Both the position numbers and the translations under genes were made by a program. Below the pieces are notes generated by a model. That model saw only the letters and a list, made by a program, of their open reading frames with translations, ran no database searches and was not told the origin of the DNA. Shown here piece after piece: positions 1-64,000 of a stretch of DNA of 64,000 nucleotides; position 1 is the stretch's first letter; every line of letters starts with the position of its first letter. The stretch is from contig JBEBFS010000002.1 in the NCBI GenBank assembly GCA_040081855.1, positions 80,497-144,496 on the forward strand. Reading direction: 5' to 3'. This DNA is from Bryobacteraceae bacterium. Its GTDB lineage: Bacteria; Acidobacteriota; Terriglobia; Bryobacterales; Bryobacteraceae.

Positions 1-1077
1 TTTCATAAAGGACGTCTCTACATTCCAATTTCCGCACTGGAGGAAGCCGCGGCAGCGGATCCCAAATTTGAGTGCTGCGTTTTCCGCGGCAGCGTTGTCG
101 CGGTGGACGCCGCAACGGGCAAACAGATCTGGCAGGGGTTCACCATTACCGAAGAGCCGAAGCCGACCAGGAAGAACAAAATCGGCGTGCAACAATATGG
201 TCCTTCCGGCGCGCCGGTTTGGAGCAGCCCGACCATCGACGAAAAGCGCAACGCGATCTACGTGACCACCGGCGATAATTACAGCGATCCGCCGACGCGC
301 ACCAGCGATGCCTTCGTGGCACTCGATATGGATACAGGCAAGATGTTGTGGTCGCGCCAGATGTCGGAAAACGACGCGTATTCCGTCGCCTGCCGCATGC
401 CGGATAAGACCAATTGCCCCGACGAAAATGGACCCGATCTCGACTTCGGCTCATCCCCGATACTCGTGACTCTCCCCAATGGCAAGCGCGCATTGGTGGC
501 CGGGCAGAAGTCCGGCGTGGTGCATGCGCTGGACCCGGATCAACAGGGTGAAGTGTTGTGGCAGACGCGCGTCGGTAAGGGCGGTTCGCTCGGCGGCATT
601 CAGTGGGGTTCCGCAGCCGATAACGCAAATGTCTACGTCGCCCTCTCGGATATTGGACGCATCGCTCTTTCCTTCACACAAAGCACGGACGCCGACCCCA
701 AAGCCGGCGGCGGCATGTTCGCGCTGCGCCTACAGGACGGCAAACAGGTTTGGCACACGCCTCCGCCCCCCTGCGGGCAGCGCGCGCGATGCAGTCCGGC
801 GCAATCCGCAGCCGTCAGCGCGATTCCCGGCGTTGCCTTTTCGGGATCGGTGGACGGCCACATTCGCGGCTATGCGACTACGAGCGGAAAGATTGTTTGG
901 GATTTTGACACCATGCGCACATACGAAACAGTGAACGGTGTTCCTGGCCGCGGCGGCGCGATGGATGGTCCCGGACCCGCAATCGCCGGTGGTATGCTGA
1001 TCGTAACTTCCGGGTACGGGCGCTGGGGTGGATTGCCCGGCAACGTTCTGCTGGCTTTCTCCATCGACGGAAAATAG
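1..1077 (+). CDS. PQQ-type beta-propeller quinoprotein dehydrogenase-like protein (5'-truncated by window edge)
   Basis: Frame 1 is open from nt 1 with no upstream stop. Repeated propeller motifs AVDAATGKQIWQ, ALDMDTGKMLWS, ALRLQDGKQVWH, TTSGKIVWD. Vicinal Cys-Cys (FECCVF) as in PQQ dehydrogenases. Confidence 0.7.
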   Translation, partial: FHKGRLYIPISALEEAAAADPKFECCVFRGSVVAVDAATGKQIWQGFTITEEPKPTRKNKIGVQQYGPSGAPVWSSPTIDEKRNAIYVTTGDNYSDPPTRTSDAFVALDMDTGKMLWSRQMSENDAYSVACRMPDKTNCPDENGPDLDFGSSPILVTLPNGKRALVAGQKSGVVHALDPDQQGEVLWQTRVGKGGSLGGIQWGSAADNANVYVALSDIGRIALSFTQSTDADPKAGGGMFALRLQDGKQVWHTPPPPCGQRARCSPAQSAAVSAIPGVAFSGSVDGHIRGYATTSGKIVWDFDTMRTYETVNGVPGRGGAMDGPGPAIAGGMLIVTSGYGRWGGLPGNVLLAFSIDGK

Positions 1078-1104
1078 CGCATAATTTCTAAGGAAAGTGA
1101 CATC

Positions 1105-1884
1105 ATGAAAAAGACCTTCGCCCTGTTCGGCAAAACGGCAACTGCGGCTGCACTGCTGCTATCGATGACGGCGCTCGCCTCCGCGCAGCCAAAGGAGATT
1201 CACGTCCTCTGCTCGAACGGCATTAAAGACGCGGTGGAGCATTCGCTCGCGGCGGCCGAAAAGAAGATCGGGCGCAAGATCAAGATCGAGTACTCCGCCT
1301 CCACGCGTTTCCAGAAAGCGATTGAAGAAGGCACCGAGTTCGATCTTACTATCCTCACGCCGGGCATCATCGATGCACTGATGAAGAGCGGCAAACTCGC
1401 AGCCGGTTCCAAGACCGATGTGGCCTCGGCCGATCTGGCCGTCGGCATGAAGGCTGGCTCGCCCAAGGCGGACATCAGCAGTCCTGACGCCATGAAGAAA
1501 CGTTTGCTCGCCGCGAAGTCCGTCACGTGGACCGACGGCGGCGCTGCCGGACCTGCGGTGATGGCGATGCTCAAGGGCCTCGGCATTGATGAGCAGATGA
1601 AGGCGAAGATCGTTCTGCAAACGGTCCCCGGCCGTCCCGCCGAAAGCGTGAAGGAAGGCCAAAACGAACTGATGATGGCGCCGGTAAGCGAGATCGGCAC
1701 CGTGCCGGGTATGGCCGTGCTGGGCTTCTTCCCGAAGGAGTATCAAAAGCCTGTCGTCATGACCGCGGGCATCTCCGCCAAAGCAAAAGACGCGGAGGGC
1801 GCGAAGGCTCTGGTGGCGTACTTGACCAGCCCCGCCGCGGCGAAAGCAATCAAAGATGCGGGCATGAAGCAGTTGACGAAGTAG
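1105..1884 (+). CDS. periplasmic substrate-binding protein, ModA/molybdate-type fold (orphan, no permease or ATPase adjacent)
   Basis: 259-aa ORF with signal peptide MKKTFALFGKTATAAALLLSMTALASA. Type-II periplasmic binding-protein-like sequence. Lies 27 nt after the PQQ-like gene. Confidence 0.6.
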   Translation: MKKTFALFGKTATAAALLLSMTALASAQPKEIHVLCSNGIKDAVEHSLAAAEKKIGRKIKIEYSASTRFQKAIEEGTEFDLTILTPGIIDALMKSGKLAAGSKTDVASADLAVGMKAGSPKADISSPDAMKKRLLAAKSVTWTDGGAAGPAVMAMLKGLGIDEQMKAKIVLQTVPGRPAESVKEGQNELMMAPVSEIGTVPGMAVLGFFPKEYQKPVVMTAGISAKAKDAEGAKALVAYLTSPAAAKAIKDAGMKQLTK

Positions 1885-1895
1885 CGCGTGCGATA

Positions 1896-2276
1896 ATGCT
1901 CTTCATGCGGAAACTTTTCCTGGCCCCGTTGCTTTCAGCGTTGCTGGCGATACCCGTTTTCGCCGGGGATTTGACGAAGATTCGCGTGGTGGTGACCACG
2001 TCTGCAGGCAAGCCTGTGGAGCGCGCCGGTGTGCGCGTCGCCTTCCAGAGCGGCCGTTCGGTCGTGAAACTGGGCAAGGCGATCCGGACGTCCTGGGAAA
2101 TGCGCACCACACAGGAAGGCATCGCCGAAATGCCGGAGTTGCCGAAGGGCAAGATCCTGATTCAGGTGAACGCGAAGAATTATCAAACCTACGGCGAAAC
2201 GTTCGATATCGACGAAGACGCACGCACCATTGAAGTGAAGTTGAATCGGCCGCAAGAGCAGTATTCGGCCCACTAG
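1896..2276 (+). CDS. secreted carboxypeptidase-regulatory-like (Ig-like beta-sandwich) domain protein
   Basis: 126-aa ORF with signal peptide (LFLAPLLSALLAIPVFAG) followed by a beta-rich domain (IRVVVTTSAGKPVERAGVRV...GKILIQVNAKNYQTY). Confidence 0.45.
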   Translation: MLFMRKLFLAPLLSALLAIPVFAGDLTKIRVVVTTSAGKPVERAGVRVAFQSGRSVVKLGKAIRTSWEMRTTQEGIAEMPELPKGKILIQVNAKNYQTYGETFDIDEDARTIEVKLNRPQEQYSAH

Positions 2277-2285
2277 CAGATCATT

Positions 2286-2307
2286 GGGCGGAGCGACTGC
2301 TCCGCCC
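2286..2307. terminator. perfect 9-bp stem / 4-nt loop hairpin between convergent genes (no U-tract)
   Basis: GGGCGGAGC-gact-GCTCCGCCC, located between the stop at 2276 (+) and the stop at 2313 (-). Confidence 0.4.
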
Positions 2308-2312
2308 GTTCC

Positions 2313-2693
2313 CTAATCCACCTCGGCAATGCAATCAATCTCTACGCGCACATCGCGCGGGAGCCTTGCCGCTTCTACCGTCGCGCGGGCGGGCGGATTC
2401 GAAGGGAAATAGCCCGCGTAAACTTCGTTCATCTTCGCGAACTCACCCATATCCTTGAGATAGACGTTGGTTTTGACCACACGACCAAGAGACGACCCAC
2501 AGGCCTCCAACACGGCCTTCAGATTCTCCAGCACGCGCGCGGTCTGGGCCGCGATGTCGCCCTGCACCAGTTGGCCGCTCCCAGGGTCCAACGGAATCTG
2601 TCCACTCAAATAAGCGAAGCCTTTCGAAACCACGGCCTGCGAGTACGGTCCAATCGCTTTGGGTGCGCCGTCCGTCGAAACTACCTTGGGCAT
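2313..2693 (-). CDS. ridA: RidA/YjgF family reactive-intermediate deaminase
   Basis: [22 protein letters not shown]...VEIDCIAEV is a canonical RidA sequence. I chose the internal ATG at 2693; the longer ORF to 2858 has a non-protein-like N-terminus. Confidence 0.9.
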
Positions 2694-2703
2694 GTTTGCT
2701 CCT

Positions 2704-3687
2704 TTACTTTTTCCGGAATTCGAGAGTGCCAACCAGTTCGCGCGCATTCGCGACACCCACTTCCTGACAGAACTGGTCGAGTTCGCGGGCGATGCGCACG
2801 GGAGCCGTCGGGTCCCAGAAATTCGAGGTTCCCACCTCCACCGCGCTTGCTCCGGCAATCAAAAATTCCGCGGCGTCTTCACCCGTCGAGATGCCACCCA
2901 GACCCACCACCGGAATCTTCACCGCCTGCGCCGCTTCCCAAACGAGGCGAAGTGCAATCGGTTTGATCGCAGGGCCGGAGAGTCCGCCGAATCCATTCCC
3001 CAACCTGGGCCTTCGGGTGCGGGCGTCAATCGCCAAAGCAACAAATGTGTTCACCAGCGAGACCGCATTCGCGCCGGAATCTTCCGCGGCTTTGGCGATG
3101 GGCTCAATCTTGGCCACATTGGGAGAAAGCTTCACGATAAGCGGTCGATTGGTGACCTTTCGGACCGAACCAACCACCTCAGCGAGCAACATGGGATCGT
3201 TTGAAAAGAACATGCCGCCATGTTTTGTATTAGGGCAGGAAACGTTCAGCTCGTAGGCGGCGATTCCTTCGGCATCTTCCAGCACGCGCGCCACTTCGGC
3301 GTAATCTTCCACGGCGTAGCCGAACACGTTGGCAATCACCGTCGCGCCGGTTTGCCGCAATGCCGGCAATTTCTCCGCGATGAAGGCCCGGACCCCGATG
3401 TTCTGCAACCCGATGGAGTTCATCATCCCGGATTCCGTTTCAAACAGACGCGGCGCCGGGTTACCGTCCATCGGTTCGCGGGAGAGCCCCTTCGTAATCA
3501 CCGCACCGATGTCCCGCAGATCCACCATGCCAGCGAGTTCGATGCCATAGGCATACGTGCCCGAGGCTGCCAAGACGGGCGTCCGCATGGGAATGCCACA
3601 AAGAGTAGTTTGGAGCCGGTTGGAGAGGGCTGAGGGCACTATGTCACAGAATAGCAGTGCCTTGGAACCGAATTCTATTTCCCGCAT
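2704..3687 (-). CDS. pyrD: dihydroorotate dehydrogenase (class 1)
   Basis: Motifs [54 protein letters not shown]. Start uncertain: ATG 3687 chosen, ORF open to 3801, GTG near 3627 also possible. Confidence 0.85.
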
Positions 3688-3746
3688 CAACCGCGAGGTG
3701 CCACCCGCATACAGACATACCAACAAAGTATTAAGGTCTTCACCCG

Positions 3747-5711
3747 ATGTTATGTCAGACAGAAACAGCAGAGTATGAAATCGTGGCGGCTCAACCCACA
3801 AGCAAGCACCGGACTTTGTCGTCGAAGTTCTCGACGTTGTCAGCCATACTCCTACTGTGGGTGGTGGCCATTGCGGTGTTCTGGGACGTTCGCTCCCATG
3901 CCTTCCAGCTCTGGAAGGCGTTGACGCTTTGCGGCATCGTCGGATTGGTGGCGGGTGCCATCTCTCGATTCACCATTTCCGTCTTAACGCGCCCTCTCTC
4001 CCTGTTGCAAGAAGGCATCACGTCGGTACGTGAGGGTAAATTCGAGCGCATTCAGGTGAGCCGTACCGACGACGAAATCGAGGACCTTGGGCACAGCTTC
4101 AACCATATGATTGATGAGCTGACAAAGTCCCACGAGGAAATTCGTCAGCACCGCGATCTCTTGGAAGAACGCATCCGCCAGCGCACCGAGGACTTGGAGC
4201 AAGCCTTGCGCGCCGCGCTCTCCGCAAGCCAGGCCAAAAGCGAGTTCCTGGCGAACATGTCTCACGAACTCCGCACGCCGATGAACGGCCTGCTTGGCAT
4301 GATGGACGCCGTCCTTGATAGTCCGCTCGATCTCGAACAGAGGGATCAACTGGAAACCGCGCAGCGCAGCGCCTACGCGCTGCTGGCGTTGCTCAACGAC
4401 ATTCTGGATCTTTCCAAAATCGAAGCCGGCAAGATGGTGCTGGAAAAGATCCCGTTCAACATCACGATGGTCATTTCCGATTGCGTCAAGGCACATCAAG
4501 CCAAGGCGCTACAGAAACACATTGCGCTGCGCTTCGAATGCGAGAGCGGAACACCCAGCGAGATCTTGAGCGATCCGCTGCGCATCCGCCAAATTGTGAC
4601 CAATCTGCTTTCGAATGCCATCAAGTTCACCGATGCCGGTTGGATTACAGTTCGTCTGTCCGGCAAAGCGCTCTCGGCCGACAACGTCGAAATGAGGATA
4701 GAAGTCAGCGATACCGGTACGGGCATCGAAGCCGACAAGCTAGCCACCATCTTCGATAAGTTCACGCAGGCCGACGGCAGCATCACCCGCAAGTACGGAG
4801 GAACGGGGCTGGGATTGGCGATCACACGCCGGTTGGCGGAGATGCTGGGCGGCGAAGCCCGTGTGGAAAGCAAGGTTGGCCAGGGCAGTAAATTCACCGT
4901 CACAATTCCGTCTGAAGCCGCGCAGCCGGCGGCTGTTGCCGCGGCCACGCCGAAGTTCGCGTCCGGTTATGCGTCAGGCAAGGTGCGTTCGGCGCGCCTC
5001 CTCCTTGTCGAGGACAACCTGATCAATCAGAAGGTTGTCCTCGCGGTTCTGCGCAAGTATCCCTACAAGATTGACGTTGCGAACAACGGCCAGGAGGCCA
5101 TCGAGAAACTGGAACAAGCGGGCAGCCTGTACGACCTTGTTTTGATGGACGTGCAGATGCCAGTGCTCGACGGCCTGGAAACCACGCGCCTCATCCGGCG
5201 GGATGCGCGTTGGGAAACGCTGCCCATCATCGCAATGACCGCGCACGCCATGAACGGCGATCGCGAACGTTGCCTGCAGGCGGGCATGAGCGGCTACGTC
5301 TCTAAGCCGGTGCAACCGGCACACCTTCTATCGACCATCGAGCACCACTTGAACACCGCCGTGCACGAGCCGACGCCGCTTTCCGGCACGCCGATTGAAC
5401 GCGCTCTGACCGACCGGCTAATGGCGCAGGACTCCGGGATGGTCACCGATCTACTCAACGTGTTCCTGCAACTCGCGCCCGAGCGGCTGGACCGTTTGGA
5501 AGCGGCAGCCGAAGGCTCCGACGCAACGAAGCTGGCAGCGGAAGCGCGCAAGATTGCATCGGCAGCGGAGCAGCTCACCACCCCCGAACTCGGCGCGTGC
5601 GCACACAGGCTGGAACTGGCGGCATCCTCCGGCGATTTCGAAAGTGCGAAAAAAGACCTCGAACGTCTGCGCGAAGAGATCCGGGCACTGGAACAATTCG
5701 CGAGTTCCTAG
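3747..5711 (+). CDS. hybrid sensor histidine kinase/response regulator (TM-HAMP-HisKA-HATPase-REC-HPt-like)
   Basis: H-box SHELRTPMNG, N-box LLSNAIKFT, G-boxes DTGTGI and GGTGLGLAI, receiver LVLMDVQMPVLDG...SKP, C-terminal four-helix HPt-like tail. Confidence 0.9.
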   Translation: MLCQTETAEYEIVAAQPTSKHRTLSSKFSTLSAILLLWVVAIAVFWDVRSHAFQLWKALTLCGIVGLVAGAISRFTISVLTRPLSLLQEGITSVREGKFERIQVSRTDDEIEDLGHSFNHMIDELTKSHEEIRQHRDLLEERIRQRTEDLEQALRAALSASQAKSEFLANMSHELRTPMNGLLGMMDAVLDSPLDLEQRDQLETAQRSAYALLALLNDILDLSKIEAGKMVLEKIPFNITMVISDCVKAHQAKALQKHIALRFECESGTPSEILSDPLRIRQIVTNLLSNAIKFTDAGWITVRLSGKALSADNVEMRIEVSDTGTGIEADKLATIFDKFTQADGSITRKYGGTGLGLAITRRLAEMLGGEARVESKVGQGSKFTVTIPSEAAQPAAVAAATPKFASGYASGKVRSARLLLVEDNLINQKVVLAVLRKYPYKIDVANNGQEAIEKLEQAGSLYDLVLMDVQMPVLDGLETTRLIRRDARWETLPIIAMTAHAMNGDRERCLQAGMSGYVSKPVQPAHLLSTIEHHLNTAVHEPTPLSGTPIERALTDRLMAQDSGMVTDLLNVFLQLAPERLDRLEAAAEGSDATKLAAEARKIASAAEQLTTPELGACAHRLELAASSGDFESAKKDLERLREEIRALEQFASS

Positions 5712-6367
5712 AACACTCGCCGCGACAAGCGGCTTAGGCTGAACTTCGCGGTTTCGGCAACCGCCATCACAGTCATGACGCCTGCCTGAACGGGATCGGT
5801 CACCACCAGATCCGCGGCGTCCGGCACGCTGCCTGCCATGTTGAGGCTCACCACCATCAGGCCTTGAGCACGTACTTCGCGCACGGCCTGTTCGATGTCG
5901 CCGCCCATCAGCGATCCCGCCATAACGATGGCTTTGACACGCGGCAGTCTGGACGTGGCGCGTACAGCGGCCGCGAGCGTTTGCTCGCCTACCAGCGGAA
6001 TCGTATCCACGGATATGTGTTCGCCGCGGATATTGTGGCGGTCGGCTTCGAGAATCGCGCCCAGCGCCACTTGGCCTACTTGTGCGCCGCCGCCGATGAT
6101 GATGATGCGCTTGCCGTAGATCTTCTCCATCGTCTCGACTTGCTCGGCATGCGTCACCACAGGCAGAGCGCGAAGCGCGTTAATCATTTCCGCCGGATCG
6201 CTCTGGACCTCAATCTCGAAGTACGTGCGCGCGGAGGGCGCCTTCTCCTCGATGATCTCGACGCTCAGAATGTTGCCGCTGTGCCGCGCAATCACGCCCG
6301 TCACCTCATGCAGAATGCCAGGGCCGGAAGCCGCCGTGATTTCGATCCCGATTTTGCGTGTCTGCAT
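5708..6367 (-). CDS. ACT domain-containing protein with C-terminal uncharacterised (DUF5612-like) domain
   Basis: N-terminal ACT-like IGIEITAASGPGILHEVTGVIARHSGNILSVEI. Followed by a Rossmann-like GKRIIIIGGGAQVGQ segment. Confidence 0.6.
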   Translation of the reverse strand: MQTRKIGIEITAASGPGILHEVTGVIARHSGNILSVEIIEEKAPSARTYFEIEVQSDPAEMINALRALPVVTHAEQVETMEKIYGKRIIIIGGGAQVGQVALGAILEADRHNIRGEHISVDTIPLVGEQTLAAAVRATSRLPRVKAIVMAGSLMGGDIEQAVREVRAQGLMVVSLNMAGSVPDAADLVVTDPVQAGVMTVMAVAETAKFSLSRLSRRVF

Positions 6368-6379
6368 CGTCTTCGGCCG

Positions 6380-6949
6380 CTAACCGGCCACCTCATACTT
6401 CTTCAGAATATCGGCCCAGCGCCCTTGCGATCTGAGCAGCAACTCCACCACTTCACGGATTGCACCGTGACCTCCGCGCTCCGCCGTCACATGATGAGCC
6501 GCCTGCTTTACCTCAGGCCGCGCATTTGCCGGAGCGATAGCCAGTCCAGCGCGGCGAAAGAGAACAACGTCGGTGAGATCGTCGCCTACAAAGGCGATTT
6601 CCTCCGGAGAAACGCCGCTTTTTGCCACAATTTCTTCGAAGATCGGAATCTTCTCGATGTGTCCCTGATACACGTACGTCATGCCGACGTGCTTCGAACG
6701 CTCGGTTGTCGCGGGCGAAACGCGTCCGCTGATGACACCCGTTTGAATGCCGTACCACGTGAGCCACTTGAGCGCGATCCCGTCCTGCGTATTGAAACCC
6801 TTGGTTTCCATCGTGCTACCGTCCGGCGCGGTGAAGTAATACAGCGTGCCATCGGTGAGCACACCGTCCACGTCCATTAACAAAAGGCGAATGCGCGAAG
6901 CGCGCTGGATCAATTCGGGAGAAAGGTCGGATATGAGGTCGGAGGCCAT
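6380..6949 (-). CDS. kdsC: 3-deoxy-D-manno-octulosonate 8-phosphate phosphatase (HAD-IIIA, YrbI family)
   Basis: LLLMDVDGVLTDG, FNTQDGIALKWL, FVGDDLTDV, and a KdsC-like C-terminus GGHGAIREVVELLL. Confidence 0.85.
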   Translation of the reverse strand: MASDLISDLSPELIQRASRIRLLLMDVDGVLTDGTLYYFTAPDGSTMETKGFNTQDGIALKWLTWYGIQTGVISGRVSPATTERSKHVGMTYVYQGHIEKIPIFEEIVAKSGVSPEEIAFVGDDLTDVVLFRRAGLAIAPANARPEVKQAAHHVTAERGGHGAIREVVELLLRSQGRWADILKKYEVAG

Positions 6950-6963
6950 GTCAGACTGAGTAG

Positions 6964-8370
6964 TTGGGAATACCCGCGATGGACGCGGTACGCAAGAACA
7001 TTACCCGTTATAACATGCTGGCTCCCGGTACCCGCGTCGCTGTTGCGGTTTCCGGAGGCCCGGACTCCGTGTGCCTGCTGCACGTGCTCGCCGCCATCGC
7101 TCCGGAGTTGGGCCTGACCCTTTCGGTCGCGCATTTCAATCACAAACTGCGCGGTGAGGATTCCGAACTCGACGAGCGTTTCGTCGCGCAACTCGCCGAA
7201 AAACTCGCGGTCCCATTCCATTGCGATTCGGCGGATCTTAAACAGCACTCGGGCAACTTGGAGCAGGCGGCTCGCCGTGCCCGCCGTGCGTTTTTTGCTC
7301 GCCTGATCAAAGAAGGACTCATCGATAAAGTGGCACTCGGCCATACCCGCGACGATCAGGCCGAAACCGTTTTGTTCCGCTTGCTCCGCGGCTCCGGTCT
7401 AACAGGACTCGCAGGTATTCTCCCCGTCACCGCCGATGGCGTCATCCGTCCGCTGATCGGTATCACTCGAAAAGACGTGCTGGAGTATCTGACATCGCAA
7501 GGCATCCGCTGGCGCGAAGACGCATCGAACCTGGAGCCGCGCTTCGCCCGCAACCGCATCCGCCATTCCCTGCTCCCGCAGTTGAGCAAAGATTGGAATC
7601 CAAACCTTTCCGAATCCCTGGCGCATCTCGCCGACCTCGCGTATGAAGAGGAGCGCGTGTGGGCGGACATTGTCAACCGGGCGGCCGCCGAATCGTTCGA
7701 GCAGCGTGTCGGCGGGGTTGAGTTCACCTGCGAGTCTGTTCTCCGTTTTCCGAAAGCTCTCCGGCGCCGCTTGATTCGCCGCGCAATTGCCGATACCAGA
7801 GGCGATTTGCGTCGAATTGAATACGAACACGTCGAAGTAGTCCTAGAACTTCTGAAACGGAAATCCGGCGGCGGACGGCGCCGCCTGCCGGGCTTGTTGG
7901 CGCAGCGCTCGTTTGAGTGGATGCGGCTCGAAGGCGGGCAATCCGCATCTCCACTTCAGGAAACGCAGCTTGAAATTCCCGGAAGCTACCCCATTGATGG
8001 CGATAACACACTGATCCGTCTGGAGTTGTTTGACGGGCCAAGCGCGCCCAACCCCTGTGTTAACCTGAAGGCAACGGAGTTGTATTTGGGCGATCTAACA
8101 TCGCCGTTGGTCTTGGACGGCCCGTTGGTTTTGCGCGGATGGAGATCTGGCGACCACTACTGGCCCGCGGGTGATTCCCGTGAACGGACCATTCAGGAAT
8201 TGTTTCAATCGGCACGTGTCCCCTCATGGCGAAGGCGTGACTGGCCGATGATTACGTGTGGGACTAAGATCCTGTGGATCAGGCAGTTCGGCGTTGCAAA
8301 AGAGTTTGCGGCCGGTGCCCGGAGCGGAAGAATTCTTCGGGTAGCGGAGATAGTAGCCGGAGGAAAATGA
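6964..8370 (+). CDS. tilS: tRNA(Ile)-lysidine synthetase
   Basis: PP-loop VAVAVSGGPDSVCLLH, LGHTRDDQAETVLFRLLRGSG, C-terminal TilS substrate domain. The ORF begins with TTG at 6964; ATG at 6979 is an alternative start. Confidence 0.9.
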   Translation: MGIPAMDAVRKNITRYNMLAPGTRVAVAVSGGPDSVCLLHVLAAIAPELGLTLSVAHFNHKLRGEDSELDERFVAQLAEKLAVPFHCDSADLKQHSGNLEQAARRARRAFFARLIKEGLIDKVALGHTRDDQAETVLFRLLRGSGLTGLAGILPVTADGVIRPLIGITRKDVLEYLTSQGIRWREDASNLEPRFARNRIRHSLLPQLSKDWNPNLSESLAHLADLAYEEERVWADIVNRAAAESFEQRVGGVEFTCESVLRFPKALRRRLIRRAIADTRGDLRRIEYEHVEVVLELLKRKSGGGRRRLPGLLAQRSFEWMRLEGGQSASPLQETQLEIPGSYPIDGDNTLIRLELFDGPSAPNPCVNLKATELYLGDLTSPLVLDGPLVLRGWRSGDHYWPAGDSRERTIQELFQSARVPSWRRRDWPMITCGTKILWIRQFGVAKEFAAGARSGRILRVAEIVAGGK

Positions 8371-8456
8371 ATCTTTCTTCGGATAATTCTCGTCTTTGGT
8401 AGTAGCTGCACTTGCAGTTTGCCGGTTCTCCGGCACTGTGCGGTATGGGAGATTTC

Positions 8457-10373
<1,917 letters not shown>

Positions 10374-10398
10374 CAAGTCCGTAGTAATGGAACGAAAA

Positions 10399-10428
10399 GG
10401 GGCGGCTCCGGCCGGCCCCTTTTTCTTT
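10399..10428 (+). terminator. rho-independent terminator after ftsH
   Basis: GGGGCGGC-tccg-GCCGGCCCC (one bulge) followed by TTTTTCTTT. Confidence 0.6.
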
Positions 10429-10457
10429 AGCCAGGTCCCGAATTCACCAGATTCAAC

Positions 10458-11090
10458 ATGATTCCCGCTTTCCCCGTTTACTTGTTCGACGTCGACGGCA
10501 CGCTGCTCGATTCCCAGCTGGATATCTGCGGCGCCATTCTCACCGTGTTCGCCAATCGCGGCCGCACCGACGTCACACATGAAATGCTGGTGCCTTACAT
10601 TGGCCGCCACCTGCTTGAGGAGTTTGCCGAACTCGGGTTCAAGCAGGAGGAACTGGAAGAAATGCTCGTCGAGTATCGCCAGGTGTACCCCCAGCGCAGA
10701 CACGCAAACACGTTTGTCTATCACGGCATCCCCGACGTCCTCACGCGCCTGGGAGGCAGGAAATCAACGGCTACCACCAAAGGCACGCCAACCACGAAAG
10801 CTGTGCTCGACCAGTTTCAGCTGATCTCACACTTCGATCACATCCAGGGAACCGATGGTTTCCCGGCTAAACCCGAGCCGAACGTTCTTTTCAAATCGCT
10901 CGAAGCCTTGGGCGTCCGCCCTGAGGACTGCCTGTTTATTGGCGATTCGCCCTCCGACATGGAGGCCGGCCGCCGCGCCGGCATCCGCACATGCGCGGTC
11001 ACCTGGGGCTATGGCGACCCGGAGGAGTTAGCGAAATTCAGACCAGACTTCTGGGCGCATTCGGCTTACGATTTGCTGCCGGAATACTAA
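10458..11090 (+). CDS. HAD-superfamily hydrolase (phosphoglycolate phosphatase-like)
   Basis: Motif I FDVDGTLLDS, motif II STATTK, motif IV GDSPSDMEAGRRAG. Confidence 0.75.
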   Translation: MIPAFPVYLFDVDGTLLDSQLDICGAILTVFANRGRTDVTHEMLVPYIGRHLLEEFAELGFKQEELEEMLVEYRQVYPQRRHANTFVYHGIPDVLTRLGGRKSTATTKGTPTTKAVLDQFQLISHFDHIQGTDGFPAKPEPNVLFKSLEALGVRPEDCLFIGDSPSDMEAGRRAGIRTCAVTWGYGDPEELAKFRPDFWAHSAYDLLPEY

Positions 11091-11095
11091 AACCC

Positions 11096-12253
11096 CTACG
11101 GCAACAGCTCCACTACGCGGTCGATCTCCTCCGGTAGCAAATAAAAGTGGGGCGAGGTCCGCACCCAGCCGGCTCTCGGCGCGGTAATCACCCCGTTTTC
11201 CCGGAGCTTGGCGCAAATCGCAACGCTATCCACGCCGGTTTTGCGGATGCTGACGATACCCGCTCCGGTCTCGGGCGTTCGTTCGCCCAGCAACTCATAT
11301 CCTTTTGCACGCGCGCCGCTGGCAAGTTGATCGGCTAACGATTGCACCACGGGTGCGATCCGCTCCACTCCCGTCGCGAGCAGGAAATCGACGGACGCCC
11401 GCAGTCCGTAACAGCCGATCGTGTTCAACGTTCCGCACTCGTACTTCCGCGCATCGTTCCACGGCGTCAGGTCGCGGCTCGCATAATCGTTCGATGACGC
11501 GGCGTTGGTCCAGCCGAACTCGACGGGCTCCACTTGTTCCTGCAATCGACGCGAAATGTATAGCACGCCGCAGCCCTCAGGTCCCAGCATCCATTTGTGG
11601 CCATCGGCGGAGAGCGCGTCGATGTTCGCGGCTTGCACGTCCAGCGGAAACGCACCCAAGCCCTGGATCGCATCCACGAAAAAGATCGCGCCACGACGCC
11701 GGCAGATCTCGCCGATCTTAACCAAGTCCGCTCGATAGCCGGTGAGGAACTGCACGAAGCTGATTGCCAGCAAGCGCGCACCCTCAGCCGCTTCGTCGAT
11801 CTTATCCAAAGGATCGGTCACACGGAGCCACTGGATGCGCACGCCCTTAGCTTCCAATTTCCGCCACGGATATTGGTTGGCTGGGAACTCCTCCTCAAAG
11901 CACACGATCTTGTCGCCCGGTCGCCAATCGAGGCCCATCGCAAGGGTGGCGATCCCCTCCGACGTGTTCTTGACCAGCGCGATTTCCTCCGGCGTTCCGT
12001 TGACCAGCCTGGCGGCAGCGCGGCGCAAACCCTCGTATGTTTCCAACCACTTAGCGTAATGAAGCGAACCCCAATCGAGAGCATCCTGCGCCAGCCATTG
12101 CATGGCCTCGGCCGCAGGCCTGGAAAGAGGCGCGACGGCGGCGTGGTTCAGGTAAATCAATCGCTCCGTCACAGGGAAGTTCGGCCGAAGGTGCGCCAAC
12201 GGATTCTGTTCCATAAACTTAAGCGTAAACTTATTCGGGACCCGTACGTCCAA
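11096..12253 (-). CDS. class V aminotransferase / cysteine desulfurase-like PLP enzyme
   Basis: PLP-lysine motif SADGHKWMLGPEGCG. Overall class V fold sequence (YLNHAAVAPLS..., FVDAIQGLG). Alternative start at ATG 12214. Confidence 0.8.
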   Translation of the reverse strand: MDVRVPNKFTLKFMEQNPLAHLRPNFPVTERLIYLNHAAVAPLSRPAAEAMQWLAQDALDWGSLHYAKWLETYEGLRRAAARLVNGTPEEIALVKNTSEGIATLAMGLDWRPGDKIVCFEEEFPANQYPWRKLEAKGVRIQWLRVTDPLDKIDEAAEGARLLAISFVQFLTGYRADLVKIGEICRRRGAIFFVDAIQGLGAFPLDVQAANIDALSADGHKWMLGPEGCGVLYISRRLQEQVEPVEFGWTNAASSNDYASRDLTPWNDARKYECGTLNTIGCYGLRASVDFLLATGVERIAPVVQSLADQLASGARAKGYELLGERTPETGAGIVSIRKTGVDSVAICAKLRENGVITAPRAGWVRTSPHFYLLPEEIDRVVELLP

Positions 12254-12316
12254 CCCTTGTAAGGCGGCAGTGGTGTCGCTGAACGACTATACTCAGAGGT
12301 GAAGGGAGCCTAAAAC

Positions 12317-13339
12317 ATGTTTCGTCGTCTCGCGGCTCTTGCGGGGATACTTCTGTTGACCGTGCCGGTTTTCTCTGCGGACGAAAAGTCCACAGAGGCG
12401 AAGCCTGCCGAAAAAGAAAAGAAAGTCTCCAAGAAGAAGGATCCAGAAGAAATCGGCAATCGTGACGTCGGTAAAGGCGTTAACTTCTACTCGATTGAGA
12501 AGGAGATCGCGCTCGGCAAAGGCCTTGCGCAAGAAGTGGAGCGCCAGGCGAAAATCGTCGACGATCCGATCATCTCCGAATATGTGAACCGCGTCGGCCA
12601 GAACCTGGTGCGCAATTCGGACGCGAAGGTTCCCTTCACCATCAAAGTTGTGGACACCGAAGAGGTGAACGCTTTTGCCCTTCCCGGTGGCTTCTTCTTC
12701 GTTAACTCCGGCCTGATGATGAAAGCGGATTCGGAAGCGGAACTGGCTGGTGTCATGTCGCATGAAATCGCTCACGTCGCCGCCCGCCACGGTACGCGCC
12801 AAGCCACGCGCGGCAACATCGCGCAGTTGTCCACCATCCCATTGATCTTCCTCGGTGGCTGGACCGGCTATGGCATCCGACAGGCGGCGAGCGTCGCCAT
12901 CCCCGTGGGCTTCCTCACTTTCTCTCGTGGATTTGAGTCCGAAGCGGACCTGCTGGGCCTGCAGTACATGTACAAGAGCGGCTATGATCCGGGCGCGTTT
13001 GTTGACTTCTTCGAAAAGATTCAGTCTCTCGAAAAGAAGAAGCCTGGCACCATGTCGAAGATCTTCTCATCCCACCCGCCCACCGCGGACCGCATCGAGA
13101 ACGCGCAGAAGAACATCCAGGAATTGCTGAAGGAGCGCCCGGAATACGTGGTGACCACTTCGGAATTCAATGATGTCAAGGCGCGCCTGATGTCGCTGCA
13201 GGTGCGGCGCAAGAACGACAACCAGGACCTGAATCGTCCCACGCTGCGCAAGGCCCCGGGTGCTGGTACCAGCGGAGATAAGGACGATAAGAAAGCCGAC
13301 GAAGACGACCGCCCGACCCTCAAGCGCCGCACGGACTAA
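12317..13339 (+). CDS. secreted M48-family zinc metalloprotease
   Basis: Signal peptide, HEIAH zinc motif (MSHEIAHVAARH), downstream FSRGFESEAD, lysine/aspartate-rich tail. Confidence 0.85.
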   Translation: MFRRLAALAGILLLTVPVFSADEKSTEAKPAEKEKKVSKKKDPEEIGNRDVGKGVNFYSIEKEIALGKGLAQEVERQAKIVDDPIISEYVNRVGQNLVRNSDAKVPFTIKVVDTEEVNAFALPGGFFFVNSGLMMKADSEAELAGVMSHEIAHVAARHGTRQATRGNIAQLSTIPLIFLGGWTGYGIRQAASVAIPVGFLTFSRGFESEADLLGLQYMYKSGYDPGAFVDFFEKIQSLEKKKPGTMSKIFSSHPPTADRIENAQKNIQELLKERPEYVVTTSEFNDVKARLMSLQVRRKNDNQDLNRPTLRKAPGAGTSGDKDDKKADEDDRPTLKRRTD

Positions 13340-13363
13340 CGAACAGTTTCTCCCTAAAACAAA

Positions 13364-13400
13364 AGCCCACGGATTTCGGTCCCTGGGCTTTTCGTTTTTT
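13364..13400 (+). terminator. probable rho-independent terminator after the M48 protease gene
   Basis: AGCCCA...TGGGCT stem followed by TTTCGTTTTTT. Sits between convergent genes. Confidence 0.5.
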
Positions 13401-13423
13401 GATGAGGGGCTATCCGCCAGAGA

Positions 13424-13801
13424 CTAACGAGCCTTTAGCAGATCGCGGATCTCGGTGAGCAACACCACGTCGGCCGGAGGCGGCGGAGGCTCAACTGGCG
13501 CCGCGGCAGGAGCCCGCTTGTTCAGTCTTTCCATCAACGCCTGGAACGGCTTCACGATCACGAAATAAACGACGCCTGCCTTGATGAGGAAGGAAATTAC
13601 TGCGTTGATGAATGCGCCGATGCCAAGCGGTCCCGCCTTAATCGCTGAGAAATCCGGTTGGCCTCCGGCCGCGCCGATGATCGGGGTGATGATGTCTTTC
13701 GTCATCGAATCGACAATGCCTCCGAAAGCGGCGCCGATGATTACGCCAACCGCCAGGTCAACCACGTTCCCCCGCAGTACAAAGTCTTTGAATCCAGCCA
13801 T
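13424..13801 (-). CDS. mscL: large-conductance mechanosensitive channel
   Basis: MAGFKDFVLRGNVVDLAVGVIIGAAFGGIVDS... is a canonical MscL N-terminus. Internal ATG at 13801 chosen. Confidence 0.9.
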   Translation of the reverse strand: MAGFKDFVLRGNVVDLAVGVIIGAAFGGIVDSMTKDIITPIIGAAGGQPDFSAIKAGPLGIGAFINAVISFLIKAGVVYFVIVKPFQALMERLNKRAPAAAPVEPPPPPADVVLLTEIRDLLKAR

Positions 13802-13949
13802 AAGTCCTCCAAGTCTTCGAATTACCCATATTTGCAGGCAATGTGTTTGGAAGTGTACTACAACACGCAATTCGGACGCTGGCAATTCCCGGGCTATCCG
13901 CCGCCGGAAGATTCACTCCCGTTCCCCCTCCTGCTACGATGGGCGTGTT

Positions 13950-14258
13950 ATGGCGAAGTCCCCGCAATTGATCTCCGTCGAGTGCCCTTGCTGTCAGGCC
14001 ACGCTGCACATCGATCCGCAAACGAAAGCCGTGATCCGTTCCGAAGAACACGTCAAGCCGCCTTCCATCGCCGACCTGGAAGCCGGCGTTGCGAAACTAC
14101 GCAGCGAGGTGGCGCGGCGCGAAGAAGTGTTCCAGAAATCAGTGGAAAACCACAAGAGTCATGCCGACGTCCTCAATAAGAAGTTTGACGAGATGTTGCG
14201 GTTGGCAAAAGAGAATCCGGACGCTCCGCCGCCAAAACGGGATATTGATTTCGATTAG
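13950..14258 (+). CDS. hypothetical small protein (CPCC motif followed by charged coiled-coil)
   Basis: 102-aa ORF MAKSPQLISVECPCCQATLHIDPQTKAV... with a protein-like charged helical tail. The upstream part of the 13581 ORF is antisense to mscL. Confidence 0.5.
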   Translation: MAKSPQLISVECPCCQATLHIDPQTKAVIRSEEHVKPPSIADLEAGVAKLRSEVARREEVFQKSVENHKSHADVLNKKFDEMLRLAKENPDAPPPKRDIDFD

Positions 14259-14333
14259 TTGCGGGATTCGCTACCGTATTCTTCACGGGACCCGGGGTCC
14301 CGTGCGCGGACGGTCCGCCCCACTCCATCACCA

Positions 14334-15041
14334 ATGAGCACAAAGAAAGCGTTCACGAACACTTCCATCGCAGCTGCGCCAGTGGCCAAGCCGAAAAACG
14401 CGGCCGAGCGCCAGGCGCGCGTCACGGCCATTCTCAAGAAACTCGATGAGATGTATCCGAACGTGACCTGCGCACTGAATCATTCCAACCCGTGGGAATT
14501 GCTGGTCGCCACTATACTTTCGGCGCAGTGTACCGATAAGCGCGTGAACGAGGTCACCCCTGGACTGTTCCGCAAGTATCCGACCATCCGCGATTTCGCG
14601 AATGCAAGCCAGGAAGAGATGGCGCGGGATATCCGCTCGACCGGGTTCTTCAACAACAAGGCGAAGTCCGTGATTGGCGCCGCGCGAAAGATCCTCGGCG
14701 ATTTCGGCGGAGAGATACCGCGCGGTATCGATCAGCTTCTGACCGTGCCCGGAGCCGCGCGCAAGACCGCCAACGTCGTGCTGGGAACGGCATTCGGCAT
14801 CGCCTCCGGCGTGGTGGTGGATACGCACGTTCTGCGCATCTCAAACCGCCTGGATCTAACCAGGGAAAGCGATCCCAAGAAGATCGAACAAGACCTGATG
14901 AAGATTATTCCAAAGGACAGATGGATTCTCTTGTCACACCAGATCATCCACCTTGGCCGCGGCCCTTGCTCCGCCCGTAGTCCGAAGTGCGGGGAGTGCC
15001 AGCTGAATCCACTCTGTTATTCCAAAGACAAACGCGCCTGA
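14334..15041 (+). CDS. nth: endonuclease III (DNA glycosylase/AP lyase)
   Basis: LVATILSAQCTDKRVN, HhH-GPD VPGAARKTANVVLG, Fe-S motif C-x6-C-x2-C-x5-C (CSARSPKCGECQLNPLC). Confidence 0.9.
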   Translation: MSTKKAFTNTSIAAAPVAKPKNAAERQARVTAILKKLDEMYPNVTCALNHSNPWELLVATILSAQCTDKRVNEVTPGLFRKYPTIRDFANASQEEMARDIRSTGFFNNKAKSVIGAARKILGDFGGEIPRGIDQLLTVPGAARKTANVVLGTAFGIASGVVVDTHVLRISNRLDLTRESDPKKIEQDLMKIIPKDRWILLSHQIIHLGRGPCSARSPKCGECQLNPLCYSKDKRA

Positions 15042-15193
15042 CTCGGCAACGTGAGGCAGGATTGTCCTCTTGCGCTGGGTTTACAACCCCGCATCTCCCC
15101 CATTCAAACCCGGCGGGAGGACTTACTTACCCCACAAGTAAAATAGCCGGGAGAACGCCTCTCCGCTTCCACGGAAAGAAGTCATCCCGGCTG

Positions 15194-15231
15194 AAAAAAA
15201 CCTGGAGCGCCGAAACTAGCGGATCGGCGCT
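15194..15231 (-). terminator. probable rho-independent terminator of the response-regulator gene
   Basis: On the minus strand: AGCGCCGA-tccgctagtt-TCGGCGCT (contains the TAG stop), then ccagg-TTTTTTT. Confidence 0.45.
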
Positions 15232-15977
15232 TCGCCGTTGAGGTGCAGACCTTTGTGAATCGCGTACAGCGCAAGCTCCAGGCGATCCGAAACGCCCAGC
15301 TTGTCGAAGATGTTGTGCAGGTGGTTCTTCACGGTCTGCTCGCTGATGAACATCTTCTCGGCCATCTCTTTGTTCTTGTAGCCCTGCGCCACCAGCGCAA
15401 CGATCTCGCGCTCGCGCGTGGAAAGTGGACTACGTTCGCGCCCTTTGGCTCCGTTCGTCGACGAGCCGCTCTCCATGCCCGTGGAGAATTGGCGCATCAC
15501 CGCGGCAGTCGTGTGTGAATCCAGCCAAATTTCGCCCGAGTTCACCTTCCGAATGCTCTTGACGATCAAATCCGGCGCCGTCTGCTTCAGCACAATCCCG
15601 CTGCAGCCCAGCTTCATCGCCTGCACGAATTCGTTTTTGTCTTCCGAGGCCGTCAGCACGATGACGCGCGTCCGCTTGTTGATCTGCGGCAGAGCCTGCA
15701 GAGCGGCCAAGCCATCCAAATTGGGCATGCGAAGATCCAACAGCAGCACGTCGGGATCCAGTTCGCGCACCTTGTCCAGGACCTCGCGGCCGTCCGACGC
15801 TTCGCCGACGACTTCCAGATCGTCCTCCAGCGTCAGCAGCTTTTTCAAGCCGTCACGAACGATGGGATGGTCATCGGCGATCACCAACCGGATCGTATTT
15901 CTTTTCGTTTCCTTGCCCGCTTCTCGCGTTTCCGCTCCGTCGTTCATAGGCGATACCATAGTCTCGGTCAGCTCCAC
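15216..15977 (-). CDS. NarL/FixJ (LuxR-type HTH) family response regulator
   Basis: Receiver IRLVIADDHP...LLLDLRMPNLDG...VLTA. C-terminal LuxR HTH LSTREREIVALVAQGYKNKEMAEKMFISEQTVKNHLHNIFDKLGV. Confidence 0.9.
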   Translation of the reverse strand: MELTETMVSPMNDGAETREAGKETKRNTIRLVIADDHPIVRDGLKKLLTLEDDLEVVGEASDGREVLDKVRELDPDVLLLDLRMPNLDGLAALQALPQINKRTRVIVLTASEDKNEFVQAMKLGCSGIVLKQTAPDLIVKSIRKVNSGEIWLDSHTTAAVMRQFSTGMESGSSTNGAKGRERSPLSTREREIVALVAQGYKNKEMAEKMFISEQTVKNHLHNIFDKLGVSDRLELALYAIHKGLHLNGEAPIR

Positions 15978-16066
15978 GTCTTTTCTCCCGTACCGATGAT
16001 ATGCGGTTCTAGTACTTCCAACAATTCAAGGGCCCCTCCAGTTTGCTGTCGCGAAAATACTTAATT

Positions 16067-16128
16067 CCTTACTAAGGTCGCCTTAGGGACTAACTGAGGC
16101 GAAGGTCCATTACCCTCCGCTCCTAAGG
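16067..16128. promoter_or_regulatory. three CCTWAGG-type palindromic motifs in the divergent promoter region
   Basis: CCTTAcTAAGG (16067..16077), CCTTAGG (16081..16087), CCTAAGG (16122..16128). They lie between the LuxR-type regulator gene and the FAD oxidoreductase gene. Confidence 0.3.
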
Positions 16129-16199
16129 CGTGCGGGGGAGTTCCAGAAATCACCAAAAGGGCGGCTTCGGCGCGATTTTTCTGCAAGCGGCTGTATATC

Positions 16200-17426
16200 A
16201 TGAAGATGCAGGGACTCGAAACAGGGGCGAAACACAGAGCGATGCGCAACATACCGGATTCCGAAGTCTTGATCGTGGGTGGCGGACCTGCCGGGCTCTC
16301 GGCTGCAGCGGCCATCGCCCGCCGCGGCCACGAGGCCCTTGTGCTGGAACAGAATCACGAGATTGGATCGCCCATTCGCACCAGCGGCGGCAGTTTTATC
16401 GATGAACTCGTGGCCCTCGACATTCCCCCGCACCTTTATCACCCGGTCTCCCGCGTGCGCTTTCTTTCGCCAAACAACGAAGCGCGATTCAATTACGATC
16501 AGCCCAAGCTGTGCGTGATGGACGTCCGTGGCGTATTCCAGCATCTGGCTATGCGGGCCGTGGACGCAGGAGCCCGCATCCGTACAAACACTCGCGTTGC
16601 CGGTCCCATCATGGAAGACAATGCCGTGAAGGGTGTTCGCATTGGAGACGAATCCATTCGCAGCAGCGTGGTCATCGACGCCACCGGATATCGGGCGTCG
16701 ATTCTCAGACAAGCCGGCCTCGATCCGGGCATCCAGCGTTTCGGCGTGGGAGCCGAATACGATTTCTACGCCCCCTATTGCGACGAATCCGAAGTGTTGC
16801 TTTTCGGTGGAAGCGAACTGGCTCCGGCGGGTTACGCATGGGTGTTCCCTTGGGGACGCAAACGTGTCCGCGTGGGTGTCGGCATCATTCATCCCGATTC
16901 GAAAGCGAAGCCGGAGGAGTACCTCGATTATCTTGTCGATAACCTCGGCCGCTTCGGCGTCAACATGAAAGGCGCGCAGCCCATGGAACATCACTTTGGG
17001 TTAATTCCGTCCGAGTGCTTCGCGGCACGGTACGCTGGCGATGGAATTGTCGGCGCTGGCGATGCAGCCGGGCACGCTTCGTCACTGGTGGGAGAAGGAA
17101 TTCGCTGGGCAATTCATGCGGGAAGGATGGCCGGCGACGTGGTTTCGAGCGCACTGGAGCGCAACGATGTCTCGCGTGAGGCGCTTTCGGAGTTCGAAAA
17201 AAAGTGGGAAAAGCTTTACGGTCGTGATCTGCGCGTGGCACATAAACTCAACCAGCGCATGGCTCGCTGGGACGACCGCAAATGGGACGAACGAATGGAA
17301 ATCGTGAAGCTTTTGACGCCTCATCAGTTCATCGAAGCGCTGAAAACGAACCTGACCGGTGGGTGGCTGCTGCGTTTTCTGGCAACGCATCCAAAGACCT
17401 TGGCCGAAGCGGCCGGAATACTGTAA
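16200..17426 (+). CDS. geranylgeranyl reductase-family FAD-dependent oxidoreductase
   Basis: Dinucleotide fold VLIVGGGPAGLSAAAAIARRG, GDAAGHASSLVGEGIRWAIHAG motif, about 400 aa. Alternative start at ATG 16242. Confidence 0.8.
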   Translation: MKMQGLETGAKHRAMRNIPDSEVLIVGGGPAGLSAAAAIARRGHEALVLEQNHEIGSPIRTSGGSFIDELVALDIPPHLYHPVSRVRFLSPNNEARFNYDQPKLCVMDVRGVFQHLAMRAVDAGARIRTNTRVAGPIMEDNAVKGVRIGDESIRSSVVIDATGYRASILRQAGLDPGIQRFGVGAEYDFYAPYCDESEVLLFGGSELAPAGYAWVFPWGRKRVRVGVGIIHPDSKAKPEEYLDYLVDNLGRFGVNMKGAQPMEHHFGLIPSECFAARYAGDGIVGAGDAAGHASSLVGEGIRWAIHAGRMAGDVVSSALERNDVSREALSEFEKKWEKLYGRDLRVAHKLNQRMARWDDRKWDERMEIVKLLTPHQFIEALKTNLTGGWLLRFLATHPKTLAEAAGIL

Positions 17427-17470
17427 CCTCGCGAGTTGCCTTCCTGCGGCGAACGTGTGAGGCTAATCAA

Positions 17471-18148
17471 GTGTTCATCGGCCACATGGCGGTTGGCTTC
17501 GCCTCCAAGCGCGCTGCACCTGAAACCAGCCTCGGTGTGTTGATGGCCGCGGCCATCGCCCTCGATCTGCTGTGGCCCATTTTCCTGGTGATGGGTTTGG
17601 AGAAGGTCCGCATCGATCCGGGCAACACCGCCTTCACGCCGCTCGATTTCATTTCCTACCCGTACTCCCACAGCTTGACGATGTCCGCGCTCTGGGGAGC
17701 GATCTTCGGATTCGCCTACTGGACCTTCACCCGCTATGCGCGCGGTGCGGTGGTTGTAAGTCTTTCCGTCATCAGTCATTGGGTTTTGGACGCCGTGACG
17801 CACCGGCCAGACATGCCGCTGACCCTAACGGGACCAATCAAAGTTGGTCTCGGCTTGTGGAACTCCGTCTCGGTGACAATGACACTCGAAGCTGTTCTTT
17901 TTGCGGGAAGTATTTGGTTATACAACCACATCACGGAGCCGAATGACCGCATCGGCCGTAACGCCTTCTGGGCTTTTGTCGGCTTCGCCATCGTCAGCTA
18001 TTTATCGAACATCTTCGGTCCGCCGCCACCGAGCGAAGACTTCCTGGCGAAGTTCGCCTTTAGTATTTGGATCTTCGTCGTGTGGGCATGGTGGCTTGAC
18101 GGGCACAGAACGGTGCGCGTGCATGATCTCCCATCTGAAATCGAATGA
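17471..18148 (+). CDS. polytopic membrane protein, metal-dependent hydrolase-like (YdjM/DUF457-like)
   Basis: GTG start gives (M)FIGHMAVGFASK..., typical of this family. Conserved His residues (YPYSHS, SHWVLDAVTHRPDMP). About 6 TM helices. Confidence 0.55.
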   Translation: MFIGHMAVGFASKRAAPETSLGVLMAAAIALDLLWPIFLVMGLEKVRIDPGNTAFTPLDFISYPYSHSLTMSALWGAIFGFAYWTFTRYARGAVVVSLSVISHWVLDAVTHRPDMPLTLTGPIKVGLGLWNSVSVTMTLEAVLFAGSIWLYNHITEPNDRIGRNAFWAFVGFAIVSYLSNIFGPPPPSEDFLAKFAFSIWIFVVWAWWLDGHRTVRVHDLPSEIE

Positions 18149-18479
18149 AGTCTTTGTTTTTGGTTCCAACCTCGGCGGACGCCACGCCGGCGGCGCCGCC
18201 CGGTTAGCGGCAGAACGGTTCGGCGCCGAAGAGGGAGTCGGCGAAGGCCTGACGGGACAAAGTTATGCGTTTCCAACATTGACCGCGAACTTCGAAATGG
18301 TGGCGGTGGAAGCGCTCGAAGCCAGCCGGGACCGTTTCTTCGCCACGGCGCGCGCGCATCCCGAGAAAACGTTCCTGCTCACGAAAGTCGGCTGCGGCAT
18401 CGCGGGATTTCGCGAAGAGCAGATTCGCCCTGTGTTCCAGAATGCGCCGGAGAATGTGGTGCTACCGGAGGGTTGGTGA
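18123..18479 (+). CDS. conserved hypothetical protein (A1S_2505-like, phage-associated family)
   Basis: MISHLKSNEVFVFGSNLGGRHAGGAA...GLTGQSYAFPT...KVGCGIAGF motif set. Overlaps the upstream gene by 26 nt. Confidence 0.5.
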   Translation: MISHLKSNEVFVFGSNLGGRHAGGAARLAAERFGAEEGVGEGLTGQSYAFPTLTANFEMVAVEALEASRDRFFATARAHPEKTFLLTKVGCGIAGFREEQIRPVFQNAPENVVLPEGW

Positions 18480-18536
18480 GGAAACTACGAGACAAAATGT
18501 GAGATTTTGTCGGCTGGATCCGCACTCACGAGAGAG

Positions 18537-18728
18537 ATGCCTCTCAAAGTGCGCGACGTGATTCGTTTACTTGAGCAAAACGGTTGGCGGGAAATCCGAA
18601 CTCGCGGGAGTCATCGCCACTTCAAGCATCCGACCAAAGCAGAACTGGTCACAGTTCCGGGTGCCGAAGGCAGGGAACTGGCCGTCGGAACGCTGAACGC
18701 TATACTAAAGAAGGCAGGTTTAAGATGA
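18537..18728 (+). CDS. hicA: type II toxin HicA (mRNA interferase)
   Basis: MPLKVRDVIRLLEQNGWREIRTRGSHRHFKHP...VPG...LAVGTLNAILKKAGL is a canonical HicA/YcfA sequence. Confidence 0.85.
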   Translation: MPLKVRDVIRLLEQNGWREIRTRGSHRHFKHPTKAELVTVPGAEGRELAVGTLNAILKKAGLR

Positions 18729-18946
18729 TTCAGCATCGTTATCCGGTTATCATCGAGCGCACAGAAACTGGCTTTTCGGCCTACTCGCCGGACGTTGCCG
18801 GCTGCGCCGCGGTGGGCGAAACGGAAGAAGAAACGCGCGTTCATTTCCGGGATGCGTTAATCGATCACTTCGAGGCCATGCGCGAAATTGGCGAGCCGAT
18901 CCCCGAGCCGCATTCCTCCGTTGACTACGTGGAAGTGGCCGCCTAA
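18725..18946 (+). CDS. hicB: type II antitoxin HicB
   Basis: MIQHRYPVIIERTETGFSAYSPDVAGCAAVGETEEE... is a HicB N-terminal fold. The ATGA overlaps the hicA stop. Confidence 0.8.
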   Translation: MIQHRYPVIIERTETGFSAYSPDVAGCAAVGETEEETRVHFRDALIDHFEAMREIGEPIPEPHSSVDYVEVAA

Positions 18947-18959
18947 CACGCTGCGGACG

Positions 18960-20327
18960 CTACTTCTTCTCCGCCAATATCCCCGAACGAATCAGGAAGC
19001 CCGTGTCGATCTTCCCCGCGACAAAATCCGGGTGATCGAGAATCTTCTGATGCAGCGGGATCGACGTGTAGATACCTTCCACCACGAACATTTCGAGCGC
19101 GCGCTTCATTCGGGCGATCGCTTCATTGCGGTCGGCGCCATAAGCGATCAGCTTGGCCACCAGCGAATCGTAATACGGCGGAATCACTCCGTCCTGATAT
19201 GCAGCGGTATCCACGCGGATGCCCACGCCGCCAGGAATATTGAAACCGGTGATGCGGCCCGGTGACGGTACCAGGCTTTCGGGATGCTCCGCGTTGATGC
19301 GGCATTCCAGCGCATGGCCACGGATTTCGATTTGCTTGTCCTTGGGCAGTTTCAGGATATCCGTAAGCTTCTCGCCCGCTGCGATGCGAATCTGGCTCTT
19401 CACCAGATCGACGCCCGTCACCATTTCGGTGACTGGATGTTCCACCTGAATACGCGCGTTCACTTCGATGAAGTAAAGGTTTCCGTGCGGGTCCATCAGG
19501 AATTCCACCGTGCCCGCGTTGGTGTAGCCAATCGCCTTCAACGCCACCTTTAGGGAATCCGAGATCCGCTTGCGCAGCTCCGGTGTCACAGCCACCGAAG
19601 GCGATTCTTCAATCAGCTTCTGGTGACGGCGCTGAATGGAGCATTCGCGCTCACCCAGAATCTCGACATTGCCGTGCTCGTCGGCCAGTACCTGGAATTC
19701 GATGTGCCGGGGATTATCGACCAGCTTTTCCATGTACATGTCGCCGTTCGAAAACGCAGCGGCAGCTTCACCCGATGCCTGCGTAAATAACGATGGCAGT
19801 TCCGCGGCTGAGCGCACCACGCGCATGCCGCGCCCGCCTCCGCCCGCCGATGCCTTCAGCATGATCGGATAACCGATCTTTTCGGCAAGCTCCAGCGCCT
19901 CTTCGGGCCCGGAAAGCACACCCTTCGATCCCGGCAGAATCGGCACACCGGCTTCTTCCATAGCCGTGCGCGCCACCTGCTTCAAACCCATCCGCCGGAT
20001 CACTTCGGGCTTCGGGCCGATGAAGCGCAAGTGTGACATTTCGCAGACTTCGGCAAACTCGGCATTTTCGGAAAGAAATCCGTAGCCAGGATGCACCGCA
20101 TCCGCGTTGGTTATTTCCGCGGCGCTAATAACGGAAGGAATATCCAGATAGCTGCGGGCGCTTTTCGCCGGGCCAATGCAAACGGCCTCGTCGGCAAAAC
20201 GGGCGTGCAGACTGTGGCGGTCGGCTTCGGAATAGACCGCGACACTCTTGATGCCCAGGTCTTTGCAGGCGCAGATCACACGCAGGGCGATCTCGCCGCG
20301 ATTCGCAATGAGTACTTTTTCAAACAT
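18960..20327 (-). CDS. accC: acetyl-CoA carboxylase, biotin carboxylase subunit
   Basis: [17 protein letters not shown]..., ATP-grasp [24 protein letters not shown]. Confidence 0.95.
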
Positions 20328-20348
20328 GTCGCGCGATTGTCCTGAAGC

Positions 20349-20810
20349 CTATCGCGCGCGAATGGAGAAGAGCGCCTCGCCGTACTCGACGGGACGGCCG
20401 TTCTCCACCAGCCTGCCGGTGACGACGCCGCCGACTTCAGCCTCAATTTCATTCATCAGCTTCATCGATTCGATGATGCACAGCACCTGGCCCGGTTCCA
20501 CGCGGTCGCCGACCTTGACGAACGATGCTGTTCCAGGTGCGGGCGATTCATAGAAGGTGCCAACGATGGGCGATTTCACAATCGTCTCATTTGGATCCGC
20601 AGCCGCCGGTTTCACGGGGGCAGCATACACCGCAGGAGCCGGCGCCTGTGCCGGTGCGGCCGCAACGGCAGGTGCCGCGCCAACCACCATGTCCTGGCCC
20701 AATATCGCGCGGCGCAACCGAAGGCGGTTCTCTCCGCGCTGCACTTCCATCTCGGCGACGTTGCTCTCGTTGAAGATCGCCATTAACTCTTTGATTTCTT
20801 CGTTAGTCAT
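20349..20810 (-). CDS. accB: acetyl-CoA carboxylase biotin carboxyl carrier protein
   Basis: Ala/Pro linker and biotinyl-lysine motif IIESMKLMNEIEAE. Immediately upstream of accC. Confidence 0.9.
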   Translation of the reverse strand: MTNEEIKELMAIFNESNVAEMEVQRGENRLRLRRAILGQDMVVGAAPAVAAAPAQAPAPAVYAAPVKPAAADPNETIVKSPIVGTFYESPAPGTASFVKVGDRVEPGQVLCIIESMKLMNEIEAEVGGVVTGRLVENGRPVEYGEALFSIRAR

Positions 20811-20832
20811 TGAGAAATATTTCGTGAAACGC

Positions 20833-21909
20833 CTAGATCGTCAGGAATTCCTTGGGCGTGGGAGTCAGGATCTCACAGCCGGTTTCGTTCACCAGCACCG
20901 TATCTTCGATCCGGATTCCCCCCTTTCCTTCTATATACGCGCCAGGTTCGATCGTAACGGCCATCCCCGGCTGCAAAATTGTTTCGTCGGTCCGTCCCAA
21001 ACGCGGCGGCTCATGGATTTCCAGACCCAAGCCATGACCGGTCGAGTGGACAAAAAACTTATCTAAACCATGCCTTTTCAGCACTTGGCGGGCGGCGCGG
21101 TCCACGCTTCCGGCGGTGGCTCCGGGCCGGACAGCGTCAATCGCGGCAAGCTGCGATTCGAGAACCGCGGCATACATCTGCTTCACTCGCCTTGGCGGTG
21201 TACCCAGGTGAACCACCCGCGTCATGTCGCTGGCGTATCCATCCAGGCACGCGCCCATATCGACTAATAATAGTTCATTCCCAACCAAGCGGTAGCCCGT
21301 CGGATGCGCATGCGGTAGGGCGGTTCGTTCACCGGCGGCAACAATCGTGTCGAAGGACGGTTTCTCCGCACCCAGCAGCTTCATCTGGTACTCCAGCTCC
21401 GCCGCGATGTCTGCTTCGCGTACACCGGGCCGGACGCGCTGGAGCACTTTTTCATACGCCGCCGAATTCACCTGCACACTGGCGCGGATCTTTTCGATTT
21501 CGGCTGCGGACTTCACCATCCGGAGGTTTTCAATCACGCCGCCAACCGGCACCAGTGACGCACCCAGCGGCAGTACCTCTTTCAGCTTTTGATATGCCTG
21601 AAAATTCGTTTGCGCAGCTTCGAAGCCGACCTTCTTGAGCCTTTTGCGCCGAATCACCTTCGACGCCTCTATGTACAAGGGCCCCTTGGCTACATGCACT
21701 TTTCCGCTCACTCCCCGCGTGGCCGCAATCGCGTAGCGGGGGTCCGTGAAGAAGTGCGTGTCCTTAGCGGTCAGCAGAATCAGACCGTTGGACCCATCGA
21801 ATCCAGAGAGATACCGGACGTTGGCAGGGGAAGCAATCAGCAAAGCATCCACTTTGCTTTCGCGGAGGCGGGCAGATACCGCCTGGCAGCGCTGGTCGGA
21901 TTCGGTCAA
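20833..21909 (-). CDS. pepP: Xaa-Pro aminopeptidase (M24B)
   Basis: Creatinase-like N-domain. M24 metal ligands in DMGACLDGYASDMTR, HSTGHGLGLEIHE, TIEPG, IRIEDTV. TTG start. Confidence 0.85.
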   Translation of the reverse strand: MTESDQRCQAVSARLRESKVDALLIASPANVRYLSGFDGSNGLILLTAKDTHFFTDPRYAIAATRGVSGKVHVAKGPLYIEASKVIRRKRLKKVGFEAAQTNFQAYQKLKEVLPLGASLVPVGGVIENLRMVKSAAEIEKIRASVQVNSAAYEKVLQRVRPGVREADIAAELEYQMKLLGAEKPSFDTIVAAGERTALPHAHPTGYRLVGNELLLVDMGACLDGYASDMTRVVHLGTPPRRVKQMYAAVLESQLAAIDAVRPGATAGSVDRAARQVLKRHGLDKFFVHSTGHGLGLEIHEPPRLGRTDETILQPGMAVTIEPGAYIEGKGGIRIEDTVLVNETGCEILTPTPKEFLTI

Positions 21910-22496
21910 GTCTTTAGTTTACCGCGAATTGAGCCTCCAAAGCATTTCTTAGATCGTCCGCGTTGGGCGTCCGATAAGCATCTCGTGACCGGACTTGGCC
22001 AGAGGGCGTTGCAACTTTTGGAAGCCGCGGAGGCCGCCTCCGACCGTGGCCTGCCCTGCTCGGACACCACCGTTCTGATTGACCACAACGGATCCCTCCA
22101 TTTAGCCATGGGCTCCGACTGGCCATTGGACTCCCTTCGGGTGCACCGTGGTGCAGAGGCTGCGTTCCGAGTTACTTCCGCAGAAGGGCGGATACGGGTC
22201 GATGGCTGCGATGGCCGCCATACCCTGCGAATGGAAGGAATCAGCCCCCAGACCGCCGTTCGTGCGCTTCTCACTGCAGGCTGCCCCCGATTTTAGTCGC
22301 CCGATTGGGCCTCCCTCGCTGCTCTGGCATTTTGGCGAGAAAGACACAAAACACTGGAAGATCTTCTAGTGTCAAATTCGGTAAACACTCCTCCTCCGGA
22401 GTCCGCCAAATGGCCGGCAGATGCGTGCAATTACGGGGCGGAACTACGTGTTCTCCGAAGTCCGGCTCGTTCATCAACCTGTTATACTTAGACCTT

Positions 22497-23489
22497 ATGA
22501 GCACCCCTCTGCAGAGTTCCCCGGGTGGAAGTGCGAAAAAAATCCTATTACTGCGTCCCAGAGGCTTTTGCGCGGGCGTGGTCCGGGCAATCGACGTGGT
22601 GAAAATCGCCCTCGATTTGTATGGCGCTCCCATCTACGTCCGCAAGGAAATCGTGCATAACAAACACGTTGTGGAGGAGTTGCGGGCGGCCGGTGCGATC
22701 TTCGTCGAGGAACTGAGTGAAGTGCCCGTTGGCGGTCGCGTGATCTTCAGTGCGCACGGGGTTTCCCCGGCGGTCCGGGCAGAAGCCAAACAGCGAAGTT
22801 TAAAAGTGATCGACGCAACCTGCCCCCTGGTCACCAAGGTGCATTTGGAGTCGCGGCGTTTTGCTCAACAAGGCTACTCCATCGTTTTGATCGGGCATAA
22901 GGATCATGATGAAGTGATTGGAACTTTGGGTGAAGCGCCGGACGTCACAGTACTCGTTTCGGTGCCTGAGGACGTCGATTCACTCGAACTCCGAGATCCG
23001 GAAAAAGTTTGCTACATCACGCAGACTACGTTGAGCCTGGATGAAACCAAGGACATCGTAGAAAAGCTGCAGGCCCGTTACCCGAAGATTCACAGCCCGG
23101 CTGCGCAGGACATCTGCTACGCCACGGAAAATCGCCAACTTGCTGTCAAGGCCGTCGCGCCGATGTGCGATCTCCTACTGGTCGTCGGTTCGCAGAACAG
23201 TTCCAATTCGCGCCGTCTGGTCGAAGTTTGTGAGAAGGCCGGCGTCCCGGCCCACCTCATCGACGATTGCAGCGAGGTCAACTCCGAGTGGCTCTCGAAA
23301 GCGGATACCGTGGCCATCACGGCCGGTGCTTCGGCTCCGGAAAACCTGGTGGAAGAATTGATTGATTCGCTGAAGTCGAAGGGCTACGGCGAGTTAGAAG
23401 AAGTGGAAATCAAGGAAGAGGACGTACGGTTCCACCTGCCGGCGGAACTGAATCGCACCGTACAGTTGCAACCTGTTGCGCGCGTATGA
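22497..23489 (+). CDS. ispH: 4-hydroxy-3-methylbut-2-enyl diphosphate reductase
   Basis: RPRGFCAGVVRAIDVV, FSAHGVSP, ATCPLVTKVH, VVGSQNSSNSRRL. ATG 22497 chosen inside the ORF that opens at 22305. Confidence 0.9.
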   Translation: MSTPLQSSPGGSAKKILLLRPRGFCAGVVRAIDVVKIALDLYGAPIYVRKEIVHNKHVVEELRAAGAIFVEELSEVPVGGRVIFSAHGVSPAVRAEAKQRSLKVIDATCPLVTKVHLESRRFAQQGYSIVLIGHKDHDEVIGTLGEAPDVTVLVSVPEDVDSLELRDPEKVCYITQTTLSLDETKDIVEKLQARYPKIHSPAAQDICYATENRQLAVKAVAPMCDLLLVVGSQNSSNSRRLVEVCEKAGVPAHLIDDCSEVNSEWLSKADTVAITAGASAPENLVEELIDSLKSKGYGELEEVEIKEEDVRFHLPAELNRTVQLQPVARV

Positions 23490-25411
23490 GTCCTAGTTTG
23501 CAAGTGAGCGATACCCAACTTTCCGCCTGCGCGCAGGCCGTGCGCAAAGCCGTACATTTTCTACTCGAAAAACAGCATAACGACGGATTTTGGTGGGCGG
23601 ATCTCACTGCCGATACCACGCTTGAATCTGACTACATTCTCCTGGAGCTGTGGCGCCATCCTCCCGTGAACGGCGTGTGGAATCCGCCGTCGCGTCCGCG
23701 CATTGAGCGCGCCGTGCGGTCGATTCTCGCCCGTCAGCTCCCCGATGGCGGCTTTAACATCTACGAAAAAGGTCCGTCGGAAATTAGCGCCAGCGTGAAG
23801 GCCTACACGGCACTGAAGCTGTCCGGCTTGACGCTCGAAGATGAACGCATGAAGCGCCTCTACGACCGCATCATCGCGCTCGGCGGATTGCAGGCGGCCA
23901 ACAGTTACGTCAAGGTGAACCTCAGCCTGTTCGGTTTGTATCCGCGCGAGTACACGCCGTCGATTCCACCCGAAGGCATGCTGCTTGGGCGCCTGATTTA
24001 CGAAATGTCTTCCTGGACGCGCGCCATCGTGATTCCGCTTTCGATTGTGCACGCGATGAATCCCATGCGTCCGGTGCCTGCTGGCTTCACCCTGGAAGAA
24101 CTTATCATCCCCGGCGTTTCGCTGGAGTTCCCCAACAACGAAGGTTTCTTCAGCTGGCGCAATTTCTTCCTGATGGCCGATAAGTTCCTGAAGTTCTGGG
24201 AAAAACATGGCTCCAAGGCGCTTCGCCTCCAAGCCATCCGCCGCGCCGAGCGCTGGATGCTGGAGCGCACGCGCTACACAGACGGCGTGGCGGCGATTTA
24301 TCCGCCCATGATGTACGTCATCATGGCGCTGGATCTTTTGGGCTACCCCAAGGATCACCCGGACAGGCAGGAAGCGGATCAACAGTTCTTTAACCTGCTG
24401 GTCGAGCGCGATAACGAATTCTTCTTCCAGCCCTGTTTCTCCGTTGTGTGGGACACCGGCATCGCCGGCTATGCGCTGGCGGAGTCCGGCGTAGCTCCCG
24501 ATCATGCGCTTGCCCGAGCCGCCGACTGGCTGGTGACCAAGGAAGTCCGCCGCAAAGGCGATTGGAGCGTGAAGCGCCCCAATGTTGAGCCTTCCGGCTG
24601 GTACTTCGAGTTCGCGAACGAATACTACCCCGATATCGACGACACCGCGCAGGTGCTGCTGGCCTTGGCTCGCGCGCAAGGTTCCGACACCACCAAGCAG
24701 AGCGCTTGTATGCAGCGCGCTGTAAACTGGCTGCTCGCGATGCAATCGAAAGACGGCGGCTGGGCGGCGTTCGACGTCGATAACAAGTGGGATTTCCTCA
24801 GTTCCGTTCCCTTCGCCGATCACAACGCGATGCTGGACCCAACCTGCCCGGACATTACCGGCCGCGTGCTCGAAGGTCTCTGCGCGTGCGGCGTGCGTTC
24901 CGATCATTCGGCCATCCGCCGCGGTGTCGAGTTCCTCAAAAAGACCCAGGAGCAGGACGGCAGCTGGTACGGCCGCTGGGGCGTCGATTACGTTTACGGC
25001 ACGTTCCTCGCTCTGCGTGGCTTAGAAGCCGCCGGTGAAAGCAATCGCGAAGTCTACGTCCTCCGCGGCGGTGAATGGCTGCGTTCCGTGCAGAACGGTG
25101 ACGGCGGGTGGGGCGAAAGCTGCGCCAGCTACGATCAGCACACGTTTGTTCCCGCGCAAAGCACGCCTTCGCAAACGGCTTGGGCAATTCTCGGCCTGCT
25201 GGCCAGTGGCGATACCACCAGCGATAGCATTCACAACGGCATTCAATATCTGATCGACACCCAACGCCCCGGAGGCGGCTGGGATGAAGAGCTTTCCACC
25301 GGGACCGGCTTCCCGGGCGTGTTCTACCTGAAGTATCACTATTACCGCCATTCGTTTCCCATACTGGCCATGTCCACGTATCTGAAGGCGAAGGCAGCGA
25401 ACGGAGTTTAA
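23486..25411 (+). CDS. shc: squalene-hopene cyclase
   Basis: Catalytic DxDD motif (YYPDIDDTAQ). Multiple QW repeats (QLPDGGF, QSKDGGW, QEQDGSWYGRWG, QNGDGGWGE, QRPGGGW). The ATG overlaps the ispH TGA (ATGA). Confidence 0.95.
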   Translation: MSPSLQVSDTQLSACAQAVRKAVHFLLEKQHNDGFWWADLTADTTLESDYILLELWRHPPVNGVWNPPSRPRIERAVRSILARQLPDGGFNIYEKGPSEISASVKAYTALKLSGLTLEDERMKRLYDRIIALGGLQAANSYVKVNLSLFGLYPREYTPSIPPEGMLLGRLIYEMSSWTRAIVIPLSIVHAMNPMRPVPAGFTLEELIIPGVSLEFPNNEGFFSWRNFFLMADKFLKFWEKHGSKALRLQAIRRAERWMLERTRYTDGVAAIYPPMMYVIMALDLLGYPKDHPDRQEADQQFFNLLVERDNEFFFQPCFSVVWDTGIAGYALAESGVAPDHALARAADWLVTKEVRRKGDWSVKRPNVEPSGWYFEFANEYYPDIDDTAQVLLALARAQGSDTTKQSACMQRAVNWLLAMQSKDGGWAAFDVDNKWDFLSSVPFADHNAMLDPTCPDITGRVLEGLCACGVRSDHSAIRRGVEFLKKTQEQDGSWYGRWGVDYVYGTFLALRGLEAAGESNREVYVLRGGEWLRSVQNGDGGWGESCASYDQHTFVPAQSTPSQTAWAILGLLASGDTTSDSIHNGIQYLIDTQRPGGGWDEELSTGTGFPGVFYLKYHYYRHSFPILAMSTYLKAKAANGV

Positions 25412-25415
25412 CGGC

Positions 25416-26528
25416 ATGAGAGTTCCACTTTCCCAAGTCGCCGATATGGCGACCTACATCGCCAAGAACAAGATGCGTCCCCGTCCGGAGTGGCAGGAAA
25501 ACCGCGCCACCGACGATACTGCAAATCCGTTCAAGATCGTGCATACCCAGGTTCCCTCGATTAAAAGCGAGCGGAAGCCGCATCCGATGATCCACAAGCG
25601 TTTCCCGCTGGTGATGATGCTAGAGCCGCTGCACGCCTGTAACCTCACCTGCACCGGCTGCGGCCGTATCCGCGAGTACGAATCCACTATTCGCGACCGC
25701 CTGTCCCTCGAACAGTGCCTCAAGGCCGTCGATGAATGCGGCGCGCCCATGGTTTCCATTTGCGGCGGCGAACCGCTGCTGTTGCCCGATATCGCCGAAA
25801 TCGTTGCGGGCATTCTCCAGCGCGGCCGTTACATTCAGCTCTGCACCAACGGCATGTTCCTGCGCAAACGTCTGAAGGACTTCACGCCGCACCCAGGTCT
25901 GGTCTTCAACGTCCACCTGGACGGCATGGAAAAGACCCACGATATGTGCGTGGAGCGCGAAGGCGTCTTCAAGGAAGCGATTGAAGGCATCAAGGCCGCC
26001 AAAGCCGCGGGCTTCAAGGTGTTCTCAAACACCACGGTTTATAGAGAGACCAACATGCAGGAAATTCGCGATTTGTACGAATTCCTGATGCAGCTAGGCG
26101 TCGACGGCCACGCAATTTCGCCGGCCTACGGCTACTCCGCCGTGGATGACCGCGAAATCTTCATGACGCGCGAAGACATCCACGAAAAGTTTAAGGACAT
26201 CGAGACCCTTTCGAAGAAGTTCCCGCTGGTCTCTTCGCCCGTCTACATGGAATTTCTGAAGGGCGATCGCGACCTGCCGTGCACCGCGTGGGGCATGCCC
26301 ACCTATAACGTCCGCGGCTGGAAAGGCCCGTGCTATCTCATCACGGATAAGCACTACGATACGTTTGAGGATCTGATGACCAAGACGCCGTGGGAGAGCT
26401 ACGGCACGGGTAACGATCCGCGCTGCGAAAACTGCATGGTGCACTGCGGCTATGAACCCTCGGCCGCCTACGGCGTGAATTCGAAGTTGAGCGATCCGTT
26501 CAAGTCTTTAAGCTGGCTGCTGCGGTAA
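25416..26528 (+). CDS. hpnH: adenosylhopane synthase (radical SAM)
   Basis: Radical SAM CNLTCTGC. HpnH-like length and C-terminal Cys-rich region (CENCMVHCGYE). Lies 4 nt after shc. Confidence 0.9.
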   Translation: MRVPLSQVADMATYIAKNKMRPRPEWQENRATDDTANPFKIVHTQVPSIKSERKPHPMIHKRFPLVMMLEPLHACNLTCTGCGRIREYESTIRDRLSLEQCLKAVDECGAPMVSICGGEPLLLPDIAEIVAGILQRGRYIQLCTNGMFLRKRLKDFTPHPGLVFNVHLDGMEKTHDMCVEREGVFKEAIEGIKAAKAAGFKVFSNTTVYRETNMQEIRDLYEFLMQLGVDGHAISPAYGYSAVDDREIFMTREDIHEKFKDIETLSKKFPLVSSPVYMEFLKGDRDLPCTAWGMPTYNVRGWKGPCYLITDKHYDTFEDLMTKTPWESYGTGNDPRCENCMVHCGYEPSAAYGVNSKLSDPFKSLSWLLR

Positions 26529-26568
26529 CTAGCATGGGCCGCGGCGCACAGCACGGCCTGGAGTTCTT

Positions 26569-27591
26569 TTGAAACCGATTCTCGTTACAGGAGCGACTGG
26601 CTTTCTCGGCTGGCATGTGGCCCGCAAGCTGATCGATGCCGGTCGCTCTGTTCGGGCTCTGGTTCGCAATCCGGCGGCAAATGGACCGGCGTTACGGGAG
26701 TTGCCGGGCGTGGACGTCCGAACCGGTGATCTCCGCGACGCCGATTCCCTGGCCCGCGCCGTGGAAGGCTGCGGCGTGGTGTATCATGTGGCGGCGGATT
26801 ACCGGCTGTGGGCACCGAAGCCGGAAGAAATGTACCGCTCGAATGTGGGCGGAACGAAGAACATGCTGGAGGCCGCGCGCAGGGCAGGAATCGAGCGCGT
26901 CGTCTACACCAGTACGGTCGGCTGTATCGGGTTTCCCCAAGGGGGCATCGGTACCGAAGAGACCCCGGTGAGTCTCGACGATATGAGCGGGCCCTACAAG
27001 CGGTCGAAGTTTCAGGCCGAAGTAGTTGCGCAAGAGTTTGCGAAGGAAGGTTTCCCGGTGGTGATCGTCAACCCGACGGCCCCCGTTGGAGATCACGATT
27101 TTAAGCCGACGCCTACTGGGAAGATGATTGTCGACTTCCTGCGAGGCAATATGCCGGCCTTTCTGGACACGGGATTAAACGTGGCCTACGCCGGTGACGT
27201 CGCCGAGGGTCACTTGGCGGCATGTGAGCGTGGGGTCCCCGGAGAGCGGTATATTCTGGGCGGAGAGAATCTGACGTTGCAGCAAATCTTCGATTCCCTG
27301 GCCATCGTCACCGGATTGAAAGCGCCCCGGATGCGGATTCCGTACGCGGTCGCCTATGCTGCGGGCATAGCGTCCACCGGGTGGGCCGCCGTGACAGGAA
27401 AGGAACCGCGGGCGCCCATTGATGCGGTCCGCATGGCGAAGAAGAAGATGTGGGCGAGTTCCGACAAGGCCGCCCGCGAATTAGGATATTCCGCGCATCC
27501 GGCGATCGAGGCCTTGCGCCACGCCGCCGAATGGTTCGCGGCGAACGGCTATTGTGAAAACCTGGCTTCTGGTCGCCGCCGAACGGCGTGA
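26569..27591 (+). CDS. hpnA: hopanoid-associated NAD-dependent sugar epimerase/dehydratase-family protein
   Basis: ILVTGATGFLGWHV Rossmann motif and a YKRSK catalytic dyad. Position in the hpn operon. TTG start with GGAG upstream. Confidence 0.8.
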   Translation: MKPILVTGATGFLGWHVARKLIDAGRSVRALVRNPAANGPALRELPGVDVRTGDLRDADSLARAVEGCGVVYHVAADYRLWAPKPEEMYRSNVGGTKNMLEAARRAGIERVVYTSTVGCIGFPQGGIGTEETPVSLDDMSGPYKRSKFQAEVVAQEFAKEGFPVVIVNPTAPVGDHDFKPTPTGKMIVDFLRGNMPAFLDTGLNVAYAGDVAEGHLAACERGVPGERYILGGENLTLQQIFDSLAIVTGLKAPRMRIPYAVAYAAGIASTGWAAVTGKEPRAPIDAVRMAKKKMWASSDKAARELGYSAHPAIEALRHAAEWFAANGYCENLASGRRRTA

Positions 27592-28231
27592 GTTCGATGG
27601 TTTGTTGGCCCGCTTCCAGGCGGCCGCGAGCGCAGTGAAACCGCTCGACTGGCCAGCCGTGCGGTTTGCGGCGGAAGTGCAGTGGAAGGGCGACCGTTGG
27701 TGGTTGATTGCAAACGGTCCCGGTCCGGAGTTGGTGAACCGGGCTTTGGCCATCGGTAGAGATGTGGACGGTGTCGTGAGCACGGGTTTTTGCGGCGGGC
27801 TCGATCCGGCGTTACGGATCGGCGAGATCGTGGTTTCCGGTGATCTGGAATTTTCAACCGATCACCCCGTCACGCACGGGCGAATTTACACGCATCACAT
27901 GGTGGCTTCCACCAAAGAGGCCAAACGGAAGCTGCGAGTGCAAACCGGTGCGACCGCCGTGGAGATGGAAGCCGACGCAGTAAAGCAGAAGGCGAGCGAA
28001 TGGGGCATCCCGTTCGGCTGCGTAAAAGTGGTTTCGGATACGGCGCTCGAGGACATGCCGCTGGATTTTAACCGGTATCGTTCGCCGTCGGGAGATTTTT
28101 CGCGAACACGGATCGCTCTGGCAGCCATGGCGCGGCCGTTTACGGTGATGCCGCGGCTGATGGAACTGGACCGCAACTGCCGCACGGCATCGGAGGCGTT
28201 AGGAGACTTTTTTGCAAACTGCAAACTCTAA
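27554..28231 (+). CDS. hpnG: hopanoid-associated phosphorylase / adenosylhopane nucleosidase
   Basis: PNP/MTA-nucleosidase-like sequence (GFCGGLDP, ATAVEMEADAV, VKVVSD). GTG start overlaps hpnA by 38 nt. Confidence 0.8.
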   Translation: MKTWLLVAAERREFDGLLARFQAAASAVKPLDWPAVRFAAEVQWKGDRWWLIANGPGPELVNRALAIGRDVDGVVSTGFCGGLDPALRIGEIVVSGDLEFSTDHPVTHGRIYTHHMVASTKEAKRKLRVQTGATAVEMEADAVKQKASEWGIPFGCVKVVSDTALEDMPLDFNRYRSPSGDFSRTRIALAAMARPFTVMPRLMELDRNCRTASEALGDFFANCKL

Positions 28232-29345
28232 GCAAACCGCGTCACGTCCGGAATCTTCGCCGGGCAGTTTGACGCCGCCGGTTGTGCGCGGGCCGATGAA
28301 GGCCGCCGTCTACAAAGGCAATAGCGTAGTGGACGTCGATTCCATCGCCGTTCCCGAAATTGGACGCGGCGAAGTTTTGATCCAGGTGGAATCCTGCGGC
28401 ATTTGCCACACGGACCTGAAGAAAATTGAATACAACCTGCTGCCCGGTCCGCGCATCTATGGTCATGAAACCGCTGGAGTGATTGCAGCCATCGGCGAGG
28501 GCGTCACCAAGTATCAGCCGGGTGACCGGGTGGTGGTGTTTCATCACATCCCCTGCGGAGAGTGCTTTTATTGCAGCAAGAAGTTATATGCCCAATGCCC
28601 CGTGTACAAGAAGGTGGGTGTGACGGCCGGCTACGAACCGGCGGGCGGCGGTTTCTCGCAGTACGTGCGAGTGATGGATTGGATTGTCGAAAGCGGTATT
28701 GAAAAGATTCCCGCCGGAGTTTCGTTCGATCAGGCGTGTTTCGTTGAGCCAGTGAACACCTGTGTCAAAGGTGTACATCAGGTGGACCCACATCCGGGTG
28801 ACGTGGTCGCCATCCTCGGCCAGGGACCCATCGGCCTGATCTTCACGATGATCGTCTCGCAGATTGGTTCGCGCATCGTGGCTACCGATACGATGGAATT
28901 CCGCCGGAAGCTCGCGCTGAAGTTCGGCGCGCACGAGGCGTTCGATCCGCGCGAAGCAACCTTCTCCCGCACGGTGAAGCAGATGACCGACGGGCGCGGC
29001 GCGGATATCGTCATCGTCGCTGCATCCGCGAAAGGTATTGTCGAACAGGCTGTGGAATGCTCGCGGCCGGGGGCAAAGATTTTGTTGTTCGCGCAAACTT
29101 CGCATCAGGAGCGGATCGAGGTTTCGGGCGCGGATATTTGCATGGGCGAAAGGATCTTGTGCGGTTCCTACAGCGCGTCTGTGGACGTGCAAAAAGAGTC
29201 CGCGGATCTGGTTTTTTCGGGCAAATTGCCCGTTGAGCAACTTGTGACGCACCGGTTCCCATTAACGGGCGTTCATGAGGGTATCGAGCGGGCGTTGCAT
29301 CCTGGGCCAGAATCGTTGAAGATCGTATTACAGCCCCAGAGGTGA
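28212..29345 (+). CDS. Zn-dependent medium-chain dehydrogenase/reductase (MDR, alcohol/polyol dehydrogenase family) 1
   Basis: GICHTDL, GHETAGVI, structural-Zn CGECFYCSKKLYAQC, NAD fold ILGQGPIGL. A TTG at 28212 has AGGAG 6 nt upstream; ATG at 28296 (MKAAVYKG) is an alternative start. Confidence 0.85.
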   Translation: MQTANSKQTASRPESSPGSLTPPVVRGPMKAAVYKGNSVVDVDSIAVPEIGRGEVLIQVESCGICHTDLKKIEYNLLPGPRIYGHETAGVIAAIGEGVTKYQPGDRVVVFHHIPCGECFYCSKKLYAQCPVYKKVGVTAGYEPAGGGFSQYVRVMDWIVESGIEKIPAGVSFDQACFVEPVNTCVKGVHQVDPHPGDVVAILGQGPIGLIFTMIVSQIGSRIVATDTMEFRRKLALKFGAHEAFDPREATFSRTVKQMTDGRGADIVIVAASAKGIVEQAVECSRPGAKILLFAQTSHQERIEVSGADICMGERILCGSYSASVDVQKESADLVFSGKLPVEQLVTHRFPLTGVHEGIERALHPGPESLKIVLQPQR

Positions 29346-30394
29346 GAAGAGTGACCGATCAGATGACGGCGGCCGTCCTGTACGGCAAAGAGCGCCTACA
29401 AATCGAGGTCGTCGATGTGCCCAAAATTGGCCCCGGCGATGTACTCGTGCGCGTACGCGCGGCGCTTACATGCGGTACGGATGTGAAAGTTTTCCGGCGT
29501 GGCTACCATGCGCGGATGATTGTGCCCCCGGCGTTGTTCGGCCATGAATTGGCGGGCGATATCGTCGCGGTGGGTAGCGACGTGAAACATTTCAAGGTGG
29601 GCCAGCGCGTGATGGCGGCCAACTCCGCCCCTTGCGGCACCTGCTACTACTGCAAGCACGACCAGGAAAACCTGTGCGACGATCTGTTGTTCAACAACGG
29701 CGCTTACGCGGAGTACATTCGCATTCCTGAGCGCATCGTTGAAAAGAATCTCCACTTGCTTGAGGACCACGTCGGCTATCAGGACGCCGCACTCGCCGAA
29801 CCGCTCGCTTGCGTTTTGAGCGGACTCGAAGATACGAATCTTCGCCAGGGCGACACCATCGCCATCATCGGCCTGGGTCCCATTGGAATGATGTTTGTCC
29901 GTCTGGCAAAAGCACTCTACGGCGCGCGCGTCATCGCCATCGGCCGCCGCCAACCGCAACTGGATCGCGCCAGGAACATGGGCGCCGATGAAACGATTTT
30001 GAACGACGGTTCCTCCGACGTCATCGCCGAAGTGAAATCGCTTACCGAAGGCCGTGGAGCGGACGTTGTTATCGAAGCCGTCGGCTTGCCGGAACTCTGG
30101 CAATTGGCCGTGCACCTGCTGCGCCGCGGCGGTGTGGTCAACTTCTTCGGCGGCTGTGCGACGGGAACGCAGGTTACGCTCGATACCCAACTGCTGCACT
30201 ATTCCGAAATAACGTGCCTCGCCAGCTTCCACCATACGCCGGCGCTGATGCGCAAGGCGCTCGACGCCATCAGCCGTGGCTACGTCACCGCGAAGGATTT
30301 CGTCAATGGCGTGGAGCCGCTCTCGAACCTGCTTGAAGTGATGCAGCACCTCATGAGCCATAACGGCCACCTGAAGACGGCGATCATCCCTTAG
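29342..30394 (+). CDS. Zn-dependent medium-chain dehydrogenase/reductase (sorbitol/threonine-dehydrogenase-like) 2
   Basis: LTCGTDVKV, GHELAGDI, CGTCYYCKHDQENLC, IIGLGPIGM. The GTG overlaps the stop of the previous MDR gene (GTGA). ATG at 29363 is an alternative start. Confidence 0.85.
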   Translation: MRRVTDQMTAAVLYGKERLQIEVVDVPKIGPGDVLVRVRAALTCGTDVKVFRRGYHARMIVPPALFGHELAGDIVAVGSDVKHFKVGQRVMAANSAPCGTCYYCKHDQENLCDDLLFNNGAYAEYIRIPERIVEKNLHLLEDHVGYQDAALAEPLACVLSGLEDTNLRQGDTIAIIGLGPIGMMFVRLAKALYGARVIAIGRRQPQLDRARNMGADETILNDGSSDVIAEVKSLTEGRGADVVIEAVGLPELWQLAVHLLRRGGVVNFFGGCATGTQVTLDTQLLHYSEITCLASFHHTPALMRKALDAISRGYVTAKDFVNGVEPLSNLLEVMQHLMSHNGHLKTAIIP

Positions 30395-30440
30395 GCTTGT
30401 GCACCTTCCTCCGGTAGGCTTCATCAAAAGCGCGTCCGAC

Positions 30441-31313
30441 ATGGACCGCGCCTGGACGCTGCCGGCGTCGCTCGCCTACACGCACTGGCTGGCCACGCAC
30501 CACTACGAAAACTTTCATGTGGTGAGTTTCCTGCTCCCGAAGCGCCTGCACCAGGATTTCTATAACGTTTACTCCTTTTGCCGCTGGGCCGACGACCTAG
30601 GGGACGAAATCGGTGATACTGCCGAAAGCCTGCGGCTGCTCTCCTGGTGGCGCACGGAACTCAACGCCATGTATGCGGGCGAAGCCAAGCACCCCGTTTT
30701 CGTGGCGCTGATGGGGACCGCAAAGAAGCATGCCCTGCCCCAGATTCTCTTCGATGATCTCATCAAGGCATTCGAACAGGACCAGACCGTTACCCGCTAT
30801 CGCAATTTTGACGAGTTGATCGAATACTGCCGCTATTCGGCCAATCCCGTCGGCCGCCTGGTGCTGGGCCTCTGCGGATATCAAGATGCCGAGCTTTGTG
30901 GCATGTCGGACGCCACATGCACCGCGCTGCAGCTTGCCAACTTCTGGCAGGACGTCATCGTCGATCTCGAAAAAGATCGCGTCTACCTGCCGCTTGATTT
31001 GCTCGACAAGTACGGCTATCCAGTGGAAGATCTCTTCGCCCGCAAGTTCGATGCGCATTTCGCCTGTGTGATGAAAGACGCCGTCGAAGTGGCGCGTGAA
31101 TTGTTCCTGAAGGGCATGCCGCTTGCCGACCGCGTGGACCGGCGCCTGGCGATCGATCTCGAACTCTTCAGCCGCGGCGGCCTCAAAATACTGTCCAAGA
31201 TTGAAGATCAAAAATACAACGTGCTGAGCGCCCGCCCGGCGATCAGCAAGACCGAACGTGTGGCGCTCTTGCTTGGCGCGCTAACCCGCCGGGCCTTTTC
31301 TCGCGCCGCATGA
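30441..31313 (+). CDS. hpnC: hydroxysqualene synthase (squalene/phytoene synthase family)
   Basis: HYENFHVVSFLLP, Asp-rich WADDLGDE and a second motif NFWQDVIVD. The ORF opens at GTG 30399, 4 nt after MDR2. Confidence 0.85.
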   Translation: MDRAWTLPASLAYTHWLATHHYENFHVVSFLLPKRLHQDFYNVYSFCRWADDLGDEIGDTAESLRLLSWWRTELNAMYAGEAKHPVFVALMGTAKKHALPQILFDDLIKAFEQDQTVTRYRNFDELIEYCRYSANPVGRLVLGLCGYQDAELCGMSDATCTALQLANFWQDVIVDLEKDRVYLPLDLLDKYGYPVEDLFARKFDAHFACVMKDAVEVARELFLKGMPLADRVDRRLAIDLELFSRGGLKILSKIEDQKYNVLSARPAISKTERVALLLGALTRRAFSRAA

Positions 31314-32188
31314 GCCATTCCAATCCTCCTATTACCGTTGAGACGTCCTATGACTGGAGCCAGCATGTTGCCCGGTTACAGGCGAAGAATTTTTATTATT
31401 CGTTTCTTTTGTTATCAAAAGAGCAGCGCCGTGCCATGTGCGCCGTTTACGCGTTCATGCGCTATTGCGACGATCTGAGCGACGAAATCAGCGACGATCC
31501 GGACGAAGATCAAAGCCCCGCCGGACGCGCCGCGGCGATCGAGCGGTGGCGCGAGGATCTGACGCAGGCGCTCCGCGGTGAAAACGTTCCCGAACACTTC
31601 GTGTGGCCCGGCTTCGCCGATGCCGTCGCGCGCTTCAAGATTCCGCACGAGTACTTCTTCGATATGATCGACGGCGTCCGCTCCGATCTGGGCCCTCGCC
31701 ACATTGAAACCTTCGACGAGCTTTACGATTACTGCTATCACGTGGCGAGTGTTGTCGGCCTCACGATCACTCACATTTTCGGCTTTGAATCGCCGGAAGC
31801 GTTGGCGTTGGCCGAAAAGTGCGGGGTTGCGTTCCAGTTGACGAACATCCTTCGCGACGTCAAAGAAGACGCCGAAAAAGGCCGTGTCTATTTACCCGCC
31901 GAAGATCTTCGGCGTTTCGGTGTCTCGCCCGATACGTTCGAGCCGCGCGATAAGTTCGTGCAGTTGATGAAGTTCGAAGCAGCCCGCGCGCGCGAGTACT
32001 ATGAGCAAGCGGCGCCGCTGATCGACATGGTGCATCCCAGCAGCCGGGCGTCACTCCGCGCCCTGATCGGCATCTACTCGCGACTGCTCGATCGCATTGA
32101 AGGCGCGAACTTCGACGTCTTCGCCGATCGCATCCGCGTCCCCGCTTGGGAAAAGATGTGGATTCTCGTGCGAAGCCTCGTGGGATAA
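31310..32188 (+). CDS. hpnD: presqualene diphosphate synthase (squalene/phytoene synthase family)
   Basis: FYYSFLLL, YAFMRYCDDLSDE, LTNILRDVKEDAEKGRVYLP. The ATG overlaps the hpnC TGA (ATGA). Confidence 0.85.
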   Translation: MSHSNPPITVETSYDWSQHVARLQAKNFYYSFLLLSKEQRRAMCAVYAFMRYCDDLSDEISDDPDEDQSPAGRAAAIERWREDLTQALRGENVPEHFVWPGFADAVARFKIPHEYFFDMIDGVRSDLGPRHIETFDELYDYCYHVASVVGLTITHIFGFESPEALALAEKCGVAFQLTNILRDVKEDAEKGRVYLPAEDLRRFGVSPDTFEPRDKFVQLMKFEAARAREYYEQAAPLIDMVHPSSRASLRALIGIYSRLLDRIEGANFDVFADRIRVPAWEKMWILVRSLVG

Positions 32189-32289
32189 CTCCCTCGTTTC
32201 GCAATGGCATCGGACCACGCTCGCGAGCGCGGGGATGGCCAGAGATTATTGCCGCTGCACCAAGCGCGGGAGCATGTTACGGTAACAGC

Positions 32290-32661
32290 ATGAATTGGAG
32301 TGCAATCGCGGCAGTGTTCCTCGGGGTTGCTGTGTGCATCGGCGCTTTCGGCGCGCACGCTTTGCAAGGTAGACTCGACGAATATTCGCGCGGCGTCTAC
32401 GAAACCGGCGTCCTCTATCATTTCTTCCACGCGCTCGGATTATTGATCGTTTCCGTACTTCCCCGCACCGGCGCACTCACCGAAGCAAGAGCCAACACGG
32501 TCTGCTGGCTCCTCGCTGCGGGAATTTTGCTGTTCAGCGGAAGCCTTTACACCCTGGCCATCAGCGGCGTGCGAACCCTGGGAGCCATCACACCCATCGG
32601 CGGCGTGGCGTTCATCGCCGCGTGGGCGGTTTTGGCCTACGGCCTGGTGCGCGGATCGTAA
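32290..32661 (+). CDS. DUF423 (YgdD-like) small membrane protein
   Basis: MNWSAIAAVFLGVAVCIGAFGAHAL...YHFFHALGLL...LFSGSLY. Four TM helices with the DUF423 signature. Confidence 0.8.
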   Translation: MNWSAIAAVFLGVAVCIGAFGAHALQGRLDEYSRGVYETGVLYHFFHALGLLIVSVLPRTGALTEARANTVCWLLAAGILLFSGSLYTLAISGVRTLGAITPIGGVAFIAAWAVLAYGLVRGS

Positions 32662-32691
32662 CGACGCAAAAAATACCGCGGGTACCCGCGA

Positions 32692-33693
32692 TCACGTGCG
32701 GGGTTCAACGCCTTCGGGCATGTGCGCTTTCAACCAATCCACGATCACGTGGTCCAGCCAGAATCGCGTTTTCCCTCGTGCCAGAAAACCCAAATGTCCG
32801 CCGTGCTCAACCGCGATTAAATGCAGGTGTGGATTCTCGCGGAACGCTGGATGATCGTAAAGCTTGAACGGGATCATCGGATCGTTCTTCGCCTGGACTA
32901 CGAGCGTGGGAATGCGGATGTGCTGCAGAAATTGATTCGAGGATTGCGTGCGGTAATAATTCTCCGCACTACCGAAGCCGAAAATGCGGGATGTGTAAAG
33001 CTCGTCAAAGTCGCGGATCGTCTTCACCTTCGGCAGATGCTCCAGCGGAAACAAGTCCGGCGCCATCGAATTGCGGCGTTTCACCCGGCGCTTCAATCGA
33101 TTGACGAACCTCTTGCGGTAGATGATATTCGAGGATCGCTCCGTGTCATCCACGCTGGCGGCTAAATCGATGGGCACCGAGACCGCGCACACCGATTCGA
33201 ACACTTCATGCGCGTGGTCTGCTAATTCGCCGGCCAGTTTCAGCACCATGTTGCCCCCGAGCGAATAGCCCACGGCAAAGATCGGCAACCCGCTAGCCTT
33301 TTTGCGCTCCCGCGCGACCATGAGCAGATCGCCCGTTTGTCCCGAATGGTAATTGCCGCCCGGACTCCACGGTGAACCACCGCAGCCGCGCATGTTGTAG
33401 CGATGCGTCCGAAAGCCCGCCGCCAGCGCCGCAGCCGCCATGCTGCGCGCGTAACCGGATTCGCTGGAACCTTCCAACCCGTGGATCAGAATCAGTTCCC
33501 CCACGGGCTTTTCCGGCGATTGCACACGCACCAGAATTTTGATGCCTGGTTCCGGTTCGTAATACACGTCTTCCACCGGCCAGCGATCGGCGCTTTCGGG
33601 CCGCGTCCAAAAATTCGCCGCAAGCGTCGAGATGTGCCCGCTACGAAAGAGCGGTTCAAAAGGAGGGTGCTTCGGAGGCTTCGGGAGTCTCAA
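32692..33693 (-). CDS. alpha/beta-fold hydrolase (YheT-like)
   Basis: HGLEGSS oxyanion region and nucleophile elbow GYSLGGN. Late D and H (NDPMIP, HGGHLGF). Confidence 0.8.
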   Translation of the reverse strand: MRLPKPPKHPPFEPLFRSGHISTLAANFWTRPESADRWPVEDVYYEPEPGIKILVRVQSPEKPVGELILIHGLEGSSESGYARSMAAAALAAGFRTHRYNMRGCGGSPWSPGGNYHSGQTGDLLMVARERKKASGLPIFAVGYSLGGNMVLKLAGELADHAHEVFESVCAVSVPIDLAASVDDTERSSNIIYRKRFVNRLKRRVKRRNSMAPDLFPLEHLPKVKTIRDFDELYTSRIFGFGSAENYYRTQSSNQFLQHIRIPTLVVQAKNDPMIPFKLYDHPAFRENPHLHLIAVEHGGHLGFLARGKTRFWLDHVIVDWLKAHMPEGVEPRT

Positions 33694-33830
33694 ATTCCAT
33701 TATCGCCAACGTGCACGATTGCGGCCGTGGGGCGGTTTGGAAATTCGTGGTCCATTCCTCCCCACGTCACCCAAAAATGAAAAACGCGGGAGCGTCGGCT
33801 CCCGCGTCCATCATTACTTCCACAACCAAT

Positions 33831-35111
33831 CTACTTCTGGAGCAGGAACCGCTGGACGCGCTCGCCGGCGAACACTTCACCGGTGTAAAGGTTGCCCTTC
33901 GAGTCCGTCGCGATCATGTGCAGGCCGAAGAACTGCCCTGCATTTTCGCCCATGCTGCCCAGCGTACCCAGCACTTTCCCATCTTCGCGATTGAGGAACC
34001 AGACGTGATTATTGGTGAGATCGGAGATGTACAAGAACTTCTGCGCCTTGTCGTTGGAGAACATCACGCCGCCGGTGGATCCTCCCACGGCCGTCATTGG
34101 GGCCAGAATGAATTCCTTATTCATGTACGTGCCATCCTTCTTGAACACCTGAATGCGGTTGGCGTTGCGGTCCGCCGCATACACCATGCCGTCGTTCGAG
34201 ATGTTGATCGTCAGGTGGCCGCGGAATTCCTTCGGCATCGGACCGCCGGGCTTGTAGGCGCGGTCGGCATCGTTGGTCGACATTTCGGAGAGTTTATGGC
34301 CATAAGCGCCCCAGCCGCGCTTGAACTTCAGCGTGTCCAGGTCGAATACCATGATGCGCCCGCCCAGGTAGTTGTCGGCTGCATACAACTCACGCGCCGC
34401 TTCATCCAAGCGGATCTCTTCCAGCCCGCCCACGATTACCGGCGTGGTCGGCGGATACTTTTCTTTGAAGGCCTTCATGTCGGCTTCGCGCTTGGCAATG
34501 ACAGCCGGATCAGGACGTGGACGGCCACCAGGCAGGAAGCCAGCCACCGGCCCCATGGTTCCCTTTCCCTTGACGTGATTTTCGGTCAGCGCAGCCGGGC
34601 TGCTATCGCCGCCTTGTCCGGGAACACGATCCGGAGTGCGCTGAATTTCACCCACCAGCTTTCCGGTTTTCGAATCATACTTGCGGATCGTATCCTGGCC
34701 CAGGTACGCGAAGCCCTTCGAATCGATGGCCATTCCATGGCCCTGCAGCGCGTCGAAGGAGCCGATCACGTTGCCGGCTTTGTCGAAATGAATCATCGAC
34801 GGCGGCCGCACGCAGCAATCGGCGAGTGGCGGATCCAGCTCGGCTTCAAGCTCAATGTCCGTCAAATCATTCGGACGGTTGTACGCCCACACGGTGTCAT
34901 CGGGAGCAACGGCCAGACCGGTTACGCCACCGATCTTCCATTTGTTAGGAAGCGTCTTCGGCCAATCGGGATCGAACTTAAACTTGGGAGCAGCCTGGTT
35001 CTGCGCCGGGAGCGAAACACTGTAGACGAGTACGCCCACGCCGGCCAATGCGGCGGCAGCGAAAGCACGGCCCAAAACTTTGTTGTTTCTCTTCATGAAT
35101 CCTCTCTTCAA
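33831..35111 (-). CDS. secreted NHL-repeat beta-propeller protein (peptidyl-alpha-hydroxyglycine lyase-like)
   Basis: Signal peptide and repeated NHL-type blades (GLAVAPDDTVWAYNR, HGMAIDSKGFAYLG, LYAADNYLGGRIMVFD, MVYAADRNANRIQVF, GLHMIATDSKGNLYTGEV). Confidence 0.75.
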   Translation of the reverse strand: MKRGFMKRNNKVLGRAFAAAALAGVGVLVYSVSLPAQNQAAPKFKFDPDWPKTLPNKWKIGGVTGLAVAPDDTVWAYNRPNDLTDIELEAELDPPLADCCVRPPSMIHFDKAGNVIGSFDALQGHGMAIDSKGFAYLGQDTIRKYDSKTGKLVGEIQRTPDRVPGQGGDSSPAALTENHVKGKGTMGPVAGFLPGGRPRPDPAVIAKREADMKAFKEKYPPTTPVIVGGLEEIRLDEAARELYAADNYLGGRIMVFDLDTLKFKRGWGAYGHKLSEMSTNDADRAYKPGGPMPKEFRGHLTINISNDGMVYAADRNANRIQVFKKDGTYMNKEFILAPMTAVGGSTGGVMFSNDKAQKFLYISDLTNNHVWFLNREDGKVLGTLGSMGENAGQFFGLHMIATDSKGNLYTGEVFAGERVQRFLLQK

Positions 35112-35192
35112 GACCTGCGGCAGATCGCCTCACTCGGATTGCCGACCATGAAATTATACGCTAGGCCCACATACGCCAATTCGCAGGGTTAG

Positions 35193-36410
35193 TTAAGGCT
35201 TGCCCAAAGAGCATAGCGGATCGCCGAGCACAATGTTCTGCCAACTGAGCACCGGCAGGGACAAATAGAAGCTCTCCGCGAGGTTGCGGCCCTGATAGTA
35301 GGCCGGCATCAGATAGTCCGGGCGCGGCGTGTACATAAGGTACGGTTCGTAGACGTGCCCGGAGGCACCCGTCGCGCCCTCCTGTATCAGATCGGCGGAT
35401 AGCCCCTGGGAGCTGCCTCCGAACATAAAGCGCGGATCGTCCCAGCGGGTCTGCGATTTCCAACTGTCCGGCGGGCGCGCGAAGGTGCGGCCATCGCTCG
35501 AGACATATTGTGTTGCGATGCCGCCGGGAAGCCAGCGGAAGCCGGGAACGCGGCGGTCCCTGTGCCCATCGTTCGAGCCCCAACTCGCGTAGCCGATGAC
35601 GTCCTGCGCACCATACACCGGCTTTTCGCTTTCGTCGAATAAAACGCGGCCTGCAGGTAACGAAATCGCGGCGTCGCGAAGCCAGTTATTCCCCTGTGCA
35701 TCGTCTGGTGCGGAGAGATCCAAAACAAACTTACCGCGATTCTTCGCCGCCAGAGAGCGGTCAATCATGGCCTTCACTGTGGGAACATCATAGGCCGCAA
35801 GCCGCGTCACCATGTACATCGGAAATTCAGGATGGGAAAACGGCTGCGAACGGCGTCCGTAAAAAGGATTCCCAATCGGCCCGCCAATCGGATGCGGCTT
35901 GCCGGTTTTGAGATCGAAATACAGCAGCGCCAATTCGCTGTCCACCGAAGCCCTGTCACCCTCCGTTCCGTTGCTGCCATCGATACGCAGCGGAATGCCC
36001 AGCGTGGTCACAAGATAATACACGCTTTCCACAAGGTTCCCCTGTTTCAGGCACGCCGCGACTCTGGTTGCTATGGAATCGTTGTAAGCGACTCTCGAAA
36101 TTTCTTCCTGAACCGGCGCGGCAATCTTGCAGATATTCCCAGCGGGAATGCGCCGGCGCATGGCGTAGTAATCGGCAATCGCCACCGATTCCGGCGAGTT
36201 CTCATTCACTACTAACAGGACCCGCGCCGCAGACGTCTGGTCGCTGGCAGCTGGTGAGCCGGTCTGCGCTTGCGCCGCGGCTCCCACAAGCCAACCGCAG
36301 AGAACTGCGATCGCCATCGCGGTGCGGATCTTCCGGCCCTGGCCAAATGACATTTCTTTCATCCTAATGGATTTAGCGGCGAGAAAAACGGTACGACAAA
36401 GCCCCCGCAC
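35193..36410 (-). CDS. secreted hypothetical protein (resembles TIGR03790-type family)
   Basis: Signal peptide (AMAIAVLCGWLVGAAAQA), then VLLVVNENSPESVAIADYYAMRRRIP... Start uncertain (ATG 36362 or 36353 likely). Confidence 0.5.
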   Translation of the reverse strand: MRGLCRTVFLAAKSIRMKEMSFGQGRKIRTAMAIAVLCGWLVGAAAQAQTGSPAASDQTSAARVLLVVNENSPESVAIADYYAMRRRIPAGNICKIAAPVQEEISRVAYNDSIATRVAACLKQGNLVESVYYLVTTLGIPLRIDGSNGTEGDRASVDSELALLYFDLKTGKPHPIGGPIGNPFYGRRSQPFSHPEFPMYMVTRLAAYDVPTVKAMIDRSLAAKNRGKFVLDLSAPDDAQGNNWLRDAAISLPAGRVLFDESEKPVYGAQDVIGYASWGSNDGHRDRRVPGFRWLPGGIATQYVSSDGRTFARPPDSWKSQTRWDDPRFMFGGSSQGLSADLIQEGATGASGHVYEPYLMYTPRPDYLMPAYYQGRNLAESFYLSLPVLSWQNIVLGDPLCSLGKP

Positions 36411-36454
36411 AGTGGGATACTAGTGGATAGCGGCCTTTACGCCGTTCCTTGCGC

Positions 36455-37396
36455 ATGGATCTCGATCAGCTCCACACATTTCTGGAAATCGTCCGGCTGA
36501 AGAGCTTCTCTAAAGCGGCGCAGTCGTGTTTCCGCACGCAGCCCGCTGTTAGCGCGCAGGTGCGTCAACTGGAGCAGGAGATGAATGCCCCGCTCTTTGA
36601 ACGCCTGGGGACAAAGATCGCCCTCACGCCCGCCGGTCAAATTTTCGCCGAATACGCCGAGCAGATCCTGGATCTGAAACGCCGCGCGCAGGACTCCATC
36701 AACGAACTGGAACGCGTGCCGCGCGGTGAACTTGTCATCGCGGCCAACGAGGCCACGTGCATTTACGTGCTGCCGCAAGTCTTTTCGGAATACAAGAAGC
36801 GTTTTCCCAATATTCAAATTCTGGTGGATCGCTCCTTCGGGGCGCGCGTCGTGGAAGCCGTGGTGGATAACCAAGCCGACTTCGGGATCGTTCAGTTGCC
36901 GGTCACCGAAAAACGTCTGCAGATCGCCAAGATTCATTCCGATGAGATCAAAGTGATCTGCCCGCCTGACCATAAGCTGGCCGAAGGTGGCGGCGTGGCA
37001 CCGGCGGACCTCGCGGGCTGCCCCTTGCTTGTGCCTAAGGCAGGCGTTACCCGCAGCCGATTGAATGCTTGGCTGGATCCAGCCGAGGAATCGATCACGA
37101 TTTCGATGGAACTGGATTCCACGGAGATGATCAAGCGATTCGTCATGGCTGGATTGGGCGTCGGCTTCGTGGCCGAGGCGCACTGCCAGGAGGAAGTCGC
37201 AGCAGGGCTCCTGGTGACAAAGTCGCTGGCGCCCGAAGCGATGGTCCGGCAGATCGGGTTGATTTATCGGAAGGACAAGGCGCTTTCGAAGGCGGCCCTC
37301 GGATTCATTGAGGTCACACTCGCCTATGCGGTGAAGACACTCCCGCATCTTCGAACAGAGGCCCCGGTGGAAGTGGCAAATTCGGGAAGACGGTAG
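36455..37396 (+). CDS. LysR-family transcriptional regulator
   Basis: MDLDQLHTFLEIVRLKSFSKAAQSCFRTQPAVSAQVRQLEQEM wHTH and a LysR substrate-binding domain. Divergent from the secreted-protein operon. Confidence 0.9.
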   Translation: MDLDQLHTFLEIVRLKSFSKAAQSCFRTQPAVSAQVRQLEQEMNAPLFERLGTKIALTPAGQIFAEYAEQILDLKRRAQDSINELERVPRGELVIAANEATCIYVLPQVFSEYKKRFPNIQILVDRSFGARVVEAVVDNQADFGIVQLPVTEKRLQIAKIHSDEIKVICPPDHKLAEGGGVAPADLAGCPLLVPKAGVTRSRLNAWLDPAEESITISMELDSTEMIKRFVMAGLGVGFVAEAHCQEEVAAGLLVTKSLAPEAMVRQIGLIYRKDKALSKAALGFIEVTLAYAVKTLPHLRTEAPVEVANSGRR

Positions 37397-37416
37397 AATC
37401 GAATTCAGGGGCGGCA

Positions 37417-37794
37417 ATGCAGCGAGTTACAGTACGGACGTCGACAATATTCATCGGTAAGGGTAAAGAAACCCACGTTTTTCATTCCGTGGACGACGTC
37501 CCTCCAGCACTGCGCCACGAACTGGAGCAATCGACCAACAGCTTCAACTCCGCCACTATCCTGATCGCCGACCGCCGCGGCCGCGAGGAAATCGTCCGCG
37601 CTTTGAATGGCTTACCCTCCAGCCTGCGCAGCCGCTTGGCGAATTCGCTCAACAGCCGCGCGCAGGAACCCGAACCCGTGGTCCCGGAAGGCGTCGTCGA
37701 CCGGAGTGTGGGGTTCGTCCGCCGCAATTGGCTGGAGATCACTCTGCCAGTGGCTGTCGGCTTCATCATCTGGGCCGCTTTCAACTACCGTTAG
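37417..37794 (+). CDS. hypothetical protein with C-terminal TM anchor
   Basis: 125-aa ORF 20 nt after lysR. C-terminal hydrophobic helix LEITLPVAVGFIIWAAF. No recognisable family. Confidence 0.4.
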   Translation: MQRVTVRTSTIFIGKGKETHVFHSVDDVPPALRHELEQSTNSFNSATILIADRRGREEIVRALNGLPSSLRSRLANSLNSRAQEPEPVVPEGVVDRSVGFVRRNWLEITLPVAVGFIIWAAFNYR

Positions 37795-37881
37795 CCAGCA
37801 CTCCGCGGGAATTTTTGCGGAATTTCTACTAAACCCTTCCAAATTCCGGCCGATATATAGGTTGCTGGAGTATCGAGCCAG

Positions 37882-38199
37882 ATGGAACTTCGTCCTATAC
37901 CCACCCCGGCGCAAAGAATGCGCCCATTGATGGAACGCCGTTCGGAACCGCGCACCACAGTTTCAGAAGAAATTAGTGTTCACGTACCGGGCTGGGCGGG
38001 GCAACCGAACCCCATGCCGGCGCGCGTGGTGAGTATATCCGGGCATGGCATGTGCCTGCACACGCACCACCCCGTTCAGTGCGGCGTGCATATCGAAATA
38101 CGAACCAAACAGGGCGTGATCACAGGAGAAGTTTGCCGTTGCAAGCACGAGGGCAAAGGATACTCGCTGGGCGTCCGTCTGCCACGCGCCTCGGCCTAA
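37882..38199 (+). CDS. PilZ-like domain protein
   Basis: RRSEPR (RxxxR-like) followed by VVSISGHG (D/NxSxxG-like) and a beta-barrel-like remainder. Several in-frame ATG starts. Confidence 0.55.
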   Translation: MELRPIPTPAQRMRPLMERRSEPRTTVSEEISVHVPGWAGQPNPMPARVVSISGHGMCLHTHHPVQCGVHIEIRTKQGVITGEVCRCKHEGKGYSLGVRLPRASA

Positions 38200-38360
38200 G
38201 CCGTTTCCGCCCGGAAACGAAATGTGGCACACGCGTCCTCCTTGAAACCCGCCTCGACGACTGCCTTTCATCCGTTCAACCTCCATTTTCTAGACCAAAG
38301 TGTGATTCGTTCCTGCGCAAAGATTGCATTTCCACCCATAGCCTCGTTCATAATAAGAAC

Positions 38361-39239
38361 GTGGAAAATCGGAGAGTTGCCATTTTCGGAAGCGGTGGGC
38401 AGTTGGGGCGGGAACTAGTCGCGGAGTTCATCAAGCGCGGGTACGAGGTGACGGGTTATGAACGCACGGACATCGACATAACCGACGCCGCGCAGATCGA
38501 CCAATGCCTGACCACGCTGGACCCGGCCATCGTCATCAACTCCGCCGCCTATAACCAGGTGGACGTCGCCGAAAAGGAACCGCAGGCGGCGTATTCCGTC
38601 AATGGACTCGCCGTGCGCAACCTGGCTCTCACCTGCCGCCAGATTGACGCGCGCCTGATTCATTTCTCGACCGATTACGTTTTCGATGGCCTCGCGGGCC
38701 GCGCCTACACGGAACAGGACACACCGCGTCCCCTCGGTGCCTATGCCGTGTCGAAGCTCGCGGGCGAGTTGTATGCGCGGGCGTATCTCGATAACGCTCT
38801 GGTCATCCGCACGTCGGGGGTGTATGGACCCGCGGGACACAAGACGCCACGCGGCAACTTTGTGGAACTAATGCTCCGTCTGGCGGCGAGCAACCAGCCG
38901 ATTCGGGTTGTGGAAGATCACGTGGCCTCGCCGACGTTTGCTCCCGCGCTTGCTTCTCGAACTGCCGATCTTGCCGAGCGTGAAGCCAAAGGGGTGTTTC
39001 ACATCGCCGGAGGCACGCCGATCTCGTGGTTCGATTGGGCGGTGAAAATTTTCAATGCCGCCAAGGTGAATCCTCCGCTCAAACCAACGAATGAACGCGA
39101 ATTCCGCACGGCGGCGCGCAGGCCGAAATACTCAGCGCTCTCGAACGCGAAGATGGAATCGCTGGGGCTCGCGCCTATGCCTACACTTGATGAAGCCATC
39201 GGGTTGTACCTGCTGGCGCGCGGCCGGCACACAGATTAG
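38361..39239 (+). CDS. rfbD: dTDP-4-dehydrorhamnose reductase
   Basis: VAIFGSGGQLGREL, STDYVFDG, YAVSKLAGE catalytic YxxxK. GTG start at 38361 inside the ORF that opens at 38052. Confidence 0.85.
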   Translation: MENRRVAIFGSGGQLGRELVAEFIKRGYEVTGYERTDIDITDAAQIDQCLTTLDPAIVINSAAYNQVDVAEKEPQAAYSVNGLAVRNLALTCRQIDARLIHFSTDYVFDGLAGRAYTEQDTPRPLGAYAVSKLAGELYARAYLDNALVIRTSGVYGPAGHKTPRGNFVELMLRLAASNQPIRVVEDHVASPTFAPALASRTADLAEREAKGVFHIAGGTPISWFDWAVKIFNAAKVNPPLKPTNEREFRTAARRPKYSALSNAKMESLGLAPMPTLDEAIGLYLLARGRHTD

Positions 39240-39272
39240 GGCGCGAGGGGCCCGAAGGCGCCGGAGCGTGTT

Positions 39273-39728
39273 CTAGTACTGCAGTACGTCTCCCACCTTC
39301 AGCCCATTCTTGGCCGCCTGGCCGGCGTTGATTTCCAGCACGTAGCTGGATTTTTGCGTACCGCCGTATTTGGGACATTGCGAGGCCTCCGTCTTGCACG
39401 GCGGCGTGTCGGCGGAAATTTCGACAATCCGATGGTCTCGATCCATCCACACGATGTCGAGCGGAATGCGCGTCTGGAACATCCAGTAGGCGTAAAGGTC
39501 TTCCTTTGGATGGACAAACAACATACCGCGATCGTCGGCCAGCGAGTCGCGGAACATCATTCCCTTCATGATTTCAATGGTTTGTCGCATGATCTCCACC
39601 GTGATGGATTTCCCGTTCGGAAACTTCACGTGCGTGGAACCGATGCCATCGGTTTCTTCTCTGGAACAGCCGGTGAGGAACAACGCCAACGCCAAAAAGC
39701 CAACGAACAGCACGAGCCGGGATCGCAT
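39273..39728 (-). CDS. DUF192 domain lipoprotein
   Basis: Lipobox LTGC. DUF192 core GMLFVHPKEDLYAYWMFQTRIPLDIVWMD. Confidence 0.75.
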   Translation of the reverse strand: MRSRLVLFVGFLALALFLTGCSREETDGIGSTHVKFPNGKSITVEIMRQTIEIMKGMMFRDSLADDRGMLFVHPKEDLYAYWMFQTRIPLDIVWMDRDHRIVEISADTPPCKTEASQCPKYGGTQKSSYVLEINAGQAAKNGLKVGDVLQY

Positions 39729-39745
39729 TCCTTTAGAATAGAGGT

Positions 39746-40642
39746 TTGAACGCTTTCCTGAAACGTGTACGGTTGACGCTCGAAATGATCAAGTTCGAGC
39801 ATTCCGTATTTGCCCTTCCTTTCGCCCTCACCGGAGCCTTGCTCGCATGGCGCGACGCTGGATTCCTCCGCCAGGGATTATGGGCAAAGCTCGGCTGGAT
39901 CGTCGTCTGCATGGTCTCCGCGCGGAGCGTGGCCATGGCGTTCAACCGTGTTCTCGACGCCGACGTAGACGCGCTGAACCCGCGCACGAAAATGCGCCAC
40001 CTGCCAAGCGGACAGCTCTCGCGCGGCTTCGCCTGGGGCTTCATCCTTGTCTGGAGCGTCGTCTTTTCCTACGCGTCCAGCCGCTTGAACGCGCTGTGTT
40101 TCCTGCTGGCTCCGATAGCGCTGGCGGTGCTGATGTTTTACTCGTATACGAAGCGCTTCACTTCGCTATCGCACATCGTGCTCGGCTTCGCGCTTGGCAT
40201 CGCGCCGGCGGGCGCGTGGATCGCCATGCGTGGCGCGCTCGATCCGCGGATTCTGTGGCTCACCGCCGCCGTTACGCTGTGGACCGCGGGTTTCGACATC
40301 ATCTATTCCTGTCAAGATTACGAGTTCGATAGCAGCGCGCCCCTGTTCAGCATCCCGAAGCTTCTGGGCATCCCCAAAGCACTGTGGGTCTCTCGCTTGC
40401 TCCACGTCGGCATGTTACTGTGCCTACTGATGTTAGGTCTTTCCTTCCATCTGGGATTCTTAGCCTGGGTGGGTGTTGCCGCCGTGATGGGCCTGCTTTT
40501 GTGGGAGCACCGCATCGTGTGGCCGAACGATCTTTCCCGCGTGGATGCGGCCTTCTTCACCATGAACGGCTACGTCAGCGTGATATTCTTTCTATTTTGG
40601 GCCGGAGATATTCTCCTGGCCCATTCAAACCTGCTCCGGTAG
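39746..40642 (+). CDS. UbiA-family aromatic prenyltransferase (futalosine-pathway MqnP-like)
   Basis: FEHSVFALPFALTGALLA, Asp-rich NRVLDADVDALNPRT, second motif YSCQDYEFD. Adjacent to an Mqn radical SAM gene. TTG start. Confidence 0.85.
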   Translation: MNAFLKRVRLTLEMIKFEHSVFALPFALTGALLAWRDAGFLRQGLWAKLGWIVVCMVSARSVAMAFNRVLDADVDALNPRTKMRHLPSGQLSRGFAWGFILVWSVVFSYASSRLNALCFLLAPIALAVLMFYSYTKRFTSLSHIVLGFALGIAPAGAWIAMRGALDPRILWLTAAVTLWTAGFDIIYSCQDYEFDSSAPLFSIPKLLGIPKALWVSRLLHVGMLLCLLMLGLSFHLGFLAWVGVAAVMGLLLWEHRIVWPNDLSRVDAAFFTMNGYVSVIFFLFWAGDILLAHSNLLR

Positions 40643-40660
40643 CGGTAGTGAGTCCAAGCA

Positions 40661-41785
40661 ATGACACCTGTATTTCAAGATTCCCGCCTCCTGCCCATCC
40701 GCGATAAAGTTGCGGCCGGCGAGCGTTTGACAGTCGAAGATGGCATCCTGCTGTACCGGACGCCCGACCTGTTGGGCGTGGGCTGGCTGGCCAACGATGT
40801 CCGCGAGCGCTTGCACGGTAACAAGACGTTCTACAACGTCAACCGCCACATCAACCCCACCGACGTTTGCGTGGCGAGTTGCAAGTTATGCGCTTTTGGC
40901 AAGAAGGCGAAGGATCCCAAAGCGTACACGATGTCGCTGGATGAGATCTGGCATCGCGCGGGCGAAGGTTACCGGGAGGCCATCACCGAGTTTCACATCG
41001 TCGGCGGCCTGCATCCGGAGTTGACGCTCGATTGGTATTGCCAGATGCTTCGCGGCCTGAAGGAACGCTATCCACAGGTGCATCTGAAGGCGTTCACGAT
41101 GGTGGAGATTGGGTACTTCGCTCAGCGCTCAAAGATTTCACACCGTGAAGTGCTGGAGCGGCTCCGCGACGCCGGGCTCGATTCGATGCCGGGCGGCGGC
41201 GCCGAAGTTTTTTCGGAACGCGTACGACGCATCATCTGCGATCACAAAATTTCCGGCAGCGAATGGATCGACGTGGCCCGCATTGCGCACAAGATGGGCA
41301 TCCATTCCAACTGCACCATGCTCTACGGCCACATCGAGACCGAAGTGGATCGCGTGGATCACCTGGTGAAACTGCGGGCACTGCAGGACGAAACGCACGG
41401 CTTCCAGACGTTCATCCCGCTGGCGTTCCACCCGGACCACACCGCGCTCGATCACATCAGCAAGACGACAGGCTTTAACGACATCCGCGAGATCGCCGTT
41501 TCCCGCCTGATGCTCGACAACATTCCACACATCAAAGCCTACTGGGTGATGATGACGCCGAAGATCGCGCAGATCGCGCTGCGCTTTGGCGCGGACGACC
41601 TGGACGGCACCGTGGTGGAAGAGAAGATTTACAAAGACGCCGGCCGCACCAGCGAAGGCGCCATGCACCGCGGCGAATTGCTCCGCCTGATCCGCGAAGC
41701 CGGTCGCGAGCCAGTGGAACGCGACACGCTCTATCGCCCCGTGGAACGCAAGGAAGAAGAGAACGTGTTCACGGTGCTGGTATAA
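40661..41785 (+). CDS. menaquinone (futalosine pathway) radical SAM enzyme, MqnE/MqnC family
   Basis: NVNRHINPTDVCVASCKLCAF (CxxxCxxC), FHIVGGLHP, CofH/MqnC-type C-terminal half. I cannot separate MqnE from MqnC by eye. Confidence 0.8.
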   Translation: MTPVFQDSRLLPIRDKVAAGERLTVEDGILLYRTPDLLGVGWLANDVRERLHGNKTFYNVNRHINPTDVCVASCKLCAFGKKAKDPKAYTMSLDEIWHRAGEGYREAITEFHIVGGLHPELTLDWYCQMLRGLKERYPQVHLKAFTMVEIGYFAQRSKISHREVLERLRDAGLDSMPGGGAEVFSERVRRIICDHKISGSEWIDVARIAHKMGIHSNCTMLYGHIETEVDRVDHLVKLRALQDETHGFQTFIPLAFHPDHTALDHISKTTGFNDIREIAVSRLMLDNIPHIKAYWVMMTPKIAQIALRFGADDLDGTVVEEKIYKDAGRTSEGAMHRGELLRLIREAGREPVERDTLYRPVERKEEENVFTVLV

Positions 41786-41864
41786 GCTAGTTCGGGCGCC
41801 CAAAAGAAGGTTGCGATCGATAGGGTTCACGCACCTCACGTTCGTGCAGTATTTCCATTCGAGT

Positions 41865-42147
41865 TCAATAGTGATACCGGCACGCAAGGATCCGAATCCG
41901 ATCCGATAACACTTGATTACACCAACCGGTGTTCGTGATTGATTCGCCGGGACCAGCAACCGGACAACTCATGCTTTAGAGGTTCGGGCTTTCCGAGGCC
42001 CGAATAGGGATCGCGCTGTACTTCGCGTACTAGCCGGATAATTTTAAGGGCCTGTCCTCGATCTTGTGCTACCCACCAGGCAAGATCCTCAAACGCCGCG
42101 GGATCAAATTCCAAGCTTCTCAACGGCGGCATCGAGCGAGATTCCAT
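41865..42147 (-). pseudogene. yoeB: YoeB/Txe-family toxin gene disrupted by a 1-nt insertion
   Basis: Frame A gives ...[25 protein letters not shown] then TAA (41917..41919). The +1 frame continues [18 protein letters not shown]-stop (stop at 41865..41867), the canonical YoeB C-terminus. Removing one A from GTGTAATCAA restores HRLVYQVL... Confidence 0.7.
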
Positions 42148-42313
42148 CCTTGCGATTCATCGCGGCGAGAAGCCGGTGCTTCATCGTTTCTGATTTGACC
42201 AGATAAGCGGTCTCCCGTTCGGCGGCGATTTCGCGCCAGAGTTCAATGGGAACAATGACGGCGGTGGGCTCGCCAGCCTCGTTGGAAACGATCTGGATCT
42301 CAGTTTCGATCAC
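42104..42313 (-). CDS. yefM: Phd/YefM-family antitoxin
   Basis: 69-aa ORF. ...[37 protein letters not shown] resembles the YefM core and ETAYLL motif. Overlaps the start of yoeB. Confidence 0.7.
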
Positions 42314-42322
42314 AGCTTCAGT

Positions 42323-42940
42323 CTAACCCAGATCGGCGGCAGGTAACGCCAGAACGCGCCGCCCGTCGACGCGATACTTACCGGACACCACGAGCGTAAT
42401 TGCTTCGGAATAAATCCGATGCTCCTCGACGAGGATTCGTGCCGCGAGCGTATCCGCGGTGTCTGTGTCTTCCACTGGCACTACTGCCTGCTTGATGATA
42501 GGACCAGAATCGAGTCCTTCGTCGACAAAATGCACCGTGCATCCGGAATACTTCACGCCGTGTTCGAGCGCCTGATGCTGGACATCGAGTCCAGGAAACG
42601 CGGGCAGCAGCGACGGGTGGATGTTCAGGATCCGCATCGGAAACTCGCGAATGAAGTGGCCGCTGAGCAGGCGCATGTAGCCCGCCAGGCAAACCAAGTC
42701 CACATTGTTGCGGCGCAGCTCGGCAATTAACACGCGGTCATAGACTTCGCGATCGAGCCCCTTCGATGGAAGCGCTACCGCGTTCAAGCCGCGCTCCCGC
42801 GCAATCGCAATGCCCGGCGCGTCCGAACGATTGGAAATAACCACGGCGATCTCCGCGTTGAGGCGACCGGTCCCGATCGAATTCGCAATGGCCACGAAGT
42901 TCGAGCCCCGTCCGGATAAAAGAATCCCCAACTTGGTCAT
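42323..42940 (-). CDS. purN: phosphoribosylglycinamide formyltransferase
   Basis: LGILLSGRGSNFVAI, LAGYMRLL, NIHPSLLPAF, TVHFVDEGLDSGPII. Confidence 0.9.
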   Translation of the reverse strand: MTKLGILLSGRGSNFVAIANSIGTGRLNAEIAVVISNRSDAPGIAIARERGLNAVALPSKGLDREVYDRVLIAELRRNNVDLVCLAGYMRLLSGHFIREFPMRILNIHPSLLPAFPGLDVQHQALEHGVKYSGCTVHFVDEGLDSGPIIKQAVVPVEDTDTADTLAARILVEEHRIYSEAITLVVSGKYRVDGRRVLALPAADLG

Positions 42941-42946
42941 GCTGAT

Positions 42947-43993
42947 TTACTCGTAAACGACGCGAGCTTCTTTGGTGGTAGCGATCACAGCGCCAATTGC
43001 ATACCAGGGCTCCTTCAGCTTGTCGAGAATCTTTCCCGCCTCGGCCAGCTTGCGCGGCGAAACAACAAAGATCATGCCGATGCCCAGGTTGAAGGTCCGA
43101 CGCCAATCGTTCTCCGGTATGCGGCCGATTTTCTTCAACACTTCGAAGATCGGCAGCACAGGCCACGTGCCGAGATCGATCCGCACGCCGAGTCCCTTCG
43201 GCAAAATGCGCGGTGTGTTGTCGGTGATGCCGCCGCCGGTGATGTGCGCTGCGCCCTTCAAAATACCCGCGTCATCCAGCGCACGCAGCGGTGTCAGGTA
43301 ACTGCGGTGCAGCTTCAGCAGCTCATCGGCGACGGTGTTCTCTATTTCGGCGAGACGTGTATCCGGAGCGTGACCCGCTACTTCAAACAGTAGCTTCCGA
43401 GCCAGCGAGTAGCCGTTGGTGTGCAAGCCAGTCGAAGGCAAACCGATCAGCACATCGCCCGGGCGAATCTTTGCGCCGGTGATCATCTTTTTCTTTTCGA
43501 CCGCACCCACGATGAAGCCCGCCAGATCGTATTCGCCCGGCGGATAAAATCCCGGCATCTCCGCAGTTTCGCCGCCAATCAGGGCGCAACCATTCGCCTT
43601 GCATCCGCGAGCCATACCGGAAACTACCTCGGCGGCCACACGCGCATCCAACTTGCCCACCGAAAAATAATCCATGAAGAACAGCGGCACCGCACCCTGC
43701 ACGGCGATGTCGTTGACGCAGTGGTTCACCAGATCCTCACCCACCGTAGAGTGCTTTCCCGTGAGGAACGCCAGCTTCAACTTTGTGCCGACGCCATCGG
43801 CCGAAGAAACAAGCACGGGTTCGCGATAGCCCTTCAGCAGATAGCCGCCGCCGAAGCTGCCGATATCGGTGAGCACGTTCTTGGTGAACGTTTTCCGCGC
43901 CATTTCGCGGATAGAGCCGACGGCGCGGTCGGCCTCTTCAATACTCACACCCGCGTCTTTGTATGCGATGCCTTTACGTTTCGTAACAGCCAT
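42947..43993 (-). CDS. purM: phosphoribosylformylglycinamidine cyclo-ligase (AIR synthetase)
   Basis: YKDAGVSIEEADRAV, GGFGG-type IGSFGGGY, DGVGTKLK, GGETAEMPG, HITGGG. Starts at ATG 43993 (or 44005); the ORF extension to 44257 is not protein-like. Confidence 0.9.
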   Translation of the reverse strand: MAVTKRKGIAYKDAGVSIEEADRAVGSIREMARKTFTKNVLTDIGSFGGGYLLKGYREPVLVSSADGVGTKLKLAFLTGKHSTVGEDLVNHCVNDIAVQGAVPLFFMDYFSVGKLDARVAAEVVSGMARGCKANGCALIGGETAEMPGFYPPGEYDLAGFIVGAVEKKKMITGAKIRPGDVLIGLPSTGLHTNGYSLARKLLFEVAGHAPDTRLAEIENTVADELLKLHRSYLTPLRALDDAGILKGAAHITGGGITDNTPRILPKGLGVRIDLGTWPVLPIFEVLKKIGRIPENDWRRTFNLGIGMIFVVSPRKLAEAGKILDKLKEPWYAIGAVIATTKEARVVYE

Positions 43994-44099
43994 AGAATCT
44001 TCCATGTTACGACGCGCGGCCAGCCGCCTGCCCAGGGGCATTCGGGATATTCTGCCGGACATTCGCGCCGCAGCGGGGCGCACAGTACAATCAAAGGCG

Positions 44100-45245
44100 A
44101 TGGCTGCCCTGACCACCCTTTCCGAAGAAGAACTGCTGTTCCAATCAAGCGTCCGCAAGTTCGCCCGCGAGCGCCTGGCACCGCACGTCCGCGACATGGA
44201 CGAATCCGGCGTTTTTCGCAAAGACTTATTGCAAGAGTTCTTCAAACTGGGCATCATGGGCGTCGAAATTCCCGATGAGTTCGGCGGCCAGGGCGGAACA
44301 TTTTTTCAGACGATTCTCGTCATCGAAGAGCTATCGCGCGTAGACCCTTCGGCCGCAGTGATCGTTGATGTCCAAAACACACTTTGCATAACGGCGCTAC
44401 GAGGCTGGGGCAGCGACGATCAAAAACGCCGCTACTTACCGAAGCTTGCGGCCGATACCGTGGGTGCCTATGCTCTTTCCGAAGCGGGCTCAGGCTCGGA
44501 CGCCTTTGCGTTGACGACACGCGCGGTGGATGGCGGTGATCATTACAAACTCACCGGCCGCAAAATGTGGATTACCAATGGTGCCGAATCCGGCGTCTAT
44601 GTTGTCTTCGCCACCGTGAATCCCGAGGTTGGCTACAAAGGCATTACCGCTTTCATTGTCGAACGCGGCACGCCCGGCTTCACCGTGGGCAAGAAGGAAG
44701 ACAAACTCGGCATCCGTGCGTCATCGACCTGTGAACTCATGTTTGACGATTGCCTTGTGCCGAAGGCTAACGTGCTGGGCGAAATCGGCAAGGGTTACAA
44801 GATCGCAATCGAGACGTTGAACGAGGGCCGCATCGGCATCGCGGCGCAAATGACCGGACTCGCCCAAGGCGCGCTGGATCATTCACTCGCCTACGCCAAA
44901 CAACGCAAACAGTTCGGCAAGCCCATCGCCGAATTCCAGGGCGTTCAATTTGAACTGGCCGAGATGGCGGTGGAGATCGAAGCCTCTCGCTTGCTCACCT
45001 ACAACGCCGCTCGACTCCGCGACGCCGGCCGGCCCTTCCTCACGGAAGCAGCGATGGCAAAATATTTTGCCTCGCAAATCGCCGAACGATGCGCATCGCG
45101 AGCGGTAGAGGTGCTCGGCGGCGTCGGCTTCACCAAGGAATATCCCGTCGAAAAACTTTATCGCGATGCGAAAATTGGCCGCATCTACGAAGGCACCAGC
45201 AACATGCAGCGAGTCACCATCGCAAAGCAGATGCTCGCGAAGTAA
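44100..45245 (+). CDS. acyl-CoA dehydrogenase (short/branched-chain type)
   Basis: LSEEELLFQSSVRKFA, WITNG, GIAAQMTGLAQGALD, YEGTSNMQRVTIAKQML. ATG 44100 chosen. Confidence 0.9.
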   Translation: MAALTTLSEEELLFQSSVRKFARERLAPHVRDMDESGVFRKDLLQEFFKLGIMGVEIPDEFGGQGGTFFQTILVIEELSRVDPSAAVIVDVQNTLCITALRGWGSDDQKRRYLPKLAADTVGAYALSEAGSGSDAFALTTRAVDGGDHYKLTGRKMWITNGAESGVYVVFATVNPEVGYKGITAFIVERGTPGFTVGKKEDKLGIRASSTCELMFDDCLVPKANVLGEIGKGYKIAIETLNEGRIGIAAQMTGLAQGALDHSLAYAKQRKQFGKPIAEFQGVQFELAEMAVEIEASRLLTYNAARLRDAGRPFLTEAAMAKYFASQIAERCASRAVEVLGGVGFTKEYPVEKLYRDAKIGRIYEGTSNMQRVTIAKQMLAK

Positions 45246-46673
45246 TTACGACTTGGGCGGAATGCCCGCGAACGTCATTGCCAAATTCAGAGCGCGACGC
45301 GGATCGTAGGAGCGGATCATCGCCATTTTTTCCGCTTCGATCGACCCTTCGGCGTGCACCGCAAGAACGGCCTGATAGCCACCGTAGTTCCGCGCCGTCA
45401 GTTCGCTAATCAAATTCAACATTGCCAGACGCCGGTCGGCGGGCCATGCGCCCTGGTAGTACTTTTCCAGCACCGCGCGGATCTCAGGCGATTCCCAATC
45501 CGCATTCGCCGGGCCCGTCGCGAGCAACCCACCCGCAAGATCCTGCACGTATTCCATCGCATGATGAAAGTCGCGCGCGAACGTCCACTTCGCCATGTTC
45601 GTCGTAAACACATGTGGATAGGCGACGCCTTCTTCCACTCCACCACGCAGCGCGGCCAGTTCCGTCAATCCACGCACCGTTTCCGCATAACCGCCGAGCC
45701 ACGTCAGCTTATCTCGCACATGGCCCGCTTTATCGATTCCGTTTGCTCGGGCAATTGCAATCGCCGCGCCCAGCATCGTATCGAGCAACGGCAGCTTGTA
45801 ACTCACCGCGGTGAAGCGATGAAACTCCACGAACGTCAGCGCCGCCGCGCCCGCCAGATCGGGGCGATCCGCGAAAAACACTCGCTCCCACGGCACAAAG
45901 ACATTATCGAAGACCGTCAACGTCTCGATCATCTTGTGCTTGGTGGAAATCGGCCGGTTGAACGGATCGTCGGTTCCGTGCAAGAAATCCGACGCGTACA
46001 TTTTCAGGCCCGGAGTATTCGCGGGCACGGCAAACGCCAGTGAATACGGCTCATCTCCGGCGCCCATGCTGCGGCTGGGCAGAACGATCACCTCATCCAC
46101 ATACGGCGTGCACGACGTATGGCATTTCGCGCCGCGAACTACGATGCCATCGGCGCGTTTCTCCACCACATGCACGTACATGTCGGGATCACTCTGCTCG
46201 GAAGGCCGCTTGCTGCGATCCCCCTTCACATCCGTCTGCGCCACCGCCATCGCCAGATCGCCATCCTGGCAACGTTGATGAAATGCTTCCAAACGTGCCA
46301 GTCCCTCGGCTTCCTTATGACGAGCCAGCACTCGCCGCAGCGCAAAGAGCGCGTCGGTGCCGATCTCCTTGATCAGAATGACTAGCGTCGCGCCTTCCGT
46401 GGTACCCGCTTCTATCAACTTGCTCCGTTGCACCAAGTGATCGACATTCCGCGGCACACGATAGAAAGCCGAATACTCCTGGCCGTTTTCGCGCACGACG
46501 GCGAGTTCCTTGTACTTCGGATTCTCCGCCATCTCAAAATCAATCGCGGCGTGACGGGCCGCCACACCCAACTCCGGATGATCCGCCACGGACGCAACGC
46601 GCTCTCCGCGATAATACACCTCACGCCCGTCATTGACCCCCTCTAGGAACTGCTTCGCCGTTCTCAAGCCCAT
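45246..46673 (-). CDS. 4-hydroxyphenylacetate 3-hydroxylase / 4-hydroxybutyryl-CoA dehydratase (HpaB/AbfD) family protein
   Basis: 475 aa. DPDMYVHVVEKRADGIVVRGAKCHTS and VFDNVFVPWERVF match the AbfD/HpaB core. Confidence 0.8.
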   Translation of the reverse strand: MGLRTAKQFLEGVNDGREVYYRGERVASVADHPELGVAARHAAIDFEMAENPKYKELAVVRENGQEYSAFYRVPRNVDHLVQRSKLIEAGTTEGATLVILIKEIGTDALFALRRVLARHKEAEGLARLEAFHQRCQDGDLAMAVAQTDVKGDRSKRPSEQSDPDMYVHVVEKRADGIVVRGAKCHTSCTPYVDEVIVLPSRSMGAGDEPYSLAFAVPANTPGLKMYASDFLHGTDDPFNRPISTKHKMIETLTVFDNVFVPWERVFFADRPDLAGAAALTFVEFHRFTAVSYKLPLLDTMLGAAIAIARANGIDKAGHVRDKLTWLGGYAETVRGLTELAALRGGVEEGVAYPHVFTTNMAKWTFARDFHHAMEYVQDLAGGLLATGPANADWESPEIRAVLEKYYQGAWPADRRLAMLNLISELTARNYGGYQAVLAVHAEGSIEAEKMAMIRSYDPRRALNLAMTFAGIPPKS

Positions 46674-46677
46674 GGAT

Positions 46678-47883
46678 TCATCCTAATTCAGATTCCTTTA
46701 GTCCGCCCGATTTCACCCAAGGCACGCGCGCGCCCGCCGCAATCACCGCTCCCAACATCGCGAAGAAGAACGTCGCCAGCGCCGGCCGTTGCTGCATCGG
46801 GTAATCGATCATGCAATGCACAAACACCGCCAGCACTCCCAATCCCCAAATGGTGCGAAACGCCGGACGCACGGCCAGCACGGCAATGGCGAGCATCAAC
46901 AAGAACGCCGGCAGGCCGCCCTCTACGCCCCATTGCAGCCAATCGTTATGAGCTTGATTCACGAACGTGCCATCATCGAACCGAGCAAACGCTGGATAGG
47001 CGCTCGACCATGTCCCCAACCCGAAGCCCGTCCACGGGCGCTCTTGAATCATGGCCACGGACGATTTCACAAGGTCCAATCGCAGCGAGTACGGATTCGG
47101 CTCCTGCAAACGCTGCCAGATGGGCTGCCACCCCACGATCAAGGCGAGCAAAGCCATTGCCGTGAGGCTCCCGAAGATCGCACCCAGCGCCGTGCGATTT
47201 GCAATGAGACCGCGCATGCGGGCGATCAAGGGAATCAGCACAATCTCCGAAACACACAAAATAGTGCCCATACGCGACGCAGCTGCCACCACAGAGCCGA
47301 ACAACACGGCGACGACAAGCGTATTCTGCAGCCAGGCGCCTCCGCTTGGCGCTGCATCGCGTCCACCCAGCGCGCGCAAAACAGCCAGCGGCAAAATGGC
47401 TTCAATAAATGCCGCGTACTGGTTCTTGTAGACAAACGGCCCCAGCGTAGGCACGCCCGAGCCGGTTTCGAAAATCCAAAACGCTTTCCCAAGAGGGGAG
47501 GTCAACACCGTGAATACGGCAACAACCGACAGTGCGAGCGCAAACCACACAATTACGTTCAGGAAACGGTCCCGGGAGGAAGCATTCCGCAGGAGATCGA
47601 GGGCAACCGCAAAGACCGTCAGATTCGTCAACCAATTCAACAGCGCCTCTTCCGTGAGCGCCACATCCACCGTTGAATGCAGCGCCCATTGCAGGGCACC
47701 CAAAAGTAAGATGGCGCCGAGCAAGTAGGAAACCGGGTGCTCGCCGATGCCTTGGCCGCTTCGCATTCGCCTCACCACGCGCCATGCGCCGAGTAGCAGC
47801 ACCCCAATCTGGAACGCACTCACCGCCCAGTGTCCCGGAACCCAAAGCGTGACGATGCCGAATAGCAACAGGCCTTCGAGCAT
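46678..47883 (-). CDS. O-antigen ligase/polymerase-family membrane protein (Wzy_C domain)
   Basis: About 10 TM helices. YKNQYAAFIE and QAHNDWLQWGVEGGLPAF signature loops. Confidence 0.8.
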   Translation of the reverse strand: MLEGLLLFGIVTLWVPGHWAVSAFQIGVLLLGAWRVVRRMRSGQGIGEHPVSYLLGAILLLGALQWALHSTVDVALTEEALLNWLTNLTVFAVALDLLRNASSRDRFLNVIVWFALALSVVAVFTVLTSPLGKAFWIFETGSGVPTLGPFVYKNQYAAFIEAILPLAVLRALGGRDAAPSGGAWLQNTLVVAVLFGSVVAAASRMGTILCVSEIVLIPLIARMRGLIANRTALGAIFGSLTAMALLALIVGWQPIWQRLQEPNPYSLRLDLVKSSVAMIQERPWTGFGLGTWSSAYPAFARFDDGTFVNQAHNDWLQWGVEGGLPAFLLMLAIAVLAVRPAFRTIWGLGVLAVFVHCMIDYPMQQRPALATFFFAMLGAVIAAGARVPWVKSGGLKESELG

Positions 47884-47887
47884 CGTC

Positions 47888-49315
47888 TCAATACGCTCCT
47901 TCGCCTGAGATCACGACGACGATGGTACGAGCGAGAATATGCAGATCGAGCCATACAGACCAGTTCCGCACGTAGTAGAGATCGTACTCCACTCGAACTT
48001 TGTAACTCACCAGGTTGCGTCCGGACACTTGCCAGAGACCCGTCAACCCGGGTCGCACCTTTTTGTAAAGCGAATACCCCGCGCCGTAACGCGCAATTTC
48101 TTCTTCGACGATTGGCCGCGGACCCACCAGGCTCATCTCGCCACGGATCACATTCCACAGTTGCGGCAATTCATCCAGACTAGTGCGTCGCAACAGCCTG
48201 CCTACGGGCGTGATACGTGGATCGCGCCGCAGCTTTTGGGTAGAACTCCATTCATCGCGAAGACCTTCATCCGCTTCCAAACGCCCCGCGAGCTCATCAT
48301 CTGAGTTCACCACCATCGACCGGAATTTCCAGGCAGTGAATAAATGTCCGCCGCGTCCGCAGCGCTGTTGCCGATAAAACACCGGCCCTTTGGAATCGAG
48401 CTTAATCAGGATCGTCACCAACAAGGCGACAGGCGCGGCCGCAATGCCAATAGTGGCCACAGCGAGCAGGTCCAGCAGCCTCTTCGTAACGCTGGCGCTG
48501 CGCAGTAGCAGGCGTTGGCGGACCTCCAGCCCAAGCGTTCCGCTGAGGTCTCGCCCCTCTACCCAAAGGCTCGCGAAACCGGCGAGATCCGGGATCACGA
48601 TGACGTCGGTGAATAGCTCACTGCAGTGCTCAAACGTCTCCAGTGCGACGTGCTGCGGCGTGCCGGCCATCGTTAGCACAACGTGATGCACTCGTCCTTG
48701 ACGCGCAAGTTCCACCGCGGGCTCGGGCTGCTCAAACACGCCAATCGGCCTCAAGCCCAACGCAGGCTGCTTTTCCAGTTGCTCTGCAATGCGGTGCGCC
48801 GCGGCTCCATTACCGATTACGATGACCGGATGCCCCCACCACGGTTTGGTTGAGACCGTGGATCTGATGACCGCGCGGAGCAACGGCACCAGCACCAACG
48901 ACTGGGCCCAGGCGAGCACGAACACCCCACGCGAATACGTGGGCGCGTCTTTCATCAGAAAGACGGTGACAGCCAGCGCGGCGAACACAAAGCTGGTGGT
49001 CTTCGAGACTTTGCGCAACTCCTCCGCAGGATTGCGTCCGAAACCCGGATACAGTCCCGAGCCGGCGTATGCGATGGGAAACAGCAGAAGCACCGGCCAC
49101 AATCCAACATAAAACGCGACATCGAAGGGCCGGCCTAAATACACCCAAAGCGCAATGCTAACAGCGAAGGCCGAAGCCACGGAAATAAGATCCGCACCCA
49201 GCAGGAGCCCTGAACAAACATGCGGCTTCGCATGGAAGGCCCGCGCGCTTGACCGCGCACGCCCGCGCCCATCATGCGCATCGTGAGGAATCGGAGCTGG
49301 CTGCGGCGTGGACAT
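47888..49315 (-). CDS. undecaprenyl-phosphate hexose-1-phosphate transferase (WbaP-type priming sugar transferase)
   Basis: N-terminal TM block and a C-terminal bacterial sugar transferase domain (KDGPVFYRQQRCGRGG..., LDELPQLWNVIRGEMSLVGPRP). Confidence 0.85.
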   Translation of the reverse strand: MSTPQPAPIPHDAHDGRGRARSSARAFHAKPHVCSGLLLGADLISVASAFAVSIALWVYLGRPFDVAFYVGLWPVLLLFPIAYAGSGLYPGFGRNPAEELRKVSKTTSFVFAALAVTVFLMKDAPTYSRGVFVLAWAQSLVLVPLLRAVIRSTVSTKPWWGHPVIVIGNGAAAHRIAEQLEKQPALGLRPIGVFEQPEPAVELARQGRVHHVVLTMAGTPQHVALETFEHCSELFTDVIVIPDLAGFASLWVEGRDLSGTLGLEVRQRLLLRSASVTKRLLDLLAVATIGIAAAPVALLVTILIKLDSKGPVFYRQQRCGRGGHLFTAWKFRSMVVNSDDELAGRLEADEGLRDEWSSTQKLRRDPRITPVGRLLRRTSLDELPQLWNVIRGEMSLVGPRPIVEEEIARYGAGYSLYKKVRPGLTGLWQVSGRNLVSYKVRVEYDLYYVRNWSVWLDLHILARTIVVVISGEGAY

Positions 49316-49318
49316 AAT

Positions 49319-50509
49319 TTAGCGGGCAACGGCCGCCGGCCGGCTCGAAACCGGTTGTTTTGATTTGGCTTCCACGATCAACTGAGTATACAGTTCCGCT
49401 GTACGCTCCACCATTCGATCCGCTGAAAACCCTTGCGCCGCAACGCGGGATGCTTTCCCCATGCTACGCCGCAGTTCCGCATCCCCAGCGAGCCTTCGGA
49501 GATGACACGCAATCGCGTTCACGTCGCCGACTGACGCAATGAATCCAGTCACGCCATCTTGCACCGTTTCACCGATGCCACCCACGGCGGTTGCAACGAC
49601 CGGCACTCCGTGAGCCATGGCCTCTAAAATCACCAGCGGATGTCCCTCCGATATGCTGGTCAGCGCCACCACATCGACCGCGCAAAGCAAGGGGCGAGCG
49701 TCGCGTGATCCAAGCCAAACGATATCGTCTTCGATCGCGAGCGTCTTCCCCAATTCGCGCAACGAAATGCCCAGCGGGCCATCGCCGATCATCACCAGTT
49801 TCACCGCCTGCGCTTGTCCGCTCCGCAACACCGCAAACGATTTCAGCAAAACGTCAGGAGCTTTCATTTCCGTGAACCGGCCGACGAAGGCGATGCATAC
49901 TTCCCCGGGCATCACACCCCACTCCCTCCGCAAACGATCGCGCTCCTGATCGTCGATGGCTTCGGGAATCGCAACGCCGTTCGGAATCAACGCGAGCTTT
50001 GCCTCCGCGATTCCAATCCGCAGCGCTTCGTGATACTCGGCGTGGGACACCGCAATGATTTTGTCGGAAGCGCCAGCAAACGATGATTCCGCGCGCGCAC
50101 CTAACTTCCTCGCCACCGCTCCGCGCGACGCATCCGCATGGAAGAAGAGGTGCGGAGTGAATACAATCTTCGCCGGCCCGCCCATTAGAGCTGCGCGTCC
50201 CAGCCACCCGGCTTTCGTGCTGTGACAGTGAATTACGTCGAACGGCCCATGTTCGAAAACGTATTGACGGAGCGTCCGCGCCGCAGCAAAATCCCCGAAG
50301 CCCAGACTCTTCTTCATCGAAAACGAAACGGGGCGGACATTCGCATAGGCACCCATACGCTTCACCCCCTCCGCAAAGACATTGTCAGTACGAAACGGGG
50401 AGTAGAGCAGATGAACTTCGTGGCCGCGCTTGGCAAGTCCTTCTGTGAGTTCCATCACGTGCCGGCCAGCGCCCGTCGCGGCCGATTCAATGAGTTGGAG
50501 AAGCCGCAT
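49319..50509 (-). CDS. glycosyltransferase family 4
   Basis: MRLLQLIESAATGAGRHV N-terminus. C-terminal E-x7-E region (SISEGHPLVILEAMAHGVPVV). Confidence 0.85.
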   Translation of the reverse strand: MRLLQLIESAATGAGRHVMELTEGLAKRGHEVHLLYSPFRTDNVFAEGVKRMGAYANVRPVSFSMKKSLGFGDFAAARTLRQYVFEHGPFDVIHCHSTKAGWLGRAALMGGPAKIVFTPHLFFHADASRGAVARKLGARAESSFAGASDKIIAVSHAEYHEALRIGIAEAKLALIPNGVAIPEAIDDQERDRLRREWGVMPGEVCIAFVGRFTEMKAPDVLLKSFAVLRSGQAQAVKLVMIGDGPLGISLRELGKTLAIEDDIVWLGSRDARPLLCAVDVVALTSISEGHPLVILEAMAHGVPVVATAVGGIGETVQDGVTGFIASVGDVNAIACHLRRLAGDAELRRSMGKASRVAAQGFSADRMVERTAELYTQLIVEAKSKQPVSSRPAAVAR

Positions 50510-51593
50510 GCGGTTCCCCCTTCCATGCAACCGGTGCCGTTTCGCCCAGCACCTCCCGGTATAGCGTCAGATACTGATCCGCCGTCCGCTCGATGGAAAA
50601 CTCGGCGGCTCGCAGGCGAGCGTTCTTCGACAACGACTTCCGAAGACCAGCGTTGTCGGTCAGCGCGCGAATGGCCCGTGCCAACCCCGCTGAATCGCCC
50701 ATCGCGAATTTCAAACCCGCGTTTCCCACAACGTCGCTGAGTCCCGGCACGTCGCTCACTACAACGGGCAAACCTGACGCCATCGCTTCCACGGCCGCCA
50801 GCCCAAAGCCTTCCCATCGCGACGATTGAACGTACACATCGGCCGCGGCCAGGAGTTGCGGCACATCGCTGCGCGCACCCAGAAACCGCACTCGTTCCTC
50901 GATTCCCAGCGATCTTGCCAAGTCCTCCAGTTCGCCACGTAAATGTCCCTCACCGGCAACGCATAGAACCACCTGCGGCAATTCCCTCACAGCTCGCATC
51001 AGGACATCGATTCCCTTCTGCTCGGTGATCCGCCCCACTGTCAGCACCGTAAACGGCGATGGATTTTCCTGCCGCTCCACGTTTGGGAAATTGTCTATTG
51101 CAATTCCGTTCGCAACCACACGAACTCTGGGGCGGAGTTCGGGGAGCCAGTCGCCGAGCGCGTCCGCAACCTGCTGGCTCACGCAAATAATCTGCCTGTA
51201 GCCGGAATACATTTGCCGATCGATCGCGCGAAACCACCAACGTCTCCGGCGATTCCATGTGTTGTGCTCCGTCGCGACAAAGCGTATGGTCCCATTGCCC
51301 GCCATTGCAGCCCACAGCATCGCCGGAAACAAGTGCGCGTGCACGATGTCCGGCCGATAATCGCGAATCACGCGCCGAATAAATGCAATCTGCGCCGGAG
51401 AACGTAATGGTCTGTCTTCCGCAATCACCGGGACGCCATCGCGGCGCAAACATTCGGCGATTCGCGTGTCGCGCAAATTCAGCGCAGCAACCGCCACATC
51501 CACGCCTCGCTCGCGCAGCAGCGGTGCGACGTCGGCCAACAAACGCTCCGCGCCGCCCAGGTCGAGATGATTGATGACGTGTAGAACTTTCAC
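50487..51593 (-). CDS. glycosyltransferase family 4
   Basis: MKVLHVINHLDLGGAERLL. SRWEGFGLAAVEAMASGLPVV. Confidence 0.85.
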   Translation of the reverse strand: MKVLHVINHLDLGGAERLLADVAPLLRERGVDVAVAALNLRDTRIAECLRRDGVPVIAEDRPLRSPAQIAFIRRVIRDYRPDIVHAHLFPAMLWAAMAGNGTIRFVATEHNTWNRRRRWWFRAIDRQMYSGYRQIICVSQQVADALGDWLPELRPRVRVVANGIAIDNFPNVERQENPSPFTVLTVGRITEQKGIDVLMRAVRELPQVVLCVAGEGHLRGELEDLARSLGIEERVRFLGARSDVPQLLAAADVYVQSSRWEGFGLAAVEAMASGLPVVVSDVPGLSDVVGNAGLKFAMGDSAGLARAIRALTDNAGLRKSLSKNARLRAAEFSIERTADQYLTLYREVLGETAPVAWKGEPHAASPTH

Positions 51594-51600
51594 CGCACCG

Positions 51601-52896
51601 TCACCTCATCCCGCCTACACCTGCTTCTGTCTGTACGGCAGGAGCCACGCGTGTTTGCACCTCCACGGGCCGGTGCCGCAGATAACTGATACCCAGGCCC
51701 ACGCCGAAAAGCAGAGTCTGAAACGGATACCAACCGCCGGAAAGGCAGGCCGTGACCACGTAAACCAGAACACATCCCGCTGCCGCAATCGCTGCTGGAG
51801 TCCGATTCGCAAGGCCAATCGCACACTTCACAACTGGAATCACCAGAAACACGAGCGCAAGGAAGACCCCGCCCTTCAACAACGACGTCGCGATGCCAAT
51901 GTGGGGCGCGGTTTCAAATAATCTACCTTGATAGCGAATGGTGGAATAGAACAGGCTGCCGAAGCCCCAGCCTGACAGGAAATCGTCACCCAACTGTTCG
52001 AACATCCAGCGAAGCTCAATCAACCGGCCCTCGCTCGCCAAGTCTGCTTGTGCAAATCGATCCAGTACGGAATAGCCCTTGACGCGAATAATCGAGGCAA
52101 GCGTCAATCCGGCGGTAAGAAACAGCAAAAGGACCACGGTCCCGATAAGAATTTGCTGCGATGTGCGCTTTCGTTCCATCGCCCAAATGAACGCGAACAC
52201 CATGGCGCTCACCAATAACAGACTTCGCGTAGCGGTAAAGATCGCGATGAACAACGCCACCGGAATCATCAGGCGCGCGCAATTTCTCAAGTATGTGTTG
52301 CCGATCCCGCGCTGGCCCGGTGCAAAGCGGTTGGAATAGGCGTGCACCGAACCAACAATCGGCCACGCGAACTGCGCGACACAGGCGATATTCCACAACG
52401 AACTGGTGTAGAGCCGGTCGCTGTACTCGCTGCCCGCGGGTCGGATAAAGCCCAGATAGACGCCCGCCGCCGTGCCTATCGCCAGAGGCATCAGAACGCC
52501 GCCCAGTAAGCGAAAGAAGGCGGTCAGCTGCAACAACGTCCGGCGTCTCGCCCACAGCATGCCGAGAACAAACACCTGCATGGTCCATAAATCGCTGACG
52601 AAGTACTTGACGTCCCAGTTATTGTGTCCGCTCTGCCACACAGCGCACGCCGACGTGTACGTCATTGCCAGCATCAGCAACCAGAAATACTTACTGGGTG
52701 TCGTTTGCCGGTAAAAGCGCTCCGCCATCAGCGCCACCCACCACATTTGCGTGAAAAAAAAGTGCAGAGGAACCGGTCCCACAGTCAGCGTGCGCGTCCA
52801 AATTTCCGGCAAGGCAATCCATAGCAGGATCGCGAACAGCGAAGCATCACTGCATCGCCGTGCGAACGAACCGCTGGAGGGCAATGCGTAGTTCAA
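51601..52896 (-). CDS. polytopic membrane protein, O-antigen/EPS polymerase (Wzy)-like
   Basis: More than 10 predicted TM helices, no soluble domain, position inside the glycosyltransferase block. Start uncertain: TTG 52896 overlaps the upstream TGA; the next in-frame ATG is at 52746; the ORF opens at 53100. Confidence 0.55.
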   Translation of the reverse strand: MNYALPSSGSFARRCSDASLFAILLWIALPEIWTRTLTVGPVPLHFFFTQMWWVALMAERFYRQTTPSKYFWLLMLAMTYTSACAVWQSGHNNWDVKYFVSDLWTMQVFVLGMLWARRRTLLQLTAFFRLLGGVLMPLAIGTAAGVYLGFIRPAGSEYSDRLYTSSLWNIACVAQFAWPIVGSVHAYSNRFAPGQRGIGNTYLRNCARLMIPVALFIAIFTATRSLLLVSAMVFAFIWAMERKRTSQQILIGTVVLLLFLTAGLTLASIIRVKGYSVLDRFAQADLASEGRLIELRWMFEQLGDDFLSGWGFGSLFYSTIRYQGRLFETAPHIGIATSLLKGGVFLALVFLVIPVVKCAIGLANRTPAAIAAAGCVLVYVVTACLSGGWYPFQTLLFGVGLGISYLRHRPVEVQTRVAPAVQTEAGVGGMR

Positions 52897-53729
52897 ACCG
52901 CCTCCTGGGTCGGGATGCCCGAATCCATCAATCCCCACTTCACGGCACCGGCGGTTCTCATCTTGCGGCACAAACTTTGCAGACGGTAGGCTCCATAGAT
53001 CGCTGGATGCAGCAAGCGCGCTTGCAAACCGGCCCGATACTGCGTGCCGAACCACGCTTCTTCCTTCAAGCGGCGCGCCTCGTGCTTCACCGTCTTGCAT
53101 TCCGGATGCACCCGGAACGCGGCCAGCAACCGCGGAATTCGCGCGAACCGCCGCCGCTGTGCCAAGCGCGTGAACAGTTCTTTGTCCATGATGAAGAACA
53201 AGCTCTCGTTGATGCCGCCTACGGCCTCATACGCCGATCTGCGCCACAGGGTCGATTGTTGGAAAACGCCATCTTGCCCGTACCACCGGAAACGACTGTA
53301 TGATGCGGCAACACCCAGGCTGTACGTCCAGAACCCATCGAGCTTCGGCCGCCCGGTTTCATCCATCACGTAGGCGCCGCCGTTCACGGCCTCCACTTGC
53401 GGGTGTTCCGCAAAGTAACGTCCGGCCTCCAGCAAAGCACCTGGGAGGAAAACATCATCCGAATTCAGCCAACACAGAATTTCCCCCGTGGCGCGAGCGA
53501 ACCCCTTCAGAATTGCATGTGCCTGCCCACGATCCGGCTCCGAAACCCAGTGGGCGAGCGACTCTGCATATTTTTGGATGATCGCCACCGAACCATCCGT
53601 GCTTGCACCATCGATAATGATGTACTCAAGATTCGGGTAGCCCTGTTCGAGCACGGATACAATCGTGCGCTCCAAAAATCGCGCCTGCTCGAAGCTCGGC
53701 GTCACCACCGTGATTCTAGGCAGTGGCAT
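52893..53729 (-). CDS. glycosyltransferase family 2
   Basis: ITVVTPSFEQARFLERTIVSVLEQGYPNLEYIIIDGASTDGS and a DxD-like WLNSDD. Confidence 0.85.
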   Translation of the reverse strand: MPLPRITVVTPSFEQARFLERTIVSVLEQGYPNLEYIIIDGASTDGSVAIIQKYAESLAHWVSEPDRGQAHAILKGFARATGEILCWLNSDDVFLPGALLEAGRYFAEHPQVEAVNGGAYVMDETGRPKLDGFWTYSLGVAASYSRFRWYGQDGVFQQSTLWRRSAYEAVGGINESLFFIMDKELFTRLAQRRRFARIPRLLAAFRVHPECKTVKHEARRLKEEAWFGTQYRAGLQARLLHPAIYGAYRLQSLCRKMRTAGAVKWGLMDSGIPTQEAV

Positions 53730-54345
53730 GGGGCTCCTCCACGCGCACACGCAAAACACGGGCCGGCGCACCCGCCGCGACACAGTCGGCCGGAATATCT
53801 CGCGTCACAACCGAGCCGGCCCCGATGATGCTGCGCTCGCCAATCGTGACCCCCTTCAAGATGATCGCGTGTGCGCCCACAAACACATCCCGGCAGATAC
53901 GCACCGGCCCGCACTGGATCTGGCTCTCATCGTGAACACGCCGGGCCATGTGATCCAACGGATGGAGGTCGGAATCGTAGACGCAAACACCGGCGCCCAA
54001 ATTCACGTAATCCTCAATGACAATTGAGATCTGGCTGCGCAATACAACGCCCGACATTCCCACGTGGTTGCCCACATCAATGCGCGCGCCTGCCGATGTC
54101 GTCGTGATCGCACAGGGTTGATACACTCCCGCCGGATTCTCGGCAAGCGTATTAGAAAGCTTCACGTGCTCGCCAAAGCGTATAGTGGATTCCGGATGTC
54201 TGCGGCACAACGGCAACGACATCACTTGCAGATCCCGACCGTACTCGATTCCAAGGATCGTCAAATACAAGCGCGCGGCCTGCCCTAGAACGGCTCCCCA
54301 CACTGCACGCACAAACCTCACCAACTCAATCAACGCTCTCCTCAC
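53716..54345 (-). CDS. left-handed beta-helix (hexapeptide-repeat) acyl/acetyltransferase
   Basis: Hexapeptide repeats (IDVGNHVGMSGVVL, IEDYVNLGAGVCV, ICRDVFVGAHAIILKGVTIGERSIIGAGSVV). The GTG at 54345 overlaps the flippase TGA (GTGA). Confidence 0.8.
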   Translation of the reverse strand: MRRALIELVRFVRAVWGAVLGQAARLYLTILGIEYGRDLQVMSLPLCRRHPESTIRFGEHVKLSNTLAENPAGVYQPCAITTTSAGARIDVGNHVGMSGVVLRSQISIVIEDYVNLGAGVCVYDSDLHPLDHMARRVHDESQIQCGPVRICRDVFVGAHAIILKGVTIGERSIIGAGSVVTRDIPADCVAAGAPARVLRVRVEEPHATA

Positions 54346-55727
54346 GTCCGCACCGCCACCGCGCCCGCCTCCGCCCGGAACAGCTGAAGCACTTGCAACC
54401 ACTGCAGCAACCCCAGCGTCAACTCGCATACGCCAAACACCCCAGCAATCGCCGACAAGCCATATCGAGGAGCAAGCCACCATGCTCCGGCCAACCCCAT
54501 GGCGAGAGCAGGCAGTTGGCAAATAAACTGCGCACGAAGGCGTCCGCATCCATTCAGGCAAGTGGATGTAGCCGAGTGTAGACACAACCCCGCGGCAAAG
54601 ATGGCCACGCTCGCAAGCAAACCTGCATCGGCCACGGCGCCTTCGCCTATCCACCAGTGCGCGAGCAATGGCATCGTAAAAGGAAACACGGCAAGTAAGA
54701 AAACGCCAGCCAGAGCAGCCGCGCCAATCGTGAGACGGAATGTGCGCTCCATCCAGGCGTAGTCACCGCGTACGTGCGCCTCCGTGTAGGCGGGCCACAG
54801 CGGCTGCATCGCCAGACTGAACGCCATGGGAACCATCGTCGCCATCCGGTTAGCCACCGCATACGGCGAAACCGCGGCGGCTCCGAATTGCCAGGTGATC
54901 AACAACGCCGGCAATTGCATCATGCCCGCCGTTAATAACTGCAACGCAAAGTATTGCGATCCAGAAGACCCCAAGCTCTTGCATTCGACAAACGAAACGA
55001 CCGCGGTTTCGAGCTTCGCCAGGCTGCCACGATGCAACACCACGTCGATCCACGTCAGTGCCAGCGCGACAACCTGCCCCGCTCCGTAAATCAGAATCAG
55101 CGCCGGCATGCGCCACTGCCATTGCACGCCGAACCAAACACCCGCGAGCGATAAAACGCTGCCCACCATCAGCCACAAGCCGTTCGCGACACCTCTTTGG
55201 ACACCTAAGTTGTACTTTTGTGCAACGCCCAGCGGCAGGGAAAGAGCAAGGCACACCAGCACAGCGGCCGCCGAGGGCCAAAGATTTCGCCGGGCTTCCA
55301 GCGCGGCAACATGAAAAAGTGCGTTCCAATCGAGAACTGGACCAAGCGCGAAGGAACCGGCAAGCAGGAACGCCGCCACGCAACTGAGCACCACCGCTCC
55401 GTTCGTCAACACCTGCGACAGGCGCTTTTCATCATGCATCGCCCACGCCCGCGCGATTCCCTGTAAAACTCCATTGCCGATGCCAAGATCCGCAAAGGCC
55501 GCTAGCAAGCTAAACGCTGTCAGCGTGGCCCACACGCCAAATTCCTCCGCGCCCAGGTATCGGTAGGTGATGCGAATTAATATCAGGTTGACGGCGAACT
55601 GTACGACCTTGGCGCCGCCATTGCCCAATGCCGTCACCGCGGCCGCACGCCCACGGCGCCCGAAGGATTGTTCAAACGTAGCCGCCGATTGGAGAAGAAA
55701 CGAACGGGATGCGGCAGGTTGGCTCAT
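54342..55727 (-). CDS. wzx: polysaccharide flippase (Wzx, MOP superfamily)
   Basis: 461 aa, about 12-14 TM helices, polysaccharide-biosynthesis-protein-like N-terminus (NGGAKVVQFAVNLILIRITYRYLGAEEFGVW). Confidence 0.8.
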   Translation of the reverse strand: MSQPAASRSFLLQSAATFEQSFGRRGRAAAVTALGNGGAKVVQFAVNLILIRITYRYLGAEEFGVWATLTAFSLLAAFADLGIGNGVLQGIARAWAMHDEKRLSQVLTNGAVVLSCVAAFLLAGSFALGPVLDWNALFHVAALEARRNLWPSAAAVLVCLALSLPLGVAQKYNLGVQRGVANGLWLMVGSVLSLAGVWFGVQWQWRMPALILIYGAGQVVALALTWIDVVLHRGSLAKLETAVVSFVECKSLGSSGSQYFALQLLTAGMMQLPALLITWQFGAAAVSPYAVANRMATMVPMAFSLAMQPLWPAYTEAHVRGDYAWMERTFRLTIGAAALAGVFLLAVFPFTMPLLAHWWIGEGAVADAGLLASVAIFAAGLCLHSATSTCLNGCGRLRAQFICQLPALAMGLAGAWWLAPRYGLSAIAGVFGVCELTLGLLQWLQVLQLFRAEAGAVAVRT

Positions 55728-55749
55728 CGGATCGGCGGCGCCTACGGAT

Positions 55750-57999
55750 TCACGCGTCTTTCGAGTTCTTGTAGTATTTGCTGTAATACCCGTAGTAGTA
55801 ATAGTGCCGCGCGCTCACTTCCTTGTGAACTTCGTTCAGCACCACGCCAACCAGGTTCGCCCGTAGCCGCGCCAACGTTGTGATTACCGATGCCAGTGCC
55901 GTACGACTGGTCTCGCCCGCTCGCGCCACGATGATCACGCCATCCACGATGCTCGCCATTTGCAGCGGTTCCGCGAAGCCTAACAGTGGCGGCGCATCCA
56001 GCACCACAAGATCGTATTCGCGCGATGCCTCTTCGATCAATTCCGTAAGTCCGGTACCAATCAAATCCGACGCCCGGCGCGTCGACGGACCGGCTGGGAG
56101 CATATCGAGCCCCTTCGGTTCCTGCATGTTGATCACCGCATCGCGCCAGGAAATTTGCTGCAGCAGCACGTTCGACAAGCCTACGCTGTTCGGCACCTGG
56201 AATAAACGATGCGCGCTGGGGCGCCGTAGATCGCCGTCAATCAGTAGCGTGCGCTTTCCCTGCCCTGCATGGGTCGCCGCCAGGTGGGCCGCCACCGTTG
56301 ACTTCCCTTCACTCGGCGAAGCGGACGTCATCAGGATGCTGCGTAACCGGCGGTCGAAATCCGTCAGCAAGATCGAATTGCGCAGCGTGCGGATCGCTTC
56401 CTCGTACGTCGAGAGCGCCGAGTAGCCTTGATCCTTTCCGGAAACGGAAACAACCGCACCATCTTTCGTCGGCGCCGACACCGTATTTAACATAGGACCG
56501 CCGCCCGATCCAGTCACAATGCCGCTCGGGCTCAGCGGACTCAACCGTCTCCGCCAATCTTTCACCGCAGGAAGCGAGCCGATCACATCCGTGTTCATCA
56601 AACGCGCCACTTGATCCGGATCGCGCACGGTGTTATCCAGCACATCGCCCAACACCGCCGCGCCCACGCCGAGGAACGATGCGAATAGGAACGCCAACAA
56701 CACGTTCAACCAGATCTTCGGAAATACCGGCTTCAATCCAGGACGCGCCGCGTCAGCCACGCGGATGGAGCCATTCTGGAAGCTGGAATTAATCGACGCT
56801 TCCTTGATCTTGCGAACCAATTCTTCGTAAACCTTCTTGTCGCTATCGGCCTCGCGCTTTAGCGTCTGGTATTCGAAGGAACGCGAATTCAAGCGGTCGA
56901 ACTCAGCCTTCGTCTCCTGAACCGCGTTCGATAGCATCCCCTCGCGATTCGCGGCCTCGCGAAATTCGATCTCCACGCGTTGTCCGATGCTCGCTTTCGT
57001 GGCCGAGATCTGTGCTTGAATCTCCTGCACTTGCGCCTGCGCCTTTTTGAATTCCGGATGATTCTGGCCGTAGCGCAGTTTCACGTCCGCAAAACGTGTC
57101 TGCGCGTCGTTCACGCTCTCCGTCAGCCGCCGCAGCGCCTCGCCTTGCGATGACACCTGCGCGGCCTCCAGGGTCCCGTCCTTCACCGAGTTATACGCCG
57201 CTTCTTTCGCCACGCGCGCGGTCTGCGCTTTGGTGTATTCGGTGTTCAACTCCAGCAGCCGCGCCGAAAGAATGCTGGTTTTTTCTTCCGGATTAATCAC
57301 GTTCAGTTCCTTCTCGAACAATGCCAGAGCGCCACTCGACTTTTCCATCTTGGCGCGCAACTCTTCCAGTTGGCGTTCCATGAAATCACTGAGGCTGGCC
57401 GTCGCTTTGTAGCGAATGCGGTAGGTGTGCGCCAGGTACGATTGCGCGACCTCATTCGCCACGTCCGCGGCCAACTGCCGGTTCGCCGAACGATAACTGA
57501 TGTTCAAGATGTACGTGTTCGGCGGACGCGTGATTCTCAAGCGCTTCAGGATCACTGGTGCCTCGCGGCTGGTAGCCGAATCGTCCACAGCCTCCTCCAG
57601 CGCGCCTTTTTCCACCTCGCGCAAATGATATTTGTCGACCACCGGACGCAGCACGGAGTCGGATTCAATCAGCTTCACCTGCGTCGCCAAGAACTGGTCG
57701 GCGTCATTGGTGGTGGATTGCATCGCCTCTTCGCCCAACACGCCCGTGGGCAGGCGGCGGTCGATGTCAATCGTTACGGTCGACTCGTAAATCTTCGTCA
57801 ACCGCACCGAGACTACAAGCGTGGCCAACACCACCGCCACGATGAACGCGATGATCTTCCACGCGTGACGCCTCAGTATCCAAAGGTAGTGCGCCAGGGG
57901 AACGTGCGCCGGCTGCGCTTCGAAATCCGCATCGAGAGTGATCGGAGCCACCCGGTAGGTTTCCGGAACAACGGGCAGGTTGGGGTCCAGCTTCCTCAT
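55750..57999 (-). CDS. wzc: polysaccharide co-polymerase / tyrosine autokinase (Wzc/GumC type)
   Basis: Wzz-like N-domain with two TMs and a long coiled coil. Walker A SASPSEGKST, A' LLIDGDLRRP, B YDLVVLDAPP. C-terminal Tyr cluster RHYYYYGYYSKYYK. Confidence 0.9.
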   Translation of the reverse strand: MRKLDPNLPVVPETYRVAPITLDADFEAQPAHVPLAHYLWILRRHAWKIIAFIVAVVLATLVVSVRLTKIYESTVTIDIDRRLPTGVLGEEAMQSTTNDADQFLATQVKLIESDSVLRPVVDKYHLREVEKGALEEAVDDSATSREAPVILKRLRITRPPNTYILNISYRSANRQLAADVANEVAQSYLAHTYRIRYKATASLSDFMERQLEELRAKMEKSSGALALFEKELNVINPEEKTSILSARLLELNTEYTKAQTARVAKEAAYNSVKDGTLEAAQVSSQGEALRRLTESVNDAQTRFADVKLRYGQNHPEFKKAQAQVQEIQAQISATKASIGQRVEIEFREAANREGMLSNAVQETKAEFDRLNSRSFEYQTLKREADSDKKVYEELVRKIKEASINSSFQNGSIRVADAARPGLKPVFPKIWLNVLLAFLFASFLGVGAAVLGDVLDNTVRDPDQVARLMNTDVIGSLPAVKDWRRRLSPLSPSGIVTGSGGGPMLNTVSAPTKDGAVVSVSGKDQGYSALSTYEEAIRTLRNSILLTDFDRRLRSILMTSASPSEGKSTVAAHLAATHAGQGKRTLLIDGDLRRPSAHRLFQVPNSVGLSNVLLQQISWRDAVINMQEPKGLDMLPAGPSTRRASDLIGTGLTELIEEASREYDLVVLDAPPLLGFAEPLQMASIVDGVIIVARAGETSRTALASVITTLARLRANLVGVVLNEVHKEVSARHYYYYGYYSKYYKNSKDA

Positions 58000-58982
58000 G
58001 GCCGATTCCAGATCAGAATACCCGACGCGGTCGACGCGCCAAAGTTCGTAATGCGGTCAATCACATTCACCGTCTGCCGCCGGCCTTTGTTGTCCGGGAT
58101 GTACAACACATCGTCGGCCAGCATCGCCACATCCGATTCCTTGCGTTCCATGATCTTGGCCAAGGGGATTTCGATCTCCTGCTTGAGTCCCTTGTCATCG
58201 CGCCGGTAGATGTAGGCGAGCTTCGCCGCGTACGGCATCAGTCCTTCGGAGAGTGCAATGGCGCGGAGCACCGAATTATCCGCAGCCTCGCGTACCGCAA
58301 ACGCGCCGGGCTTCTTCACGTTGCCCACCACGAAAATCTTGCCGGCCTCCAGCACGCGAATCTCTTCGCCGCCGTGCAGCCGGAAGTTCACCGCCGGATC
58401 GGCTTCTTTCATCAATCGATTTACCGGAATGCGCTGCACCAGCGTGGCGCTCACTTCGCCGGGCGAATCGGGCGAAGACTGGGGACGGCTCACCAAAATC
58501 TCAGCACCGGCGTCCTGCGTCAAACCCTCCGCTCGAGCCAGCGCGTCCAGCACGGTCACGATGCCCACCGCCTGAAACGTCAGAGGTTTTTTCACCGCGC
58601 CCATCACGGAAATCGGGCGGCTATGGTATTCCACCACCGTCACCTTCACCACCGGTTCCACCAGAATTTCTTCCGATTTCAGCGCCGCGGCAAGCTTTGC
58701 CTCCAGATCCCGAGGCATGTTCCCGGCCGCCGCAACGCCCTTGGTCAGCAAGGGTAAATGAATGGTGCCATCGGCCTCCACTCGCACCGTGCGCGTTAAT
58801 TCCGGAGCGTCATATACAGACACAGCCACCAGATCATCCACCCCCAACAACTGCGAAGGTAGATTCTCGCGGCCCACTTCTTCCATCAACGATGTTCGGT
58901 TTTGCGCAAGAGCCACGCCAGGTGTAAAGGCAAGGCACAAGAAGGTGAGAGAAAAGATACAGGCAGATCGCCGAGTTTTCAT
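57996..58982 (-). CDS. wza: polysaccharide export protein (Wza-like, Poly_export + SLBB domains)
   Basis: Signal peptide, LGVDDLVAVSVYDAPEL...VRVEADGTIHLPLL motif, SLBB-like repeats. Its TGA overlaps the wzc ATG (ATGA). Confidence 0.85.
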   Translation of the reverse strand: MKTRRSACIFSLTFLCLAFTPGVALAQNRTSLMEEVGRENLPSQLLGVDDLVAVSVYDAPELTRTVRVEADGTIHLPLLTKGVAAAGNMPRDLEAKLAAALKSEEILVEPVVKVTVVEYHSRPISVMGAVKKPLTFQAVGIVTVLDALARAEGLTQDAGAEILVSRPQSSPDSPGEVSATLVQRIPVNRLMKEADPAVNFRLHGGEEIRVLEAGKIFVVGNVKKPGAFAVREAADNSVLRAIALSEGLMPYAAKLAYIYRRDDKGLKQEIEIPLAKIMERKESDVAMLADDVLYIPDNKGRRQTVNVIDRITNFGASTASGILIWNRP

Positions 58983-59395
58983 GAAACTTCCTAAAACACA
59001 GTTCTGCCGCCCCGATTCCCCCCTTGCGAATTCGCGGGAGGATCGAAACGAATTTCAGCATATCACGGCAGGCCGCGGCATTCCGAGGGTTTTCCCGATC
59101 ACAAATTTTCACTATGGCCACGGGGGCGAAGCTCCGCCACTAACCTCTTGTTTTCTGTTACTTAAGAAGCTTATTCACCGATACGCAGGACCGCCTTCCG
59201 CCCGGTATCCGCTACTTTCGCAAGTGGCCGCTACAAAATAATTGGAATCGAGAGCCGCCGTGTCATACTAGAGGTGCCTAAATCCGCGAGAAGTCACATC
59301 CCAACCGATAGCCGGACCTTTCTCCTCTTTCAGGCAGAAGGGATCTGCGTGCCCTGAACGGACACTTTCGTTGTCCTCTTACCGGCGCGATAGGC

Positions 59396-59686
59396 ATGAA
59401 TCCGATTACTACAATTGCAAACAACACACGCGAGCTGGTGGTTCACCTCAGCCGCGGGAATGGTGATCCGGCCCGGGAATTGGCAGGCCGGGTTCAAACC
59501 GATCTAAATACGATCCTGATCTCCGACCTGGATGCGGCCAGCGCTCTGAAGCGCCAGGCGCAACAAGCGATGTACGCAATCGAGGAGGTATTGGCCCTCA
59601 TCGATCAGAGCGATCTCCGCGGTGCTTGGGAGGCGGCTCGCGATGCTTCAAAGGAATGGCGGGCACTCGCCCCAGGCCAAGAATAG
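59396..59686 (+). CDS. hypothetical protein
   Basis: 96-aa helical ORF with no recognisable family. Protein-like composition. Confidence 0.4.
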   Translation: MNPITTIANNTRELVVHLSRGNGDPARELAGRVQTDLNTILISDLDAASALKRQAQQAMYAIEEVLALIDQSDLRGAWEAARDASKEWRALAPGQE

Positions 59687-59710
59687 TTTTAAAGGATAGA
59701 AAGGAGCCTG

Positions 59711-59932
59711 ATGGCTGGTAGAGGAGCAACAACATTTCAAAAGCGGCAGAAGGAAATGCAACGCAAGGAGCGGCAACAGGAAAAGCTCGCGAAGAAGTTG
59801 GAGAGGAAGAAGCAAATCGGCTCCGATCAACCAATCGATACCGACGATGCTCTCGACACGGTCGATGACCCAAGCGCTTCGGCGGACGATAATCCAAGCG
59901 CTTCCGTAGGCGACAACCCAAGCGCTTCATAA
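59711..59932 (+). CDS. hypothetical small protein, basic N-terminus and acidic repeat tail
   Basis: MAGRGATTFQKRQKEMQRKERQQEKLAKKLERKKQ... followed by DDPSASA/DDNPSASV/GDNPSAS. AGGAG lies upstream of the ATG. Confidence 0.45.
   Translation: MAGRGATTFQKRQKEMQRKERQQEKLAKKLERKKQIGSDQPIDTDDALDTVDDPSASADDNPSASVGDNPSAS
59864..59932 (+). repeat. 2.9 copies of a 24-bp in-frame tandem repeat
   Basis: Units begin at 59864, 59888 and 59912. The core CCAAGCGCTTC recurs with exact 24-nt spacing (59870, 59894, 59918). Confidence 0.7.
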
Positions 59933-60059
59933 GAGCGTGCTACCCTAATTATCAAGTTTGACAGTTCGCTGACTTTTGGCATCTTCTTTCGTCTGGTCCT
60001 TCCGACCGCTCGTCAATCCTGCCTCGACTCAATGGCCTGCAACTATTGGAAGGAACCAA

Positions 60060-60422
60060 ATGACAAACATTTTCGTTGGGAATTTAAGTTTTGATACGAC
60101 TGAACAGTCGGTTCGCAGCCTGTTCGAGCAGTTCGGCAGCGTGGAGCGCGTAAGCCTCGTGACCGATCGTGAAACCGGCCGCGCCCGGGGCTTCGGCTTT
60201 GTGGAAATGAGCGTGAGTTCGGAGGCCGAACAGGCCATCGCAGGCTTGAACGGACAGGAACTGGACGGCCGGGCAATCAATGTGAACGAAGCTCGCCCTC
60301 GTGAAGAACGCGGCGGCGGTGGCGGCGGTCGCGGTGGCTTCGGCGGCGGCGGTGGTGGTGGCCAGCGCCGTGGTGGCTTCGGTGGTGGTGGTGGCGGCGG
60401 CCAGCGCCGCAACCGGTACTAA
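60060..60422 (+). CDS. RRM-type RNA-binding protein with Gly/Arg-rich tail
   Basis: RNP2 IFVGNLSF and RNP1 RGFGFVEM. C-terminal GGGGGGRGGFGGGGGGGQRRGGFGGGGGGGQRR. Confidence 0.9.
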   Translation: MTNIFVGNLSFDTTEQSVRSLFEQFGSVERVSLVTDRETGRARGFGFVEMSVSSEAEQAIAGLNGQELDGRAINVNEARPREERGGGGGGRGGFGGGGGGGQRRGGFGGGGGGGQRRNRY

Positions 60423-60443
60423 AGAAAACCCCGCATCAATGCA

Positions 60444-60476
60444 TAAAAGCGGCTCCCACCCGGGAGCCGCTTTTTT
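60444..60476. terminator. bidirectional rho-independent terminator
   Basis: ATAAAA-GCGGCTCCC-accc-GGGAGCCGC-TTTTTT between the convergent RRM gene and the radical SAM gene. The T-run overlaps the radical SAM stop codon. Confidence 0.75.
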
Positions 60477-62007
60477 ATTGGATTTGAAATGGACTCGCGG
60501 AAGGCGCCGTCACCATTAACTCCGGCATCGGCTTCGCGCGGAACAGCCGCAGGCAAGGTTTCGCCAACCACCGCGCCCAGCGATTTGCGGTTTTCCGCCT
60601 CGCGCTGTCCGTGGAGATTCCGGTATTGGCATACATCTGGCGATACAGCTTCGAGACGAATACAAACGCGAGCCGGGCTTTCAGCGTTTTTACGCATCCG
60701 GCGCGTTCCCAAATCGCCGATAGGCTGTAAAAGCGGTCCCAAACGCCCTGCGTCCGTTCACGAATTTCATCCGAGCTCATGGTGGGATGCGGCGTGAACA
60801 TCTTCGGCCGCACGCTGCTTGGAATCAACCAGTAGCGGGTTACCGGAACATCCCCAACGCGATCGGCACTATCGCCCAGGTTCTTTTCCCAGCGTTCGAA
60901 ATCCACTGTGCCGGGGAACGGCGTCATCATCACAAACTGCGCGAATGTAAGCGAAGACCTCTCCGCCAGCGCGGCCGTTGCCGCGAATGTGTCTTCCCTG
61001 TCCGAAGGCAGGCCAAATATAAACGAACCGAGCACGTGCACGCCGCGTTCGCGAAACGTGCGCAGCCGGGTGACCAACTCTTCGCCGGAAACATTGAAGT
61101 CCTTGAATACCGACTTCAATCCGGCCGGAGTCACCGCTTCAACGCCAACCAGCGCGCCCTTGATGTTGGCCTTTTTCATCGCGTCGAGATACTCGGGATC
61201 TTCGGCCGCCTCCATTGTGATCTGCGTAAAGAAGACCATGTCCGACGGAAGTGTCGCCAGACGCCGCATCAGATCGAAGCGCTGCTCCCGGATCGCTTCC
61301 AACTCAGCAACTCTCGCGAGATTGTTCTGCGCGCGCGCCAACCGGAGGTCATTGAGACTCACCGGGTAAAAGTTGTCATCGGCAAGCGCGATGAAACGGT
61401 ACCCAAGACGGCGAAGTTCGATGATTTCGCCCAGTACGGGATCGGACTCGCGCGGCCGTGGTGCTTGTCCGTCCGTCCGCCAAACCGAACAGAACGAGCA
61501 ATGCTTCGGACACCCGCGCAGTGTTTGCACCGACGCCCACATGTAGCGGTCCTTCGGCAAGAGGTCCCAGCGTGCCGGCGAAAAACTGCTTCCCGGTATC
61601 CTGCCGCCATCATAAATTCGCTGCGGTGTTCCTGCGATGCAGTCCTTCACCACAACCGGCCAGACTGTGTCGCCATCGCCAGTTACGACAGCTGTCGCCG
61701 AGCCAAGATCGAATACTTCCTCCGGAAACAGCGTGGCATGAATGCCGCCATAAATGACGTGGGCTCCGCGAGCTTTCGCAAGGGCGCCAACTTCGTACCC
61801 ACGGAGGGCGTTGCCCGTGTGGATACCGATCCCGACCACATCTCCAGGTTCTACGGTGGCTGGATCGAATCGTTCTAGCGTCTCGTCATAAAGGACGGGA
61901 TCACCGTACTGTTTCGGCGTGGCTGCCGCGAGAACAAACAGCCACCGCGGAGTGATAACTCCGATTCCAAAAGAAACATCGCTAGGGTTAATCAGATGGA
62001 CGCGCAC
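60475..62007 (-). CDS. B12-binding-domain radical SAM protein (class B)
   Basis: N-terminal cobalamin-binding-like domain (VVGIGIHTGN...VIYGGIHATLFPEE). Radical SAM CPKHCSFCSV. 510 aa with a basic C-terminal tail. Confidence 0.85.
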   Translation of the reverse strand: MRVHLINPSDVSFGIGVITPRWLFVLAAATPKQYGDPVLYDETLERFDPATVEPGDVVGIGIHTGNALRGYEVGALAKARGAHVIYGGIHATLFPEEVFDLGSATAVVTGDGDTVWPVVVKDCIAGTPQRIYDGGRIPGSSFSPARWDLLPKDRYMWASVQTLRGCPKHCSFCSVWRTDGQAPRPRESDPVLGEIIELRRLGYRFIALADDNFYPVSLNDLRLARAQNNLARVAELEAIREQRFDLMRRLATLPSDMVFFTQITMEAAEDPEYLDAMKKANIKGALVGVEAVTPAGLKSVFKDFNVSGEELVTRLRTFRERGVHVLGSFIFGLPSDREDTFAATAALAERSSLTFAQFVMMTPFPGTVDFERWEKNLGDSADRVGDVPVTRYWLIPSSVRPKMFTPHPTMSSDEIRERTQGVWDRFYSLSAIWERAGCVKTLKARLAFVFVSKLYRQMYANTGISTDSARRKTANRWARWLAKPCLRLFRAKPMPELMVTAPSASPFQIQ

Positions 62008-62016
62008 GAGACCTCG

Positions 62017-62208
62017 TTACCACCACAGCGATTTGCTGTGGGTCAAATAGTAGGCGGCGGAAGCCAGCCCAAGGAACAACACGGATACCACTAGCATACG
62101 GGCTTTAATCCGGAAAACTTCCCGGTCACGGTTCTTGTTCTCCCACGCCCGCCAACAAATCCCGAAGTCGTCGGGAGAAGCGACGGCAGGGTTCTGTGCT
62201 CGAAGCAT
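62017..62208 (-). CDS. hypothetical small membrane protein
   Basis: 63-aa ORF 9 nt upstream of the radical SAM gene. GAGAGGA SD 3 nt before the ATG. C-terminal TM helix MLVVSVLFLGLASAAYYL. Confidence 0.4.
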   Translation of the reverse strand: MLRAQNPAVASPDDFGICWRAWENKNRDREVFRIKARMLVVSVLFLGLASAAYYLTHSKSLWW

Positions 62209-62653
62209 TGATCCTCTCTCTTGCGCTCAAGATGAAGAGAGGGGCCTTATCCCCGAAGGACCGGCTCCAGTAACTGAGCGATACATCGTCAAGTGTAGCA
62301 CCCATCCACTTTCGCTTAACAGCAAATCAGGGCAAACGACAGATGCGAGAAAAAACGCGACGGATCGCTTAACGCGAGATCCACGCCGCCTGGGGAACTT
62401 ATTGCGACACCATCCGTGCGCACACATGAACCGCCTTTGCTCATCGCCGCCAAGCCGATCAAATTCGGGAGCTCAGCCCTCGCTGCGACCCTAAAAGTTT
62501 CTACCCAGGGATCAGCGAGACTTGCGCGTCGGGCGCAAGGCATCCGTTGGCAAGGAAGGAAGCCGCGGACAAGATACCGATCCTCCTTCGTCCTCCCAAA
62601 CATCAAGGCCCTCCACGTCTTCTTCGCCACCCTGGGGACGCCAATTTAAGGAG

Positions 62654-62767
62654 CTAGGAATCTTCATTATCCGCACCCAGTGCCTGAGTCGCGCTTTCCA
62701 TCTTGCCTCCTGGAATGGTTGGTTTGCCCTGCGCTGCGGAGATCAGCACGCGATGAACCTTTTGCAT
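62654..62767 (-). CDS. candidate 37-aa mini-ORF (not in supplied ORF track)
   Basis: ATG at 62767 preceded by GGAG plus a 5-nt spacer. Encodes MQKVHRVLISAAQGKPTIPGGKMESATQALGADNEDS, TAG at 62654..62656. No other support. Confidence 0.25.
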   Translation of the reverse strand: MQKVHRVLISAAQGKPTIPGGKMESATQALGADNEDS

Positions 62768-62827
62768 CGGCACTCCAAATGCTTCGTGTCAGCCGGATAA
62801 GCCTCGCACCCGCTATAATGGCCCAGG

Positions 62828-62854
62828 CACGTGACCGCCCGTGGTCACGTGACC
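62828..62854. promoter_or_regulatory. tandem CACGTGACC operator-like palindromes next to a TATAAT box
   Basis: CACGTGACC at 62828..62836 and 62846..62854. GGTCACGTGACC (62843..62854) is a perfect 12-bp palindrome. TATAAT at 62814..62819. Confidence 0.4.
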
Positions 62855-63011
62855 ATATATCGCCGCGCGGGCGCCGGCACAGACACTCGCTGGCAGGCTG
62901 GTTGCGCGGGTGCAACGCAAGAGCCGGAAACAGCATGGCCCCCAACGTGCACTTCTGTAATCGGAATGCAGTGCCTTTGCGCAAATTGCACGCCTACTTT
63001 TGCCCCACAGA

Positions 63012-64000
63012 GTGAGATTGACAAGCTACAGACTCGTACTCGGTTTTTATCGCAGTAAAGAACACGCAGAGGAGGCCCTCCATGAGGCCCGGCGGAACGG
63101 CATCCGGCGATCCGGAGCGGTTCATCGCGCCGAGGACGGCCAGTTAACGTTCTCCCATTCCGGACTCGGGCCTTTACCGCGCGGAGTCTTCGGCTGTGCC
63201 GTGGCGTTGATGGCCTCATTGGTGGCTGGGCGCGTGGAACTGCATCCAGGGGCTATCGCTGCCGTTGCACTCTTCGCCTTCCTGCTTTCTTGGTTCGGAA
63301 CGCTGTGGTCGGGTTGGGGACTGAAGAGAAGCATTCTGGCACGCTACGGACGCCTTCTCTTCTCTGGCGAGAGCGTGGTGGCTGTGCAGGAAAAGGACAA
63401 GCGAGCAGCCGACGTGGTTGCCTTCTGGCACCAACTCTCCCACGTTGCGCTTTTTACGATCCGTCCCGGCATTACTCCCCGCGCTCAAACCGCGGCAGAC
63501 CGGATCGAAAAAGAACCGGTGACGCTTGCGGACTTACCCAAGCACGCTCACAAACTCGCTTCGTCCCACGAACTATTGACGTGCAAAAAATCGCGCTCTC
63601 TGTTGCCCACCGTCCGCACCTGTGAAGACGCAATCGAGCGAGCCCGCGAGGACCTGGCCGAGGCGTCCCGCTTGGATTACGCCATCACTCCCGCCGCCGA
63701 GTGGGTGCTCGACAATACCTACCTGATACGAGCGCACATCGCCGAAATCCGGCACAATCTGCCGGACAACCATTACCGCATCCTGCCCGTGCTCACCGAC
63801 ACCAGTGGGCCGATCCCATTCCGCGTGTACCATCTCGCGACCGAGTTGGTCGACCTGACGGGCCACCGGCCAACCCCGGAGGGCATCGCTGATTTTCTGG
63901 ACGCGTATCAGGATACGGCTCCACTCACCATCGCCGAGCTGTGGGTGTTTCCTCTCATGTTGCGCCTGGTGCTACTGCAGAGAATCCAGCGCCTGTCGGA
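63012..64000 (+). CDS. NdvB-like cyclic beta-1,2-glucan synthase / GH94-family protein, N-terminal part (3'-truncated by window edge)
   Basis: Frame 3 is open from 62961 to the window end, and is absent from the ORF track because it has no stop. PAAEWVLDNTYLIRAHIAEIRHNLPDNHYRILPVL...FLDAYQDTAPLTIAELWVFPLMLRLVLLQRIQRL matches the conserved NdvB N-region. Start uncertain (GTG 63012, TTG 63000 or 63018). Confidence 0.7.
   Translation, partial: MRLTSYRLVLGFYRSKEHAEEALHEARRNGIRRSGAVHRAEDGQLTFSHSGLGPLPRGVFGCAVALMASLVAGRVELHPGAIAAVALFAFLLSWFGTLWSGWGLKRSILARYGRLLFSGESVVAVQEKDKRAADVVAFWHQLSHVALFTIRPGITPRAQTAADRIEKEPVTLADLPKHAHKLASSHELLTCKKSRSLLPTVRTCEDAIERAREDLAEASRLDYAITPAAEWVLDNTYLIRAHIAEIRHNLPDNHYRILPVLTDTSGPIPFRVYHLATELVDLTGHRPTPEGIADFLDAYQDTAPLTIAELWVFPLMLRLVLLQRIQRLS

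What the first reader, a model, noticed from the sequence alone, without database searches (positions are those of the whole stretch)
28212..30394. Two tandem Zn-dependent polyol-type dehydrogenases embedded between hpnG and hpnC: candidates for an unassigned hopanoid step
Seen: both ORFs carry full MDR signatures. MDR1 has GICHTDL, GHETAG, CGECFYCSKKLYAQC and GQGPIG. MDR2 has CGTDVKV, GHELAG, CGTCYYCKHDQENLC and GLGPIG, which is sorbitol/threonine-dehydrogenase-like. They are locked into the operon by overlapping or 4-nt junctions. Established: HpnH makes adenosylhopane and HpnG removes adenine to give ribosylhopane. To my knowledge, the NAD(P)H-dependent reduction of ring-opened ribosylhopane to bacteriohopanetetrol has no genetically assigned enzyme. 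Inference: aldose-to-polyol reduction is what this MDR subfamily does, so one or both genes are plausible candidates for that missing reductase. Alternatively they could replace the absent HpnE.
Basis: partly seen in the sequence, partly recalled or inferred. Interest (0 to 1): 0.78.

Follow-up and report, generated by a model that had tools for sequence, protein, structure and literature searches.

The report
Paired zinc dehydrogenases in hopanoid operon
Two adjacent zinc-dependent dehydrogenase genes, one built for NAD and one for NADP, sit in the middle of an acidobacterial squalene-hopanoid operon; the pairing is real and strongly conserved, was already noted in 2017 as genes of unknown function, and cannot yet be tied to the missing ribosylhopane reduction step.

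Summary
Window 28212-30394 encodes two complete Zn-dependent medium-chain dehydrogenases (MDR1, MDR2). They lie in a + strand operon: ispH-shc-hpnH-hpnA-hpnG-MDR1-MDR2-hpnC-hpnD, from a Bryobacteraceae (Acidobacteriota) MAG.

They are old paralogues (27% identity). They do not reach the cut-off of any curated family. They differ at the cofactor site: MDR1 keeps the Asp that marks NAD enzymes, and MDR2 has Gly-Arg-Arg, which marks NADP enzymes.

Synteny is very strong. In 80 species-level genomes, MDR1-MDR2 was adjacent in 73/73 loci, hpnC/D followed in 69/69, and hpnG preceded in 77/77.

In more distant lineages the pair mostly sits upstream of hpnC-hpnD-hpnE, sometimes with no hopanoid side-chain gene within 10 kb (Armatimonadota, L169). 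It also occurs in Vicinamibacteria, a class reported to lack hopanoid genes. Some loci carry the pair with no isoprenoid genes nearby.

The pair co-occurs with hpnE in the same operons, so it does not replace HpnE.

The genes match ug1 and ug2 of Sinninghe Damsté et al. 2017, whose function is "not established".

A role as the ribosylhopane-to-BHT reductase remains possible, MDR2 being the better candidate, but nothing supports it specifically. My best reading is an NAD/NADPH redox pair coupled to the squalene-hopanoid pathway, with the substrate unresolved.

The parts
22305..23489 (+). ispH/lytB (HMBPP reductase), first gene of the operon. The true start is probably near residue 76 of this ORF.
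   Evidence: NF002189 463 bits and PF02401, with the match starting at residue 76-80. Conserved at the head of the cluster in related loci.
23486..25411 (+). shc/hpnF, squalene-hopene cyclase
   Evidence: TIGR01507 642 bits
25416..26528 (+). hpnH, radical-SAM adenosylhopane synthase
   Evidence: TIGR03470 433 bits
26569..27591 (+). hpnA, hopanoid-associated SDR ('sugar epimerase') of unknown function
   Evidence: TIGR03466 457 bits
27554..28231 (+). hpnG-like nucleosidase/phosphorylase, poorly conserved (median 44% identity across 80 species)
   Evidence: PF01048; TIGR03468 117 bits, below the cut-off of 187
28212..29345 (+). MDR1 (= ug1): Zn-dependent TDH/polyol-dehydrogenase-like enzyme of NAD type. 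An alternative conserved start is ATG 28296.
   Evidence: PF08240 + PF00107. Catalytic Cys/His/Glu/Glu and four structural Cys are invariant, as is Asp in 'IVATD'. AGGAG lies 7 nt before TTG 28212.
29351..30394 (+). MDR2 (= ug2): Zn-dependent TDH/polyol-dehydrogenase-like enzyme of NADP type. The ORF opens at 29342; alternative starts are GTG 29351 and ATG 29363.
   Evidence: PF08240 + PF00107. Zn ligands are invariant. 'AIGRR' replaces the NAD Asp and aligns with 'TARS' of the NADP(H) ketose reductase 1e3j. GAGGTG precedes GTG 29351.
30399..31313 (+). hpnC (hydroxysqualene synthase)
   Evidence: TIGR03464 339 bits. Directly follows MDR2 in 69/69 genome loci.
31310..32188 (+). hpnD (presqualene diphosphate synthase)
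   Evidence: TIGR03465 260 bits, best hit
32146..32661 (+). DUF423 membrane protein at the operon's end. Conserved only in the closest relatives.
   Evidence: PF04241; present in 4 of 80 loci

Best explanation
MDR1 and MDR2 form an ancient two-gene redox module that is functionally coupled to HpnCD(E)-type squalene synthesis. In Terriglobia it is embedded in the complete hopanoid operon.

Shown:
- Both are catalytically intact Zn-MDRs of the threonine/polyol-dehydrogenase type.
- MDR1 carries the NAD determinant (an acidic residue after strand beta-B). MDR2 carries the NADP determinant (Gly/Ala followed by Arg/Lys-Arg).
- The two genes stay adjacent and co-oriented, with gaps small enough for translational coupling.

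Inferred:
- MDR1 oxidises a carbinol with NAD+, and MDR2 reduces a carbonyl with NADPH, on the same or successive intermediates.
- The net effect would be a stereoinversion, a keto hand-off, or a reduce-or-oxidise branch point.
- The substrate is a hydroxylated intermediate of the squalene-to-bacteriohopanepolyol route. Candidates are the ribose-derived side chain (ribosylhopane or BHT) in Terriglobia, or a hydroxysqualene-type allylic alcohol of the HpnCDE branch.

The substrate itself is not established. The module is not a substitute for HpnE. It is not specifically tied to hpnG.
For: Intact enzymes: Pfam domains and Zn ligands are invariant in 22-sequence alignments and across phylum-level relatives.

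Cofactor split, conserved in every lineage examined:
- MDR1 Asp aligns with the Glu of NAD-dependent Pyrococcus TDH.
- MDR2 Gly-Arg-Arg replaces the Asp of 4cpd and aligns with Ala-Arg-Ser of the NADP(H) ketose reductase 1e3j.

Synteny:
- 80 species-representative genomes: MDR1-MDR2 73/73, hpnC/D downstream 69/69, hpnG upstream 77/77.
- Divergent metagenome loci: MDR1 upstream of MDR2 in 43/50, hpnC/D downstream in 47/59.
- The block MDR1-MDR2-hpnC-hpnD-hpnE recurs in Armatimonadota (L081/L082) and in L169 without hpnA, hpnG or shc within 10 kb.

Conservation: median identity is 72-73%. That equals ispH and hpnH (76%) and exceeds shc (69%), hpnA (68%), hpnD (61%) and hpnG (44%).

Phylogeny: hpn-linked MDR2 sequences form one large clade in a neighbour-joining tree.

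Literature: ug1 and ug2 are reported in SD1, SD2 and SD3 acidobacterial hopanoid clusters (PMC5462960).
Against: - No biochemical or genetic data exist for either protein.
- Related pairs occur with no isoprenoid gene within 10 kb. L089 lies next to a heparinase II/III-like gene and an enolase-superfamily dehydratase. L170 lies next to a CBM9 protein.
- A clade of solo MDR2-like genes has unrelated neighbours.
- The nearest characterised families act on small polar substrates (Thr, polyols, inosose).
- The region after the catalytic Cys of MDR2 is rich in basic residues (KVFRRGYHARM). That suits an anionic soluble substrate as well as an interfacial one.
- Sampling is dominated by soil Terriglobia.
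- The AlphaFold models were too poor to inspect the pocket.
Confidence: 0.42

Rival explanations
1. One of the two enzymes is the missing NAD(P)H-dependent reductase that converts ring-opened ribosylhopane into bacteriohopanetetrol. MDR2, the NADP type, is the better candidate.
For: - The step is still unassigned (PMC12583986).
- In 77/77 close genomes the pair directly follows hpnG.
- MDR2 has NADP determinants. As I recall the cited Bodlenner et al. 2015 study, its cell-free reduction used NADPH; I did not read that paper here.
Against: - The pair also sits with hpnCDE alone in Armatimonadota and L169. It occurs in Vicinamibacteria, a class reported to have squalene genes but no shc or BHP genes and no hopanoids (PMC5462960).
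- C. thermophilum lacks ug2 yet makes tetrafunctionalised BHPs.
- A single reduction does not explain a conserved NAD-type partner.
- By homology the enzymes resemble secondary-alcohol/ketone enzymes more than aldehyde reductases.
- From my own knowledge, not tested here: the hpn clusters of model BHT producers carry no such MDRs.
- hpnA is a competing candidate in the same operon.
Confidence: 0.15
2. The pair works on a soluble polyol, sugar derivative, hydroxy-amino acid or amino alcohol. Its place in squalene/hopanoid operons reflects co-regulation, supply of a head group or precursor, or history, not catalysis on a terpenoid.
For: - The best family matches are IolM, TDH, sorbitol dehydrogenase and ketose reductase.
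- Related pairs sit next to carbohydrate-type genes (heparinase II/III + MR_MLE dehydratase in L089; CBM9 in L170).
- In Armatimonadota an L-threonine aldolase/GntG-family gene lies directly upstream.
- A relative is fused to a nucleotidyltransferase (P0262).
- MDR2 has a cluster of basic residues at the cleft.
- Solo MDR2-like genes occur in unrelated contexts.
Against: - The pair lies in the middle of the operon, between hpnG and hpnC, with tight junctions. This holds across all sampled Terriglobia and recurs with hpnCDE in other lineages.
- The hpn-linked members form their own clade.
- No transporter or kinase for a soluble substrate is conserved nearby.
Confidence: 0.28
3. The MDRs replace the HpnE that is missing from this operon and reduce hydroxysqualene to squalene.
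For: No hpnE lies in the operon or among the ORFs tested in the 64-kb window. None follows hpnD in the sampled Bryobacterales-type loci.
Against: - The pair and an amine-oxidase-type hpnE occur together in the same operon in L081, L087, L088, L169 and more than 20 metagenome loci.
- The 2017 paper describes ug2-hpnC-hpnD-hpnE as the standard SD1 cluster, and its table lists hpnE in 'Ca. Solibacter usitatus' (SD3).
- Zn-ADH chemistry does not perform a reductive dehydroxylation (established knowledge).
Confidence: 0.02

Closest known systems
ug1 and ug2 of acidobacterial hopanoid gene clusters (Sinninghe Damsté et al. 2017, Front Microbiol 8:968, PMC5462960)
   Same: Position matches: ug1 follows hpnA-hpnG, and ug2 precedes hpnC-hpnD-hpnE. 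Size matches (about 370 and about 350 aa). Annotation matches (Zn-dependent / Zn-binding alcohol dehydrogenase). The taxon is Acidobacteria SD1-SD3.
   Different: That paper left the function 'not established' and treated the two genes as parts of two separate clusters. It did not note the NAD/NADP split, the near-obligate adjacency, or the occurrence outside hopanoid producers. Identity with ug1/ug2 is inferred from position, size and annotation, not from a sequence comparison.
L-threonine 3-dehydrogenase (TDH; e.g. Pyrococcus horikoshii 2dfv)
   Same: The fold is the same, with catalytic and structural zinc sites. MDR1 shares the acidic NAD determinant. TDH is among the best hits for both proteins in solved structures: top for MDR1, third for MDR2.
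   Different: The scores on TIGR00692, 153 and 160 bits, are far below the cut-off of 458. MDR1 has a family-specific loop, K-x-x-G-x-TAG[FY]EPxGGGF. No kbl partner is present.
Sorbitol dehydrogenase / NADP(H)-dependent ketose reductase (1pl6, 1e3j)
   Same: These are polyol-type MDRs. MDR2 shares the small-residue-plus-Arg NADP motif of the ketose reductase. JGI names the homologues 'L-iditol 2-dehydrogenase'.
   Different: The matches are only distant (E about 1e-30 to 1e-37 by phmmer). The segment after the catalytic Cys differs: KVFRRGYHARM against HYYEHGRIADF.
scyllo-Inosose 3-dehydrogenase IolM (NF041097)
   Same: It is the top NCBIfam hit for both proteins, over nearly the full length.
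   Different: 161 and 167 bits against a cut-off of 450, so neither is a member. No inositol genes lie nearby.
NAD+/NADPH dehydrogenase pairs that invert a carbinol, such as IolG/IolW for myo- to scyllo-inositol (analogy from my own knowledge, a different protein family)
   Same: The logic matches: an NAD-type oxidising enzyme beside an NADPH-type reducing enzyme.
   Different: The fold differs (Gfo/Idh/MocA). No substrate link has been shown. This is a lead for how the pair may work, not a membership claim.

Membership tests
Zn-dependent medium-chain dehydrogenase/reductase (MDR) superfamily | GroES-like catalytic domain plus Rossmann domain (PF08240 + PF00107) | tested here: met
   Both proteins score above the gathering cut-offs.
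Zn-dependent medium-chain dehydrogenase/reductase (MDR) superfamily | Catalytic Zn ligands (Cys, His, Glu, plus the distal Glu) and four structural-Zn Cys | tested here: met
   Numbering counts from the conserved Met (ATG 28296 for MDR1, ATG 29363 for MDR2). MDR1: C37, H57, E58, E151 and C87/C90/C93/C101. MDR2: C37, H61, E62, E146 and C91/C94/C97/C105. All are invariant in alignments A1, A2 and A3.
Zn-dependent medium-chain dehydrogenase/reductase (MDR) superfamily | GxGxxG dinucleotide fold with a cofactor-discriminating residue after strand beta-B | tested here: met
   MDR1 has GQGPIG followed by IVATD (NAD type). MDR2 has GLGPIG followed by AIGRR (NADP type). Cofactor use itself was not measured.
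L-threonine 3-dehydrogenase (TIGR00692 / NF003808) | Score at or above the curated equivalog cut-off | tested here: not met
   153 and 160 bits against 458; 152 and 157 bits against 380.
scyllo-Inosose 3-dehydrogenase IolM (NF041097) | Score at or above the curated equivalog cut-off | tested here: not met
   161 and 167 bits against 450.
Sorbitol / L-iditol 2-dehydrogenase (the name JGI gives the homologues) | Close similarity to characterised sorbitol dehydrogenases and their polyol-binding residues | tested here: inconclusive
   Similarity to 1pl6 and 1e3j is only distant (E about 1e-30 to 1e-37), and the substrate-cleft segment differs. No curated sorbitol dehydrogenase model appeared among the listed hits.
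HpnE hydroxysqualene dehydroxylase | FAD-dependent amine-oxidase fold (PF01593) | tested here: not met
   Neither MDR has the domain. Genuine PF01593 genes follow hpnD beside the pair in L081, L087, L088 and L169.
Acidobacterial hopanoid-cluster genes ug1/ug2 (PMC5462960) | Zn alcohol dehydrogenases of about 370 and about 350 aa, placed after hpnA-hpnG and before hpnC respectively | tested here: met
   377 aa and 347-350 aa, in exactly those positions. No direct sequence comparison with the published loci was possible.
Ribosylhopane reductase (activity known, no gene or family defined) | NADPH-dependent reduction of ribosylhopane to BHT | not testable with these tools
   No reference sequence exists. 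Only the predicted NADP preference of MDR2 and its position after hpnG bear on it.

The most novel reading that the evidence does not exclude
The pair is the unassigned redox machinery at the ribosylhopane branch point in Terriglobia. MDR2 would be the long-sought NADPH-dependent enzyme that produces bacteriohopanetetrol. MDR1, the NAD+ partner, would either oxidise the same lactol to the lactone or acid form, or oxidise C-34 so that re-reduction by MDR2 sets or inverts the C-34 configuration. The second option would make soil Acidobacteria a genetic source of BHT stereoisomers, which are used as biomarkers.
Probability: 0.13. Interest if true: 0.75.

Novelty: new member of a known kind. Interest (0 to 1): 0.45.

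Why it matters
Hopanoids are major bacterial membrane lipids and geological biomarkers. At least one side-chain step, ribosylhopane to BHT, and the origin of the BHT stereoisomers have no assigned genes.

The two dehydrogenases are as conserved as ispH and hpnH, and they sit in the core of the operon in one of the most abundant soil phyla. That makes them obvious targets for experiment.

This analysis adds three things. The two enzymes have opposite predicted cofactor preferences. They behave as one module. The module is usually found with hpnC-hpnD-hpnE and also occurs outside hopanoid producers. Together these points widen the hypotheses to be tested beyond the side chain and remove the HpnE-replacement idea.

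If the enzymes prove to act on a soluble metabolite, the finding is an ordinary case of operon hitch-hiking.

Tried and rejected
- AlphaFold2 models of both proteins, built from the ortholog alignments, came out with low confidence (mean pLDDT 62 and 65, catalytic domains below 50). I therefore ran no fold search or pocket analysis.
- Two cluster-member look-ups gave almost no organism names. They named only the Armatimonadota hit.
- The promoter/terminator scan found no more sites than in shuffled sequence.
- The search for hpnE in the window found only a geranylgeranyl-reductase-family flavoprotein at 16200-17426.
- I considered a link to the missing dxs of some Acidobacteria, with the pair acting as a bypass of the MEP (methylerythritol phosphate) pathway. 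I rejected it because ug2 is reported in all SD1/SD3 genomes, only some of which lack dxs, and is absent from C. thermophilum, which lacks dxs.
- I considered a threonine-related role, because of the threonine aldolase in L081 and tsaE-tsaB next to two solo MDR2-like genes. The context is not consistent across loci.
- Literature searches found no functional assignment beyond the 2017 paper.
Full report
**What is there**

The + strand of window 22.3-32.7 kb carries nine to ten tightly packed genes:
- ispH (22305-23489)
- shc (23486-25411)
- hpnH (25416-26528)
- hpnA (26569-27591)
- an hpnG-like PNP/nucleosidase gene (27554-28231)
- MDR1 (28212-29345)
- MDR2 (29342/29351-30394)
- hpnC (30399-31313)
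- hpnD (31310-32188)
- a DUF423 gene

Proteins identical to MDR1 and MDR2 are deposited from a 160,608-bp contig of a Bryobacteraceae MAG.

Both proteins have the two MDR Pfam domains.

Junctions are tight whichever start is used. TTG 28212 has an AGGAG 7 nt upstream and overlaps the hpnG stop. GTG 29351 is preceded by GAGGTG and lies 5 nt after the MDR1 stop. hpnC begins 4 nt after the MDR2 stop.

**What the two proteins are**

They share only 27% identity, so they are old paralogues and not a recent duplication.

Neither reaches the cut-off of any curated NCBIfam model. The best hits are IolM (161 and 167 bits against 450) and TDH (153 and 160 against 458). The closest solved structures are distant matches (best E about 1e-34 to 1e-38): archaeal TDH, Thermus ADH 4cpd, 4ej6, galactitol-1-phosphate dehydrogenase and the whitefly NADP(H) ketose reductase.

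The catalytic Zn ligands and the four structural cysteines are invariant in both families. This also holds in relatives at phylum-level distance.

- MDR1 always has Asp after strand beta-B ('IVATD'), aligned with the Glu of NAD-dependent TDH.
- MDR2 has Gly/Ala followed by Arg/Lys-Arg ('AIGRR'). This replaces the Asp of 4cpd and aligns with the Ala-Arg-Ser of the NADP(H)-dependent ketose reductase.

The split is conserved in Terriglobia, Armatimonadota and Vicinamibacteria. By the established rule for Rossmann folds, MDR1 should use NAD(H) and MDR2 NADP(H). This is a prediction, not a measurement.

**Synteny in close relatives**

I scanned one genome per GTDB species with the MDR1 alignment. 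The 80 best were 66-95% identical, nearly all labelled Bryobacterales or other Terriglobia/Acidobacteriota MAGs.

Mapping the window's proteins onto them gave:
- MDR1 directly before MDR2 in 73/73 loci
- hpnC/D directly after in 69/69
- hpnG directly before MDR1 in 77/77

Median identities across these genomes are MDR1 72% and MDR2 73%. For comparison: ispH 76%, hpnH 76%, hpnC 70%, shc 69%, hpnA 68%, hpnD 61% and hpnG 44%.

**Synteny further away**

A search of 50%-identity representatives found full-length relatives at 38-48% identity. It also found a nucleotidyltransferase fusion and forms with a hydrophobic C-terminal extension that looks like a membrane anchor. Walking out through an Armatimonadota homologue, plus a metagenome scan with an MDR2 alignment, gave about 90 more loci.

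The common pattern in the divergent loci resembling the published SD1/SD2 acidobacterial clusters is ispH-shc-hpnA-(hpnG)-MDR1-MDR2-hpnC-hpnD-hpnE.

Loci that depart from that pattern:
- Armatimonadota (L081/L082): L-Thr-aldolase-like gene, MDR1, MDR2, a small ORF, hpnC, hpnD, hpnE.
- L169: MDR1, MDR2, a methyltransferase, hpnC, hpnD, hpnE.
- L159: MDR2, hpnC, hpnD, hpnE.
- None of these three has hpnA, hpnG, hpnH or shc within 10 kb.
- A Vicinamibacteria MAG carries the pair divergent from a polyprenyl synthase, a lycopene-cyclase-domain protein and an HpnN-like transporter.
- L089 and L170 carry the pair with carbohydrate-type neighbours and no isoprenoid genes.
- A separate clade of solo MDR2-like genes has no consistent context.

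**What the literature adds**

- The two genes correspond to ug1 and ug2 of Sinninghe Damsté et al. 2017: 'Zn-dependent alcohol dehydrogenase (ca. 370 AA)' after hpnA-hpnG, and 'Zn-binding alcohol dehydrogenase (ca. 350 AA)' before hpnC. Both are listed as 'not established'. ug2 is reported in all SD1 and SD3 genomes but not in C. thermophilum, which still makes tetrafunctionalised BHPs. The authors proposed hpnA for the ribosylhopane step.
- SD6 Acidobacteria (Vicinamibacteria) are reported to have squalene genes but no shc or BHP genes, and to make no hopanoids.
- Armatimonadetes are reported to combine HpnCDE with CrtN/P, the squalene route to C30 carotenoids.
- The enzyme for ribosylhopane to BHT was still called not established in 2025.
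- I found no paper that assigns a function to these dehydrogenases.

**Interpretation**

The HpnE-replacement idea is refuted by co-occurrence in the same operons.

The ribosylhopane-reductase idea survives but is not specifically supported. In its favour:
- The pair sits directly after hpnG in Terriglobia.
- MDR2 is predicted to use NADP.

Against it:
- The pair occurs with hpnCDE alone, and in lineages said to lack hopanoids.
- BHT-type products are made where ug2 is absent.
- The conserved NAD-type partner is unexplained by a single reduction.
- The family's chemistry is secondary alcohol to ketone, not aldose to polyol.

When the cluster is split, the literature indicates that ug1 stays with hpnA-hpnG in cultured SD3 strains. 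My loci show the pair staying with hpnCDE in other phyla. The safe inference is therefore coupling to the squalene-to-hopanoid pathway as a whole.

I commit to the following, at about 0.4. The pair is a two-enzyme NAD/NADPH redox module acting on a hydroxylated intermediate of that pathway. MDR1 oxidises and MDR2 reduces. The candidate substrates are the ribose-derived side chain or a hydroxysqualene-type alcohol.

A soluble polyol, sugar or amino-alcohol substrate with co-regulation is a serious rival (about 0.28). The specific reductase assignment stands at about 0.15.

**Novelty and interest**

The enzymes are new, uncharacterised members of a very well known superfamily. Their presence in acidobacterial hopanoid clusters is already published. 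What is new here is the cofactor dichotomy, the module behaviour, the cross-phylum link to hpnCDE, and the exclusion of the HpnE idea.

Interest is moderate. The genes are well-defined, testable candidates for open questions in hopanoid biosynthesis, but the evidence does not favour any one step.

Noticed in passing
L083:3320-8842 and L084:2732-9022 (Vicinamibacteria MAG GCA_016934575.1): Divergent from the MDR pair lie three genes: a polyprenyl synthase with a long N-terminal extension, a 311-aa lycopene-cyclase-domain protein (PF18916), and an HpnN-like RND transporter fused to a C-terminal LolA domain. This may be a cluster for making and exporting a non-hopanoid cyclic terpenoid lipid, in a class reported to lack shc.
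   Followed up: partly
P0262, P0303, P0370 (relatives of MDR1 from the representative search): P0262 fuses a nucleotidyltransferase domain to an MDR1-like dehydrogenase, which recalls enzyme pairs for CDP-alditol synthesis. P0303 and P0370 carry a C-terminal extension containing a hydrophobic stretch that looks like a membrane anchor (judged by eye, no prediction run).
   Followed up: partly
L081:8946-9977 (Armatimonadota GCA_028871815.1): A low-specificity L-threonine aldolase / GntG-family PLP aldolase gene lies 24 nt upstream of the MDR pair, in the same operon as hpnC-hpnD-hpnE.
   Followed up: partly
L169:12134-12952: A SAM-dependent methyltransferase gene is inserted between the MDR2-like gene and hpnC-hpnD-hpnE.
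   Followed up: no
L001-L080: hpnH was detected between shc and hpnA in only about half of the species-level loci (38 full-length matches). In contrast, hpnA-hpnG-MDR1-MDR2-hpnC-hpnD is invariant. hpnG is by far the least conserved gene of the operon (median 44% identity).
   Followed up: partly
window 39746-41785: A UbiA/MqnP-like prenyltransferase lies next to aminofutalosine synthase MqnE (futalosine route to menaquinone). rmlD lies at 38052-39239.
   Followed up: no
window 16200-17426: A geranylgeranyl-reductase-family flavoprotein (TIGR02032) lies about 5 kb upstream of the hopanoid operon. It is not HpnE.
   Followed up: no
window 46000-56000: A long run of minus-strand ORFs shows markedly negative GC skew and positive AT skew compared with the rest of the window.
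   Followed up: no
L125:75-2265 and L167:4233-6439: Solo MDR2-like genes (about 52% identity to MDR2) directly follow tsaE-tsaB in two metagenome loci. Other solo copies have unrelated neighbours.
   Followed up: partly
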